A stretch of DNA of 64,000 nt. Source: Macrostomum lignano (taxonomy: Eukaryota). Numbering within the stretch: position 1 is the stretch's first letter; the number at the start of each line of letters is the position of its first letter. A program made the position numbers and the translations under genes. Where the stretch lies: contig NIVC01000262.1 of NCBI GenBank assembly GCA_002269645.1, positions 186,001 through 250,000 on the forward strand, read 5' to 3'. The notes beneath the pieces were generated by a model. It was given only the letters and a program-made list of their open reading frames with translations. It was not told where the DNA came from and ran no database searches. Of the stretch, positions 1 to 64,000 are shown piece after piece.

Positions 1-1066
1 ATCCTGTGGAACCATGCATCGAAGCAACCCCTAAGGTCAGCTTTTGTGAAGCGCTGCAACTCAGTCTGCATGGCCTCCACGAGCTCCTCAACGGACCCAA
101 ACCGCCTGCCCTTGAGATTCTGCTTCATCCTGGGGAAGAGTCGCAAGGTGCCAAGTCAGGCGAATAGGCCGGATGAGGCAGCAGAGTGAGCTGGGTAGAA
201 CTTAGGAACTCCTGAGTCCTCTTCGCCTTGTGCGCCGGGGCGTTATCGTGATGCAGGAAGATGCCCTTGTCGCCGGTCCTGGGCCGCTCCTGCGCCAGAT
301 GCCGTAGCACCAGCGGCAAGCAGACAGTGCTGTACCACTATGCAGTGGCTGTGGCTCCCTGCTGCAGAAGAACTGGCGGCAGAATGCCACAGCGACGAAA
401 GAAGATGGCCGCCATCACCTTGCCAATGCTGCGCTCGCGACGGAATTTGACTGGCGCATCCTCCTCATGAGTGACCCACTGCCGGCTTTGCTCCTTGGTT
501 TCCGGGTCGTAGAAATACACCCAGGTTTCATCACCTGTGAGGATGCAGTCCACTGATTTTGAGCGGCCTGCATCAAACTTGGCGAGCATGAGCTGCGCGA
601 ATTCAACTCGGGCCCGCATGTGATCTGGGCTGAGCTGATGCGGCACCCATCGAGCGGACAGCTTGCGCATGCCAAGATGGTCGTGCAGAATCTTAAGGAT
701 GGTTGAATCTGACACACCAACTAACTGCTCTAACCAGCGAGTGGTCACTCGTCGATCCTCGTTCACGCAGCGCCGCACAGCATCAATGACAGTGTCGGAA
801 ACAGCCGAGCTTGGGCGTCCCTCGCGAGGATCGTCGTCCAGACTGGCCGAACCGCATCGGAAGCGCGCAAACCACTCGTACACCATTGTCTGGGATGGCG
901 CTTGATCCTGAAGGGCCGTGCGAAGTGTTTGGTAGCACTCGGAGGCTGAGCAGCCAAGTCGGAACTGCACCAAGATTGCCACTTGTTTGTCGCTATCAGT
1001 CAGCTCTGGCAAGGCTGCTGGGTTTTCTGCAGAACTTAGGCCACTGCGGCGCATCATGATTAGCAT
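1..1066 (-). pseudogene. Mariner transposase pseudogene
   Basis: N-terminal HTH (VYEWFARFRCG..DDPREGRP), WVPHQL, TGDETW, HHDNAPAH and YSPDLAPCD motifs. In-frame TAG at 340-338, then a small deletion/frameshift just after APCD (~140); LFPRMKQNLKGRRF resumes in another frame. Confidence 0.92.
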
Positions 1067-1184
1067 TTAGGCTGAAAATTTAGCTGATAAGTTTCATTAT
1101 CTGCCTCTACAAGCGTGTGAATTTTCATGGGCGTACGAGCTTTAAAAAGTAGTTTTTCCGGGAACTTAATAAGCAGCCCTCGTA
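1..1184 (-). mobile_element. Tc1/mariner (mariner-type, DD34D) DNA transposon, decayed; runs off the left window edge
   Basis: Terminus reads TA-CGAGGGCTGCTTATTAAGTTCCCGG on the minus strand (TA at 1183-1184), a typical mariner end, upstream of a mariner transposase. Confidence 0.9.
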
Positions 1185-1680
1185 CGGTGTAAAAAAAATT
1201 GTTCTGCAAACGATTAATTGTTTTTTTTAATCTGAAAGGTAGCGTAATTAGGCTATTATTAAGCAAATTTTGTCATGAATTTACGTAAGTGCACTCAATC
1301 ATCGCACAGAAAATTTTTGGTTGTAGTATATTTCTAATGTGTGCTGTGTGGAAGTATTTTTTCAGTCGTCATTTTTAAACAGCATAAGCCTATTAGCCTT
1401 TAAGCTTTAGTAGTCTATTATGCTATGGCACAGTATGACAGTATTGCTCATGACTTTTCGCTGTATCCTTTTTAGTTAAAGGTGGCGGCGCCGGAAAGCT
1501 CACGTACCAAAAGTATGCGAAGCATTGGATTAACTGGCCAGCTGGCATACCGACCGACCGACCCCCTAAGAAGCTAAGTGCCGAACAGCTCCAAGCCATT
1601 TGGGTGTATAAAAAATATACAGTTCTCAATAAATCCAATTGAACAATCCAATGACAATCACGGCCCCAGCGGCAGTGGCT

Positions 1681-1848
1681 TTGTCCAGCCAGTCCGCGTT
1701 GGCAGCGGCAGCAATGGCGGTGGCGTTGTCCAGCCAGTCCGCGTTGGCAGCGGCAGCAATGGCGGTGGCGTTGTCCAGCCAGTCCGCGTTGGCAGCGGCA
1801 GCAATGGCGGTGGCGTTGTCCAGCCAGTCGGCGTGGGCAGCAGCGGCC
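1681..1848. repeat. 45-bp tandem repeat, ~3.7 copies
   Basis: Unit TTGTCCAGCCAGTCCGCGTTGGCAGCGGCAGCAATGGCGGTGGCG starts at 1681, 1726, 1771 and 1816. Confidence 0.95.
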
Positions 1849-4800
1849 AACTTATTCGTGTTAGTCGTGGGGGTAGCAGCGGCGGTCTGATCGTGCGTAT
1901 TGGCTGCAGTGACAGCAAGTTAAAAGTTTGTTTGCGGTCAGTCATTTCATGTTAAAAATGGTTGTGGGGCTAATTCACAGAGCTAGGTACGAAGAAGACG
2001 CCAATGCGCCTTTTATTGGGTCTTTTGTAAACCAATCAATTAACAACGTTTTTATGTTCCATCTTTTTGTTCTATCTGTTTTAAGGTGTGCAAACTGCAT
2101 TTACATAGCCGCATTTGTAAATCAGTTCACAAAATATTGTCATCATTTGAAATATACGCCCTACACAGACTACACTGTAGTGGATTCGTTACACACTAGT
2201 ACTTCCGGAATTGCATAGATACCCAGCTTTGAGTCAGATGACTATGGAGGCGCAATGTTTTTGCCCTAAGCCGCCCTTTGATAAAAATTATGGTCTTACA
2301 GCTGAAATGGTCCGTTTTGCTCTTTTATTTTAGCGCTGACTGTCACTGTGCTGACTATGGGGTAGGGGCTGTGATAGCTATATTATATGTTATAGACATC
2401 GGGAGCATCATGCTGTCGTATAGTTCTAATTGAACTATAAACGTATTGAACTATGTCGCAAAGCAGTCCTAATTAAGTTTGCCTGGCTTTACACTTCATG
2501 CCCGTGTACATGTACACGTCTGTACATACATTTAAAGCGTCGGAAATCTATGAATGTTTAATTTTCATCAGCCATTCATTTCTGGCTGATTTATTATGTC
2601 AGCTTGTTGGTAATTAGAAAGGGTTGTCTACTGTAAACGCAAGTTAATGGCTGCGCGGAGATGTCAGCCCTTCCTCTCAGCCGTCAGCTCTCTTAGCTTT
2701 CCGTTGTCTGACTCTCCCAGTAAAATGTATAAAACTGCTACTATGGAGCCTGGCTAGCCGAATTACTGTGTCGAATGCATACGAATTACTCCCCAAGTCT
2801 GGATACTTAATTTTGCATCTGATGTACACGTAACATGACACTGGACGTCATTTATGCCTGAGCTGCTGGATTCGAAGACGAAATACTTTTCTTCTCGCTT
2901 AACCCCATGTTGAGATACTTGTATGGCGGTGCATGTACATGTAGCTGAAGAGGTGACTAGCGAGTAATGTGGCCTGAGCTGCAGTGGCACTGGAGGTGCA
3001 GTGCTGCAAGGGGTTACATGTAGATGTAGTTAGCCTAATGAGACCCAAATTCGCGCCAATAACTGAGCCTTACAATACACACTGCTGGATAGAAGCCACT
3101 TCGTAATACCGGCAGCGGCATATTAAGTCTTCGCACACTGAATGTGTGCGGGATGTAGGAGTTAGAATTCCTACATACGAGTACATGTAGTTTTGTCATT
3201 GATCGAAATGTCACTTCACGTTAATGTCCTCTGATTAATGACCGGTCATTAACTTTAAGACAAACGGCAATTTTAGTTTAAAAAGGAAACCGTACAAACG
3301 AAGCAACTATTTATTTTAAATTAATTATGGTAAAGTTCTATCAAGTCATATTAATTGCTTCACATCACTATAGCTGTCAATCGCTCAAGTTATGCATCCG
3401 AGGGTGGCTCTTGAATGAATCACAAAAAAAGCTGCGAACGCTTCGTCATGGCGTTCGCTCGCAGAAGCAGCATTAACGAATTCCAACTCCGAACTCGTTA
3501 TGTTGCCAAGTTCGTCGCAGGGCAAACTGCCCCAATTTATTAAGTTATAACGGACGTAGCTACAGAGGAGCAATTGGTTAAAATTCTGTCCAAAGTCGAT
3601 CAGTCGACAGTCTGTCTTCTTTCTGTCTTATTCAAATTCTTTCCTCAAATTTCCGCCATAGACAACTGCTTCACCAATGTTATCTGCGGTACTGGCCATT
3701 GTAATTATACTTTTACCCAGACGCAATGAAAAAATATTTTGGCCATTATTCCACAGTTTTGATGTGTACCATAGACATTTGGATTGAAAAAATCCATCGC
3801 TCAGTATTTTTGTTAGTAAATACAGAACAAGAAGTAAATGAACAAAAAGGAAAAATCATTAAAACTAAAGTACCAACTACACGAAAGAGTTCATAATAAA
3901 TGTCACAGCTAGTGCAGTTTATCAGTTTGTAGTCGAAATTTGACTATGTAAAAATCAATTTGTTACCCAAAGTGAAACATGCAGTACTCAAAGCCGCAGT
4001 TTCCAAAGATGCTCGACACTTTAGCCTGATAATTTGGCACTGCAAAAGGAGTTGGTCTATGTTGAATTTTTCAAAAATACAGGTGCTCAAGTATAGTTCC
4101 CGAACTTACCATTTGAAAGATGCACGTCTTGGTTAAGTTGGCTTGCGACTCATGAGCTTCGTCTGATGAGCTTCTTTGGTACCGCAGTATCCAAGCTGGG
4201 ATTCTTTGGGACTGTCGGCTGCTCGACTGAATCGATTGGTCATTTGAGGCATCGCTTAAAGCCGTCGAGGCGTTAAAGACTGCATGGTCGCGTTTTCTTC
4301 CTAGGTAGCGCCGCACGGTTCGCTCAGTCGTCAGCAGGAAGTTTTTTCCAATTAATAAGCGCTGCTGTTTGACGAGATGCACCAGCCATTAGTTGTTTGA
4401 CAAGATAAATAGCTTTTTCTCGCATTACTCGCTTTCCTGATTTCTTGCAAGACGCAAGCGAAATCAGCACTCATCACAGTGTTGTCTATGGTCAAACTAA
4501 GCCACACAGCTCAGTCGTCTATGGGTAAAACAGCTCTTAAAACAGCCAATTGAAGCATGATAAAAAGTGTGGAATAATGACAGCGACAAAAGTGTGGAAT
4601 AATGGCCGCAAAAGTGTGGAATAATGACTGAGCGCTGAGTGAAAGTATAAATACAATGCACTTGTATAGTATGCAACTTCGTTGAATAATGGCCATAGAC
4701 ACTCGTGCGCGCACTCGAGTTCTGGCAATTATTCAACTCAGTTGCATAATATACAATCTACCATTGACATGAAATGTACGCATCGATATTTTCCTTTCCG

Positions 4801-7258
4801 CCTTTCCGGCTTCAATGTCGCGCTGAATATCGCGCTGCTAGCTGCTAAAGTCGCTGAGTGGAGAGCGGACTGCGGACTAGAGAGGAGCTCGGCAACGGCT
4901 CTGCTTCTCGAGTGCGAAGTTGCGAGACGGCAAGATGTGGCTAAAGGCCTCAGAGTATTTGATTAACTGAGGGTACTGAGAGGAGGTAAAAATGGAATGA
5001 ATGAGAACTTTGCGAGCGAGCGCTATTGAAGCAATTAACAAGGTTTCTTATGGGCTGGTAATTAAGAAGGGGTGTTTGCGCCACTAGTGACGATTGTATC
5101 CGGGGTGCTCAGGGAGAGACTAAACAGTACGCGCTCTGGCATGGGTCTCTTGGTGAAAATAGCAACTTGACGCAGCCAGTGCGCGCGGGGAGAGAATGGG
5201 GAGGAGCAAGGCGGACAGTTATGCAACTGCAAAGGTGTCGTTTGTACACTCTAGACAGACGCACGCAATTCCAGAGTAACGCCAAGCACGTTGCTAGCAG
5301 GCGCTCTCTAATTTAATTTAGTCTAATGCCTTGGATCCTATTCTAATGCGCCAGAGGCGGCTGCTCACAGATCCTTATTACTCGTATGAGTTGGACTGAG
5401 CAAAAGATGTGACTGCGGCTGCATCAGTAGGAAGCAGTGCAACTAGAAGACAAAAGTTTGTTTGCTGTCAAAGCCAAACCGCCAAACAATTAAAATGAAG
5501 CCCTAAAAATAGTGCACCGATCCGTTTCAGCGACTAAGAAACCATTCAACCCATAGAGCCAGAAGATTTATCATTACAGGGCCCGCTCAGCAACGAGGCT
5601 TGTGAAGTGCGTGATGCACAGAGGCCATCAGGAACTTTGGCGCGCCCCAAACTTGATGACACCGGCAGAAAAAATTGCCGCAGGCAAACGATCGCCACAG
5701 CCTGCTGAAGTCAACCCCGATCAACGTACATTTACCTGTAGCCACTGAAGTTTGACATTTGAATCAGACATAGCGAGATGACAGGGACTGGCAGGAAAGT
5801 CACTACAAAAAATCTATCAAAGTAATATATAATGCTTGCTTTTGACGGTATACAGTTGAGTCAGTCAAAAAGCATGCACTAACTCAAGTAAATGCATTAT
5901 TTTCTTACCGCCTGGAAAGTCCCATTGTCTACTTCGTATACGAGCGTATGACTATTAATCACTTAGATTTGGGAGCAATGTAACAGTAAAGAACGGCTAC
6001 AAGTGCACCATTGTTTTGACCGAGGGCACTTTTAAGATTGGTGAACCATTGACCATTAATTGTCATTACTCCCTTTTAGCGTATTATATAACCCCACCCC
6101 CAAATAAAGGCGGGCGCCATCACTGCGAGACATTAGTCAGAAGAAACACTGCCAGCACATGTTAAAGCGAGCCTCGACCGACAGGCGACAAGCCAACATT
6201 TAAATGTAGCCTGGTGATGGAAGTTGGTCACAGTGAATACCGATACTGCTCGACGTATATTGATCTGATCACTGAGTATCGCGTCATTGTTTGCACGAAA
6301 ACAAAATATTCGGATTAATCTGTGAGAAACTGACGCTGAAATTTCAGCTATTTCCTTGGTTACTTGTTCTAGTGTGGTATTTCGCAATTCAGTTTTTAAC
6401 CCTAAGGGACAGATATGCTAGTATAGTGGTGGCACCTTTAATTTCTTGCCACATTTTGAAGAGAAACCAAATGATGCAAGTCACTTAATAGGTTCATCGG
6501 CTAAAACGTTATGATGCAGATATGCACCCGCCACGCCGGATTTCCGATCCACGGCGAGCCATTACACAATACACTTATACGAGTATAGACCCATTCCGCT
6601 TAAAATACTCGTATTGCATGCAATTTATAATTTGGATGCTAAACGATTTAATAAAAGTAAACAATAGACCAGATTTTTACGACATGCTTTTAAAAATTCG
6701 CTATCGATACGATAATAGTCAGCTGCTACACTCGAAAACATAAAGCTATTTATATTTCATGTCAATAAGCAAAAATTGTCATTTACGTGAGTTGGATTTA
6801 AAAACAGATTGGAAATAAAACTATGCGTCGAAGGATTAGGTATTAAAAAAATTGGGATAAAACTGAAACAAGAAAGCAAAAGTAAAAGCCAAGCATCCAC
6901 GTACCGGTTAATAAAATTGTAGACGGTATTGCATAATGGGCCGTATGAATAAAAAAGAATTTCTTTTCTCGCAAGAATTGCGAGATTTTCCTGGTTTCGC
7001 AGGAATAAAATTATGAGATTTTCTTTAACGAAATTCTAAACAAGAAAATACATTCTAGAAATTCTTTCTTGCAGAGAAAGTTTTTCTTTCGTAAGATTTT
7101 CTATTGAGATTTTTTTCGTTTTGTTATTCATGGGACCAAACATCGATGGCATATCATTAGCACCATAGAATAATAAAATGCACAATGAACATGCACAAAA
7201 TGCTCAATCAATTTGACTTGTTTACGAGCATACGAGCGTATAATTACTCATTCGAAAA

Positions 7259-10200
7259 TTACTCATCCTCGTCCTCATCAGACTGCGGAGTAGCATCTTC
7301 TTGTGAATGGATTGCTGACGAAAAGTAAATTAACGAAAACACTTTTAATGTCATTCTTTCATCATTTTACTTTTGATTACAAAAAATGTTTTACAAGTCA
7401 CATTATAAAAGTTTTGCCCATGTACAGTATACCAATTATTAACATAACGTAAGTTAAATATACTAATTACTGCTATCAACTCTTACCGATGGGAATCTCG
7501 ACACTAGGCGTGAGAAGGCAAGTTAGAACGTCCCCTTCAGATGGAAAGAGAGACACGTGTTGTCGAATCAACCGCTCGATCCCAGCTGCTCTGAGCATTC
7601 GCAGCGCTGATACAGCACCTACGGAATGAGCAATTTCCGCACGAGTCCGCAGCAGTGCGTCGGCAAAAAAAATTGAAGCACGTCGAACTTCGTGGCGAAC
7701 CAAATTGGATTCTTCGCAGATGCGCGCATGAAGCTGCAGCAGCTTTATGCCTTGGCGCTGATGAGACCGATCCGAACAAAAATCTTCATTGGAAGACCAA
7801 ATAGTCTCGAAGCTGATCATGGCAGACGGAGCACATTTCTCATTGTGCTTTTTAATCAGCGCTTCGCTTTCGGCAGTCAGCTTGCTCAGACTTCGGTTCA
7901 AAAGTCGGTTGAGCTTTTGACCAGGTTGCACCGCAGCTTGGCGCAGAAGAAAATTGCGTTCACATGCTAGCTGCTGTAGCTTTGTAAGTGTTTTTGCTCT
8001 AGTGCCGAAGTCTTCAGGATTTTGCTGTTGTACTGACTGCCGTTCAGCCTCTAGCTGCCAACCCTGACAGATCGACAGGAAAGTTTCAGTGTCACCTGCT
8101 AATTGATATTATAAAAGTATAAACTGCTTAGTTACGGAACGATTAGAAACCAAAGAAGTTTGACATAAGTGTACGACATAAAATAAAACGATTTTGAGTT
8201 TGAGTCACAACAAAATTTGACTTCTCACAGTTGATTGCGCTGGTTTTGCAGAAATAGCTAACTTCAGAGTGAAAGCGGGCAAGGCTTTGCTCCTTGACTT
8301 TGGATCGCTTTTGCAACCAATGACCTAAAGAGCATGATAAAATTGACCCATAAATGTCGATAAGGGCTCGATTTCCTTTACTTTAGTAATCAATACAAAT
8401 AAGTTTAAGCTGTTAAAATCACTGACTGATGTTGTTAATGATGTTAAAGTTAACTGAATCGGCCCAGTAGTTGAGAAATTCTCGCCGATTGGTGTGCGTC
8501 ATTTCCTTCAGCTGTGGGCCGAAGCGTCGAGATACAGACCAAAGGCGCTCGCAACTCTCACCGTCTGTAAGCCCTGCGCCGGCTTTGTAGCGTATACCAA
8601 ACTTTGTTTGGCAGGCCTCTTTATGACCATAAGCGTGAAAAGCAGGTATGGCAAAGTCGACCCTGGGGTCACTAAAATGACCGGCCAATTTGCAGCTTAT
8701 ATCGTACGACACGAATAATTTCTGGTCAGGCGGAGCGTCTTTTAAAGCCTGGGTAACTATAGCTTTCGAGTAGGCAAGCCTGAAATAGAAAAATATGGTG
8801 CTTATTTACGAAGTATAACACTGTAAGAGGCCGCAAGCCTGAAAATTTACTAAAAGCTAATTCAAAATGGCTTAAACCCTATAGCCCCACTTATAGCAAC
8901 GAAAAATAAAAAATAGTTTAAGGGATGGGTTTTTAATTATACTGAGGCATCAAATATGTTTAAATTTGCAGATGTACTCTGAATTTATATACCTATTCAG
9001 AGACAATGATGCATGCGCCCTATAACAATTTCAACTTTGGTAACTTTCTAGCATGAATATTTTAAACATACCATCAGTGAATTACCGCTGCTTAAGATTT
9101 TTGTCAAAAAATTACCCAGGCTACACAAATTATTAGGCTAGTAACTGTATTCAAATGTGTAGAAAAATATTATTATTAACACGTTTTAAAAATACCTTTC
9201 ACCAGGAGTGACAATATCTGCGAGGTAGACAATGGAAGAGTGCCGACAAGAGGCAGAAAAAAGGCCAAAAAACATCCAATTTTCGTTGGTCAGATTTCGA
9301 CGTGAGGGCCTGGCCGCGACCTCCCGCAGAAAAGTTCGGACAATGGTTCTGGCTTGGCTCGTTCGGAGCTCCAAGGTCAACATCGACAAAGTACCCGGAT
9401 GCGGTCGGAAGCTCATCTTTTCCAGCCAGTTTACGGTGTTTAAAGCCGAAGCAGCCGTCAAGCATTAAAAAAATTGGCGCGTTGTGGAGTCTTTCACGAC
9501 CGGCTAGGCTGGTTGGAGCCGACTCCTGGTCATAAAATTTTAACATTAGCGAAGTCAAAATAATAGAGCCAAGTCGACATTCATAATTATATGCTTTAGC
9601 TTACATTGCAGCTAAAGCAGGAGGGACACGACGATTTCTGGCCCCATCTAACATCCTGTAATAGCCGGCGAAACGCCCGAAAGCTGCCTGCAGTGTTCAG
9701 CGCGCGGAATAGATCGATCTAAAGCGTAGAACGTATTTTTTTGTTTATTCCGTTTTACGTAGCATACTTTAAATCTATCATAATTCAACTCTAAAATCTT
9801 ATCAAACTTATTTAATTAATTCAATACGTATTAAAATGCATATAGTCTGTAAAACAGAAAAAATTGTAACTGGAATACAAATTAATAATCATTTACTCGT
9901 TTTGGAGAGAAGAGCCACATCGAATCTTTACTGTGCCTCCAAGCATTACACAGGGACGAAAGCGAAGTAGTGCAACGAGAAGAAATACAATCGAGCGCAA
10001 GAAGCAGCCCAAAGTGGACCGCTACCACTTCGCTAACGTTCTCAAAAATTGGTTGCGTCGGCCAGAAACCGTGACAAAGGAGTGTATCGTATACACTAGA
10101 GCAATCACAACTGTCCACTGACAAAGGGACCTCGTTGCCTGAAATTGCGTGTGAGCAAATTATACTTTTATCTAATTTTAACTACGCTATTTACTGACTT

Positions 10201-10806
10201 AAAGAGAAACTTGGCACATAGAAATTAGAAGCACTCTGAAAGACTTACCTTCTTCATCTAGGGCAGTAACTGGACAAGAAACGCTAAGACATTCACAAAC
10301 TTTGCGTCGGGCCAGATGCACTGTCGTCACTAGGGTCTCGAAGTAACAACCCTTAAATAAAGAACAAGTTATTCTTCTTAACAAGCCAAAGCGTAAACTT
10401 TAAACAGCCAATTTACAATATCAATATTGCTATTAAATAATTTGCTACTCTATTTAGCCAAAACTCACATTCCATTTTTTAACTAGATGAGGAGGGTTGT
10501 GAGCATGTGCTTTGGCTAAGCACAGCTCACACGCCTGAAGACAGTGACATTTTTCGCAGCGGAATATGGTACCCGTGATCTTTTTGGCACAAACGCAACA
10601 AGGTTGGGTCATGCTCGCGGACCAGTATGTGGCAAAGCCATCCTCTAGCTTATTCTTTAGGCTAATCCACGCAGCCTCCTCTCGTTCTCGTCGGACATCA
10701 TATCGGCTGGGTCCAGGTGGAGAAAATTCGCTGTCTGCAGCAAGAGGAACGTCTGGATCGGTATCAATGACCATTGGTAATTCCGATTCCGCGTCGTCGG
10801 CATTGA
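7259..10806 (-). pseudogene. KDZ (Kyakuja-Dileera-Zisupton) transposase with N-terminal CxC2/CxC3-like cysteine cluster; 9 exons, 5'-truncated, one 1-nt frameshift
   Basis: Phase-compatible GT-AG exons at ~10806-10469, 10351-10249, 10138-9897, 9718-9605, 9525-9196, 8779-8427, 8324-8229, 8098-7487 and 7314-7259 (TAA). Motifs: CCVC..RCEKC..CELC..H..PPH..KWNGCYF, CDC..LLCHGFWP, CPSC, MLDGCF, SCRH..D..GE, YDISC, AFHAYGH..CQ, GLTDGESCERLWS, RICEE..L..E. One extra T in a homopolymer at ~9267-9272. Confidence 0.88.
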
Positions 10807-10824
10807 CAGATATATATATATAAA

Positions 10825-11193
10825 TTGACAGATATCCATATCAGTTTCTACAGTCTGTTTATTACGACAACATGCGCAATTGTGTGGATCTATATAATTC
10901 TGCGAATAATAAAATTCTTATATGTGCAAAGGACAGGAAGAATTGCACTATCAAAGAAACAAGAAGCGGCTATACAGCAGCACACAGATGTGGTTCCAAA
11001 CTTGCCAACATAAAATTATGTTACTGTTAATCTGACTGGAGTTCAAGCACCACAAGCAGAGACAACCATTCCGATACCCCCTAGTGAGAAACAAATAAGG
11101 AAACAGCATTCGATATTCACCTTGGGGAGTGTTATGAAATCCATAATAACGTTACCGGTTGTGACACCATAAGGACGAAGAGGGGTACATACC
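10825..11193 (+). pseudogene. env: Env C-terminal transmembrane remnant plus linker, in frame with the protease
   Basis: FYSLFITTTCAIVWIYIILRIIKFLYV resembles FLFSSACIVWIYLALLILVKVV of the 30220-44158 element. Same frame as pol at 11194, with two TAA stops in between. Confidence 0.6.
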
Positions 11194-14100
11194 TTGATCG
11201 ATACAGGAGCGACGCTGACTGTGATCAGTAAAAGATTGGCCGACGCATTAAAAATAACGTGGAACAGGAGTGATATAATTGCAGTAGGAGTGGGAAATTC
11301 CCAGCTTCAGTTCATAGGAAGAGGTACAATTCACTTAGAGATAGGAGGAAAACAGCATATGGTCGAAGTTCAGATCATCAAAGAAATGAATCCAAGCTAT
11401 GACATAATACTGGGAGTAAACCTTCTAAAGAATATTCCTCCAGTCCAAATAGATTACGGAAACAGGAAGATAGTGATCCATAAATACGAATACCCGATGG
11501 TAGGGTCAGTCGAACAACAGGAATCACACGAAGTGGCACTCCTCGAGAATATTAGAATTCCTGCGCATAGTGTGATGAAAGTACCAGTCAAAATTTTGGC
11601 ACAAGTGGATCGAGGAACTTTATGGATCGAACCGAATGAATTCAATGCTGAAAGAAATGGATACGAAATGTGGCCAGTTTTGGTGAACCACAAGGTAGAG
11701 CATGATCAAATGGTTCTTTCCATAATGAATCATCGCCAAGAAGAAATTCAGCTGGTTAGAGGAACGAAGCTTGGTCGAACAAGGGACTTGGTGGAGCAAA
11801 CGGCACAGCACGATTATATCTGTACAGAAGAAAAGGAGAGGCTAACCCCAGAAGAAAAATGGAATCTGATAGAAAAAGGCGAAGATTTGAATCAGCAACA
11901 GACAGAAGAACTGCATAGACTTATATTGGAATACTCTGACGTGTTTTCCGGACATGATTCGGATATTGGGAAATGGACAGGACCAAGCGTCAAATTGGAA
12001 GTTAAACCAGGCCAAGGAATAATCAATCGGAGACCCTATCCTTTGCCAATGAAGCTAGAATCTGCATATGACGATGAGATCGCTAAATTGCTCAAGGCAA
12101 AGGTAATCGAACCGTCGGACTCCTGTTTTTCATCGCCAACGCTTCTTGTGAAAAGGAAAGATGGCCGCTTCAGATTTATAGTTGACTTTCGACTAGTAAA
12201 TCGCATGCTCAGGCAACCTGCTCAGAGTCTTCCAAAAATCCAGGACATGATGAGCCGACTACAGAACACGAAGTATTTTTGTGTTTTTGACATTAAGGAT
12301 GCATTCTTTAATATTGGATTGGATGAGGATAGTCGACATCTAACCGCCTTCACGACGTATACAGGTTCGCAATATCAATTTACGCGCCTACCACAAGGAT
12401 TAAATGTTAGTCCGATATATATGTCAAAGGTGACAAATATGTTGGTTGCCGGTCTCAAAAATACTATCGGATACGTTGATGATCTACTGCTTACAGCGAG
12501 CACGTTCGACGAGATGTATAAAGCTTTAAAAGATTTGTTCACGCGACTGCGCAGTTTGGGACTGAAACTATCAGCTAAGAAGTCTGCAATTGCCAAGGAC
12601 AAAGTGCCGTATTTAGGCTTTGTGCTAAGTAAATCTGGCATCGCGATGCAGCAGGGCCTAAGGACAAAAATAATTGACTTTCCCACACCAAGAACGAAAA
12701 ACAGTTGCAAAGATTCTTGGGAGCTGCGACATTTTACCGCAGACATGTGAAAAATTTTAGCATGATTTCGGCTCCATTATATCAGCTTCTGCGAAAGAAA
12801 TCACAGCCAAAGAAATTCACTTGGACAGAAAAGTGTCAAGAGGCTTTTGATCGTCTGAAGGGATGTTTACAAGAAGACGTCGTGTTAGCTTTTCCAGACG
12901 TAAGAAAAGAATATAAACTAGTAACAGATGCATCAGATGTCGCATTGGGAGCAGTTTTGACGCAAAAGGATGATGAAGGAAGAGAGAGAGTTGTATCCTA
13001 TTATTCCAAGACATTACAATCGGCAGAAACTCGGTATTCAGTCACCGAGAGGGAACTACTGGCAGTTGTTTCAGCAGTAAAATTCTTTCACAGGCTACTC
13101 TTTGGAGCTCGATTTACGGTGCAAGTCGATCACAAGCCGTTGCTGACGATAATAAAAGATAGAGGTATTATGGAAACAAACTCACGAGTAACGAGATCAG
13201 TTCTGTTTCTTTCTGAATACCAGATGAAGATAACTTACTGTCCAGGAAGCTCGACGAAGCATGCAATTGCTGATTATTTAAGCCGACTTACACCAGCAGA
13301 CGTAGACGAAATCAACTTAATACATCCTGTTCCATCGATACAGAAGATACAGCAAGAACAGAGGAAAGACTCCTCTCTGAGCAAATTGATTAAGGTGATG
13401 GAGGGTGGAGACTTACCGAATGGGAAATCGAAAGAGGATAGATTTATCAGGAAGAATATTCATCAGTACAGGATGGAAGGAAACACGCTGTATCGGGAAA
13501 GCATTACTGGAGTTCAATTGGTTGTTCCAAAAGTGTATCAGCTCGCACTGTTACGACATTATCATGAGGATAAACTATCAGGACATCTCGGATGGCAGAA
13601 ATGTTAGAGCGCATGGCGCGACATTACTATTGGAATTCAATGCGGCAGGACATGCAGAAGTACGTAAGAAGTTGTCACACATGTTTGAGTACAAAGCGGT
13701 CGGGGAATTATAAAATTCCATTCAAGGCTCAGATCCAAGGGGAGCCTTGGGATACGATGTCAATGGATATCATTGGAAAGCTCGTAACGTCAGAAGTTGA
13801 AGGACATGAATTTAATTACATATTGACAGTGCAGGATTGCTTCTCAAAATTTGCTTTTGCAATTCCGATTCGAAAACCAACAACGGAAGTGCTTGTAAAC
13901 AAATTGTTCAGTCATATCTTTGCCACCTTCGAAATTCCAAAAAGAATAACAACAGACAATGGAAGCTACTTCACTAGTGCTCAGATGAAAGAAATGAAGG
14001 TGATGATTGGCTGTGAGATCGTCTATACAAGCTATTACACTCCGCATGCGAATGCAGTCGAACTTTACAACAAACTTTTAAAGAATGTTCTGACCACATA

Positions 14101-14746
14101 TATTCATGAAACACAGACGGAATGGGCAAGATACGTGCCAACGGCGACTTTAGCCCTGAACATAAGCTATAATAAAAATCTTCGAACTTCCCCATATGAG
14201 CTCATTTTTGGCCATGCATACAAGACCCCCACCGAAAGAGTTCTAAAGGAACAGGTGTCTGTTTATGACGAAGCCCCAAGTTATGTAAAGAAGCTAGCTA
14301 GTTCCTTGAAATTGAGTTGGGATGTTGCAGGCAATTTTCTACTTCAAGAGCGTCTCAAACAAAGTGAGCAAGCGAACAAAGGAAGAAAAGATCATAAACT
14401 GTCTGAAGGAGACATCGTATATTTGGAAAAACCTGTGAAGGACGGAAAATTCGACACAAATTATGAAGGCCCCTTTACCGTCAGGAAAGTGATAGGCGAT
14501 TCCACAGTTGCAATTCAAAGACCGGAAAATGAACAGAACGAGGAAGCTAGAACAGTAAACGCCAATAGGTTGAAGAGACTATTGTCAAGCCCACCAATAG
14601 CAGTTCAACCATTCTCTGAAGAAACAAATGGCAACACAACACATGATGCGCATAAAATCAGATTGCACAAATCCAACGCCACGCAGACAGAAGTAACAGA
14701 GGAATCAGCTTGTAAGAGATTCACTTTGCGTCCACGCAAGAAGTAG
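11194..14746 (+). pseudogene. pol: Gypsy pol (protease, RT, RNase H, integrase) with two frameshifts
   Basis: IDTGAT protease; RFIVDFR, LPQG, YVDD RT; LVTDAS..LGAVL, ERELLA, VDHKPL RNase H; H..GH/CHTC zinc finger, MDIIG, TDNG, ANAVE, YEGPF integrase. Frame changes at ~12710 and ~13600. Confidence 0.95.
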
Positions 14747-14863
14747 AACCATGAATATCCTGAACGACTTTGAGCGCCGAGCATGGATCTACCATAGGAT
14801 CCACTTCTTTCAATGATTCTCCCCCCCCTACTGCCGGGTTATAAGTAAAGAGTAATACCCATC

Positions 14864-15127
14864 TTGGAAGATATCCGAACGGAAGCACGTAGACTATACG
14901 AACCGGGAGTTTCTGAAGTAGAATTCAGAGAGCCGCCACCGACACGGCCGATTGATGTATACAAGACGGAGCTCCGCAATCTCGCTGACGACATGTACGA
15001 TGACGAATATCGCGAGGGACGCATTATTTGGGAGCTGATAGTTATCTGCTGCACCAAACTACTTTCTCTCCTAAGAAACGAGGGTAATGCGAATACTACC
15101 GAAGAGGACAGCTCAGAGGACAACTGA
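14864..15127 (+). CDS. Small acidic ORF between pol and the putative 3' LTR, function unknown
   Basis: 87-aa ORF just downstream of the pol stop; no motif recognised. Confidence 0.3.
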   Translation: MEDIRTEARRLYEPGVSEVEFREPPPTRPIDVYKTELRNLADDMYDDEYREGRIIWELIVICCTKLLSLLRNEGNANTTEEDSSEDN

Positions 15128-15347
15128 AGCTCAAGTTGAGTCGGACAACATAAATCGAAGATCGCAGATGGTTTTGAGGTGAGATTGAACGAGCTACATC
15201 GCTATATCCAGAATGATAAAAGCTTTACGAGATTAAAATCATTCGCTCATACTTACAGCTATTTGCTTTCATACTAGTCTCAATGATTTCTTCATCTCCA
15301 TATTTTACTAAATGCAAATGTGGGGACCACATTTTGAAAAAGGGTAA

Positions 15348-16102
15348 GTAATATAAGGATTCAATTTCATATGCATGTAAGCCTTAGGGACTATTTAGGG
15401 ACTATTTTAGGAAGTAGTATTAGGGACTAAATTAGGCAATAATTAGAGAATTGCATTGTTATCAGAGCGTGGTGGAGTGTAGCAGTTGTGGACAGCTGCA
15501 CTCTTACAAAAAGCCACAAGTGCTTGATGACGGCATTGCAAAGGGCGAGTGCAGGCCGCCCTAAAAGTCTGCTTCCACTTTAGAGGGGTTGTATGCTTTA
15601 TGTGGGGCGGGGTTCAATTACATTTTTAACAGAGACATTTCAGAATTCGCACGAGAAAGGGGAACCGTGAGAATCGGCCGGAATTGCGCGGTGGCTGGAA
15701 GACGTGGGAAATGATAACGCAGACAGTTTCACAGGGACTTCATCGGGGAAATTTACTATAAATAAGCGAGGGGTTAAATGCTGAAAAACTTTACCTTTTT
15801 CTCACTCTCTTTTCACTCTCTTTTACACGCCTTGTATTAACTTTTGGATTGCTTAATAGTTTGCAAATCACGACGACCGCTTCTGCAGACACCTGTGACC
15901 GGAGGGTAAGACTGAGCACTGCCATGACTATAGATTTATGAATAGTAGCGTATCGGTCTCAGACCAGGTAGATAGGCGTAATTTATATATATAAATATAA
16001 TAGATTAATAGGAGTATTTGAGTAGCTTAGTTATATCGTAGTGTCTCAGACTTATTCTCCCTGCTTGTAGCTCGCTTATTTGCTTATTTACTTATTAATA
16101 CA
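15348..16102 (+). repeat. Putative 3' LTR of the truncated Gypsy element
   Basis: Follows GAAAAAGGG. Imperfect terminal inverted ends (GTAATATAAG ... CTTATTAATACA) and an internal TATAAATA. No second copy is present to confirm the boundaries. Confidence 0.45.
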
Positions 16103-19100
16103 AACATTGAAAATGCAGTAGTAAATATAAATATATGGTTGATCGGTAAATAACATCCAAGCATATTCTACCTCGTTTGAGTTACTATTAATCATATGTA
16201 AGGTTCTTAGTTTGCGGCCAACTAGGAAACTTATATTTGGCGACCACGCTAAAAGGTTATTTAGAGGGACCTTGCCAGGATAGTCTTGATAGCTGCCCAA
16301 TTATTATGTCTGGCGCATAATTCAGCAAAAGCTGACACAGCACCTAGGTTTATTATTGAATTATTGAATTATTTATAATTTGGACATGCATGTCATTAAT
16401 TTAGTGGGACAGTGGCCAGTTGACTTTTGAAGTCACATTTTCAGCGCCAGTCAATAAAATATTTGTTGAATTTTTCGGCCACAGAAACTTTATATTAAAG
16501 AGGTACCTCAGAGAGTGGCACACAAGGTGACCACAAATTAGGTGGTAAGGCAATATTTCGCGCGAGCCAAATCCACTGGGGCGGCCACGGGCCAGCGGAT
16601 GCACGATTTCAGCATTTCGTTTGGATGAATGATAATGACTTATTATTGGAATGTGATTGAAACTGCGGCATGGATGAGGGAAGGATGAAATGGAGGTAAA
16701 ATTTTATAGAAATAGAACTAAAAAACAAGAACATATTCATAGCGCCGTAACGCTCGCGCAGAAATTTAGGTTTCGCCGTCAGCCGAACATCGATAACATC
16801 TATTAAGCTCGTATTCCCAATAATTATATTTAACACCTGGTGATGCCGAAAGCATTTTCCCCCTATTTTGCCCTCGAGATGCCCTCGTGTATGTAACTTT
16901 TTTGTCTCTGCAACATCTTAAAGAGGTAGATTTTGTTTTTTAATTCTTGAAATGAAATGCGGAAGGTTTCGATTGTCCTGCAGTCCGGCAAAATGAGACC
17001 AGGAGAAATGCGACAACCGATTGTCAGATTTTTTCGTATTACGAGTAGTTTTGCTTCGTAGCTGATCTTCTAGAGCAGAATTTTACCAGAGAGGTGGAGA
17101 GAAGCGGGTAGGTCGTGGGATTTAGCGAATTTTACTAATTATTTTGGGCAATTTTTGTTAAATTTAATTCTCGTTGCTCTCTTGCTCACAGCAATTGTGT
17201 GCCAATTACACGGTCAAACTTTTTTCTCTTATTCTTTCAAGATCTTTAAATTTTGGGCGTACATGTAAATTTTAGAAGACGAAGCTTTTTATTGTACTAA
17301 TTATTTTAATAAGCGTTAGGCAAAATAAAGGCGTAAAACCCCGATTTGGGATTCAGTGCGTGAAGCACCAAAGTGGACGAATCAGACGTGTAGTCTCCTC
17401 TCGTTGGAAAAGTATTGAAGACTTTGGACAGGAAGGGGAAAAGTCGTGAAGACTAGTAGGTAGGGAGAAATGTTGGGTAGAGGGGAGGATTTTCCTCAGG
17501 CAAAATCGTACACATTAGAAATTCGATCTTAAGTATTGATATTGAATGAAAAAAAAACCATGAATGTGTAGAATAGAGCCCACCGCTGGACAACCTTGAT
17601 CCCCGCGGTAACGGTGTGATTTCGGATGTACGAGTCAATTTCAGTGTCTTCAGGGCACTCATTGCTGCCATGCAGGGGCATTTCTCGGAATTTCTCGACA
17701 TAAAGGGCAGAAATTGAAGGCTCCATTTACATTTACAACAACCACAACAGGTAGCTATTTTACAGGTAGCAACAGGTAGCTTTTTACAACAGGTAGCTGT
17801 AACAGGTAGGATTTTGAGTCCTGCCTGTACCTTCTGCTCAAGTCGGATAACAAATAAGTGAACTCGAAGCACGGTTTTTCTGGGCCCAGGCTGCTGCGGC
17901 CTACAGCCCAGCCGAGGCAATGGCCATGCCTTTAGGCCCGCGAATGCGGGCGAGAGAAAAGTGAAGCGAGCGCCTTCACTGTCTCTCCTTTTATTTAAAA
18001 CACAGCCGAACAGGCGCGTGGGAACGTTAAACACACAGAACAAAATGCAAATTACGCAGCAAGTTTTAGGTGCAGTCCTTCGCAAATATGACTGCATTCT
18101 ATGCAGCTCATACCCGTAACACAATTAGACGTCCCCGTGAGGATGCAAATACGTCTCTTGGGGACGTATAATTCTAAGCCGCAAAAGTAGATAAAAGAAA
18201 GCCAGAGACACGCATAGTTCTTAAAAATCACTGGAAAATGGGAAAATATGGCTTGTTTTGTAGTAAAACATCAAGGCTAAGAATTTTTTATGAGTAATGT
18301 ATGCATTATATACGTATCGTTTCGTATTTTTGGGACGAAAGAAACGAGAGGGAGAAAGTTTTTTTAATATGAATAATTTTGAATCAATATCATTTTTACT
18401 TATACCCAACTAGCTGTTCATTGTAATAAGCAAATTTACCATAATAATATATAATACATTCAGCTAGAATTGTTTTAACTAGTAAATTTAAACTCACAAA
18501 TATAATGTGACAGCGCGCGCACATGCACATTCATTCATTGTTCAGCGCTGATGCGTCTAGACTTAGTGGACCACATCAATTTCAAATTATTTCTACGCAT
18601 CCTGTATAATATGAGATTTTAGTGTGTGCAGTAAACATATGTTTTCCTTACTAATGTTCGTAAGCACTAATAATTGAGTACGTTTATAAATAAATATAAT
18701 TCTATAGACATGACAAAAATTGGGAGCCCAATCAAGTATATACCAAATAATCAGGCGCTGTAAATTTTTGTATGTCTTTTTGCAATAAACTACCATGGAT
18801 TTGTAATCTGATTATTTATGATGTGTGTAGTGATATATTAGTGCCATATTTATTTTGCTTAATATTTGTTTGGTACTTAATTGCTTTATCTAGAGTACCA
18901 TAGCTTATGTGTATCTCATGCCTGATATGATTTAGTAGTTAATCAACATTTCATGTGTAATTGAATAGTGCTCAAAATCATGGAATATCTCGATTTTTAT
19001 TGAGTAATTTGCCAAATTTACACAAGAGTTAAACCCACTGTGATGGCTCATTAGAATTAGTTTTTACTTTTTCCTCATTTGAGCTTTAAAAGTTGCATGC

Positions 19101-19324
19101 ATGCAACCATTTGTTAGTATCTAAGTATGTTGATAAGTTAAGAATTGCTCCAGAAATTTCATTAGTTGTGGGGTTTTTGCTTATAAATCTTATTAATGTT
19201 AGTTTTATAATTGGAATGTAGCATAATTATGACAATGGCTAAGAAATAAACAGTGATTTTATGCTACTAGTTTTCAAATATTATTGTTATTAGATTATTA
19301 AATTATAAGATTGCTACAGATGAC

Positions 19325-20469
19325 GGGTCTATGACATTTTACTGCCTCAATTTGACTGCCACAAATTGACTGCTACCCTTTTGACTGCTGACAATTTGAC
19401 TGCCACCCATTTATTTGACTGCCATCCTTTTGACTGCTGACAATTTGACTGCTGGTCATTTGACTGCTGCCATTTTGACTCCCAGCAACATTTGACTGCC
19501 AGTGACATTTGACTGCCACTCACACTTTGAATATGAATCTAAGCAATTTCCTTAGCTGCCATAGTTGTATGCTTCATTGCTTTGCATTCAACTTTTGTTA
19601 TCAATATTGACTTTTCAAAAACTGAGCATCCATGCCTCGTACCTGATTACATACAATAGTTTGCTTGTGCTTATGCTTATTATGGTTTACAAAATTTCTG
19701 ATTAAATGGTACGCAGGCTCAATGTTTACACTACATTTGCATTGCAGTTGATCACACAAATTATCCAACTTGTAGAGCATAGGCATAGCATAGTTTAAAA
19801 CTCCCTCAGTACCTGCCAAGCACTTTCTTGCATCACGCTGAACCTAAAGTGAAATGTCTTCTGTAACATCAATAGCCTGTATAACCTAATAACCTTATAG
19901 CCTAGTAAAGTAACCTAATAATCTTATAATATATAACCTAATAATCTTATAGTTTATAACCTAATAATGTAATAACCTTATAACCTAATATATAACCTAA
20001 TAATCTTATAACCTAATAACCTATAACCTAGTAACCTTATAACCTAATAACCTTATAACTCATAACTTAATAAACTTATAGCCTTATAATAAGGGTATAA
20101 TAATTTTCCAAGTGCATATTTTAAACACTGCTACACTGTTAGACATTCTGAAAATACACAGTTGTAAAATTTCTAAAACATGCATTTGTTCTTCATTATG
20201 CAGCTACAAAGGTCAGTTGAGCCAAAATACTTTTGCTCATCCTTGCAATTGAGAACTTTGGTAATTTGTATTATTGACTGGTGTCATAGTGCAAAGTTAG
20301 ATGAAAAAAGTTGAATACAATGCAAAGCAACAAAGTATACAACTATAGCAGCTAAGGAAATTGCTTAGATTCTCATTCAAAGTGCCAACAGCAGTCAAAT
20401 TGTTAGCAGTCAAAAGGGCAGTAGTCAATTTGTGGCAGTCAAATTGGGGCAGTCAAATGTCAGTATCCC
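19325..20469. mobile_element. Non-autonomous MULE-like TIR element (MITE), 1145 bp
   Basis: 9-bp TSD ACAGATGAC at 19316-19324 and 20470-20478. Ends GGG...CCC. Long imperfect TIRs built of TTTGACTGC(C/T) units. Internal TAACCTAATAA-type tandem repeats at ~19880-20090. Confidence 0.85.
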
Positions 20470-20766
20470 ACAGATGACTGATGCTATTAGACTTTCACAT
20501 TAATAATATTGCATATTGTTCTCAAAGTAAGTCCATTGCATTTGGGTTAAATTTCTTATAGCTTCAATTAATTATCATTTATTTGATTTCACCACTGGGA
20601 ATGACCAGAGACAAATAACACTGAGGAATTCTTGTGGCTACATGAAAAAAGATAAAAGAATAGCATTATATTTATATAGGACCATATTTTCACATCTTTA
20701 TTCAACAACATTGTTCAGAAATCTCAAATGATACAGAAATCTAAATTTTATTTTGCAGTTTGCAGA

Positions 20767-21455
20767 ATGACCAACCCAAAGCAGGCTCAGAATGCCAGAA
20801 ATCTCATGAAACTTACTCCTGTGCTTGTTAGCTCAAGTGACAGTGAATATTCTTCTGATGTGGCTGCAACTGCTACAAATTTGCCCAATGCCAATTAATT
20901 AAATGACAGTTTATCAACTTCTAATGATGCACAGTCGTCCACAACATCTGGTAGTATGGCATCTGATGACAATTTAAGCTTGGACAGTTTAAGTATGGCT
21001 TCTAGTACTACTGGTGAAGATGAGCATTCTTTGAACCTTCGAGAAAATTTTCGGCTGCTGTGCATGGATCATAATTTAACACATGCTGCCATTCGGGACA
21101 TTTTGAAGCTCTTGAAGCCAATGCACAATCAGCTTCCAACTGATCCTCGAACATTGCTGCAGTCACCTGGTGTCATTTGTCTGGCAGATGTTGAACCAGG
21201 ACAATATTATCATTTTGGTGTGAAAGAAGGCTTGAAGTACATCTTTGAGAGACTGAAAGCAGTAACCAATCTGAATGCAATGGACGAAATTCACTTAATT
21301 ATCAACATTGATGGCCTGCCATTATTTAAGAGTTCAGTGAAAGGTTTTTGGACAATCCTGGCATCAGTAAGAGGCATTCCGAACTCGTGCTTCCTGGTAG
21401 GAATTTACTATGGACAGAATAAGCCAGCAAGTGCTAATCAATTTTTGGAGCCATT
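20767..21455 (+). pseudogene. EnSpm/CACTA (animal-type) transposase, N-terminal fragment
   Basis: ATG after acceptor tttgcag; early in-frame TAA; LPTDPRTLL, GQYYHFG, NIDGLPLFKSS, FWTIL, GQNKP motifs. Truncated at ~21455 by unrelated sequence. Confidence 0.85.
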
Positions 21456-21649
21456 TTTGGAGTCGTGCTGGACTCAAAATCCCTCCGCCGCCAGTTGGGA
21501 TGCGTCAGTTCCAGATCCTTTGTCGACAGCGTCTTAAAGCGAATGAAACGGAAGTCCCAATCTGGTGCCGAATGCCTTGGTGTCGACAATGCAAACGAGC
21601 ACACGGACAGTCGCGAAGAGACGGCCGAAACAGTCGAGCCGAGTGGAGA

Positions 21650-21800
21650 GACTGACGAGGAGATAGACGAGGAGATGGACGAGGAGATCGACGAAGAGAT
21701 GGACGAGGAGATCGACGAAGAGATCGACGAGGAGATCGACGAGGTCAACGAGGAGATCGACGAGATCGACGAGGTCAACGAAGAGATGAACGAGGCAGAT
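21650..21800. repeat. Degenerate 12-bp tandem repeat (GAGGAGATCGAC)n
   Basis: About 12 units; reads EEID/EEMD in one frame. Confidence 0.9.
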
Positions 21801-22049
21801 GTAGAGAGCGACTGACTCGACTGCAACCGACCCCACCCCACCCCGACTCTGCAGCTCCACCCACTCTGTCCCATTCTCACTCGTGCGCACGCGTCGCGAC
21901 GAACTGTCTCTCTCATTCTCACTGTCTCTCATTTCCCACTGTCTCTCGCACTCCCACTTTGTCCCTCTATCTCTCTCATTCTCCCCTTTAACTCTCTCCC
22001 TCTCTTTCTCTAACTTTCTCACTCTCACTCTCGGTCCCTTCGTCACACT

Positions 22050-22152
22050 ATCAGTCTCTGTCTCACTTTCGGTCTCGGTCTCTGTCTCGGTCTCGGTCTC
22101 TGTCTCACTCTCGGTCTCTGTCTCACTCTCGGTTTCGGTCTCTGTCTCACTC
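22050..22152. repeat. (TCTCGG/TCTCTG/TCTCAC)n hexamer minisatellite; second copy at ~23772-23931
   Basis: The same CGGTCTCTGTCTCACTCT units occur at both locations. Confidence 0.9.
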
Positions 22153-23931
22153 GTATGTGCCATTTCGCTGCACCCTCCCCCTCCGCGTGTGGATGGCCCT
22201 GTAGTCCATCCACACGCCCACACACTTGCACCCCTATAAAACCCTTGGTTGACCGCTCTCCCTCGAAAACTATTCCGCTTGATCATCCTCCTCTTCCTAC
22301 GCTAGATCTCTACCCCATACCTCCTTCTCTTTCCTCTCGCCCCTTATCCATCCCTCTTTATTCCTTTCCGTCTTACATTCTATTTCGCTATTTCCCTTAT
22401 CATTTCAGCTCCGCTACTCATTTCAATTCTGTCCTCCCCTATTTTAGTTCCCTGTTTCTATTATATCGGTCCTATGTGTTATTGTTTGGGAGAATAAAAT
22501 TACACACTGGCCAAATAAACTATTAGATTCTACTTAGGATACTTAGACCAAATTACCTTCCTCGACAACGCAACCGCTAAGTTCAATTCCTACTACATTA
22601 ACTGTAAATTTAACTATTTTCTAAATAACTTAAATTTACAAAATTACTCTCTTTACCTCAACCATTAGCAACCAGCTTAATCATTAGTGGCCGAAGAAGT
22701 AATTTTATTGACTTTGGGGATAACTGTCTATTGCTAATTTTCTTAACGCGATAATCAGCCTTGGTTACCGTTTTCATCGATTTCGCCAATAAATTTCACC
22801 CAGCTCGCGCTAACTATTTTACTGGCGCTCTCTTTGGTAAGAAACTTAACTGTCTATTTTTGCATTCGACTTTGTCATTCTTAGGACCAATATCTCCATG
22901 GTGGCAGCATACAGTACCCTTTCGTGAATTATTACTATCAAATTACTATTTTTAAGATCCCAATTTACTGTCCGAGAACGCTGATATTAAGAACGAGTAG
23001 TTTCTAACTTATGATCTTGGAGCCTTTGAAGACGACTGCAGGTGACCATCTAGAGGTTATCGTAGCAGCTCGCTCTTAAATCTAGTGCCACAATATTTCG
23101 AATTTATCTTAAGCCACGACTACTTAGCTACCGAGTTATTAACTTCGATTTAATAATAACTAATAATAAAGTTATCTTAATTTGGGAAATAGGGCAGTCC
23201 GATTTCCACTTCCAAACCGGTTCTAGTCAGTTTGATGGTCTCGTTAACCATCGTGAGTCATAGCATTCGAAGTTCCTTGTTCGCTGAAGTGCCGATTCTA
23301 GCCCGAGTCACCAAATTGTCTGGCCTTGGCACACAAAACCATCGCGGGCTTAGTCAGCGATAGCCTTGTGTGCCATCCAGCCTTGGCACTGTCAACCATT
23401 GGAAGTGACTGCCATTCCTCATTAAGGTATTCGAACTGAGAATTAGGAGAGAAATTAGAATTAAAGCATAGCCATTACGATATATATACTATATTTTTTC
23501 TTATTACAGTATGGATTGATAATGTATTGACTGCATTGAAACGTATTTTAATGTTTTTTACGAATTTTAAGCAATTAATCGATCAATTACATTCGCTTCC
23601 CAGAGTAAATTCGTTTTAGAATTATATTAGGGAATTAGTAAATGCCATCCAGAATTGAAGTAGCTTAAGTAAATAAGATTCTAAAGTGGATCATGACGAG
23701 ATTTGCAAATATATCAATAACATCACGTGCAAAGGAAGTGTAGAGTAATATTCTGTCTTTTCATTCAGCACGTGAGCTGGCCTTGTAGCGGCAGATACCA
23801 TACTGTATACTCGGTCTCTGTCTCACTCTCGGTCTCTGTCTCACTCTCGATCTCCGTCTCACTCTCGGTCTCTCTGTCTCGGTCTCGATCTCTGTCTCAC
23901 TGTCTCGGTCTCGGTCTCTGTCTCACTCTCG

Positions 23932-24161
23932 GTGTGAGGTGTAGAATTTGTTGCTAAACGACTTTTCCAACCACGCAAACTGATGCCTCATTTTTTCTGC
24001 CATTTTTTCTCTATGTTGATAAAGATTGATGCTTAAAACTGAGTGAAATTTGCTGATTTTAATGAGCATTTTCATACCCCAATGGCAGTTGTTATTTTGA
24101 CATGAGGCATCAGTTTGTGTGATTGCAAAATTTGTTTAGCAAGAAATTCTACACCTCACAC
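23932..24161. mobile_element. MITE-like foldback element, 230 bp
   Basis: ~60-bp imperfect inverted repeats: GTGTGAGGTGTAGAATTTGTTGCTAAAC...AAACTGATGCCTCA and TGAGGCATCAGTTT...GTTTAGCAAGAAATTCTACACCTCACAC. No TSD resolved. Confidence 0.7.
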
Positions 24162-25299
24162 ATCACAAATCTCAGCATCACTGCCATAGCAACCAACTTT
24201 AATCCATCAAATTTGTGTTACAATCTCTTGTTGAAGTTTTCTGTTCAGGGAAATTTGTTAAAAGTTGTTCTGACATTTTGTTATAAAGTTTTTTTCTACG
24301 TCACAGCTCACGTAGATATAAGTATTTACATTACTTTTAAAAATCAATTTTAAACACGTACAAACTACAGTAATGTGAATCACTAAGTACACATATGAGA
24401 ACCTTAGAACCGCATCTCGTATGCGTGGAAATCATACAGTTTTGTATGTGTTTGTGTGAAGTACTCGAGGTCTGCAGCTCTATTAAATTCAGTTTTTTGT
24501 TTGGCGTGAAATTTTGCCGCAGAGTCAGTCCGTGCAGAAGTGCAACAAGGATGGCAAATGCATGCGGTCGAGTTATTATGAAGGTCTCATAGGAGTCGCC
24601 TGGGGACGGCCATGGCACGTCTCGAAATTTCGTATCGGACACGTATCTGCAACTATCAAAAGTACTGTCCCTGAGACGAAACTTCTGGACCTCGGGGGGA
24701 CGTCTCCGATACGTATCGATACGAAAAATTGCGTTACGGGATAGTAGCTATGAGCAGTGGTAAGAAAGAAAGGATCGAGGAAGGAGCCCTACTGCAATAG
24801 CTTCGTCACGCCCAGGGCTATGCAAACATGAAAAGTTGATGTTTAGTGTTGTTAGTACTGTAACGTATACATATAGGCGCATATGGTGCCATACAGGAAC
24901 ATACCCGGGGGGGTTAGGAGCTAGAGGATTCTCGAATGAAAGTGCAGAAGCGATCTTAAAAGGTTTCAAAAGAATTGCTTTTTGTATGTACATGTAGAAG
25001 TACAGATAACGGTCTGCAAGCGAGTTGTCATGACTTGCATCCGCACAGCAATCTCCGGACCACCTAGAAGAAATTTTAGGTCCTAAGTTGTTTTTGCAAG
25101 ACTCTTCTGATACCATACGGCTCGGCAACAAGCTACATGTACTTGACAATTCACATAGCTCCGGCATCTGAACAGCGGGATGTATGCAGGCATTAACTCA
25201 TTCTACTTGCGGGGGTTAATTGTACACTGGCGACTACTCTAGATGCCAGCGTAGTGCGTAATTACTCCATCACCTCCAAACCGTACGTCTGCCCCGCGC

Positions 25300-25740
25300 C
25301 ATGCAGCTCCGCCACACTCTGTCCGCACCCTCGCCACCAGCTTTCTCACTAACCAAGTCCGCCATCAACGTCATCTCAGCCGAGATTCCTTCGCCATCCA
25401 ACCTTATCTAGGTCATTCACTCTCTTTGCGTCCAGACCTACCTCAGCAATCGCACCATCAACGGCCCGTCATCAACCAGTCGGCTTCCCCAATCGACTAA
25501 ACCGCGGGAGCGCATGCTAAACAGGGTTTAGAGAACGACTCCCCGCTTTGGTCGGGGCACTGTAGGCTTCAACCTACAAGGCCAAGCTGGACCTCAATAT
25601 CGCCCCTATACCTGTATAGGTGCAACACGGCCGAGACGGTTGAACACCTAGCTCTTCAACTGTCCCGGCGTTCCCAACCAACTTGCTGCTGGGGTGCTGC
25701 TGGCTGCCCCACCTGCCTGTTCTGCGAGCACGTGCGCGCA
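25300..25740 (+). pseudogene. Non-LTR retrotransposon ORF2 3' fragment (C-terminal CCHC region)
   Basis: Across frameshifts: SGHCRL..YKAKL....RCNTAETVEHL.FNCPG, the typical LINE ORF2 C-terminal zinc-finger signature. Confidence 0.6.
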
Positions 25741-27885
25741 GCAAGGGGTCTGCCCTCGAGCTCTGCGTCCTAATCTACATGTACATGTATGGTAGCTACG
25801 AGCTGGAAATTAACATGTATATCAGCGTCTCGACTTTCATTGGAGACATGAATGGAAGTACATACATGTATAGATACACCTTGGCTCCAAAGGACTACAC
25901 TGTATACGATATGCTCGTAATATGCACGTGTGCATGAACGCAAGTACATGTAAATCTACATCGTACTGTATATTGAAGCCAATATCAGGAACAGCTTGAT
26001 TTTAATTGGCGACTCTAGAGCTGTAGCCATGGTCTACATAACCCACGTAACCATGAATATCGCCAAATGATCGCACTCATGTCGCCACTCGATAAGTGGC
26101 GATAGCTCTCCCGGCAATATCTTCTCGATATAGCAGCGATATAAAGTGGCGAAAATTGTCTGTCATATAATTCCTACCGAATAGTTCCTGTAGAAACAAA
26201 GATTGCAACAAAATTTGTTTTGCATCAACCCGTATATCTACGACAAGGATTATTTTTGCGAAATGTCAGACATCGCCTCATTATCGCCATTTTTTAAATT
26301 GGCGATTAGTTTTGTAACGTGCACATGTATTATGGAAAATTTGATTCTTAGTCTGCATAGAAACAGCAGAGTAATACATTAATATATTTTTTGACTGTCC
26401 AAATGACCTGAAAAGCAAATATTTGAAAATCATAGAAATACATTGTTTTAATTATTTCACTCTCTTTGCTAATTCAAAAGTGATTCGCGCGCAAGTTATT
26501 CTGTTTTGTGAGATTCGCTGCTTCCTTTCTGTCTCCAATTTCTATGATTGTCAAAGAGCGTTTGTGTGAAAGTGCAAGTCAATCTGCCATATCCTATAGT
26601 TTTTCACTGCATATTCCAATTGCTATGAACTTTAATTAATGGAACTCCTTTTTCTATCAATGCATTAAAAGCCATTATGCATACAGTCCACAGTAGTGGT
26701 AGGCCTAGTCTGCAGTCAGCAATATAATTAGGCCTACTCTATCGCACTCAGAGTCAAAAACTGTTTGGCAATGAATATTCCATACTTATTGACTATTTGT
26801 ACTTCAAAATAAACAAAATCACATTTTGTTTTGTTCCAGTTTTTACTTTTAATAAATCTCCTAATAGCTATACAAAATTAGACTAGGCCTAGGGCTAGGC
26901 TAACCCTACTGATGTATGATAGGCCTAGCTATTAGGCCTAGTATTAGTATTATGTGGTGGCTACCTTTCCACTTCAAGTATGCCAAGGATTGCTAGGCCT
27001 ATTGATAAGCCTAGCTAATCAAATATGTAGCTAAGCCCATCTTTTCCACTTAAAATATGCCAAGGATAGCAAAATTTTATACATTCAGTCCAAAGGCTAA
27101 GTATCAACTCATGAAATCTATGGTAAAAGCTTAAATAAATTTTTGTCTTAAAAAATTAAATTTATGCTATTATATTAATACTATATTAATATGCATACTA
27201 ATAGGATAAACCGTATTGGAATAAACTCAAAAGGCCTATGGATGCTTACCACCATTTTTTAGGACAAATGCCATGCCACACCAGACACTATATACATTTT
27301 TGACTTTGTTTTCTTTGCATTTGTCTAGGTAAAAAGTAGGAATAAATATGACTCTACTTATGCATTGAAAAGCCTTATTATCTATTTAGTCATAAGGAGC
27401 CCATGTACCATGCCACCAAGTTTTTCTCCAAAGTATGCCACATGCCATAGGCATCTATATTTGTACAATTTGTCTACAATTTGTTTTTTCTCTTTGTTAC
27501 ATTATTATCAGTTATAATATTTATATATTATAAAAAATAAGAATAGTAATTCAATTTAAACAGTTTTCTAACTTGGCTTTAATTTGCAATTGGGTATCTA
27601 ATCAATTTATATATATGGTATATTTTTATTTTTTGACTAAGCTTAGGCCCTATTAAATATTTAAAATGAAATTTCTTTATATGTTTTTATAAATTTATAA
27701 TACTTATTAATAATATAATAATATATAAAGTTGTATAGTTTTTTCATACTTGTATTTAGTTTATGGAACTAAAAAGACAATATATATAATAAGAAAAATT
27801 AAGTGTAATACTACTACATTTTTATATTCATATTTTCTATAAAAAGAATATTAATTGGCTTATCCATTTTTCCAGAACTGCAAAC

Positions 27886-29874
27886 ATGAATCCTGCTAGT
27901 TCCAAACGAGCTGCTCGTCGAGTTGCAAAAAGAAGAGTTGATGCATTGTTGGAAGATATGCATGTGTCTACTAGTGAGTCTGAATCTGATGAGTCTGTGG
28001 AAGAAGTGGCCTTTGAAGCAAATAATCCTGATGCTGATAATGACCAGCAGCTATTTTATGATCTTTTGGAAGATGCAGAAGAATTTGTACCTGAATCTGA
28101 TAATGAATCTCATTCTGAGACTGATACTAAGCTTTCTGAAGAACAACTTGCAGAATGGGCTTTGAAGTTTAATGTGTCATCTACTGCTATAGATAGTCTT
28201 CTTCATTTTCTACATTTTTCAATGCCTTGGCTACCTCTATCGGCTCGAACATTGTTGCAGACTCCAAGGCAAATTGAGACAGTCCAACTTGGTTCTGGAG
28301 AATATGCTTACTTTGGCATTCATAGTCATTTGCCTAAAGTTGAAGAGATGGATTCAAATGTGAAGTTGAAGCTTCCTATCCATATTGATGGTTTGCCATT
28401 GTTTAAAAGTAAAAAAGAAGGGTTTTGGACAATTCTAGGAACTTTTCCTGGAATGAAGCCATTTGTAATTGCTTTGTACTTTGGAGCCGACAAGCCTGAT
28501 GTTGGACCATTTCTCCATGACCTTGTGGCTGAGCTTCAAGACCTAAGTGATTATGTTGTTGTTCAGAAGATAATTGCTGACCGTCCAGCTCGAGCATTTG
28601 TGAAGTGTATCAAGGGACACGATGGATATTCAGCTTGCGATAAATGTACAATTCAAGGCGAGTATCAACAACAAGTGATCTCTGATGAGCTAAATTGTCA
28701 ACCAAGAACTGATGAATCATTTCGTGGAAGAAGTGACCCTGATCATCATGTTGGTGGAGACAGTCCATTTGAGGCACTACCAATTGACATGGTATATTCA
28801 TTTCCATATGATTATATGCACTTGGTTCTGCTTGGTGTTATGCGGCGCCTTTTGTTGTTTTGGATCCGGGGACCTTTGCATACCCGATTTGGTTCCCAGC
28901 TATCAAGCTCTGTATCAAACATCTTGATTAGTCTTCGTGGATTTTTTCCTAGTGAGTTTTCAAGGAAGCCACGCTCTCTCAGTTGTTTGAATTTTTGGAA
29001 GGCTACTGAATATCGTTTATTTCTGTTGTATAGTGGAGTAGTTGCTTTAATTCATGCTCGTGGCTTAAGCAAGAAGATTTTGCATAATTTTATACTCCTT
29101 CATTCTGCTATCTTTATTTTGTGTGACCCACTTTCTAGTTCTGATCTTATTCAATATGCCAACCAGCTTCTGTTTCACTTTATTCGTAGCTGTAAAAAGG
29201 TATATGGCTCCCAAATGCTTGTTTATAGCATTCATTCCTTGTCACATTTGGCACATGAATGTCTACGTTTTGGTTGTCTGGATAATTTCAGTGCATTTCC
29301 TTTTGAGAATTATATGCAGCAGATAAAAAGTTGGGTACGAGGCAGTTGCCGTCCTCTTGTTCAATGTGCAAATCGTATATATGAATCTATTACATTTAGT
29401 AAGAAAAAGTCATCCAATCATGCTGATGTTAATGTTGCTTTTAAGTTTCCCTGTTCTAATATCAATCTACGCATTGGTCAGAAGGCATTTTATTGTTGCT
29501 TTGTTAACAATGTCGGACTTTCTAATTCTGACAATGACTGCCATTTCTATGATCGGAACAACTATTGCTACCGTGTTTGCCATTTTATTTCTTCTGAGGG
29601 GTCATGTGAAGTTGTTTGCCAGCGTTATGAAGGCTATTCTAGTGTATACAACTATCCTGTTGATTCAAAGAAGCTGAACATATTCAGCATATCTTCACTC
29701 TCACCTGACTTGTTGCATTTGCCCCTCACTGAAGTTTTCAGAAAAGCTTGTGTTTTGCCTTATGTGCAAGGCGACGAGAAGAGAATGCGACGTCAATTTA
29801 ATGAGCTTAAAGTTTTCGTGAAGGATTTGGAGGTGCTTGGCTGTCTGGCCAGAAGAAAGCAGGCGAAGTCCTAG
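27886..29874 (+). CDS. EnSpm/CACTA (animal-type) transposase, 662 aa, uninterrupted
   Basis: LPLSARTLL, HIDGLPLFK, IIADRPARAFVKCIKGHDGYSACDKC, FPYDYMHLVLLG, PSEFSRKPRSL..WKATEYR, HSLSHL..EC.RFGCLDNFSAFPFEN motifs. The last ~35 aa may derive from flanking sequence. Element termini not found. Confidence 0.9.
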   Translation: MNPASSKRAARRVAKRRVDALLEDMHVSTSESESDESVEEVAFEANNPDADNDQQLFYDLLEDAEEFVPESDNESHSETDTKLSEEQLAEWALKFNVSSTAIDSLLHFLHFSMPWLPLSARTLLQTPRQIETVQLGSGEYAYFGIHSHLPKVEEMDSNVKLKLPIHIDGLPLFKSKKEGFWTILGTFPGMKPFVIALYFGADKPDVGPFLHDLVAELQDLSDYVVVQKIIADRPARAFVKCIKGHDGYSACDKCTIQGEYQQQVISDELNCQPRTDESFRGRSDPDHHVGGDSPFEALPIDMVYSFPYDYMHLVLLGVMRRLLLFWIRGPLHTRFGSQLSSSVSNILISLRGFFPSEFSRKPRSLSCLNFWKATEYRLFLLYSGVVALIHARGLSKKILHNFILLHSAIFILCDPLSSSDLIQYANQLLFHFIRSCKKVYGSQMLVYSIHSLSHLAHECLRFGCLDNFSAFPFENYMQQIKSWVRGSCRPLVQCANRIYESITFSKKKSSNHADVNVAFKFPCSNINLRIGQKAFYCCFVNNVGLSNSDNDCHFYDRNNYCYRVCHFISSEGSCEVVCQRYEGYSSVYNYPVDSKKLNIFSISSLSPDLLHLPLTEVFRKACVLPYVQGDEKRMRRQFNELKVFVKDLEVLGCLARRKQAKS

Positions 29875-30219
29875 CGACTCTCAAGAAAAAACTCGGAGTT
29901 ACTACTTGAGAAGCTTCTACTAAAAGTAGTTTTTAATGTAAATCGTGGAAAAAAACCTGGACCTTAACGGCATCGGCGGACTAAGCTAAGCTGATATTGA
30001 CACTTATAATATTCCATGATTTACATTAAAAACTACTATGAGTAAGCTTTACGGAAAAATCTTAGAAAACATATCCTGGAAAAAATCCTGGATATTCAGG
30101 AAAGCAAATGGTTGAGAAGTTTCTACTACAAGTAGTTTTTAATGTAAATCGTGGAAAAAAACTAGATCTAGATCTTGTATTAAGCAAGATAAACTTACTA
30201 ATAATAATATACTTCACAC

Positions 30220-30833
30220 TGTAGAGAACAGTAAGTTATAACAAAACGCACTACTTAAAGTAATATTCTAACTAAATCAATTTAAACTCGCAATCTATTT
30301 TTAGAATGAGTCATGATGAGTCTTATCTATTTTTAGAAATTCTATTTTAGAATGAGTCACATACAAACAGAAGTGACTCAGAGCCCTACGTAGGACCGAC
30401 GTTTATTTGATCAAAAAACCGGTTCTCGTGAGTTTTATTTGCTTAATTCCATATCTGGTAATGCTCAAACATGCATGACCGCTTAATCAAACATTTTTGA
30501 CTATGTAAATACCCAATCCCAAACCGGTTTTTCTCCAAAATTTTGCTATAAATATAAGTGAAAATTCAAGTCAAAAATTCAGACTCGGAGCGGTCTCTAA
30601 GAAGACACTGAAGAAATAAGAAGACCAATCTCTGAGGGACCATACCTGTTCAATTGATAAAAGTCAAGGACTCCCGGAGGTACTGAGTCACCTAAGCCAA
30701 ACCAAGAAGCCTACAAGCCACTAAAGGATCCGCTGCAGTAAGTTATTTGAACTAGTAAATACCTAGGCACTTGTTCCCCAGTGTCTAGAAGTGGGAGTTT
30801 CTGAGTGACTGATCACCACTCTTAAACTCTTCA
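30220..30833 (+). repeat. 5' LTR
   Basis: TGTAGAGAAC...CTCTTCA. About 4 differences from the 3' LTR by manual comparison. Four TGA(G/C)TCA sites and a TATAAATA. Confidence 0.96.
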
Positions 30834-30835
30834 AC

Positions 30836-30853
30836 TGGTGATCTCGCCCAGGC
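30836..30853 (+). promoter_or_regulatory. Primer-binding site, tRNA-Val-like
   Basis: TGGTGATCTCGCCCAGGC lies 2 nt after the LTR. Its complement ...CCTGGGCGAGATCACCA resembles the 3' end of eukaryotic tRNA-Val as I recall it. Confidence 0.7.
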
Positions 30854-31217
30854 TCAAGCGCTGCCAGGCTCAGGCGCTGCCAGGCTAGATCGCTGAAAGC
30901 ACTTTGACACAAAGTCCTTTGCGCAAATTTTACTGAACTTTTTACCGAACCGCCATTGTTTGCATAGAGACCCTTTGATTCTTCGCGCACCGTTTTATAC
31001 TTTGTTAAATTTGCGAATATCCTATCTCGATTTCTTTCTTCGGTAAAGGCAATACAGAATTTTTTTTGCCCTCGTGTCCATTCTCCTTTCTTTCCTTAAG
31101 TAAATAAGAGCTTGCACACACACACACCACACTTGTTCGCCACTTCGAAAGTCCAATCTGGAAAACCCTTTAAAAATTGATCCAGATCTGGTCCTCTTGC
31201 CGTTCCCATTCGAAAAC

Positions 31218-32635
31218 ATGGCTCGAAGAAACCCTACAGTGCATCGCGATGTCAAGGAAACTGTTGGAATGTATACCATAGATAAGGATTTTAACACCTT
31301 CATTGAACACTTCGACCTTGTAACTCGCGAATACGGACTACAAAATCCAGAAAAGGCACTTCTTCCTCCACTGCTAGAAGGTACTGCTCGAGAAATTTAT
31401 GGCAAACTAAATGCCGCGGCACAGCAAGACTACCATACTTTAGTTACACAACTGAGAGCACAATTCGCCAGATGTGGAACCAATCGATCTGTGCTTCTAC
31501 ACAAACTTCATAACCGAAAAATGAGTCCGACGGAATCCTTCCTTACTTTAGTCGATGACGTTCGCAAAATTATTAAAGCGTTGCACCAGCCACCACCACC
31601 GAACCCAGGAGCTCAGCCTATCGGACCAGCAGAACTAGCTGCACAAGAAAGACAACGCCTTGCTGACCAAGAACAAAGCCTAATCCTCCATGTCATTAAT
31701 AATGCTCAACCTTCGCTGCGAGACTGGTTGTTAAGAGAAACCATAGAGACAGGAACAATTAATTCGTTGCGGCATGCAATGGGAAGCAAGTACCCCACTC
31801 CTGACTTCTCGTAGTAGTGATACGACACAATTGGCAGAACAATTGAGCAAACTCATGCAGCAGTACCAAACTTCTGCAATCATGCCACAGTGACAGATAC
31901 GCTCCGCCACCCACTTGTTACACCTGTGGAAGAATTGGTCATTACGCCAGAGATTGCCGATCACGTGGCAATCCAAGACAATATAACGACAACAGAAGAA
32001 AAAATTGGACTCGTCCTCAAAATCGCAATTGGAACCCACCACAGAATAGACAAGGAAATGCCTTGGTACCTTATCGACAACAAAGAAATCCTCCCCCTCC
32101 AAGACAGCCGACTCAGGTCCGCAGACAATATGCTCAAGCTATTGAACCGGAATACACTCAAGTCATCGAACCAGAGTTTAAGATAGAGGATCTTATGCCA
32201 GACTTCACAATCAATGTCCTCGAAGAGCTTGAAAAACAAAAGGATAACACACGCAGCGAAAGTAGCTGCATGATGGGTTCCCTATTTGAAGAAGATTCAC
32301 CAATCTCTACCTCTTCTGAAGCACGCCCACTCTTCAGAGAAAATAAAAGACAACAACAAGCTGCCTCTAAGCAACAAAGCACATTATTTAAACTTCCGAC
32401 GATGGATAATTTTTCGGAAACTCACCGAGATGACAATTTCCAGGATCGTAAAGAAATGACAACACGTGAAGAAGACAGAGACCCAGCAACTTCTCAAAAC
32501 ATCTTTGAAGAAAGCGTTGACATGTTGCAGGTCCTAGTCGACGATATAGACCTGTCAGAAACACCTCCAACACAGGAACCAGACTATGAAAATATTGTCT
32601 CCCCTAGTCCAGTCCACGAAAAAATGGAAACATGA
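31218..32635 (+). pseudogene. gag: Gag (capsid-like domain, CCHC zinc knuckle, low-complexity tail), frameshifted
   Basis: LEGTAREIY..L...DY..L..QLRAQF and TESF capsid-type motifs. CYTCGRIGHYARDC knuckle at 31916-31957, in a shifted frame. Confidence 0.88.
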
Positions 32636-32978
32636 CAAGGCCACGAACACACAATCTAACCATTCGACACATGAAAAGTTCGTACAGACGGAGGATGACA
32701 CATATGTTTCAATGAACCTAGACTATGAAAGCGAATATGATGAACCGATAACAATAATGGAACCGGTTAACACTCCAACTGATGAGAATACACATCTTAC
32801 CGATATATCAAAATCAACCAACTTTATGCGTCCGATGTTGCAATCGCAGCCACCCACACCATTACCATGTTCCAACAAATGGCACTTTTCGACTCGCCTT
32901 ACTCCTCCGCCGTATCCTGAAGACAATCATGACAAGATTGAAGACACCCCACCAGTACCCACAAGAAGAAGGAAAAAA

Positions 32979-34248
32979 CATCCGCTACTGCAATGCTTCC
33001 TCACGATCTTGCTGATGACGATTGTTCCCACAGTACTGCCATCTTCTCTTCCCATGATCTGTCCTACTGATGGAGACATCCAGCCAGTCATTTACAAAAT
33101 TCCTACGGAAATCAAATGCAGTTACTTTAAGACAAACTAAACCAAGCCACTACCACTAACTATTGAAATATACAAAGCAAATACAAAGAAGCATCGACAA
33201 ATGGGAATTGTGTGCTTCCGAGAAAAGGATGAAATTGAAAAGGTTTGGCTGGTACAATGGAACCGAATCAGGTATTGGCAAACTTCGATGATGGTATCAC
33301 AAGAAGAATGCCTTCGGTGGAATCAAACTCTGTTTTCCGAAGATGGTCAATTAAAACTTCATGAGACGTCCGCCAGCGGAGCGCAACGATTCCGCACAAA
33401 AAATGTAGCTGATGGAAGATATATCCATTATCATCAATCACGATGGCCTACATACTCAGTCTACAATAGCTACCTCATCCGAAATGTCTTATTCTACCAC
33501 AATCCATTTGACAACATGGAATCCTTACAGCTACCCCTCGACCAGTGTCACTACAGCTCTGGATATTGTGCTACCCCTAACTACAACAAAGAAGAAGCTC
33601 AAAATTTACCCTTAGCACCGATTTATTTCCATGATTATCGATACCAAATTGAATATAGATCGGATTCCCGATATGAGGAGCCTAGCTGAACCCGCAAATA
33701 TTTCATTGCATGGGAAGTTAAAACTGAAATTGACTGCAAGCTGGAAAAATATCACATTGTTCAAGGGAAACTGCTATCTAACACCTTCCTTGCCGACTCA
33801 GGAGATTTGGCTCTTACATTTCCAAAGCAACCAAGCTACACACACTTGAAATGTAAAAACAAGGACGAGCAACTAATCCTCTCCGACCAAGAAATACCAA
33901 TCGCGCTTAAGGATATGGATAAGAATGTTTTCCTGAAGGTAGTAAATGGAACCTATCAGAGAGAAGATGTCATAGAACGACATAAGCGAGACCTACCTAA
34001 GCCTTCTCTAGTATCAGCACGACTTCTGGCAGCAAAACTAGCCGCCATGGAACATAAGCTACACAAGCAACTGAACTATCTGCATCGATCCATGGTCAAA
34101 CTAACGTACCGAATGCACGAAACCAGCCTAAATTACGCAAGACAGAACTATTATGCCAATCCCACGACGACCTTTAGGAAAATCACAGGTATTGAAGATG
34201 TCTTGGCAATTCCAGTTTACGGATATTTGCTAATCTATAAATGTACAC
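32979..34248 (+). pseudogene. env: Envelope glycoprotein, N-terminal part (class III fusogen, gB/chuvirus-G-like)
   Basis: Hydrophobic signal-like stretch at 32979-33044; Cys-rich ectodomain (EECLRW, DQCHYSSGYC, W....DCKL, SDQ); furin-like RHKR at 33978-33989; ANPTTTFRKITGIEDVLA..YGYLLIYKC. One frame, with in-frame stops at 33138 and 33687. Confidence 0.8.
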
Positions 34249-37200
34249 TAAGGGTGATCGAAAATATTTTTTTTCGATTTCTGACTTCTTTGTCTGATAG
34301 AGAGTTGTGAAATTATATGCATAAACACTAGCTATCATTATTTTTTCAAAATATTTTCATTTACCCCCTCCACACTCATCCCAAAGATGGCACCCCCAAA
34401 AATGACACCCAAAAATCGAAAATCAAGAATATCTCGAAAACGGTTAGTCTTACGACCTAAAAATGTATTACTAACAGATAGAAATAGGGCTATTTCCTAT
34501 CGATTGACGCCTATTACAGGTTCATATGTCATTCTGATCCCCTTCTACAGAAATATTGTCAATTTTCCTATCTTTAACATATGACTAACACAGAAAAAAA
34601 TGTTCTGGCCCAGTTTGGGATAAAAAATCGCTACTTTTGTCGGTGTTTCATCTTAATATGCCATAGCATATTGATTTTGTCGCATTTTACTTTAAATAAC
34701 ATCATAAATCGACTACGTGGCAAAGTGCACAATGTGCATCTGGCCATAGAATAAACTCGTTATACAGGTTAAGACTGTCTGATAGCTGATTCACTAAAAA
34801 TATTATTGAAGTCTTTGCCACTGCTTGCCATTGACGATAAAGCTCTTTGATTGCTAAATGCGCAATGCTTAGGTCTCAAGCCGAATATCCATTTTATGGA
34901 AGATCTCAGCAGCTCGATGAAGCTAACTGCAGTCAGTTGCCCACTGGCCTGGATGTTATGAGGCACTTGATGTTTTTGCGAGAGCAGGTAAGTTTATTGT
35001 TTTATTCTGTTGCATTTTTCTTGCTCTTTCATCAATGCGAGCAAATTGAATTTGAAATTATTCTTTTCAATCCACTTTCAGAAATCCAGAGGCTGCAGCA
35101 ACACAAATGAGGAATGCAGAGAAAGTGCTGTTGTAGTGCTTAGTATCTGGCGCAAGGCCAGCATTCCTACTGTTGCCTCTGTTCTGTCATTGGGGGCCAG
35201 AATACGGAATTTTTACGACAAGGGCCAAGACCTAAAAAAGATCCCAAGCTCTCGAGTCAATAATCGCTCTGTGCAGAAACGACTCAAGGATTATGAGCGA
35301 ACTCTCTGCAGAATCTTTGACATTGCTGCATGCCAGTGCTCAGATTTGAGGAAGTGCACATGCGAGAAGGGGAAGAAAATCCCAGTCCACGAATGGCAGT
35401 TCATGCGCGATCAGCGAAAGCAAAGGCAAATGCACATCGGAGCAGTGGATGCAGCAGAAACGCAGCAGCTGCAAAAGCGTCAAATGTCGCATAGCAACAT
35501 CCCAAAGCCGGCAGAAGATCACGAGCAATACGCTGTGCAGTTTGTAGATTCAGAATCCGATTGTGATGATGATATGGACTGTGATTTTCAGGCTTGCAGC
35601 GGCAGTGCTCAGAGCTCGTCAACTCAGGGGGCTCTGCCTACATTGCCCACAGTCGCCAAAATTGCTGACCGGTTCGCTCTGAGTGACGCATCAGTAGCTG
35701 CCGTTTGCTCTGCAGTGACCCAGGATTTGCAGATTCCTGACTGCGTCATTGACAGAAGCAAGATTCGTAGAGAGAGAAGTAAGCTGCGTAGTGATGCTAA
35801 TTTCCAAGCGTATTCGCGATCTCCGAAATCACTCTACTTTGATGGCAGGAAAGATAGAACCTGCGTTCATGGTGCAGCTGCAATCACAGAGGAGCATGTT
35901 GTGATGGTGGAGGAGCCAGGCTCCCAATTTATTGGTCACGTGACACCAGCTTCACCATCAGCTCGAGATACTTGTGATAGCATGCTTGAGTACTTTAATA
36001 GCAAGAGCATTCCATTAGATGAACTAGTTGTAGGTGAGTAACACTTGAAAATTGCAATCTGATATGCTAGAAATTATGCTCGTTTTACATTATTGCATAC
36101 CTTGTATCAAATTTCCTGCATCAAGCAGCATTTATATGCACTTTTGTATTGCAGTTGGATGTGACAGTACTCGCGTTAATACTGGCTGCCGTGGTGGTAT
36201 CATCCGTCTTCTTGAAGTGGCAATTGGTCGAACCATGCAGGTGGCTGTGTGCATGCTTCACCTCAATGAACTGCCTCTGAGACACTTACTTCAGTTCTAT
36301 GGTTGCTGCACCACTGGCGCACAGACTCTGAGTAGTGAGATCGGTCAGCAATTGGGAAACTGTCAGCTGAAATCTCCTGCTGATTTCCCAGCGATTAGTA
36401 ACCCAAATTTTCCCATCGTACCTCAAGATGTGGTGCAGGATTTGTCCACTGACCAGCAGTATTTGCTGTCGATGTGCAAGAGCGTGATTTCCGGAAGCAT
36501 CAGCGCAGAACTCGCTGCTCGCACTCCTGGCCCATTGAATCACAGCAGATGGCTCACGACTGCAAACCGGTTGCTAAGGCTGTATGTCAGTAAGAGCAAA
36601 CCTGATGAATGCTTGCTCAGATTGTGCAGTTTCGTCATTCGCGTTTACGCTCCATGCTGGTTTAGCATCAAATCACACGCTGCTATTCACGAAGGATCGA
36701 ATCATTTTTTGAAAATGATGAATCTGTGCAGATTGAACCTGACCGCAGCTGAGTGGAGCGCAGTATTTCCTGTGTTGCAAAATGGAGCCTATTTTGCCCA
36801 CTGTGAAAATGTGCTGATTGCAATGCTGGCCAGTGAGCAGGTCGCTGCTAGAAAAGAAGCGTTTCATGTCATCGAAGACATCCGGCAGCGGAGCAAGCAT
36901 TCGCCCGCATCTCAGCGCAGTTTCAAAGTTCCTCAGTTGAAAGGAAACGAGGAAACTTTGCCTGATTTGCTGAAAGCGAACCAAGACTTAACTGAGCCAC
37001 CACTCACTCGCAACCATTCACTTGCTCAGATCAGGCAGCTGGCTCGACAATCGCCCATACACTGGGATTATCCTTGCCACTCACAAGGAACTGAGCGCAT
37101 GATTCGTGCAGTTACTGAAGCCTCGCTGCGAGTGTGTGGTGCAGATTTGCGTGAAGCATTTGTTCGAGTGAGGCAGCAGAGTAGACAGGAAATGCCGCGC

Positions 37201-37792
37201 TTTCACAGCAAGAAGGACTTTTTTCAGTCCTAGATTAATCGCATTATCGTGAAGACGTACACTTGCAGGTTTAGTATCTATGTCATACTAATATGATTAA
37301 GTATACTGTACTGTTGCTTTTATTTCTGCTATTTTAATATAATTTGTTCCGTGCATTGCTTTCGAAAAAATTTTAGAATATTATAATAATAAAGCAGCGT
37401 TAAAGTAGCGATTTTTTATCCCAAACTGGGCCAGAACATTTTTTTCTGTGTTAGTCATATGTTAAAGATAGGAAAATTGACAATATTTCTGTAGAAGGGG
37501 ATCAGAATGACATATGAACCTGTAATAGGCGTCAATCGATAGGAAATAGCCATATTTCTATCTGTTAGTAATACATTTTTAGGTCGTAAGACTAACCGTT
37601 TTCGAGATATTCTTGATTTTCGATTTTTGGGTGTCATTTTTGGGGGTGCCATCTTTGGGATGAGTGTGGAGGGGGTAAATGAAAATATTTTGAAAAAAAT
37701 AATGATAGCTAGTGTTTATGCATATAATTTCACAACTCTCTATCAGACAAAGAAGTCAGAAATCGAAAAAAAAATATTTTCGATCACCCTTA
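34249..37792 (+). mobile_element. hAT-like (possibly hATm-type) DNA transposon, 3544 bp, inserted in env
   Basis: ~390-bp near-perfect TIRs starting TAAGGGTGATCG (34249-34637 and 37402-37792). 9-bp TSD AATGTACAC at 34240-34248 and 37793-37801. Confidence 0.92.
34865..37233 (+). CDS. Transposase, 3 exons, 717 aa, intact
   Basis: Exons 34865-34987, 35082-36033 and 36155-37233, with GT-AG introns in compatible phases. Motifs YFDGRKD, GCDSTRVNTG, CMLHLNELPLRH, HSRWLTTANR, CHSQGTER (DDE with CxxH and RW). Confidence 0.88.
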
Positions 37793-37801
37793 AATGTACA
37801 C

Positions 37802-38406
37802 CGATCAACCACTTTAACATCTTGCCATCAAATACTACAACAACCTGCTACGACAAACCTCCAATCGAGGCCTTTTACAAGGGAAGGCGCATCCGAGGAT
37901 TTTTGGACACTGTCCACAATATTATTGTTGGAACCGCCATTCCAAGACCATGTACAAACTCAGCCAACTATTTCAACTTAAACGATCTACTACACCAAAT
38001 TTCGTCGGCAGGCGATATTAAAAACATTTCAAACTCGCAAGTTATTGTTGACGAGACATACGAAATGACGGACCTCCAAGTAAAATTCAATAAAACAACA
38101 TACAAACCCTTTGGAGATATTAAACTAGACGAAATCACCCCAGGATGGACTATCAACGATTTCCTGCAGGTTTTTATTTCACAACGGCAAGTACTAACAA
38201 AACTGTTCACGGAACGACAGCAACGAGATGCAGATCGACCTACATCTCCAATAGGAATGACTATGCACAATGCCATTCAATCGTTTTGGTCAAATAGCTT
38301 TCTGGACCTAATACAAGGACGAGGAAGTCTATACCAAGGTTTTCTTTTCTCCAGCGCTTGCATTGTATGGATCTACTTAGCGCTACTCATTCTTGTCAAA
38401 GTAGTC
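37802..38406 (+). pseudogene. env: Envelope glycoprotein, C-terminal part with transmembrane helix
   Basis: After removing the insertion the frame reads YKCT|PINHFNILPSNTTTTCYDKPPIEAFYKGRRIRGFLDTVHNIIVGTAIPRPC, matching the gB-type C..CY..P....G.L...N.I......C pattern. TM at 38338-38406. Confidence 0.8.
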
Positions 38407-38649
38407 CGATGCGCAGCAAGAAATTGTCCACAAACTCGAGGCATCTTTCAAATAATTAAACAAACAGACACTACCACTACAGGAGAAGAACCAACCGAAG
38501 AGACACCTATGCAAGTTCAAGAAATTCGATCAGAACCTACAGCACCAGAAACCTCAAACATTTATCCAAAAATCGATTTCAAGCCAGCAATTCCTCCGCC
38601 AATGTCACCTCCACTACCAACCGACCCAAAATGGCCAGCCAACTACGTC

Positions 38650-41600
38650 TGTACTCTCCAAGCCAATATGGGAAGAGCAATGGCTCAAGTACTTGTCAAC
38701 AACAGGCCCAGCAAAGCACTGCTTGATTCTGGAAGCTCCATCACTGTCATTACTAAGAGACTATATGGCAAACTACAACTTCGAATGCGACCATCATCCA
38801 TCGCTGTTGCTGGAGCAGGTGGACATGCGCTTAATATCCTTGGACAAGTTGGGATTATGCTCAAACTGGCAAATAAACAACTCCCTGTTCAAGCATTTGT
38901 TATCGACCACCTTCCAAGTCAAGATGTTATCATTGGAATTGACACATTCCAAAAACTGAATCTACCCTTGACATTTGATTTTAACAAACAGACATTCAAA
39001 CTAGACAACGTAGAACACCCATTGGTCAGCCAAGTTCATTTACAACCTAAAGTTCATCTCCGACAAGATGTATTCATACAGCCTGAAAGCACTTGTTGGG
39101 TTAAGGCTTATCTAGTAAATAACGAAGACGTCGAAGAAGCTATGATTTTCGAACCAAGAAAGAAACTACTAACAACAAAGGAAGTTCTAATTCCAACGGC
39201 ATTGGTCCTGATCACATCAGAAAAAGTTATTCCGGTACAGATTGTCAACCCTCACCAACATCCCGTTAAGATCTACGCAGGAACATGCATGGGACACCTC
39301 AACACACAAGCCTCCGTCATGCTGATTCAACATACAAAACCAACAAGGATGTCAAAGCAACAATTCTTACAACAAATTGATCTCTCGCAAAGTCCCATTA
39401 CGGAAGGACAAAAAACACAGGTCAGAGATCTACTTTGGAAGTACAATGACGTCTTTTGTCATCATGATTACGACATTGGTCGCGCTCGCGACATCAAGCA
39501 GAAAATCGAACTGCTACCCCACCAGGAACCCATCCAATGCAAACCATACCCGGTAGCAAAACATCTGCAACAACATTTTGATGAAATCATCGAAAAAATG
39601 CTCAAGGCCGGAATCATCAAACGAACAGTCTCAGCATATTCATCACCGTGTCTACTAGTTGAAAAAAAGGAAACAAATGAAAGACGACTTGTCTGTGACT
39701 TTCGAGTCCTAAATAAATACATCCCCACAGATCAACAAAGTCTACCAAAGATTTCGGAACTATTGGCACGACTGAATACAGCTACTCTCTTCACCGTATT
39801 TGATCTACGACATGGCTTTTGGCAAATTGAACTTGAAGAAGAATCGAAACAATATACAGCATTCAAGACCTACAAGGGAGAAGTCTTTGCGTACCAGAGA
39901 AGCCCAATGGGAATTTCCAACTCCCCAGCGACCATGAGCCGCTTAACAGCCTACATGCTAGCGGGATGTACGAATCTATTGCATTATGTGGACGATATTC
40001 TCGCCTTCGGCGATAATTTCGAACAACTACTGAGTGTCATGGAACAAGCTCTCTTTCTACTTCAGAAACAAGGACTAAAACTACAACCTACAAAATGTAA
40101 ATTCTGCAGAGATTCAGTCCGATATCTGGGACATCATGTTTCAGCAAGAGGAATTTCACCCGACCCTAATAATGTCGAAAAGGTCAAGAAGTTCCCCAAG
40201 CCTACGACACTTACAAAACTACAATCATTCCTTGGATTAGCACAGTACTTCCGAAAATTCCTACCTAACTTCGCGCAAACTGCAAAGCCATTATATGAGT
40301 TGTTGAAGTTACCGAAATGGAAGGAAGAAAATTGGAAAACGGAACAGCAAAACAGTTTTGATAAAATTAAACAGCAACTAACCAGCGACGCTCTGCTCAA
40401 ACACCCAGACTTCCAAAAGCCGTTTATTATCGAAACCGATGCATCAGGAAGTGGTTTAGGAGCTGTACTACTACAAGAAACAGATCAGAAAAAGGAAAAA
40501 CCAATTGCCTTTATCAGCCGAGCCCTGCGTCCAAATGAAACAAAATGGTCTGCCACCGAACGTGAATTACTAGCGATTTTATTCGCTCTTCGACAGTTTC
40601 ATTACTACATCTACGGATCACCGCTACCAACCATCATCCGCACAGACCACGCACCGCTGACTCATGTTGTCAAAACAAAAGGACAAACGAATAACAGACT
40701 TATCCGGATGGTCCTCAAAATTCAGGACTATAACTTTCATCTCATCTATAAACCAGGACCTACAAACAAGGCCGCGGATGCGCTATCAAGAGCATATGAA
40801 GTCAATGCTGTCCACCCCATTCCAACCATGATGGATCTATTGAAAGCGCAGCAAGAAGATAATTTCTACAAAGCTGTATACGAAGACACAGAAGAAATGC
40901 AAAAACCGCTCACCAAGATCGAAAAGAAATTTTTACGGAAACAAGGCAATAATCTCATCTTCAGAGAACTAGCACTTTACTGGCTGCACAATAATACCCC
41001 AAGATTGTACCTACCATACAACTATCGCGCTGCAATCCTACATGAACTACACGACACACTCCTAGCCGGACATTTATCTGCCAAGAAAACAATCAACAGA
41101 ATAGCCCAGTTCTATTTCTGGCCAACAATGAATGCAGACATCCGCAATTACTGCCTACAATGCCACTCATGTGCTAAACTACTAAATATCCAAAAAATTT
41201 TCACCTCCACCTACAATCCAAAAGCTAACCTAGTAGAACGATTCCATAGAAATCTACACGAAATGTTGACACACTTCGTCTATAAGCAACCTGAAGATTG
41301 GATCATATACCTGCAGTCAGTGACAATGGCCTACAACAGTGCAGTACACCGTTCAACAGAGAACACACCGTTTTTCCTTATGTTCTCTCGAGACTTTCAG
41401 CCACCAAGCCTACTAGTCCAAAAACTGTTACCTTCTCAGTACGTGGAAACGCCAACAACACTACAAAAGTTTACTTCGCAGCTACACCTGGCATGGCAAA
41501 TCGCGAAACACAATTTAGAAAATCAACAGGCAGTAGTCACCACCAGCAATCATACATCTACTCTACAAGTCAGAGACATCGTTTACCTACATTACCCTGC

Positions 41601-41877
41601 GCAACATACGCATAAACACGCACTTAAATACAAAGGACCATTCCGAGTAACGGCATTGGTATCGGCAACAACGGCACGCCTCGCTAATATCCAGGATCTA
41701 CATCAACCTCAGTTCTATGTTCACATTCAACGTCTAAAACGTATCACTAACGACACTACATTCCTCCCAGACCTACAAAATCCAGACCACACAAAACAAC
41801 AAACAAACACATTGCCACTGCACACGCCGAAACATAAACAACAAACGCACCACCTGTCGGTCATACGTACAACCTAA
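38650..41877 (+). CDS. pol: Pol (PR-RT-RH-IN), in frame with env; integrase core internally deleted
   Basis: LLDSGS at 38725, RLVCDFR, YVDD at 39985, ETDASG, TERELLA, TDHAPL, H..GH/CHSC. The sequence then jumps at ~41180 to LNIQKIFTSTYNPKANLVER, lacking both catalytic Asp motifs; YKGPF is present. Confidence 0.95.
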   Translation, partial: CTLQANMGRAMAQVLVNNRPSKALLDSGSSITVITKRLYGKLQLRMRPSSIAVAGAGGHALNILGQVGIMLKLANKQLPVQAFVIDHLPSQDVIIGIDTFQKLNLPLTFDFNKQTFKLDNVEHPLVSQVHLQPKVHLRQDVFIQPESTCWVKAYLVNNEDVEEAMIFEPRKKLLTTKEVLIPTALVLITSEKVIPVQIVNPHQHPVKIYAGTCMGHLNTQASVMLIQHTKPTRMSKQQFLQQIDLSQSPITEGQKTQVRDLLWKYNDVFCHHDYDIGRARDIKQKIELLPHQEPIQCKPYPVAKHLQQHFDEIIEKMLKAGIIKRTVSAYSSPCLLVEKKETNERRLVCDFRVLNKYIPTDQQSLPKISELLARLNTATLFTVFDLRHGFWQIELEEESKQYTAFKTYKGEVFAYQRSPMGISNSPATMSRLTAYMLAGCTNLLHYVDDILAFGDNFEQLLSVMEQALFLLQKQGLKLQPTKCKFCRDSVRYLGHHVSARGISPDPNNVEKVKKFPKPTTLTKLQSFLGLAQYFRKFLPNFAQTAKPLYELLKLPKWKEENWKTEQQNSFDKIKQQLTSDALLKHPDFQKPFIIETDASGSGLGAVLLQETDQKKEKPIAFISRALRPNETKWSATERELLAILFALRQFHYYIYGSPLPTIIRTDHAPLTHVVKTKGQTNNRLIRMVLKIQDYNFHLIYKPGPTNKAADALSRAYEVNAVHPIPTMMDLLKAQQEDNFYKAVYEDTEEMQKPLTKIEKKFLRKQGNNLIFRELALYWLHNNTPRLYLPYNYRAAILHELHDTLLAGHLSAKKTINRIAQFYFWPTMNADIRNYCLQCHSCAKLLNIQKIFTSTYNPKANLVERFHRNLHEMLTHFVYKQPEDWIIYLQSVTMAYNSAVHRSTENTPFFLMFSRDFQPPSLLVQKLLPSQYVETPTTLQKFTSQLHLAWQIAKHNLENQQAVVTTSNHTSTLQVRDIVYLHYPAQHTHKHALKYKGPFRVTALVSATTARLANIQDLHQPQFYVHIQRLKRITNDTTFLPDLQNPDHTKQQTNTLPLHTPKHKQQTHHLSVIRTT

Positions 41878-42019
41878 GACCTCGTTAAATTATTCTATTT
41901 ATGTCCCCGTGTAGTGACCGGGATAAATAATAGCACTACAGCTTCCTCAAGCTTGTCGTAAGAGGCGACTAAATCCTTGTTTTCCTACAAACACTCACAC
42001 AACTTCGACAAACACGACA

Positions 42020-42677
42020 ATGGATTGTCCTATCTGTCTCGGAGAATTTTCATGTAAACTACCTTGTATATGTGTCAATAGACACCAGGTGTGTGGTTCT
42101 TGCTTAAGCCTTGCACATTACAAAAAACCTTTAAAAAATTGCCCTATGTGTCGAGGTAATCTCCGTCAATGCATGATATGCAACTCCTGGCGCACTGAAC
42201 AATATTGCTTAAATCAACATTTTATGTGCACACAATGTATTAAGAAGCTTGCTTATCGCTCCATTTGTCAGTGTCCTATATGCGATACCACCCCTTTACC
42301 TAAAGTTAACAACAAACTTGCATGCATTCAAGCAGACTAGCTCGTATAACCTACAGCTTCACCCATTCACTTATGCTCTTTTTCCATCACATGCTATAAT
42401 TATCCGCCTCAGATCATGGCCCATACCACGTGTTGCTTATAAAACACGTAAATACCTCGTTCGCTATTCCTCTTCCTACGGTTCTAGACTCCGGCAATTA
42501 TCTCCACAAGAAATTGAACATAAGCTGTTTAAAATTGTTAATGATATGAATTTTCACCCATGCCCCATCCTCTGTACAACTCTACCTGCACTCATTCTGC
42601 GTAATGACGACTTATCTTACATATTACCACCCCAAGAATCGTATCAGTATATTAGTTCCGAATCAGAAAGTAATTAA
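42020..42677 (+). CDS. Accessory ORF A: tandem double RING-HC protein (42020-42340, possibly extended by a frameshift to 42677)
   Basis: C-x2-C-x11-C-x3-H-x2-C-x2-C-x12-C-x2-C followed by C-x2-C-x8-C-x3-H-x2-C-x2-C-x11-C-x2-C. Confidence 0.8.
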
Positions 42678-42693
42678 TATCTTGCCCACAGAT

Positions 42694-43290
42694 ATGGAAG
42701 ACTGCCCGATATGCCTCGACACCAAGCCGTATATGGTGCCTACGTGCGCATGGGGCCATCTGGCCTGCAACGACTGTGGCGAAAGAGAGGAAATTACACG
42801 ATGTCCACTCTGTCGACAAGACAGGGTGTGGTGTATCGTTTGCGGCGACCTCCCCCAACTCCAATTGTGCACCCAGGGCCATTGGAGTTGCGTTTCTTGT
42901 GCCGAAACAATTGCACGCCGCGACATTCGGCACTGCCTAGAGTGCGGTTGGGCAATGACAACCACCACGCTAGACTACACGCGTAGAATACCAATCGTTC
43001 CGGAAACCCAGCTCCACACGGAACAAATAGCCACAATGTCCACAGCTGACCTGACGTGGGCCATCCGGACACGGCCCGTGACCTTACGCCAAGTCGTCTT
43101 CCGTGACAGACTGCTAGAAATGGGCCGCAACATCACGGTGGACACTACAATCACCACCGACGTGACAGCCTATCTCACCATCCTCGACAGGACAGAAGAT
43201 ACAGGCTACACACCACTTCAGTTCCTATACTGGCCAATGGTCACCTTAATAATGCGGCTAAAGGCCATGCTAAGGCATGCCTTCGAGTAA
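42694..43290 (+). CDS. Accessory ORF B: tandem double RING-HC protein, 198 aa
   Basis: MEDCPIC-x10-CAWGHLACNDC-x8-CPLC then CIVC-x8-CTQGHWSCVSC-x11-CLEC, followed by a non-Cys C-terminal region. Confidence 0.82.
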   Translation: MEDCPICLDTKPYMVPTCAWGHLACNDCGEREEITRCPLCRQDRVWCIVCGDLPQLQLCTQGHWSCVSCAETIARRDIRHCLECGWAMTTTTLDYTRRIPIVPETQLHTEQIATMSTADLTWAIRTRPVTLRQVVFRDRLLEMGRNITVDTTITTDVTAYLTILDRTEDTGYTPLQFLYWPMVTLIMRLKAMLRHAFE

Positions 43291-43543
43291 CAAATAATTT
43301 ATAACCCTTACTCTAACACGCTTAACTCGACGCGAACGCAGCGTACTAAATTAATTTGGTAATGGGTTTTTTTCCAGCTAATGTCGCAATTATGATATGT
43401 ACAATCCGCTCTTGCTCTATAAATACTTACATATTTATTCCACATCATTACTATGAATTCATGCTCATTTCTGTCAATAAAACCATAATTTTATTATTCC
43501 AACTTTAAATTCGGGACGAATTTTTTGTAACCATGGGAGATAT

Positions 43544-44158
43544 TGTAGAGAACAGTAAGTTATAACAAAACGCACTATTTAAAGTAATATTCTAACTAAA
43601 TCAATTTAAACTCGCAATCTATTTTTAGAATGAGTCATGATGAGTCTTATCTATTTTTAGAAATTCTATTTTAGAATGAGTCACATGCAAACAGAAGTGA
43701 CTCAGAGCCCTACGTAGGACCGACGTTTATTTGATCAAAAAACCGGTTCTCGTGAGTTTTATTTGCTTAATTCCATATCTGGTAATGCTCAAACATGCAT
43801 GACCGCTTAATCAAACATTTTTGACCTATGTAAATACCCAATCCCAAACCGGTTTTTCTCCAAAATTTTGCTATAAATATAAGTGAAAATTCAAGTCAAA
43901 AATTCAGACTCGGAGCGGTCTCTAAGAAGACACTGAAGAAATAAGAAGACCAATCTCTGAGGGACCATACCTGTCCAATTGATAAAAGTCAAGGACTCCC
44001 GGAGGTACTGAGTCACCTAAGCCAAACCAAGAAGCCTACAAGCCACTAAAGGATCCGCTGCAGTAAGTTATTTGAACTAGTAAATACCTAGGCACTTGTT
44101 CCCCAGTGTCTAGAAGTGGGAGTTTCTGAGTGACTGATCACCACTCTTAAACTCTTCA
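43544..44158 (+). repeat. 3' LTR
   Basis: Near-identical to 30220-30833; preceded by a weak purine tract (GGGAGA). Confidence 0.96.
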
Positions 44159-44329
44159 ACACCTACTAAATGCACACCTACTAAATATTGTTCTAATTCC
44201 TAATAAATAAAACTAACATGAAATATAATTTAATCTAATTAAATTTAAACACTGCTTCTAGTGACTTTTGAACAAAAAATTTTTAATTGACTTATTTATT
44301 TGGTACATGTAGCTAGTATTTTTTTAACA

Positions 44330-45700
44330 TCACATTCTCTTAATCACAATTGTTAACGCAAACTCTTCACCATTAATATCGACTCTATCTCCATCCTCTG
44401 TTTCAAACTTCAGAGCAATCTCATTAATTTCTTTATTGCTCAAAACAACTCTATTCACTGGATTGGGTTTCTCTACCAACATCTGATCGCCAGAAACAGA
44501 GTTTGATATATTAAAAAGTACATTTGTACGTTTACCTTTGAAGACCCAATCAAGACTCAAATTGCTACGAATTAAAATATTTAAACCTTTTACAATGTCG
44601 GCAATATTTGAAGTGTAGTGACTGGCTGCTAACTGGTTATTCAGCAGCATTCACTAGCTTTCCCTAAGAGTGCTGTGATACGCTGCACAGTTGCTCAGTC
44701 CACCTGATCTAGTGAGAGAGATACCCTGTGCTGGGCCTGAGTGTTTACTGCCCGATGACTCATCGCCTGAGAGGGCGCGGCAGCCACACTCAATGTTTTC
44801 CCCTCCCGCGCCGAGGAGGCGTAGCAGGATGACTCATCACCTGCGCGGAGTGTAAGGGCTGCCTAGAGGGAGTAAACAGGATGACTCATTCGCCCACGAT
44901 TCTATTTTTAGCACAGACTAAGCACGTGACTGTGCACGCACTCTGTGCATGGCCACTGACCTTGAGTCACGCCACTGCTGCGTGACAGGGTTGCCTTATT
45001 TGGAAGTTGGCCTTGGATCACGCGTCGCTCGCATGATTTTAATGCCCAAATAAGGAAGTTTCACGCGCTCACCGCATGAAACTCACGTGACTTTTGGGGG
45101 TCCGCTCGGCTATAAATACGGAGCATCTGCGAGCCATTTTTCTCCAGACTGCGTCGTCTCGCGGAGCATCGTGGCTGACTCGAAAGCCTTCTCCGAGCTC
45201 TCCTCTCTCATTTCAGGTTTTCAGGTTCGAGCAGCATTCTACTAAGACGATCGACTGTCGAGACATTTTCAGATTTGCCTTTGCTCCGAGCGTTTTCGTT
45301 ATTTTATTTCAGGTGACGGATAGACAACTCTGCCGACGCGTCGAGTCCGCACACCAAGGTGGCAGCAACCCTACCAAGTCAAGGCTAACGTTTTAGGTTC
45401 ATTTTCAGTCAAATCGATAGGTAGTACAACGGTGCTATCTAGCTTCTTCAGGAGCAGCGGGTTCTATTTCTAGGAAGATCTTCAAGAACCCGAGAAGGAG
45501 TAGTACTTCAGAAGCTAAGTACAAACCTTCTTTGTAAACTTTTGCTTCAAAGCCCATCTCTCTGCACCATGTGTCATTTTTAAACTCAATCTCAGCATCT
45601 TTATGAACTTGCAAGACAACTCTCATCACAGTGAGATCATAGGATAGTTTAGAAGGGAACAGTTTATTGTCTGGTCTACTTGGATTAGGTTTCTCAAAGT
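44330..45700 (-). pseudogene. Maverick/Polinton minor capsid (penton)-like gene remnant, split by a solo LTR
   Basis: C-terminal part NILIRSNL..G....L.NI......VEKPNP....I.EIALKFETEDGDRVDINGEEFALTIVIKR (44330-44650). Upstream part VVLQVH..IEF....EMGFEAKVYKEG (45435-45629). Confidence 0.6.
44674..45431 (+). repeat. Solo LTR, different family from the 30220 element
   Basis: Starts TGTGA, ends ACAACG (CA probably mutated). 4-bp GTGC flanks at 44670-44673 and 45432-45435. TATAAATA and four TGA(C/G)TCA sites. Confidence 0.6.
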
Positions 45701-46659
45701 GTTTTCGCTTAGAAAAAAAACATTCTCGAAAAAGTAATTATAAGTATCCACACTTTGTGTGCTTGCGGGAAGGGAAATCACCTCTGCTATCGCACCCTTT
45801 CATTTGTAATAGAACTTGTTATTAGCCAGGGTCAGAAGTAGTATGATAAGGGGCTGCGCCACACTTATTGCTCGGGTGCATTGCGCGCCAGCTCGCTGGA
45901 TGACTCAGTGAGGGCATGTGGGGGCATTGGCATGTGAAATATTTCACAGAACAGATTTTTCAGAATTTTTATACTTTTTAAAAAGGAGGGTGCCCTCGCC
46001 CTCATGCCGTCATTCATTTTGAAAATGACTAAAAACAGGTGAAAAATGACTAAAAACAGGTGAAAATGGTCTGAAAACAGCGACTTTTTGTGATTTTCAA
46101 AAATTTAAAAAAAGTGCAATTTTCACGATTCCAGCTCTAAAACCATGAGAAAAGTTGGATTCACGGGTCAATTCAATGCAATTTTAGGTATATACAATAC
46201 GAAAGTGTCATCCAATTTAATGATAGTAAATTTTATATATATGAAATTGCCTTCAGTAAACTATTATTTATATGAAATGCTTTAGATATTCAGTCAGTTA
46301 TAATAAAACTAGCACCCATCCTCTCCACTGGCAACTTTTTCATTCATAAATATTATCAAGTCCATATATGGTATTGTCAATTCGTCTTATGAATGAAGTT
46401 GTATGTAGTTTCATACAAATCTAGACCCCAACGAGTCTAAAGAAAAAAATTACAAGAGAGGACAATATCCAACGATACTAAATATAGCACACAAGTTAGC
46501 TACACACGCCCAACACGCTGAAACCTGTTGAGAAGATGTAGGCGTATATATGAATATAAAACGCAGCATGAGTCTTCTAAATATCTACCACCGAAAAGAA
46601 TTTTCTCCACTCTGTTACACATTTGCCTTACTTTTTGCACCGTCTACATCAACTACATC

Positions 46660-47426
46660 ATCATGGACAAGATCGAAAGCAAAATTGTCTCGAAAATCCA
46701 AGAAGTGAGTTCTTCTGATCAACCTTCTCTCGTTATTTCTCTTAACGGCCTATTGAAACATGAGAAGGAAAGTCTACTTACAATTTTGGAAAAACTGAAG
46801 ACTACACCAAAAGAAAAGAAGCCCTCCAGTGGCAAATCGACATCGGAATCGGCTAGCTACTTGCTAAAATTGATATGAACCTGGAGGTGATTATGCGAAG
46901 GAGATGCATAGTCAAGACTGACTTCAAGGATTGTCGCGATGTGCTAGGCATCAAGATTGATAATATGGCTGACAAAGATCTCGTCGAGCATTTCGATCTC
47001 CTTGGAGGTATTGTGGAGTCGCTGGACGTGCTAAAATAAATGCTTGAATTCAAGCGCGGGCGGATTGTTGATAAGATGCTAGCTGAGTTAAAAAGCGATG
47101 AAGCTGTTGGTGAAAAGCTTGGAATCGACTTCAGCTACGTCAGACGTCTGCACAACTTTTTCAAGTTTGCCTCTACATTCCCCGCCATCGTATACACAGG
47201 CTACTCCTTTGCTACTCTACTGCGGTTTAAAAAAACGATTGAGGATGAGGCAAAAAGCGATGTGAATTTCGAAACGATGCTTCTCTACAAACCAACCTGC
47301 TACTTCGACTGCGATGAAAAGCCTCGAGTTGTGAGGAAACAGTGGGAAGTTTTACAAGACTTGAGTGACAGACCGATTTTAGAAAAGACGCCCAAATGTA
47401 CTCATAGAAAAGACGCCCAAATGTAG
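46660..47426 (+). pseudogene. Intronless degraded ORF, possibly a Maverick accessory gene
   Basis: Near-continuous coding sequence (MDKIESK...; MLEFKRG...RLHNFFKFASTFPAIVY) broken by a frameshift and a stop. It lies between the penton-like and protease-like remnants. Confidence 0.4.
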
Positions 47427-47630
47427 GGAGTTATTAAACCATACCGTAATGCTCTACTTAAAGTAATATTCTAGGAAAGTCTATTTATTTTAGAATGAGT
47501 CAAATCTATTTTAGCAATCACGCGCAAACAGAATGATTTAGAACCCTACATTGTTTGAACAAAGAACCGGATTTTAACAGCTGTATTTGCTTAACCCCAT
47601 ATATGGTTATGCTCAAACATGCATGACCGC
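47422..47630 (+). repeat. Truncated LTR fragment related to the 30220 LTR
   Basis: Shares CTACTTAAAGTAATATTCTA, TTTTAGAATGAGTCA, ATTTGCTTAA and ATGCTCAAACATGCATGACCGC with LTR positions ~30250-30482, but is clearly diverged. Confidence 0.8.
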
Positions 47631-48001
47631 AAGTAGTAATAGAAAATTACGTCTATACCCCATTTGTCAATTGCAAAATACATAATAAGGTACCCGTCAA
47701 ATATTTTATTACGCACATACCTTATTTTTCTATTTAAAATTAAATTGTTAATAAGTGGTACCATAATGGTACCATACGTACCATTCGGTACCGAACTAAA
47801 TTGTTGGGTATTCTACAGGAATTCTAACTACAATGCACCATACCCACAAAGAATACAAAAGAAAAGATCTAAATTTCGATCAACCAACCAACGTGTCCAA
47901 AAACGCATTTTCGGTATATTTCTGCATTACAAGAATAGAGGCAACACTTGTGTTGCAAAGCGTCGTAGGCAAAAATACGCGCGCCGAAACTCATTTCCTC
48001 G

Positions 48002-48535
48002 TCAAGGCCCACAACCAAGAACATGCGTTAAAAGAAATAGAAGGCTACCACCACGAGTCAGTTTGAAATACAAATAAAACAACACCCAAATACGACACCC
48101 ACCTCGCTCGTACCACAATGACGAGTCCGAGGATCCTGAATAGCGAATCGACTGTAGGACCCCACATTTCGAAAATCCCCACATTCTCGCCCCAACCACC
48201 CTCTAATGGCATTGGCATTGGGTTGAGTGATTTTTCGGTGGATTTAAACCAAGCGAATCAAAATATTTCCCGACTCTTCATCCACAGCGCCCCCTAACCC
48301 GCCTACTACTCACTCAAACCGCAACCCAATGCCTACCAGGAAGATTCGAATTGTCTGTATTCGCCACAAAGAAATAGTCTTTACCATCTGAAGGAAATTG
48401 TCCAAGAGTTCTAATCGAGTCCTGAGGATACACACCCAAAAAGACAACACCAAACAGTCCCATACATAGATTTGTAATAATTGACCGCAAAAATCTATCA
48501 CTGACACCCTGCAACATGTTCAGATTCACTTCCAT
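48002..48535 (-). pseudogene. Maverick/Polinton adenain-like cysteine protease remnant
   Basis: FLGVYPQD, FFVANTDNSNLPGRHWVAV, YFDSLGLNPP, LQS and WVLFYLYFKLTRG occur in order, with several stops. Confidence 0.8.
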
Positions 48536-49382
48536 GCTGTACCCGGCACGACGTCGCGAAGCTCCATGATCTGCAGCTGCTTGTCAAATAGACCGCCGAA
48601 TATTACATTGTACTCGTAGACAACGCTTGTTGCTTGAGCGAAGCGCAACTCCAACTCAAGCAAAGCAAAGCGGAGTAAAGGGAGTAAAGGGATTAGAAAT
48701 TAGGAGGAAAGGTTTGGGCAAATAAAAAGGTTTGCTAAAAAGCAAAGTTAGAGATAAGACCCCCCAGTAGGGGTACGATCCGTAAATAAAACCGGCGGAG
48801 GCCCGCAACCCCGCCAGCATACATTAGGCTAGCCGTGTATGTACAATGCCAAAACAAGACTTAATTAACAGCCAAAATTATTCCAGTACAATGGCCTGCA
48901 TACAAAGAAGGCCGGGCGTCTGTTTTATGGATGTCTCTGTGCAAGGGCAACCGTGCATGAAGGCGGACGCCCAGACACAGGTCACGCAAGAAGACATCCG
49001 GCACCACGGACCCCACCGAGGGAGTCGCCCGATTCCCAAGGGAATGGCCGGGAGGCGACTACGAGGCAACATCAAGTAGTCGCTGGCCGACACTGCAAAC
49101 GCACCGCATATTTGTCTGGCGCAACCCCAACGGGGTGCCCCCGGAAGCTAAAAAATGATTGGTCACCTCTCATTGGTCAGCGCTCGGCGCGCGCGTGGCG
49201 CCAAGCGCCGTTCAGGCGCCCCGACATGTATGTCGCAGGCGACCTTCCCGACATGTACCTCGACATGTTTCCTATTGGCTCACACCACCTCGCTGGGGCT
49301 GCCTATACAATTAATGTGTCCCCTCTCCAGAGAGCTAAACCTCAATCCTAGCTCTAATACTATACTCTCAGTTGATTCCAAC

Positions 49383-51570
49383 ATGTCCCGCCGAGTTATA
49401 TCCACCCTCTGGGATAATAATCGCCCCTCCGAAGAGTTAACCGCCCTCGACGGTGAAATCCCTGAACATATAGTTCCCCTAGGCACTGAAAACAACGGAA
49501 CTGATAATAGGCGAGCTGATCAATATTTAGCTTGGGCTATGGCCTATGATAGTGACCCCGAGTCTGAAGTTTTCGACCTCCCGCTGTTGGCTATCGGAGG
49601 GGTTGTGAACGGTGCCCCTGTTGCTGCTGCCTCCGATTGCAGCAGCAGCAATCGGAGGTGCCACCTGCAGAAATTGAACCTGCCAATGCATTGGCTGCCC
49701 TGGATGTCAGTCATCGGGAGCTGGTACTGCTGATACCAGACACGCAATCGGCAATGCGCTGGCTCAGTTGTTATGGGCTAATCCGGAACTCTTTGCAGTG
49801 CTAGAACTGCAACATCGCTATGAGCCTACATTGCCACGAAGCTGCTGACTGTAGCGATGGCTGGCGTTGGGCCTGCAAGATGTGTCAGTGACATAGGGCC
49901 ATAAGGACAGGCTCATTCTTTGCCAAGAGTCACCTATCACTGATACAGCTGGTTGATCTCATTTATTTCTTTGCCCGGAACACCAGGGCAACGGATTTTA
50001 TGCGAGAGTGCCACTTTGGGTCGTGGAGTACTACCATAGACTGGCTAAATTTTGTTTGCGACATATGTGCCCAGTACATCCTTGACCATCTGGTGCAGCT
50101 CGGTGGACCAGGTCGAGAAGTCGAGATCGACAAGAGCAAATTTATGCACAGGAAATACCACCAGGGTGCATACAAAGAGGGCCACTGGGTGCTGGGCATG
50201 GTGGAACATGGTACAAACCACTGTGTAATGGTAGTCATTCCAGATCGCTCGGCTAATACTCTGGTTCCTATCATTAACCAGCATATATTACCAGGCACCC
50301 GAGTGATCACTGACCAGTGGGCGGCCTATAATCAACTGGCCAATCATGTTGTAGAGTGTTCTACCTCCCGTTAAAAGTTAAAAGTAAAAACCGTAGAAAC
50401 TACTGTTAAGTAAGCTAGTGCATGCATGCGTACTTAAACCTGAAAATGATGCAAGTTGCTATTTATAGCATATGAATCATGTTCCCATTTATAGCGAATG
50501 AATCATGTTGCTGTTCATGGCGACAGAGTGATTCATGTTGCTATTTATAGCAGCAGGATGATTCATGTTACTATATTTAGTAACAAAATGAGTCATGTTA
50601 CTATTTTCAAACGCAATCAATCTTATTTCCCCTTGTAGCGCAACAAGTGACTCATGAAGAAAAAGTCTATAAATACAAGCGGCCCAACGCGGCACCGGAG
50701 TCATTCTCCCCACGGAAGAGGAGCGCTCCGAAGAGGTGTCTTTAGAAAGACATCCTAGTTAACCAGTCAATCGAGACTCGGTTCGGTTGTTGCGGTAAGC
50801 CTTTCTTATTTGCGCCAGTTGTTGCAAGAGACGTCTCGCTCTAGTCTATTGAGACTCGAGATCATTAAAGTCTATTGAGACTTTTAAGTCTGTTGAGACT
50901 CCCTTGGCTGTAGTCGCCCGAAGGACTACCCTAGTAGATATTAGAGGAGCTACTACAGATATCCGGAGCATTACCTAGAGTGCATCGAGGCACTGCTAGA
51001 AGAAGAAGGCTTAACTGATACCGCTATTCGGCGCAGGGTACCCATTGTTAAATCGAAGCTTCTGATTGGTCCTGACAACCGGCCGGAATCCTGACGACCG
51101 GCCGGAACAACTTCATCGGAAGTAGAAGAATAAGCAGGACCGAACAACAGATTCAATTTGTTAACACTTCCGGAAGACAAGGAGAGAGACCTACACGAGA
51201 TCTACTGAGAGAACAAAGGAGATATCTCACCAGGAATCAGGGTAATTGAATACATTCATTTGATTACTGGGTTGCCTAGCTAAAGAGCTAGAAGTGATTG
51301 TTCCTTGATTATCCAAGGACTGGTAATAAGGAACACATCAATATGACCATTAATCACTCTATCTGGTTTGTTGACCCTAATGATCCTACCATCCATACAA
51401 ACACCATTGAGGGTACATGGGCTAACTGCAAGGCTAAGTACTGGGGGATGCATGGTACTGCGAATGGCCTGTTCGAGATGTACCCACAAGAGTTTTTATG
51501 GCGCCGGCTGTTCCAAGAGCGTCAATTCGGGAACATGTTGTATTGGATATGCCATTATTATCCATGTTAA
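49383..51570 (+). pseudogene. Merlin (IS1595/ISXO2-like) transposase, split by a solo LTR
   Basis: LGGPGREVEIDKSKF..RKY..G....WVLGMVE, DRSANTL.PII..HILPGT.VITDQWAAY. After removing the LTR it reads ANHMTINHSIWFVDP..IHTNTIEGTW. The catalytic DES motif is mutated to DKS and the 5' part is frameshifted. Confidence 0.88.
50350..51340 (+). repeat. Solo LTR, 991 bp
   Basis: TGTAGAG...ACATCA, with a 4-bp TSD carrying one mismatch (ATGT/ATAT). Removing it restores the Merlin frame. Internal ~28-bp tandem repeats at ~50445-50610 and a TATAAATA. Confidence 0.75.
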
Positions 51571-52632
51571 CTGTTGTGACTATCATGAGTGACTATTATA
51601 TAAGTTTATCATCATTTCTTATCTTATTCTTGCTGTGCCGCAATTTTTAGTGTCCCAAATCTATTCTCAGTGTCATAAATCATAGATACTCGTGGTAGGA
51701 TCTCTGGTAGGATACTATAAGTAGTATGAGGGGAACATGTGCACTATAGTTTCGGGACATGCACTAGCATAATGTTGTAAGGTTGCAATTTATCATTATA
51801 GTTTCAAGATGGCCCAAAGAAATGGTCTTTTTCCACTGACACGTCTGATTTCTTTTCCAGATGGAATCTGCTAACATTAATGCTGCACCCGCCGCCCCCG
51901 CTGCCGCCTCCCCGCCGTCGCCCCCCCCCCTCCGCCGCCGCCCCGGCTGAGACGGCTACGAAGCGGGGGTTGCGGCTGTTGCGCTAATGTTGAGCGCTAA
52001 TGCGGTTTTACGAGCTAATAAACATTTTAATTTTAATAATATATTAAAATTAAATAAATATTAATATAATTTTTATAATAATAAAAAGAATATTTTATTA
52101 ATATAATAATAATGTAATGTAATAATAATGTAATAATAATAATAATGTAATAATGTGTATCTGTCTAATAATCTATCTGTAATATTAATAATGATAATAA
52201 TAGTAAATAATAATAATAAAATATTAATAATATTAATAATTTTGGATAGAAAATCTTGCGCTACAATTTCTTCCTTATTTAATGATTATACCATTTGATC
52301 ATGATCAAATGAGTTTACAACAGTAGAGCTCAGTTGTAGAGGTTTCAGAAAAGTGTCATTATCAGCCAATAGGCTTGGCAGGCTGTAATAAGTTAAACAA
52401 CAGCATTGCACACTGGTCCAATTTTTATTAAAAGATAGTACTTAGGAATGCTGTTCAATGCAACCAATTGAGTTCAATTTCAGCACCCCAGCAGCCTGGC
52501 TGCCTAGCCGTGTTTTCGCCACTCGACGTTCTAATACTTGGTGGCGGTGCTTAGCGAGTTATTGCATCTTGCGACAACAGATAAGCACATTTCATCCATA
52601 ATTGACTCGTTCTGAATTGAAAATAAAGTTAT

Positions 52633-53270
52633 CCTGCTGCAACGCCGAGTGGGCCGCCGCCAGCCAAAGCGTCACCTCAGCATCTTGGACTACGCCGATG
52701 ATCTCGCCCTGCTGTCCTCAACCGTCGAGGGCGCCCAACGTCAGCTGGACTGTCTGGTTGGCATTGCTGCGAGCGTCGGCCTGGTGATCAACACGCAAAA
52801 GACCGTCGTGCTCACCATGCCCACCAACATCCAAGCCGACATCTACTGCCGAGGCGCTGATGGGCAGGCAATGCTGCTGCCGCGCGTTCAGCAGTTCGTG
52901 TACCTCGGCGGCCTGGTACCCGACGCCTTTGACGACCTGAGGCATTGCCGTGGACTCGCTTGGGCGGCCTTCAACTCCATGAGAACCGTCCTGCACTCTG
53001 CGGCCCTGCCAGACTGCCAGCGCTCAGCGTTGTTCTAGGCGTTGATCGAGACCGTCCTGCTTTACAACGCTGAAACATGGACGCTGACGGAAACGCTCAA
53101 GTGACAGGTCGACGCGGCGCACGCCGGCCTGCTGCGCGCTGCCTTCAAGATCGGCGGCGGCGAGCATGTCACTAGCGCGGCGCTGTACGCCCGAGCTCGC
53201 CTGGCCCGCCCCAGCGATCTGCTTCGCCGCCGGCGGCTCCAGTGCTGCTGGCCATGCAGCAGACAAGATT
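52633..53270 (+). pseudogene. RTE-like non-LTR reverse transcriptase fragment
   Basis: LDYADDLALLS...GLVINTQKT...FVYLGG...ETVLLYNAETWTL...RRRLQ; contains stops. Confidence 0.85.
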
Positions 53271-53326
53271 TCGCGCCATCTTGACAGTTAGTGTTCAACA
53301 ATGCCAATATGACAATGCCAATATGT

Positions 53327-53672
53327 CCCAAATCTATTCTCAGTGTCCTAAATATTTTCACTGTGTATTAAGTCTATTCTCAGTGTCCTGAATCTATTCT
53401 CAGTGTCCCAAATCTATTCTCAGTGTCTCAAATCTATTCTCAGTGTCATAAATCATTTTTCAGTGTCCCAAATCTATTCTCAGTGTCATAAATCTATTCT
53501 CAGTGTCCCAAATCTATTCTCAGTGTCATAAATCGTTTCTCAGTGTCCCAAATCTATTCTCAGTGTCTCAAATCTATTCTTAGTGTCTTAAATCTATTCT
53601 CAGTGTCCTGAATCTATTCTTAGTATCCCAAATCTATTCTCAGTGTCTCAAATCTATTCTCAGTGTCATAAA
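53327..53672. repeat. 20-bp tandem minisatellite (AAATCTATTCTCAGTGTCCC-like), ~16-17 copies
   Basis: Directly adjacent units with small variants; a single related unit occurs at ~51650-51675. Confidence 0.95.
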
Positions 53673-54033
53673 TCATAGATAGTAGATAGTAGATAGTAGG
53701 ATAGTATCCTACTAATAGATAGTAGATAGTAGATTCTCTAGTACGATACTATAAGTAGTATGAGGGGAACATGTGCACTATAGTTTAGGGACATACACTA
53801 GCATAATGTTGTAAGGTCGCAATTTATCATTATATTTTAAAGATGGCCCGAAGAAATGGTCCTTTTCCACTCACACGTATGATTTCTTTTCCAGATGGAC
53901 ATTGCTTTCCAGCAAGAAGGGGGCCCGCATCCGCCCCCGCCGCCACCGCCTTGCCGGCTGAGGCGACTGCGTAGCGGCCGGCTGCGGCTACTTTGAGCAG
54001 AAGAGCAGAACTTTGAGCAGGGCTGGGCTACAA

Positions 54034-54168
54034 ATCTGATTGTAGGGAAAGTTTGTATATATAGATAGATATAGATGAATAAAAATTTTACTGTTTAAGA
54101 CATTTGAAATTAATTATTTAGACAGGCAGACAGACAGACAGACAGACAAACTTTCCCTACAATCAGAT
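54034..54168. repeat. 23-bp perfect inverted repeat enclosing (CAGA)n and AT/GA microsatellites
   Basis: ATCTGATTGTAGGGAAAGTTTGT (54034-54056) and ACAAACTTTCCCTACAATCAGAT (54146-54168). Confidence 0.85.
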
Positions 54169-54253
54169 ATGAACCCTCGGGTCGGAATTAATAATTGAAA
54201 TAATTAAATAATAATTTATTAATTTAATTTAATAATTTAATTTAATTTAATTT

Positions 54254-54930
54254 TTCCTGCTGCAACGCCGAGTGGGCCGCCGCCAGCCAAAGCGTCGCCT
54301 TAGCATCCTGGGCGCCGATGATCTCGCCCTGCTGTCCTCAACTGTCGAGGGCGCCCAATGTCAGCTAGACTGTCTGGTTGGCATTGCTGCGAGCGACGGC
54401 CTGGTGATCAACATGCAAAAGATCATCGTGCTCACTATGCCCACCAACATCCAAGCCAACATCTACTGCCAAGGCGCTGATGGGCAGGCAATGCTGCTGC
54501 CGCGCGTTCAGCAGTTCGTGTACCCCGGCGGCTTGGTACCCGACGCCTTTGACGACCTGAGGCGTTGCTGTGGACTCGCTTGGGTGGCCTACTCAATTTG
54601 AGTTGCTTAGCTAAAGAGCTAGAAGTGATTGTTCCTTGATTATCCATATGACCATTAATCACTCTATCTGGTTTGTTGACCCCAATGATCCTACCATCCA
54701 TACAAACACCATTGAGGGTGCATAGGCTAACTGCAAGGCTAAGTACTAGGCGATGCATGGTACTGCGGATGGCCTGTTCGAGATGTACCCACAAGAGTTT
54801 TTATGGTGCCGGCTGTTCCAAGAGTGTCAATTCGGGAACATGTTGTATTGGATATGCCATTATTATCCATGTTAACTGTTGTGACTATCATGAGTGACTA
54901 TTATATAAGTTTATTGTCATTTCTTATTCT
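54254..54930 (+). pseudogene. Duplicated RTE fragment joined to a duplicated LTR-end/Merlin 3' fragment
   Basis: 54254-54597 matches 52633-52975; 54601-54930 matches ~51270-51640. Confidence 0.88.
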
Positions 54931-55693
54931 TGCTGCGCTGCAATTTTTTGAAAAATAATTATAAGCAGAAAACTGTAGGATTGCCTAGATTTATAGGGGG
55001 TGCATATCAAATAAATGAATGAACAAACAAGTGAGCAAAGTGAATGAGAGAGTGATTGAATGAATGTACCAACAAAGGAGAGTATATGGCCTACCCCTAT
55101 AAATCTATTGACTACTAATATGCTACATAGCTTGCACTTTAATAGCTTTTCTATTATATGCAGATTGAAGTATATACGTACTAAAATAATTTCTGTCAAG
55201 TGTCACTGAATCTTTTGCTGCACATTATGCATTTAAAATGGCTTTAAAATGGCATTTTAGCTAGATGTAGTCTTAGTCTAAAGTCTTGAGCAAGGTTGCT
55301 ATTGTAACTAAACCTCTTGCCATATACCTTGCACTCATCTGAGACTAGGTATGCACATAAAGCTGAGATGCCGCTAAGAAGTACTTTTTTACAATGCTTG
55401 CACCTTTTTTCCTGTGCACTACACTGAGCTTTGAGATGGCTTTTACTGGTGAACTTTTTCTGCCAAGTGTTGCATACAACTTACAAGTTTGATTGCATGA
55501 TATTTTTTATAAAGTTATATATTTGTCAAAAGGCTTAGGCTAATAACCTTAATTTTACTCAAAGAAATAGACTATATATATGACTGTATAAGTAGGTACA
55601 TGTCTAAGACTGCCACACATTTTACTAGTCGGCAGTGCTTATCCCCATGGTACTGTAGGAATAATTTCTGTCTTATTCCAATTTCCAACAGTA

Positions 55694-56174
55694 CCGTGGG
55701 GATAATTTTCTGCTTATCCGCACGGCACATTGACGAGATAGCTACCCCATCTTCTACATATGCCGTGGGAATAATTTTCTGCTTATCCGCACGGGTGAAT
55801 TGTTGAAGCAATGCAATAATCTATACAAACAAATTGAGAATTTACATGTCTAGTAAGAAGTCTACAGAAGCAGCGGCAATGGACTTTTCGGGGATGTCGG
55901 GATTAGACTAGTTGCTAAAAGTTCTTAAATTGTAAACAATTACTAGAGCAATTCATCTTAAATCATATGTCATAAATACAAAAAAGTGTTTTTTTGTGTA
56001 AAAAGGCCATTAAATCTTTACTTCTAAAAAAATAATGGCCAAGCAAAGTTATGTTGTTATACTGCACTCAAACTGTAAGTACTAAACTAAATTATGAACC
56101 CACGGCATATGTAGAAGATGGGATAGCTATCTCGTCAGTGTGCCATGCGGATAAGCAGAAAATTATCCCCACGG
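55694..56174. repeat. Foldback insert with ~76-bp inverted repeats inside the left TIR
   Basis: 55694-55769 is the near reverse complement of 56099-56174. The repeats contain GGATAATTTTCTGCTTATCC, which resembles the host TIR motif. Confidence 0.8.
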
Positions 56175-56946
56175 GACGGTACCATTGGAATAGGCATTCT
56201 GGTGAGGTTTTTGAAGTTCTAAGATTAACTTTTTTTTTTCTTAGATAGAGCATATATGTATGAGTAAAAGGACACCTCATTTTTGAAAATTGGTCAAATA
56301 ATAAAAAAGTTATGACATTTTAATTTTTTTATTTTTTGTCCCCTTTGTAATGTATTTTTCCCATAAGGCTCTGTGACACTTTTTCACGAAACTATCACAT
56401 TTTTTTACTTTAAATTGGCATAACTTTTTTTCTACTAGATGATTTTTTTTCAGCAAGGTGTCATTTTTTTGCTTCTTTCTCATTCTATACAATGATTATG
56501 TCCATGTTGTTTGGTTTAAATTTTGTTATAAATAAACTACTGGGAAGTATGACATAACATTGATATTTGTGGAGAAAAAATGATTTATAAAGAATGTGTA
56601 GGATTTTTTATTGGATTTTTTACCTACTTTTTATATTTCTATCATCTCAGCCTTACAAGTTCCTTCTAGAGTGCATTAATACCTTTAATTAATGCATTAG
56701 ATAATTATTAATTAATGAATTAATTAGTGAATTAATGTGTAATAAATGAATTATTTGATTAATAATATACTTATACACATCCATAGGCAATATAACTCAA
56801 GTGCAGCTTGGACATAGTACTCAGGATATAGTTATGGTCACATTGACATGTCAATTGAAAATAGTATAATGAAAGTACTCATTGAACCAGTTCTTGTCTT
56901 CATTACAGCTGAATTCCGATTTTAACTTCGTCAATATTCAATCACC

Positions 56947-59900
56947 ATGTCTGACTCTGAGTCAGCTAACCAGCTAACCCAGGGCCAGGTTACTGTACAA
57001 GCTGCACTGGATGTTCTCAAGTGCAGCAACCTGGAGATGCTTCTTCAGATGCTTGGCATCAGTGGCGAGACTGGTGGCGGTGCTGTGAAGCCCAACTCGG
57101 TTGTGAAGCGCATCCAGCGCCTGAAGGTCCAGCTCGCCAGGCTCAAGAAGAATGGACAGCGAGGGGCTGCTGAAGTTCAAGCATTGCTGGACAGCCCATT
57201 TCTGACTGTGTCAATGCCAGCAGCTGCTGCACAACCTGGGCCATCTGCAGCCTTGCCCTCAGGCTCTGGTGCTGGTCCTCCAGCGTCATCCACCAGTGGC
57301 AGTGTCGGAGCTGACACTGCAGCTGTCACTGTAAGCAGTGCTGCTGATGTTGCCACAGTCAGCACTCCTTGCCAACTTCGTGTGCTGCTGCCTGGCACTG
57401 CCGCTGACGAGGCAACACTAAGAAGATCAACGTCATGTGCCAGTCCAGCGCTGTTGATTAAGCGACAGCGGCTGGATTTGTCGTCGGAGATGCTGGCACA
57501 AGAACTGTCAGGTGCAAAGGTAATTCTTTCCACTTCAATAATAATAGACTTTACTTCAATAATTAATTAATAAAAATGGCTCCTGATTTTGAACAGTGAA
57601 CTACTGATGCTCTGAGACCCTACCCATTTAAAACTGTTTTCTACACTACAGTCTGCAAGCTTCGATCTTTCGTCTGAGGTCGCCAAGCTCCTCAAGGTGG
57701 TCGAGCAGAAGGATGGCGAGATTGCACGTCTAAGAGGTGCGCTGCAACGACGGCCAACAGCGCGAGTGTTGAAGCAGCGCCTGAAGAGGTACCAAGACCG
57801 CCTGCATTCTGCCAAGTGTCAGGCTGCCACTGCAATGGCGGCCGCTGGAACTGCGCAGCGCCAAGCGGCAAAAAATTCGCATGACGTGGTGACTGCTCAT
57901 GCATTTGGCCGGCTTCGCCGGCTGAACACAACACTCGAAGTGCAGCTCAAGGAGCTGAGACGGCAGGTGCAGCGCTTTCTGGGCATCGAGCGCAGGCTGA
58001 AGTTTGCCAGATCAACAATTTCAGCACTTCGGAATGACATACGCAAGGTGCATATTGCGCTTGGTGAGGCCAATGAGAAGCTACTGCAAGCTCAGCAGCC
58101 TAAACCACACGTCATTGCGACGATGGAGACCCGCCCAGCTGATGAAGGCTGCCAGGCTCTCGGTGGGCGTCGGTACACGCGCCCAGTGATCGAAGCATGT
58201 GTGCACTTGGTGCTGGCGAACCATGTGCCAGTTAAACACGTGCCTTGCGCCATCCGCACAGTCCTTGGGACTATTGCCGAATTTAACGTTGCCAACCTTC
58301 TCCTGCCATGTCCATCGCACATCAGCATGATAACCTATGCAGTTGGCAACACCCTCGCCAAGACCGCAGCGATGGAGGAGATTCTGGGGGCGGTCGCTGA
58401 CGACCGAGGCACGTCACTGAAGACCGACGGGACGTCGAAGAAGGGCCTCCACTTCGCAGAATATGAGGTTAGTGTTGTACTTTTGCTGTGATCACTGATC
58501 AGGGCAACTGAATAGTGGATTAGCATTTGAATTTAATTGACAGCTGTCAGCAACTTTTTTGTTTTTTATAGTCCTGATCAACTTTTAGAGTTTCTGTCCT
58601 CCATTTTATTTTCATTTCCTTTTCCAACTTTTACAATGACAGGTTGACACTGGTGACGGTCGCCAGTACACTCTCGGCGTTCGCGAGGTGGAGGGCGGTA
58701 CGGCTGCAATGTACGCACGCGAACTTGACGGTGCCGTCGACGACATGATTGACGCATACGTGGCACTGAAGCTGCCGGCGTCCAGTGCCGAAGAACGGCT
58801 CCAGCTGAAGGCGACGCTTCTTCTGCGACTCCGGTTCATCATGACGGACCGTCACGTGGTGAACCGCAGCCTGCGTGTGATGCTGGATGAGATGCGAACC
58901 GCCCTAGCTGATCAGGTCGGCGAAGATGCTCCAGAGCCAGTGGTACCGTTGTACTGCGGCATGCATCTCATTGTTAACCTGGCAGCTGCTTCTGAGTCTG
59001 CGCTGCGTGAATTTGAAGCCTGCGTGTCTGTTGCACCAATTGGGGCTGCCGCTTTGCCAGGTTTTCACCCATCAAAGACCGAGTCTGGCACACAGCGCCT
59101 GGTGCGCACAGCCTGCAAGGCGCTTCACCGGAATGGCAACGAGCAGTGTGGCGTTGCTGGGCCTTTCGAGGCATTCATGAGTTCGAGACCCAGAGGAAGG
59201 TTCACCATGGAGGACTTTCGTGGCAACAGGTAAGTTTTTATTTTTTGTGTACTGTTTAAGTAGGTAATGTTTCGTACTACTTTAGTACTTATACTGATGT
59301 AAAAAGGTTCTTACGTGAAAAAGATATGAAAAAGTCTTATGTGAAAAAGCTGTTTTTTTTTCCAACAATTCACAGGGCTTATGTTCTGTTTCCCAATGGC
59401 GGCAGCCTGTTCTGGCAGCGCGAGGACATCGCACAGTTTCTGGTGCAGTATCCCGCCAGCAACCGCCTGCTGTTTGCTGTTCAGGCAGACATCAGCTCTC
59501 GAGTCCTCCTGGCTGGCTGTCGAGCTCTAGGGTTCCTCGACCTCATCCTGCTCCGGCCTCTCTGGTTGCTGCTACGTAGCAAACGTGTCTCGATTGTCGA
59601 CATGAACGAGAAGTACGAAGTTCTCTGCCAATGGCTGCGCTCCATTGCTCTGGCACCTGACTTCGACACAACGCAGTCAACATCTGGTCCTTTTCCCGAG
59701 CTGATGCCGCAAGTTTTACTTGGTGCAGAGGCCCAGGCCATCTGGGAGTGCGTCACGTCCGAGGAGCTGCTGGAGGCAGACAACGTCCTGACTTCCCAGG
59801 CAGTGAAGGTTGGTTTATATACCTGGATTGCTGTACTGCTGAATGATTGCATAGTGAATTAATGGAAACCTGCGTGTATGCATGCCATTTGAAAGAATGC

Positions 59901-61277
59901 TCACAGATGGCCTCACAAACATAAAAAATAATACAGTCTACAAATACGATTATTATTGCGTGTGTCTCACGAAAATGTTATTTTCTCTTTATTTTCTCAT
60001 TTCAGACTATGTGTGCATTCATGGCCATCCTTGTCGAGCGCGAGGTGAGCGACCATTTGCCTGGAGGCCTCCTTCGCAATCTTTCGGACAAGGACGCTCA
60101 GCTTGCTGCCTCAGCACCGAAGGACAATGTGTCCGGAGAGCGTGCATTCGGCAAGCTTGACTACGGCATCCGTGACAAGCCGAATATGCGGCCGCTCGCA
60201 AGAGAGTCGCTTGTCATCTTTGGCCAGAATGCAACCGCCAGTTGGCTGAGTGAGAAGTCGACGCAGGAGCGCAACACTCTTTTTGACCGAGCTCGGGCCA
60301 TGTCCCAGAAGCTGGAGAAGCGGTGGCGTGATCAAGGCCAGGTGATCAAGGAGTACCGCCAGGCTATTCTGCAGCAGCGCTTTGCCACAAAGCAGAACAA
60401 GGAGGAGGCCCGAGCGCGTAATCTCCGGAAGGTGTACCGCGAGGCCGGCGACTATGGTGGACTTTGGGCGACTGAGCAGCAGTTGGTGCAGACTGCAGAG
60501 GCTCTCCCATCGACTGAGCTGGAGCTGGCTCTGAAGGCCCAGTTGCGCCTTCATCGAGCAATGAGTAAATAAAATTCTGCTCTGTCAATGCAATGTTGCA
60601 GTTAGATGTTTAAAAACTTACAGTTACACTTGCAAGTTGCATACAAATACAATAGATGTTATTACTCTCAACTTTTTTTCAACACAGAGACTCCGCTGCC
60701 GGCTGGCAAGAGTGGCCTGCTCAACTTCAGCTCACGTGGCGTCAAGCGTACGCTGAAGCAGCTCCAGGAGCAAGTCTCCGAGCTCATCACCATCGTCAGC
60801 GCATCAGATGCCAAGACCAACGCCGAGTCAGAGGTAGTCACTGAGGCCGAGGGCGAAATTCTCCCAACTGCCAACTGTGCAGCGAAGATCAGCGAGCTCG
60901 TGGCAAAGAAGCTGCAACCTCCTGCTCCCCGGCAGCCAAACAGACCGAATCGCGGACAGCGGCAGCAAACTGAAGGTCGTGGTCGTGAAAAGGAGACTGA
61001 CAGCGATCGTGTGGTACACAATGAGGAGGACGTGCAACGCACACTGAGCAACATCCCGGAGCTCGTCGGCACGAGAGTTGAAGTACTCTTCAGCTACACT
61101 GATGGGGACCAGTGGGAGGAGGGTGCTGTTGTACGGCAGCTCCCAGCAGCCCGTGGTAGCCGGGACTTTCTGGACCGCCGGTTCACAATTGTCTTCGACA
61201 ACTACCCCAACGAGCACTTTGAGTACGATCTGTATAAAGATTGGCTGGGGTCCACACTCAATGTTCTCTCCGATTGA
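56947..61277 (+). CDS. DDE transposase, 6 exons, 1185 aa, intact, with C-terminal Spindlin/Tudor-like domain
   Basis: Exons 56947-57519, 57652-58467, 58643-59229, 59376-59808, 60006-60564 and 60688-61277; GT-AG, phase-compatible, no stops. Coiled-coil N-half; KTDGTSKK, MTDRHVVN, CGMH, FRGNR, SGERAFGKLD motifs; C-terminus LVGTRVEVLF...WEEGAVV...FTIVFD...YDLYKDW. Confidence 0.85.
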
Positions 61278-61763
61278 TTCATTGATTGATTCCAATTGAT
61301 TGTTTTGCGTGACGCCTGCATTCTAACCTCCCACACACACTGCCTCCCACACACACTGCCCCCAGCCTCACTTATTGACACCATACAATTACCAGACAAA
61401 CAAAGACCTGCTAATTGTTGTTGTATTTTTTTTCTAGCATTCATGCCCTCTACATGCCAGTTGCCAGCAGTATATAACCAAGTTGCAAGCTGTACATATA
61501 AGGCACAGTTGGCATAGTTCTCTGTATACCATAGTTTAAAGATTATTGCATCAGCGTTCTTTTGCATTGTGATGATAACTTCTTGCATATGATCGAACTC
61601 TAAGAGGTCCAAAATGGCCTCATCAGGCCAAGTATTTAAACAATGCAAAAAAACATCAACAGCAATCGCAATGTCCTGTTGTTACTTGCTACTTACTGCT
61701 GGCCACTCGCTACATTTTTCATGTCATTTTGTCGAATGTTACTTTAATGCTGGTATGCTGGTG

Positions 61764-61801
<38 letters not shown>

Positions 61802-64000
61802 ATTTAGTGCAGTAACTTGTTGTCATACAGCTGAGCCAGCAACGTGTGTGCTTGCCGAGTGAGCAAGTAATGTGAAAATAAATAAGACTCACAGATATTC
61901 ATATATGACAGTGTGTCTATATCTGTATACATACGTATCGAAATCGTTTTTTTATTAAAAGTGTCACAGTCAAGCAATGTGCACAAATTGATAAATATGA
62001 TTACAATGCAAATTGGAGAAAGATGCTGCACACGAGTTGATCAATGGTTGTGCTACCGGATCCAGGGCCAGGGTGGTCTGAAATGCAACGTAGGGTGGTT
62101 TACTTTGAATCAGTCGCGCGTTAAGATAGCTCCAAAATTATTTTTGCATCTTATTCACCATGAAATCCTACGTAAAAAACATCGTGTCACCACCCTGTCA
62201 CCAGTCTTGTTTCGAGTCAAAAATTTTAGTTGAAGACTTTGGACTAATATTTATAGAAGAAAAATATCTCAATTTTCTTTGCATTGCAGAAGAAATATAT
62301 TCCGTAACTATTAATCTTTGTTTTACTGAAAACCGCTTATCAAAAAAAGCACTCGTTTTGATGCAATTCAAATTTTTGTCGGTCACTTAATTTTCCCGTG
62401 TTGTCACAGTTTCCAAAGCATGGTGAATTTGTTTGTTTTTCAAATTACCGTAGCTTCACTATTTGACATTGTAGGAACCTCCAAGTAGTCTCAAATTAAA
62501 GCTTAAATCTCTCTCTTCAGGACATATATTTCCGTTTTTCTTAACTCTCTTGGTTTTCTAGTTTTTTTATCATATGAAGTTGGTATCATTTAGCTCTTTT
62601 TAGCAGATTTTGCTCGGCACGCACAGGTCACGTGACCCTCACCAGAATGCCTAATTGGAATAAGACAGAAATTATTCCTACGGTACTGTGGGGATAAGCA
62701 CTGCCTTACTAGTCAAGCTAGAAAAAATTCGGGTGATGTAATAATATGTGCAATCTCGCAAAACATTTACAACCTATTAATAGATCTGCCAAGATTAAGG
62801 TATTGCACCATCAGCTTAACTTTTCTGCATGAGAATGCTATGAAAGTTTGATAGGAATGATACCAATAGCTTAATGCAGTCAACTAGCTAGATGCAACTC
62901 TAATATTCCCACCTGCTGATCTTTGGCAATTATAATAACATTTATAAACCCTTAGGCCTACCCCCATACCCAGTGCTAGCTGTATTTGCAACCCCTAAAT
63001 TAAAGCCAAGAGAATGCTAGGCAAAAAGAGGCTAAGCCAATGCAATGAAATAATAGGACTAGAAAAATGCAATTCAAAAGGTGATAAAACAAAAGTGCAG
63101 CAGCCAAAAGAAAGCTAAGCCAAAGTCCCATTTCAAATTAGAAAAAGGCGAGGTAGCAAAATTGAACGTGAAAAGGCGTAGTACTGAAAGAACATTCTTA
63201 CTCTTAAGACTAAAATTATCATGGATAAAACCAATGAAAATAAAGACATTAAAATTGGTCCATAATTCTAATTAAATTGATGCTTTTAATTTATAGCGCT
63301 AGGTCTAGGTGATTTTAATGCCGAGGCATTAATTCAATAACAAGCTGTGCTTTTAAACTCACCAATGCAGAACTGTAGAATTCATAGAATTTTCCATTCT
63401 AATTCCAAACGTCTGGAAAGCCGTAGCGAGGGAGAGGGAGAAGACAGTGACAAAAGTAAGTGTGGATGTAGTGTAGATACTAGACAGTTTATAGAAAGGC
63501 GCTTGTGCATGCACGGGAGAGGTGGCTGGACTCCGTGAAGGGTGTGGGCAACTCGGATTGGCGGAGAGGGAGAGAGGCGAAGAGGGAAATAAGAGGAGGG
63601 CTTAGTTGGCTGTTTTGGCCTTCTGTCTGTGTTTGCTCTGAATTATAATAGACGTCCTACCTTCCCGATACGAGCGTATGAGAATGATCAATAGAATTCT
63701 AGAATATCTAACCTGGGGCTGGAAGGCTTTTTCTTGTTTCAAGGCCAAACAGTCTCGTCCTCCACCCCCGTGATCTTGTCGGAAGAACTTGGTAGGGGAG
63801 GGGGGGTTGATATTTCAGTCACGTTTCATATGTGTGCATTGTGCACATGACTCAGCCCCATATTTTTTCAGTTCGTCTAGGGGACCTTATGCCAATGGCA
63901 AGAAAAGCACACAAAATATGCGGCGTTAAAATTGGCCTTGGTTAAAATTGGTTAAAATGGCCTTGTTTAAAATTGGCCTTCTGCATGGGAATCTGGGTTG

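What the first reader, a model, noticed from the sequence alone, without database searches (positions are those of the whole stretch)
10825..11260. A second, divergent Gypsy keeps the same env TM-linker-protease junction
Seen: TTCAIVWIYIILRIIKF precedes the protease in frame, mirroring SSACIVWIYLALLILVKV in the 30220 element. Both integrases also share an atypical AN-[AL]-VE spacing where NG-x-x-ER is usual. The pol proteins are otherwise quite different. Inference: env-before-pol is an old, conserved trait of a clade with at least two families in this genome, not an assembly artefact.
Basis: partly seen in the sequence, partly recalled or inferred. Interest (0 to 1): 0.7.

Follow-up and report, generated by a model that had tools for sequence, protein, structure and literature searches.

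The report
Truncated envelope-before-polymerase Gypsy retrotransposon
This is the broken rear half of a retrovirus-like jumping gene that seems to have carried its envelope gene in front of its enzymes, as its better-preserved neighbour does; that layout is real but already known from several worm-like animals.

Summary
The hydrophobic stretch is real and lies in the protease's reading phase, but two TAA stops (11011, 11170) interrupt the frame. Element A is cut off about 10 codons upstream by a KDZ-transposon fragment, so no ectodomain survives to check. Its best match is the membrane anchor of element B (30220-44158), a decayed LTR-gag-env(gB-like)-PR-RT-RH-IN-LTR provirus. A database protein, P0146, is an intact 2852-aa gag-env-pol ORF colinear with B, so the order is no assembly artefact. 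A, B and P0146 group together in RT (99/95), RNase H (95/82) and integrase (87/93) trees. The layout is published: GAG-ENV-POL elements of nematodes, bryozoans and flatworms (PMC13524379). It is polyphyletic there and here (AU p=0.004). B's primer-binding site matches only the Macrostomum element in that catalogue. The short integrase spacing recurs in unrelated lineages. Verdict: a divergent new family of a known kind; env in A is inferred, not seen. Likely mechanism: one polyprotein crossing the ER membrane twice, leaving Pol as Env's cytoplasmic tail.

The parts
10802..10835 (.). Breakpoint: a 12-nt word duplicated around an AT run; joins the KDZ fragment to element A. Read as a deletion/repair junction (inference).
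   Evidence: Copies at 10802 and 10824; composition changes from A=0.23 (10500-10800) to A=0.365 (10830-11010), like A's pol
7476..10810 (-). KDZ (Kyakuja-Dileera-Zisupton) transposase fragment in several pieces, apparently lacking its own 5' end; not part of the Gypsy element
   Evidence: PF18758 E=2.1e-26 on 8419-8805; the outer limits and the assignment of the neighbouring minus-strand ORFs are by eye
10855..10917 (+). Element A: candidate Env membrane anchor followed by basic residues
   Evidence: KD19 2.19; best match is B's anchor, E=0.005 in a 20-sequence set
10918..11172 (+). Element A: cytoplasmic tail/linker and probable protease N-terminal strands, with TAA stops at 11011 and 11170
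   Evidence: the last ~30 residues resemble the pre-active-site segment of P0135/P0146 by eye
11173..12750 (+). Element A: aspartic protease and reverse transcriptase
   Evidence: PF13975 E=1.3e-9, PF00078 E=6e-30
12678..13607 (+). Element A: connection, RNase H and start of integrase (frame changes near 12700 and 13600)
   Evidence: PF17919 E=1.6e-35
13574..14746 (+). Element A: integrase with the one-residue-short spacing before the catalytic Glu
   Evidence: PF00665 E=2.4e-10
14747..15344 (+). Element A: 3' untranslated region and purine tract; no room for a downstream env (longest stop-free plus-strand run 92 codons)
15345..16103 (+). Element A: putative 3' LTR (single copy, ends uncertain)
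   Evidence: Follows the purine tract; no second copy in the window
30220..30833 (+). Element B: 5' LTR (TG...CA), 4-bp target duplication
   Evidence: 611 of 614 aligned positions identical to the 3' LTR, one gap; same 4-mer on both flanks
30836..30847 (+). Element B: primer-binding site, 2 nt after the LTR
   Evidence: identical to the PBS of Mlig_errantivirus_2, the only element row matched in the 1512-element table
31137..32981 (+). Element B: gag (capsid-like part, CCHC knuckle) and spacer, split over several frames
   Evidence: 63% to P0120 and 33% to P0146; PF00098
32982..34248 (+). Element B: internal signal-like segment and first part of the gB-like ectodomain (two stops; RHKR furin-type motif)
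   Evidence: KD19 2.03; P0146 E=2.4e-28; profile match to PF24664-positive proteins, probability 88.5%, E=2.8e-6
34249..37792 (+). DNA transposon inserted in B's env, with long inverted ends and a 9-bp target duplication (MULE-like by duplication length; label recalled, no Pfam hit)
37793..38397 (+). Element B: remainder of ectodomain and membrane anchor (38341-38397)
   Evidence: P0146 E=8e-19; KD19 2.57
38398..41877 (+). Element B: linker, PR, RT, RH and integrase in the same open frame as the anchor; integrase core internally deleted near 41180
41927..43290 (+). Element B: two Cys-rich RING-like ORFs between pol and the 3' LTR
   Evidence: PF21362 E=5.4e-6, below the curated cut-off, for the second; the two resemble each other, E=1.7e-8
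43544..44158 (+). Element B: 3' LTR

Best explanation
Element A is the decayed 3' half of a Ty3/Gypsy (Metaviridae-type) provirus from the same deep clade as element B. Its ancestors carried a gB-like (class III) envelope between gag and protease in one long frame. A deletion fused it to a KDZ fragment just upstream of the Env anchor; the two stops and two frame changes are later decay. Working model for the intact form (inferred from anatomy, not tested): Gag is made in the cytosol; an internal signal segment sends the ectodomain into the ER, where signal peptidase frees it from Gag; the second hydrophobic helix stops transfer and returns the chain to the cytosol; linker-PR-RT-RH-IN therefore begins as Env's cytoplasmic tail until the element's protease cuts it off. 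Shown: domain order, open frame in B from anchor to integrase, intact single ORFs in relatives, clade membership. Inferred: A's lost ectodomain, topology, cleavage, particle formation.
For: P0146 is one 2852-aa ORF with gag, signal-like segment, ectodomain, anchor, PR, RT, RH and IN, colinear with B. A's best blastp hits among 270 fetched proteins are P0135/P0146 for PR-RT and P0146 for RH and IN (IN 185 bits against 135 for the next). A+B+P0146(+P0135): RT 99/95 with 56 rows, 95/88 with 36 rows, RH 95/82 (bootstrap not fully settled), IN 87/93 (unstarred). Of 106 protease domains with at least 100 residues upstream, 10 have KD19 of 2.1 or more; 8 of these 10 show ectodomain homology (4 hit PF24664; 4 are linked by HMM or blastp). 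A has such a segment and no CCHC knuckle upstream of PR. A has no env after pol. P0146, P0120, P0001, P0251 and P0214 show the signal-like segment, as does B.
Against: No ectodomain sequence of A exists in the window. No member of A's own family was found: best identity among the 150 listed hits was 37%, and 36% among 119. The two stops cluster in the 115 codons before PR against none in the 1190 after (Fisher p=0.008; p=0.04 counting frame changes). A's anchor does not match P0146's (score 22). P0135's ORF stops aligning to P0146 just after the anchor position, so that record does not show the fusion. Two of the 10 hydrophobic-upstream proteins (P0021, P0185) show no ectodomain homology. B's env has no direct Pfam hit, and its single-sequence fold was uninformative (pLDDT 36).
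Confidence: 0.75

Rival explanations
1. A's family belongs to the clade but had already lost most of env, keeping only a short membrane segment before the protease.
For: Nothing upstream survives to exclude it. P0185 has gag, then a hydrophobic segment 116 residues before PR, with no ectodomain homology.
Against: A's segment matches B's C-terminal anchor specifically. A lone anchor of that polarity makes most sense behind an ectodomain (inference).
Confidence: 0.1
2. In A's family env ended naturally at the 11011 stop after a ~30-residue tail, and pol was expressed separately (read-through, splicing or re-initiation): env-before-pol without fusion.
For: Stops cluster upstream of PR (p=0.008). 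P0135's record does not carry the anchor in frame.
Against: The second stop lies 10 codons before the catalytic Asp, inside what aligns by eye with the protease N-terminus of relatives, so at least one stop is decay. B and P0146 are open through the junction.
Confidence: 0.08
3. The A-B anchor similarity is a chance match of two hydrophobic strings, and A's upstream sequence is unrelated to env.
For: Only 23 residues align; block shuffles reach the score in 47 of 3000; no similarity to P0146's anchor.
Against: Right phase, right distance, right clade; best non-self hit of B's anchor in all six frames of the window (41 against 35 for the next); composition continuous with A's pol.
Confidence: 0.06
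4. The env-before-pol order in this window is an assembly chimera.
For: The region is dense in nested and broken repeats.
Against: B has matching LTRs, a target duplication and a PBS; independent records P0146 and P0120 reproduce the order.
Confidence: 0.01

Closest known systems
GAG-ENV-POL HSV/gB-type 'errantiviruses' of Nematoda, Bryozoa and Platyhelminthes (Chary and Hayashi 2026, PMC13524379)
   Same: Ty3/Gypsy pol, env between gag and pol, gB-type ectodomain flanked by two hydrophobic segments. B's env shows by-eye motif correspondence with the bryozoan C2b domain I-II rows more than with the Schmidtea rows. The arrangement is non-monophyletic there and here.
   Different: Both window copies are decayed and would fail that paper's intact-ORF filter. 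The paper's main text has no occurrence of 'polyprotein', 'single ORF', 'fused', 'frameshift' or 'readthrough'. I could not align to their pol sequences.
Platyhelminthes_Rhabditophora_Mlig_errantivirus_2 (Macrostomum lignano; same paper, Supplementary file 1)
   Same: Identical 12-nt PBS, the only matching element among 1512; same 2-nt gap after the LTR; similar span (about 10.6 kb against about 10.4 kb for B without its insertion).
   Different: LTR 864 bp against 614 bp. Its sequence was not seen (no row for it in the Platyhelminthes search of Supplementary file 2), so kinship rests on the PBS alone. A's PBS is lost.
Nematode endogenous retroviruses (NERVs; Sacco et al. 2022, doi 10.1099/jgv.0.001739)
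   Same: Env before pol in a metavirus (as cited in PMC13524379). From recall only, they are described as one continuous gag-env-pro-pol ORF, which would make the fused layout itself already known.
   Different: Paper not held. The one named nematode hit here (P0021, Heterorhabditis) does not group with A/B in RT trees, though it lies near them, weakly (94/56), in the integrase tree.
Drosophila gypsy and canonical errantiviruses
   Same: Ty3/Gypsy PR-RT-RH-IN order with an envelope gene.
   Different: Their env is F-type and lies after pol (PMC13524379); A has no ORF of that size after integrase.

Membership tests
Ty3/Gypsy (Metaviridae-type) LTR retrotransposon | pol order PR-RT-RH-IN | tested here: met
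   Pfam on A and B
Ty3/Gypsy (Metaviridae-type) LTR retrotransposon | Paired LTRs, PBS, target duplication | tested here: inconclusive
   Met for B; A has only a purine tract and one putative LTR
GAG-ENV-POL gB-type errantivirus | gag upstream of env | tested here: inconclusive
   Met for B; region deleted in A
GAG-ENV-POL gB-type errantivirus | gB/class III-like ectodomain between gag and pol | tested here: inconclusive
   B: indirect, via P0146 (HMM E=1.2e-5) and profile match E=2.8e-6; no direct Pfam hit; second env piece only E=0.047. A: absent from the window
GAG-ENV-POL gB-type errantivirus | Membrane anchor between ectodomain and protease | tested here: met
   Hydrophobicity and position in A and B; by hydropathy only, no dedicated TM predictor
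GAG-ENV-POL gB-type errantivirus | No env downstream of pol | tested here: met
   A: longest open run 92 codons; B: only RING-like ORFs
GAG-ENV-POL gB-type errantivirus | Five-domain gB fold and cysteine-bridge class | tested here: inconclusive
   Single-sequence model pLDDT 36; not searched against fold libraries
GAG-ENV-POL gB-type errantivirus | Intact, multi-copy in the genome | not testable with these tools
   Both window copies are broken; the rest of the genome was not available
Nematode NERV clade | RT monophyly with nematode elements | tested here: inconclusive
   Only one named nematode element was in the trees; it is apart in RT and weakly near in IN
One clade of all env-TM-protease elements | Monophyly in RT | tested here: not met
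   13 rows against 23, log-likelihood 67 lower, p-AU 0.004; the group was defined by architecture, but after earlier trees had been seen

The most novel reading that the evidence does not exclude
A, B and P0146 form a separately derived lineage (possibly flatworm-associated) of continuous gag-env-pro-pol elements in which signal peptidase severs Gag from the rest, so Pol can reach a particle only as Env's cytoplasmic tail. Env would then be needed even for replication within a cell, which would explain why the anchor-linker-protease junction recurs in unrelated Gypsy lineages and survives in families only 37% identical in RT.
Probability: 0.3. Interest if true: 0.65.

Novelty: new member of a known kind. 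Interest (0 to 1): 0.32.

Why it matters
It adds a deeply diverged family to a thinly sampled group of envelope-bearing retrotransposons and shows two such families in one genome. The gene order is published. What remains open is how a chain with Env in the middle delivers Gag and Pol to one particle; the intact database ORFs (P0146, P0001, P0251, P0214) are better subjects for that question than these decayed copies.

Tried and rejected
Looking for A's 5' half beyond the KDZ fragment: tblastn with B's and relatives' gag/env, self-blastn and an LTR search found nothing. Looking for A's own family: 119 hits and the best 150 of 64779 hits reached at most 37% identity. B env search gave 1 hit among 1630 candidates; B env-end/linker/protease search gave 0 among 5694. 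Atlas search with one B env piece was below the recognition level and gave only weak RRM-like hits. Single-sequence fold uninformative, so no fold search was run. P0120 had no meaningful PDB sequence hit. No tRNA gene in the window to match the PBS. Integrase spacing rejected as a clade diagnostic: it also appears in P0041/P0107/P0022/P0058, P0049/P0042, P0061, P0062 and P0110, scattered over the tree. Single origin of all env-before-protease elements rejected. My recollection that RING ORFs are described in rotifer LTR elements was not borne out: 0 occurrences in PMC5408684. Branching inside the clade is unresolved: RT and RH tend to join A with P0146/P0135, IN joins B with P0146 (B only 43% filled). 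Names and hosts of the database relatives stayed unknown, and the viral and metagenome contig collections stayed unchecked.

Full report
Observation. The quoted string is at 10867-10917, in the codon phase of the protease (catalytic Asp at 11200). Two TAA codons, at 11011 and 11170, lie between them, so it is in phase but not in an open frame. It is hydrophobic (KD19 2.19) and 109 residues from the Asp; B's counterpart scores 2.57 and is 122 residues away. The two align over 23 residues with 10 identities. The score was reached by 1 of 3000 full shuffles and 47 of 3000 block shuffles, and A's site is the best non-self match to B's anchor in the six frames of the window. Against 12 other pre-protease hydrophobic segments A scores 54 with B and at most 32 with the rest, only 22 with P0146. 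The linkers do not align. The short integrase spacing is real, but 12 of 151 classifiable integrase domains have it (97 unclassified), and the 9 outside this clade are scattered over the tree.

Anatomy of A. PR-RT, RH and IN follow in three frames to 14746. Then come about 600 nt with no open run over 92 codons, a purine tract and a single-copy putative LTR. There is no env after pol. About 10 codons before the anchor the element ends at a duplicated 12-mer (10802, 10824) against a minus-strand KDZ transposase fragment. No gag, env or LTR remnant of A lies elsewhere in the window, so this looks like a deletion junction rather than a clean insertion. The anchor-linker stretch has the A-rich composition of A's pol and no CCHC knuckle.

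Anatomy of B. LTRs at 30220-30833 and 43544-44158 (611 of 614 identical), a 4-bp target duplication and a PBS at 30836. Gag with a CCHC knuckle is followed by a signal-like segment at 32982 and an ectodomain broken by two stops and a 3.5-kb DNA transposon. The anchor at 38341 runs in one open frame through PR, RT, RH and an internally deleted integrase, followed by two RING-like ORFs.

Relatives. Searching with A's PR-RT returned P0146, an uninterrupted 2852-aa ORF with which B's gag, both env pieces and pol are colinear. B's env search returned P0120, with gag and env in one frame, about 60% identical to B. Other single-ORF fusions turned up: P0001, P0215, P0260 and P0270 hit PF24664 (viral fusion glycoprotein) upstream of the protease, and P0215 also hits PF00606 below its cut-off. 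An HMM from those four finds P0146 at E=1.2e-5 but not B directly. A profile of B's first env piece with P0120 and P0146 matches a profile of those four plus P0242 at probability 88.5%, E=2.8e-6; B's second piece gives only E=0.047. The gB-like call for B is therefore indirect; a single-sequence fold did not help. Among 106 protease domains with enough upstream sequence, 10 have a strong hydrophobic segment, starting 97-155 residues before the Asp; 8 of the 10 show ectodomain homology.

Trees. From 179 single-RT proteins I took 98 for a quick tree, then hand-picked subsets for careful trees, dropping several long branches. A, B, P0146 and P0135 form a clade at 99/95 (56 rows) and 95/88 (36 rows). 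RNase H gives 95/82 (40 rows, bootstrap not settled). Integrase gives 87/93 for A, B and P0146 (46 rows). The trees are unrooted and branches are long (RT identity A-B 37%, A-P0146 40%, B-P0146 42%). Internal order conflicts between domains. Forcing all 13 env-anchor-protease rows into one clade is rejected (p-AU 0.004).

Mechanism. B, P0146, P0120, P0001, P0251 and P0214 show a hydrophobic segment before the ectodomain (after a basic run in B, P0120 and P0146), and the complete ones a second segment after it. By analogy with signal-peptidase-processed viral polyproteins (established knowledge), this gives cytosolic Gag, lumenal Env and cytosolic PR-RT-RH-IN attached to Env's tail until the protease releases them. 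This is inference. A's stops are most simply decay, since the second falls within the apparent protease N-terminus, but their clustering (p=0.008) leaves a natural env stop possible.

Literature. PMC13524379 reports GAG-ENV-POL gB-type elements in Nematoda, Bryozoa and Platyhelminthes and states they are not monophyletic. I saw the abstract, sections 14 and 22, the first parts of sections 5, 6 and 9, keyword passages, and searches or parts of Supplementary files 1, 2, 4 and 5; figures and pol sequences were not visible. B's PBS equals that of the Macrostomum lignano element and of no other row; this hints at kinship and perhaps a flatworm host but is not proof. Sacco et al. 2022 was seen only as a citation; that it describes a continuous gag-env-pro-pol ORF is my recall. 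PMC5408684 was seen as passages only. Seven searches listed no paper, by title or abstract start, on processing of such a polyprotein; subscription journals and bioRxiv supplements are not covered.

Verdict. The finding is a decayed, truncated new family of a published kind, with env inferred for A. Interest 0.32.

Noticed in passing
window 41927-43290: Element B carries two related Cys-rich RING-like ORFs between pol and the 3' LTR; role unknown.
   Followed up: partly
window 34249-37792: A 3.5-kb DNA transposon with inverted ends of about 400 bp and a 9-bp target duplication sits in B's env; its transposase-like ORFs (34992-37233) have no Pfam hit.
   Followed up: partly
window near 41180: B's integrase lacks about 105 core residues without a frame change, although its LTRs are 99.4% identical: a young but non-autonomous copy.
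   Followed up: partly
P0185 residues about 940-1060: A Gypsy ORF with gag, then a signal-like and a Trp-rich segment before the protease and no ectodomain homology; possibly an env-reduced form.
   Followed up: no
P0146 residues about 990-1190: A long Thr/Ser/Pro-rich, mucin-like insert inside the ectodomain, absent from B.
   Followed up: no
window 14873-15124: An 84-codon acidic plus-strand ORF between A's integrase and purine tract; no Pfam hit.
   Followed up: partly
window 44330-48100: Short ORFs without meaningful Pfam hits; the one at 44330-44650 (-) recalls, from memory only, Polinton-type minor capsid ends. A diverged partial match to B's LTR lies at 47441-47630.
   Followed up: no
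window 338-1066, 49892-50374, 52616-54601: Mariner-type transposase, ISXO2/Merlin-like transposase piece and non-LTR RT fragments; the window is almost wholly nested mobile DNA.
   Followed up: partly
window 20899-21537, 27793-29874, 56926-61277: Transposase-like ORFs with no meaningful Pfam hit (superfamilies not determined).
   Followed up: no

Follow-up and report, generated by a model that had tools for sequence, protein, structure and literature searches.

A spliced tandem double-RING gene cassette downstream of pol in an env-bearing Ty3/gypsy element of Macrostomum lignano, with candidate accessory ubiquitin ligases as its products

Among the closest described systems are the flatworm errantiviruses of the order GAG-ENV-POL, which carry an HSV/gB-type env and include Mlig_errantivirus_2 (PMC13524379), and the planarian Burro/GYPSM1 elements, giant gypsy elements in which env lies in frame between gag and pol and in which ubiquitination and apoptosis domains are also encoded (PMC6431247). 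A RING has been annotated in the Gag of Osvaldo and Isis-like gypsy elements, as well as in a Pao element (PMC3630058). The LTR families of M. lignano have themselves been classified in a study whose main text mentions neither env nor RING (PMC12801592). Extra ORFs are likewise kept by LTR lineages of bdelloid rotifers (GDSL and DEDDy ORF3s; PMC5408684) and orchids (AlkB; PMC9289625), where they belong to other enzyme classes. The terms RING and ubiquitin are absent from the searched text of the rotifer paper, and the searched text of PMC8557442, PMC5678591 and PMC13534243 gave no RING precedent. As for the errantivirus study, ubiquitin, zinc fingers and accessory genes are absent from its main text, RING is absent from seven supplements, and these parts describe neither splicing nor a cassette at the 3' end (PMC13524379). 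We found no description of a cassette like the one reported here in the literature covered; subscription papers, Repbase, an earlier Macrostomum LTR survey (cited in PMC12801592) and the original Burro paper were outside that scope.

The window analyzed here is a stretch of 64,000 nucleotides of M. lignano DNA. It holds a Ty3/gypsy LTR retrotransposon of the order gag-env-pol, which hosts two double-RING ORFs; the features of the element given below lie on the + strand. The 5' LTR (30220-30833) begins with TG, ends with CA and is 99.35% identical to the 615-bp 3' LTR (43544-44158), ahead of which stands a short purine tract. On both sides the element is flanked by a target duplication of 4 bp, ACAC. 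The 5' LTR has a TATA-like site near 30547, with TATAAA 286 bases from the LTR end. The primer-binding site (30836-30852) starts with TGG 2 bases past the 5' LTR, and a pattern search for the gene of the priming tRNA found none. The gag-env-pol region (31218-41877) is broken in the window copy, and in sister copies it forms one frame of approximately 2,500 amino acids (2,503 in L110). Pfam domains of this frame are a zinc knuckle, protease, RT, RNase H and integrase, the pol order being PR-RT-RH-IN. Env, with signal-like and transmembrane segments and hydrophobic peaks at residues 616 and 1218, was found between gag and pol, in agreement with a preliminary description of this DNA that had called the element enveloped; the env matches PF24664 (Monjiviricetes_fusion) weakly (E=9e-5, 21 bits, under the cut-off of 27).

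The window copy has suffered frameshifts and stops, its integrase core has a gap near 41175, and an unrelated DNA transposon (34249-37792) with terminal inverted repeats and a 9-bp target duplication has been inserted into env. The transposon is missing from sister copies L131 and L132; its inverted repeats are long, and its frames of 349 and 394 amino acids have no significant Pfam match. The copy is a recent but damaged insertion. In the parts of PMC13524379 consulted, Mlig_errantivirus_2 resembles this element in gene order, Ty3/gypsy pol and host species and may resemble it in having a class III-type env, and the primer-binding site listed for it in the supplement equals the first 12 bases of that in the window. 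Its listed LTR of 864 bp and element length of 10,591 bp fit a subfamily with a shortened cassette, and the same source assigns a probable sister family to the type ENV_HSV (PMC13524379).

Several further observations were made in and around the element. A PPxY late-domain-like motif lies between Gag and Env in three of the eight families examined (L110:3723, L131:2515, L118:2987; near 32900 in the window). Window positions 47441-47630 are approximately 80% identical to part of the U3 of the element's LTR and adjoin short unannotated ORFs at 46522-48077. Just past the 3' LTR, a 106-amino-acid frame on the - strand (44330-44650) may correspond to the C-terminal end of a minor capsid protein of the Polinton/Maverick type. 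Frames at 11173-14746, 27793-29874, 20899-21537 and 338-1066 presumably include CACTA-like (two transposase-like frames) and mariner-like elements, and a second gypsy pol is found among them.

Both double-RING ORFs lie between the pol stop at 41877 and the 3' LTR, where the preliminary description had placed them. ORF1, of the type we call R1, spans 42020-42677 with its ATG at 42020, and is laid out as RING1, RING2 and a helical domain. Its frame in the window ends at approximately 42338-42340, after 106 residues, and the remainder of the gene is in another frame. This early end is common to the window copy and one near-identical copy; in 9 of the 16 closest copies the frame runs to 216 residues, adding the helical C-terminal domain. 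The 106-residue form is therefore a damaged one and not a natural protein. ORF2 (type A; 42694-43290) is intact in the window copy, with 198 residues comprising RING1 (4-40), RING2 (47-84) and a helical domain (approximately 105-198).

Each ORF has two units of the pattern C-x2-C...C-x3-H-x2-C-x2-C...C-x2-C. Across all six frames of the window the double pattern occurs nowhere else, and none of 50,000 shuffles of either protein contains it, so the pattern search and the shuffles agree with the earlier reading of two C3HC4 RINGs with C-x3-H spacing in each ORF. That the ORFs are paralogues, as had also been proposed, is borne out by genome searches, alignment and a tree. Pfam placed ORF2 near Sina_RING (E=3e-6, 27.7 bits, curated cut-off 29.3) and gave ORF1 a marginal zf-C3HC4 match below the curated cut-off (E=0.18). 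The best UniRef match was an M. lignano gene model of the ORFs themselves.

The predicted model of ORF2 (mean pLDDT 94.8, pTM 0.85) consists of RING1, RING2 and a bundle of helices. The two RINGs are homologous to each other (hhalign 94.7%, E 6e-8) and are joined by a near-constant linker. RING1 has the eight C3HC4 zinc ligands and the RING fold, and residues 1-46 superpose on the RNF146 RING (Z 5.3, rmsd 1.7, 45 aligned). The best PDB matches of the profile were RING E3s, namely RING1B (8.5e-6), SIAH1 (1.1e-5) and TRIM21 (2.8e-5). RINGs that activate an E2 are marked by hydrophobic residues at the E2 interface together with a linchpin arginine. In RING1, an Arg directly follows the last Cys in 22 of 22 rows, preceded by Pro in at least 90%, and the residue after Cys2 is hydrophobic in most rows, mostly Leu or Tyr. 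That Arg is missing from RING2 in all 21 parsed rows, and Cys2 of RING2 is followed mostly by a polar residue or Gly. By analogy with known RINGs, RING1 would thus be the E2-activating module and RING2 a structural one. The preliminary description had counted four E3 RINGs, which overstates the case: the RING1 half of the claim stands on its E2-binding hallmarks, and RING2 is without E2-activating residues.

From these residues and folds it is quite likely that the proteins have ubiquitin ligase activity. They could instead be non-catalytic decoys or adaptors, in which the RING pair would bind some protein (an E2 of the host, a partner of the SIAH or TRIM kind, or another) and block it with no transfer of ubiquitin. 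The bare RING2 would suit such a role, as would the C-x3-H spacing that is common to host SIAH and TRIM-like genes, on which the RING1 profile scores 25-33 bits. The invariant Arg of RING1 and its preceding Pro, however, are as expected if activity has been selected, and we consider a decoy rather unlikely.

The helical domain has a nearly invariant Trp-Pro and is all helical in the models. No Pfam family was found for it in more than 1 of 19 members, its best PDB sequence match had an E of 0.08, and its best BFVD match an E of 1.7. The best structural match was VIA (Z 6.4 and rmsd 6.0 for the domain alone, Z 6.8 with the complete model), values that ordinary helical arrangements also reach; the want of a closer match does not in itself make the fold a new one. 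With foldseek, the complete model drew a RING1B-BMI1 fusion as its first PDB row (E 0.065, TM 0.2), which we did not count as support. Look-alikes in the atlas were mostly viral clusters at 0.78-0.87, and we treat these, and with them a viral origin of the RING genes, as leads only. Three homology searches gave nothing further: a word-index search that used the 22-row alignment found none at E 0.001 among 663 scored candidates, the C-terminal alignment matched none of the longer proteins at E 0.01, and 54 pattern matches in one metagenome scan included none that was confirmed.

The cassette proteins share with the SINA/SIAH family the C-x3-H spacing, a best or leading Pfam match to Sina_RING and SIAH1 among the PDB matches; where SIAH has a pair of zinc fingers and a TRAF-like beta-sandwich for its substrate, they have a second RING and the helical domain. 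They also depart from the RING-B-box-coiled-coil order of TRIM proteins, since in place of a B-box they have another RING, itself homologous to RING1. Among host genes the RING1 profile scored SIAH (32.7 bits) and TRIM-like RINGs (24.8-31.6 bits) alike, so that either a SIAH or a TRIM-like gene may have been the donor. The host genome also has a tandem array of TRIM-like genes (L169-L171, on G000:C210) whose RING has the unusual C-x3-H spacing. Viral RINGs (the ICP0 family, NCLDV, adintovirus, arenavirus Z) are likewise small accessory genes of the ubiquitin system, the likeness being to single RINGs with all E above 0.06. By this analogy the cassette proteins may work like viral accessory E3s; they belong to neither the SIAH nor the TRIM family.

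Expression was followed in contigs of four runs (X1, X5, X9 and X18), which were aligned to L131, a natural sister copy with the same ORF2 type. A GT..AG joint, L131:265->9052, skips 8,786 bases and was present in contigs of runs X1 and X9, from two studies and presumed to be RNA; it is not listed for X5 or X18. The joint maps to the window donor 30737|30738 and to the base homologous to 42692, two before the ORF2 ATG. The donor in the 5' LTR (30733-30743) has its exon end at 30737 and its intron starting with GTAAGT, a motif found 92-96 bases from the LTR end in three of five family LTRs examined. The ORF2 acceptor (42680-42691), just before 42692, is the one that the preliminary description had proposed for a subgenomic spliced message, and the joint of X1 and X9 ends at the homologous base. 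Most groups of second-position paralogues have an AG only a few bases from the ATG. Since the X9 contig is identical to L131 where they match, its source was an L131-type copy and not necessarily that of the window. Complex retroviruses also express their accessory genes by spliced subgenomic messages, as in the present splice; the lentiviral Vif, Vpu and Vpr hijack host cullin ligases and encode no RING.

Ahead of ORF1 is a conserved non-coding block of 68 bp (41905-41972) with short hairpins and a candidate acceptor AG at 41940-41941. The block is 94-96% identical across families whose integrases are approximately 72% identical, and the YAG of the candidate acceptor is kept in all R1 groups shown. 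None of 15 joints listed, of 27 on L131, leads to this acceptor. Contigs of X5 and X9 that start at L131:8285 were considered as marks of ORF1 acceptor use, a reading that we dropped because copies diverge just upstream and this explains the starts equally well.

Genome searches gave at least 141 matches to ORF2 (150 of 206 candidates scored) and at least 150 to ORF1 (150 of 222). We defined the clade by 91 integrase loci that were at least 63% identical, taken from 137 matches; the rows left out were 37 from the outgroup, 7 that were the second piece of a split hit, and 2 short fragments. An R1-type gene lies within 800 bp downstream of the integrase at 87 of these 91 loci (107 R1 rows used), and a second-position gene within 3 kb at 41 of them (96 rows used). 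RT is 78-100% identical among the cassette families, and no cassette match was found at 11 outgroup loci with integrases 32-37% identical. Unrelated, unannotated other ORFs stand downstream of pol at 7 of these 11 outgroup loci; those directly after pol have approximately 255 residues in L135, L136, L138 and L142 and 172-362 in L139-L141, with a second ORF of 105-121 residues in L136, L138 and L142. A distant family, L133:204-8759, has gag-env-pol as a single frame of 2,852 residues.

A tree of 45 natural full-length proteins and 4 outside hits resolved the paralogues into five types, each supported at 97 or more: R1, which is always first, and A, B, C and D. They are combined two or three to a cassette in the orders R1-A (the window), R1-B, R1-D, R1-B-A and R1-B-C. 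In RT the window copy and the C717 copy are 99.4% identical, and in ORF1 96.4%, whereas the C583 copy is 98.7% identical in ORF2 and 96.8% in the spacer that follows, and only 88% in ORF1. The switch point is the ORF2 acceptor. The window lineage is a mosaic, second-position paralogues having been swapped between near-identical backbones. Beyond M. lignano, Logan assemblies contained three homologues of full length (E 4e-38 to 3e-33) and two that are partial. One of them, P0002, groups with R1 at 42% identity, and the split between R1 and the second-position genes therefore probably extends beyond this genome.

Selection was estimated as pairwise dN/dS (Nei-Gojobori) in 26 pairs, which are not independent. 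All 15 pairs with dS between 0.1 and 2 gave dN/dS of 0.11-0.31 (z 2.7-5.8); of the others, 8 were saturated or above 2 and 3 were too close to tell (0.39, 0.53 and 1.62). The RING and C-terminal parts are constrained alike. Compared with 0.005-0.06 for RT and 0.06-0.17 for env, these values show that selection maintains the RING genes at the protein level, and that their evolution is more rapid than that of the element's core. No pair with usable dS has a pairwise dN/dS near or above 1, and there is thus no sign of an arms race.

These data bear on whether the ORFs are merely transduced host sequence evolving neutrally, or a host family that sits among elements. Such a reading could point to the frequent loss or shortening of the cassette, and to two decayed R1 fragments (L128, L152) that stand alone with no element sequence nearby. 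Those were the only exceptions at 27 places checked for context, most of them picked for want of an evident pol; the remaining 25 have LTR, pol or cassette sequence of the clade. Purifying selection also extends to dS above 1, acceptors are kept before most second-position genes, and the host SIAH and TRIM-like genes are of a different architecture. We regard neutral carriage as very improbable and already largely refuted. The preliminary description had named two findings that would speak against its own reading of the ORFs, absence from other family copies and near-identity to a host gene without purifying selection. Neither refutes it: the ORFs are present family-wide, they are under purifying selection, and they are not near-identical to a host gene.

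At 48 of the 91 integrase loci an R1 match is found with no second-position gene within 3 kb, and nearly all of these loci belong to two dispersed, recently amplified subfamilies with a shortened R1. Deletions of approximately 1.2-1.3 kb were confirmed at four of four such loci examined. Many of the loci retain long pol frames, so amplification needs no whole cassette in cis, and an element can copy itself in this genome with the whole cassette dispensable in cis. The cassette may work in trans, or count only for long-term survival or spread.

A non-autonomous derivative is present in six copies (L166, at G000:C2869:74222-81095; L007-L011 and L013). It has lost 4.4 kb comprising half of env, the protease, RT and most of the integrase, and has retained gag and both RING genes; in all six copies ORF1 is open and the type-B gene is full length. 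The deletion junction was also seen in run X9. Nested clade copies form dense clusters in G000 in which every RING hit is on one strand, at C2121:8000-66000 (17/17), C87:229000-276000 (14/14), C1130:2000-42000 (12/12), C272:359000-424000 (13/13), C4009:39000-48000 (7/7) and C1405:246000-276000 (7/7). Such clusters may be flamenco-like piRNA clusters or the outcome of self-targeted insertion, and some may be homologous copies of one locus.

The proteins might serve the element's own cycle, either as ligases or adaptors that ubiquitinate Gag or Env in budding, trafficking or turnover, or as a RING matrix-like membrane protein. The R1 group of the largest families starts MGNALSK or MGNAQSR (form MGxxxS[K/R]), which we take to be an N-myristoylation-like motif, Env is predicted to be membrane-bound, and arenavirus Z proteins are among the weak fold matches (E above 0.2). 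The R1 type of the window, however, does not start with this glycine. A shifting target outside the element would account for five diverged, swappable paralogues better than a single conserved task within it, the derivative keeps both RING frames open with its protease, RT and most of its integrase gone, and outgroup gag-env-pol relatives do without the cassette. On balance we think a role in the element's own cycle unlikely.

Comparison with the described elements sets the cassette apart. Burro resembles the present element in its flatworm host, in an env in frame between gag and pol and in extra domains tied to ubiquitination, but its AIR1, MATH, BIR, BCL2-like and SUMO-like domains, in the text available, lie mostly inside a 4,900-residue polyprotein or in an upstream ORF (PMC6431247). 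The elements of the Osvaldo, Isis-like and Pao type have one finger within the Gag or polyprotein frame, in contrast to the separate double-RING genes found here (PMC3630058). Unlike Burro, the present element has stand-alone, spliced tandem-RING paralogues downstream of pol. Ubiquitin-pathway cargo in flatworm env-bearing elements thus has a precedent in the domains of Burro (PMC6431247); for a spliced, swappable, stand-alone tandem-RING cassette we found none in the literature covered.

The same domains lend something to another possibility, that the proteins are active E3s that remodel the host cell (its survival, proliferation or stem-cell state) rather than acting on defence proper, since the BIR, BCL2-like, MATH and SUMO-like domains of Burro are read as meddling with apoptosis and ubiquitination (PMC6431247). 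The window LTR also has four AP-1-like TGA[CG]TCA sites (43631, 43677, 43698 and 44009) where 0.07 are expected, but four other family LTRs have 0-1, and the Pfam scan found no apoptosis-related domain. We therefore hold remodelling of this kind to be improbable. Sites resembling the AP-1-like ones are also visible near 44690-44890 and 50580-50660.

The reading we favor, with a probability of roughly 0.4, is that the RING genes are accessory E3 ligases encoded by an env-bearing Ty3/gypsy clade, probably of errantivirus type, and aimed at host defence. The LTR promoter would yield a genomic RNA for one Gag-Env-Pol polyprotein, and the donor in the 5' LTR would be spliced to an acceptor before a downstream gene to give a separate mRNA, a joint seen in contigs for ORF2 and one that we infer for ORF1. 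RING1 would bind and activate the E2~ubiquitin conjugate, RING2 would be its structural partner, akin to the inactive half of a RING pair, and the variable helical domain or a surface of RING2 would pick the substrate. The two or three diverged, exchangeable paralogues would then each have another host protein as target, in all likelihood a restriction or silencing factor that the element meets in spreading between cells or animals. The division of labor between the RINGs and the host-defence target are both what we infer from these data. The counter-silencing or anti-defence role put forward in the preliminary description thus survives in part: family-wide presence, selection, the splice and the marks of RING1 speak for it, whereas positive selection was not seen and two subfamilies have lost most of the cassette.

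We advance a fuller version of this account more tentatively, as somewhat doubtful in its whole extent. The element would have evolved independently the layout of a complex retrovirus, with a spliced, exchangeable cassette of single-chain double-RING ligases that bear new substrate-binding domains and degrade host silencing or restriction proteins, such as PIWI-pathway or TRIM factors, and with the cassette-less subfamilies riding in trans.

Suppressors of silencing encoded by transposons are well known mainly from plant DNA transposons, and to our knowledge little has been established about how invertebrate env-bearing retroelements handle host defence. The cassette offers small candidate ligases, predicted to be well folded, under selection and spliced, in a flatworm with transgenesis and RNAi, so that their targets can be sought directly. 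The tandem RING with its helical domain is of interest as a possible single-chain RING pair, and the targets would name restriction factors that matter in a stem-cell-rich animal.
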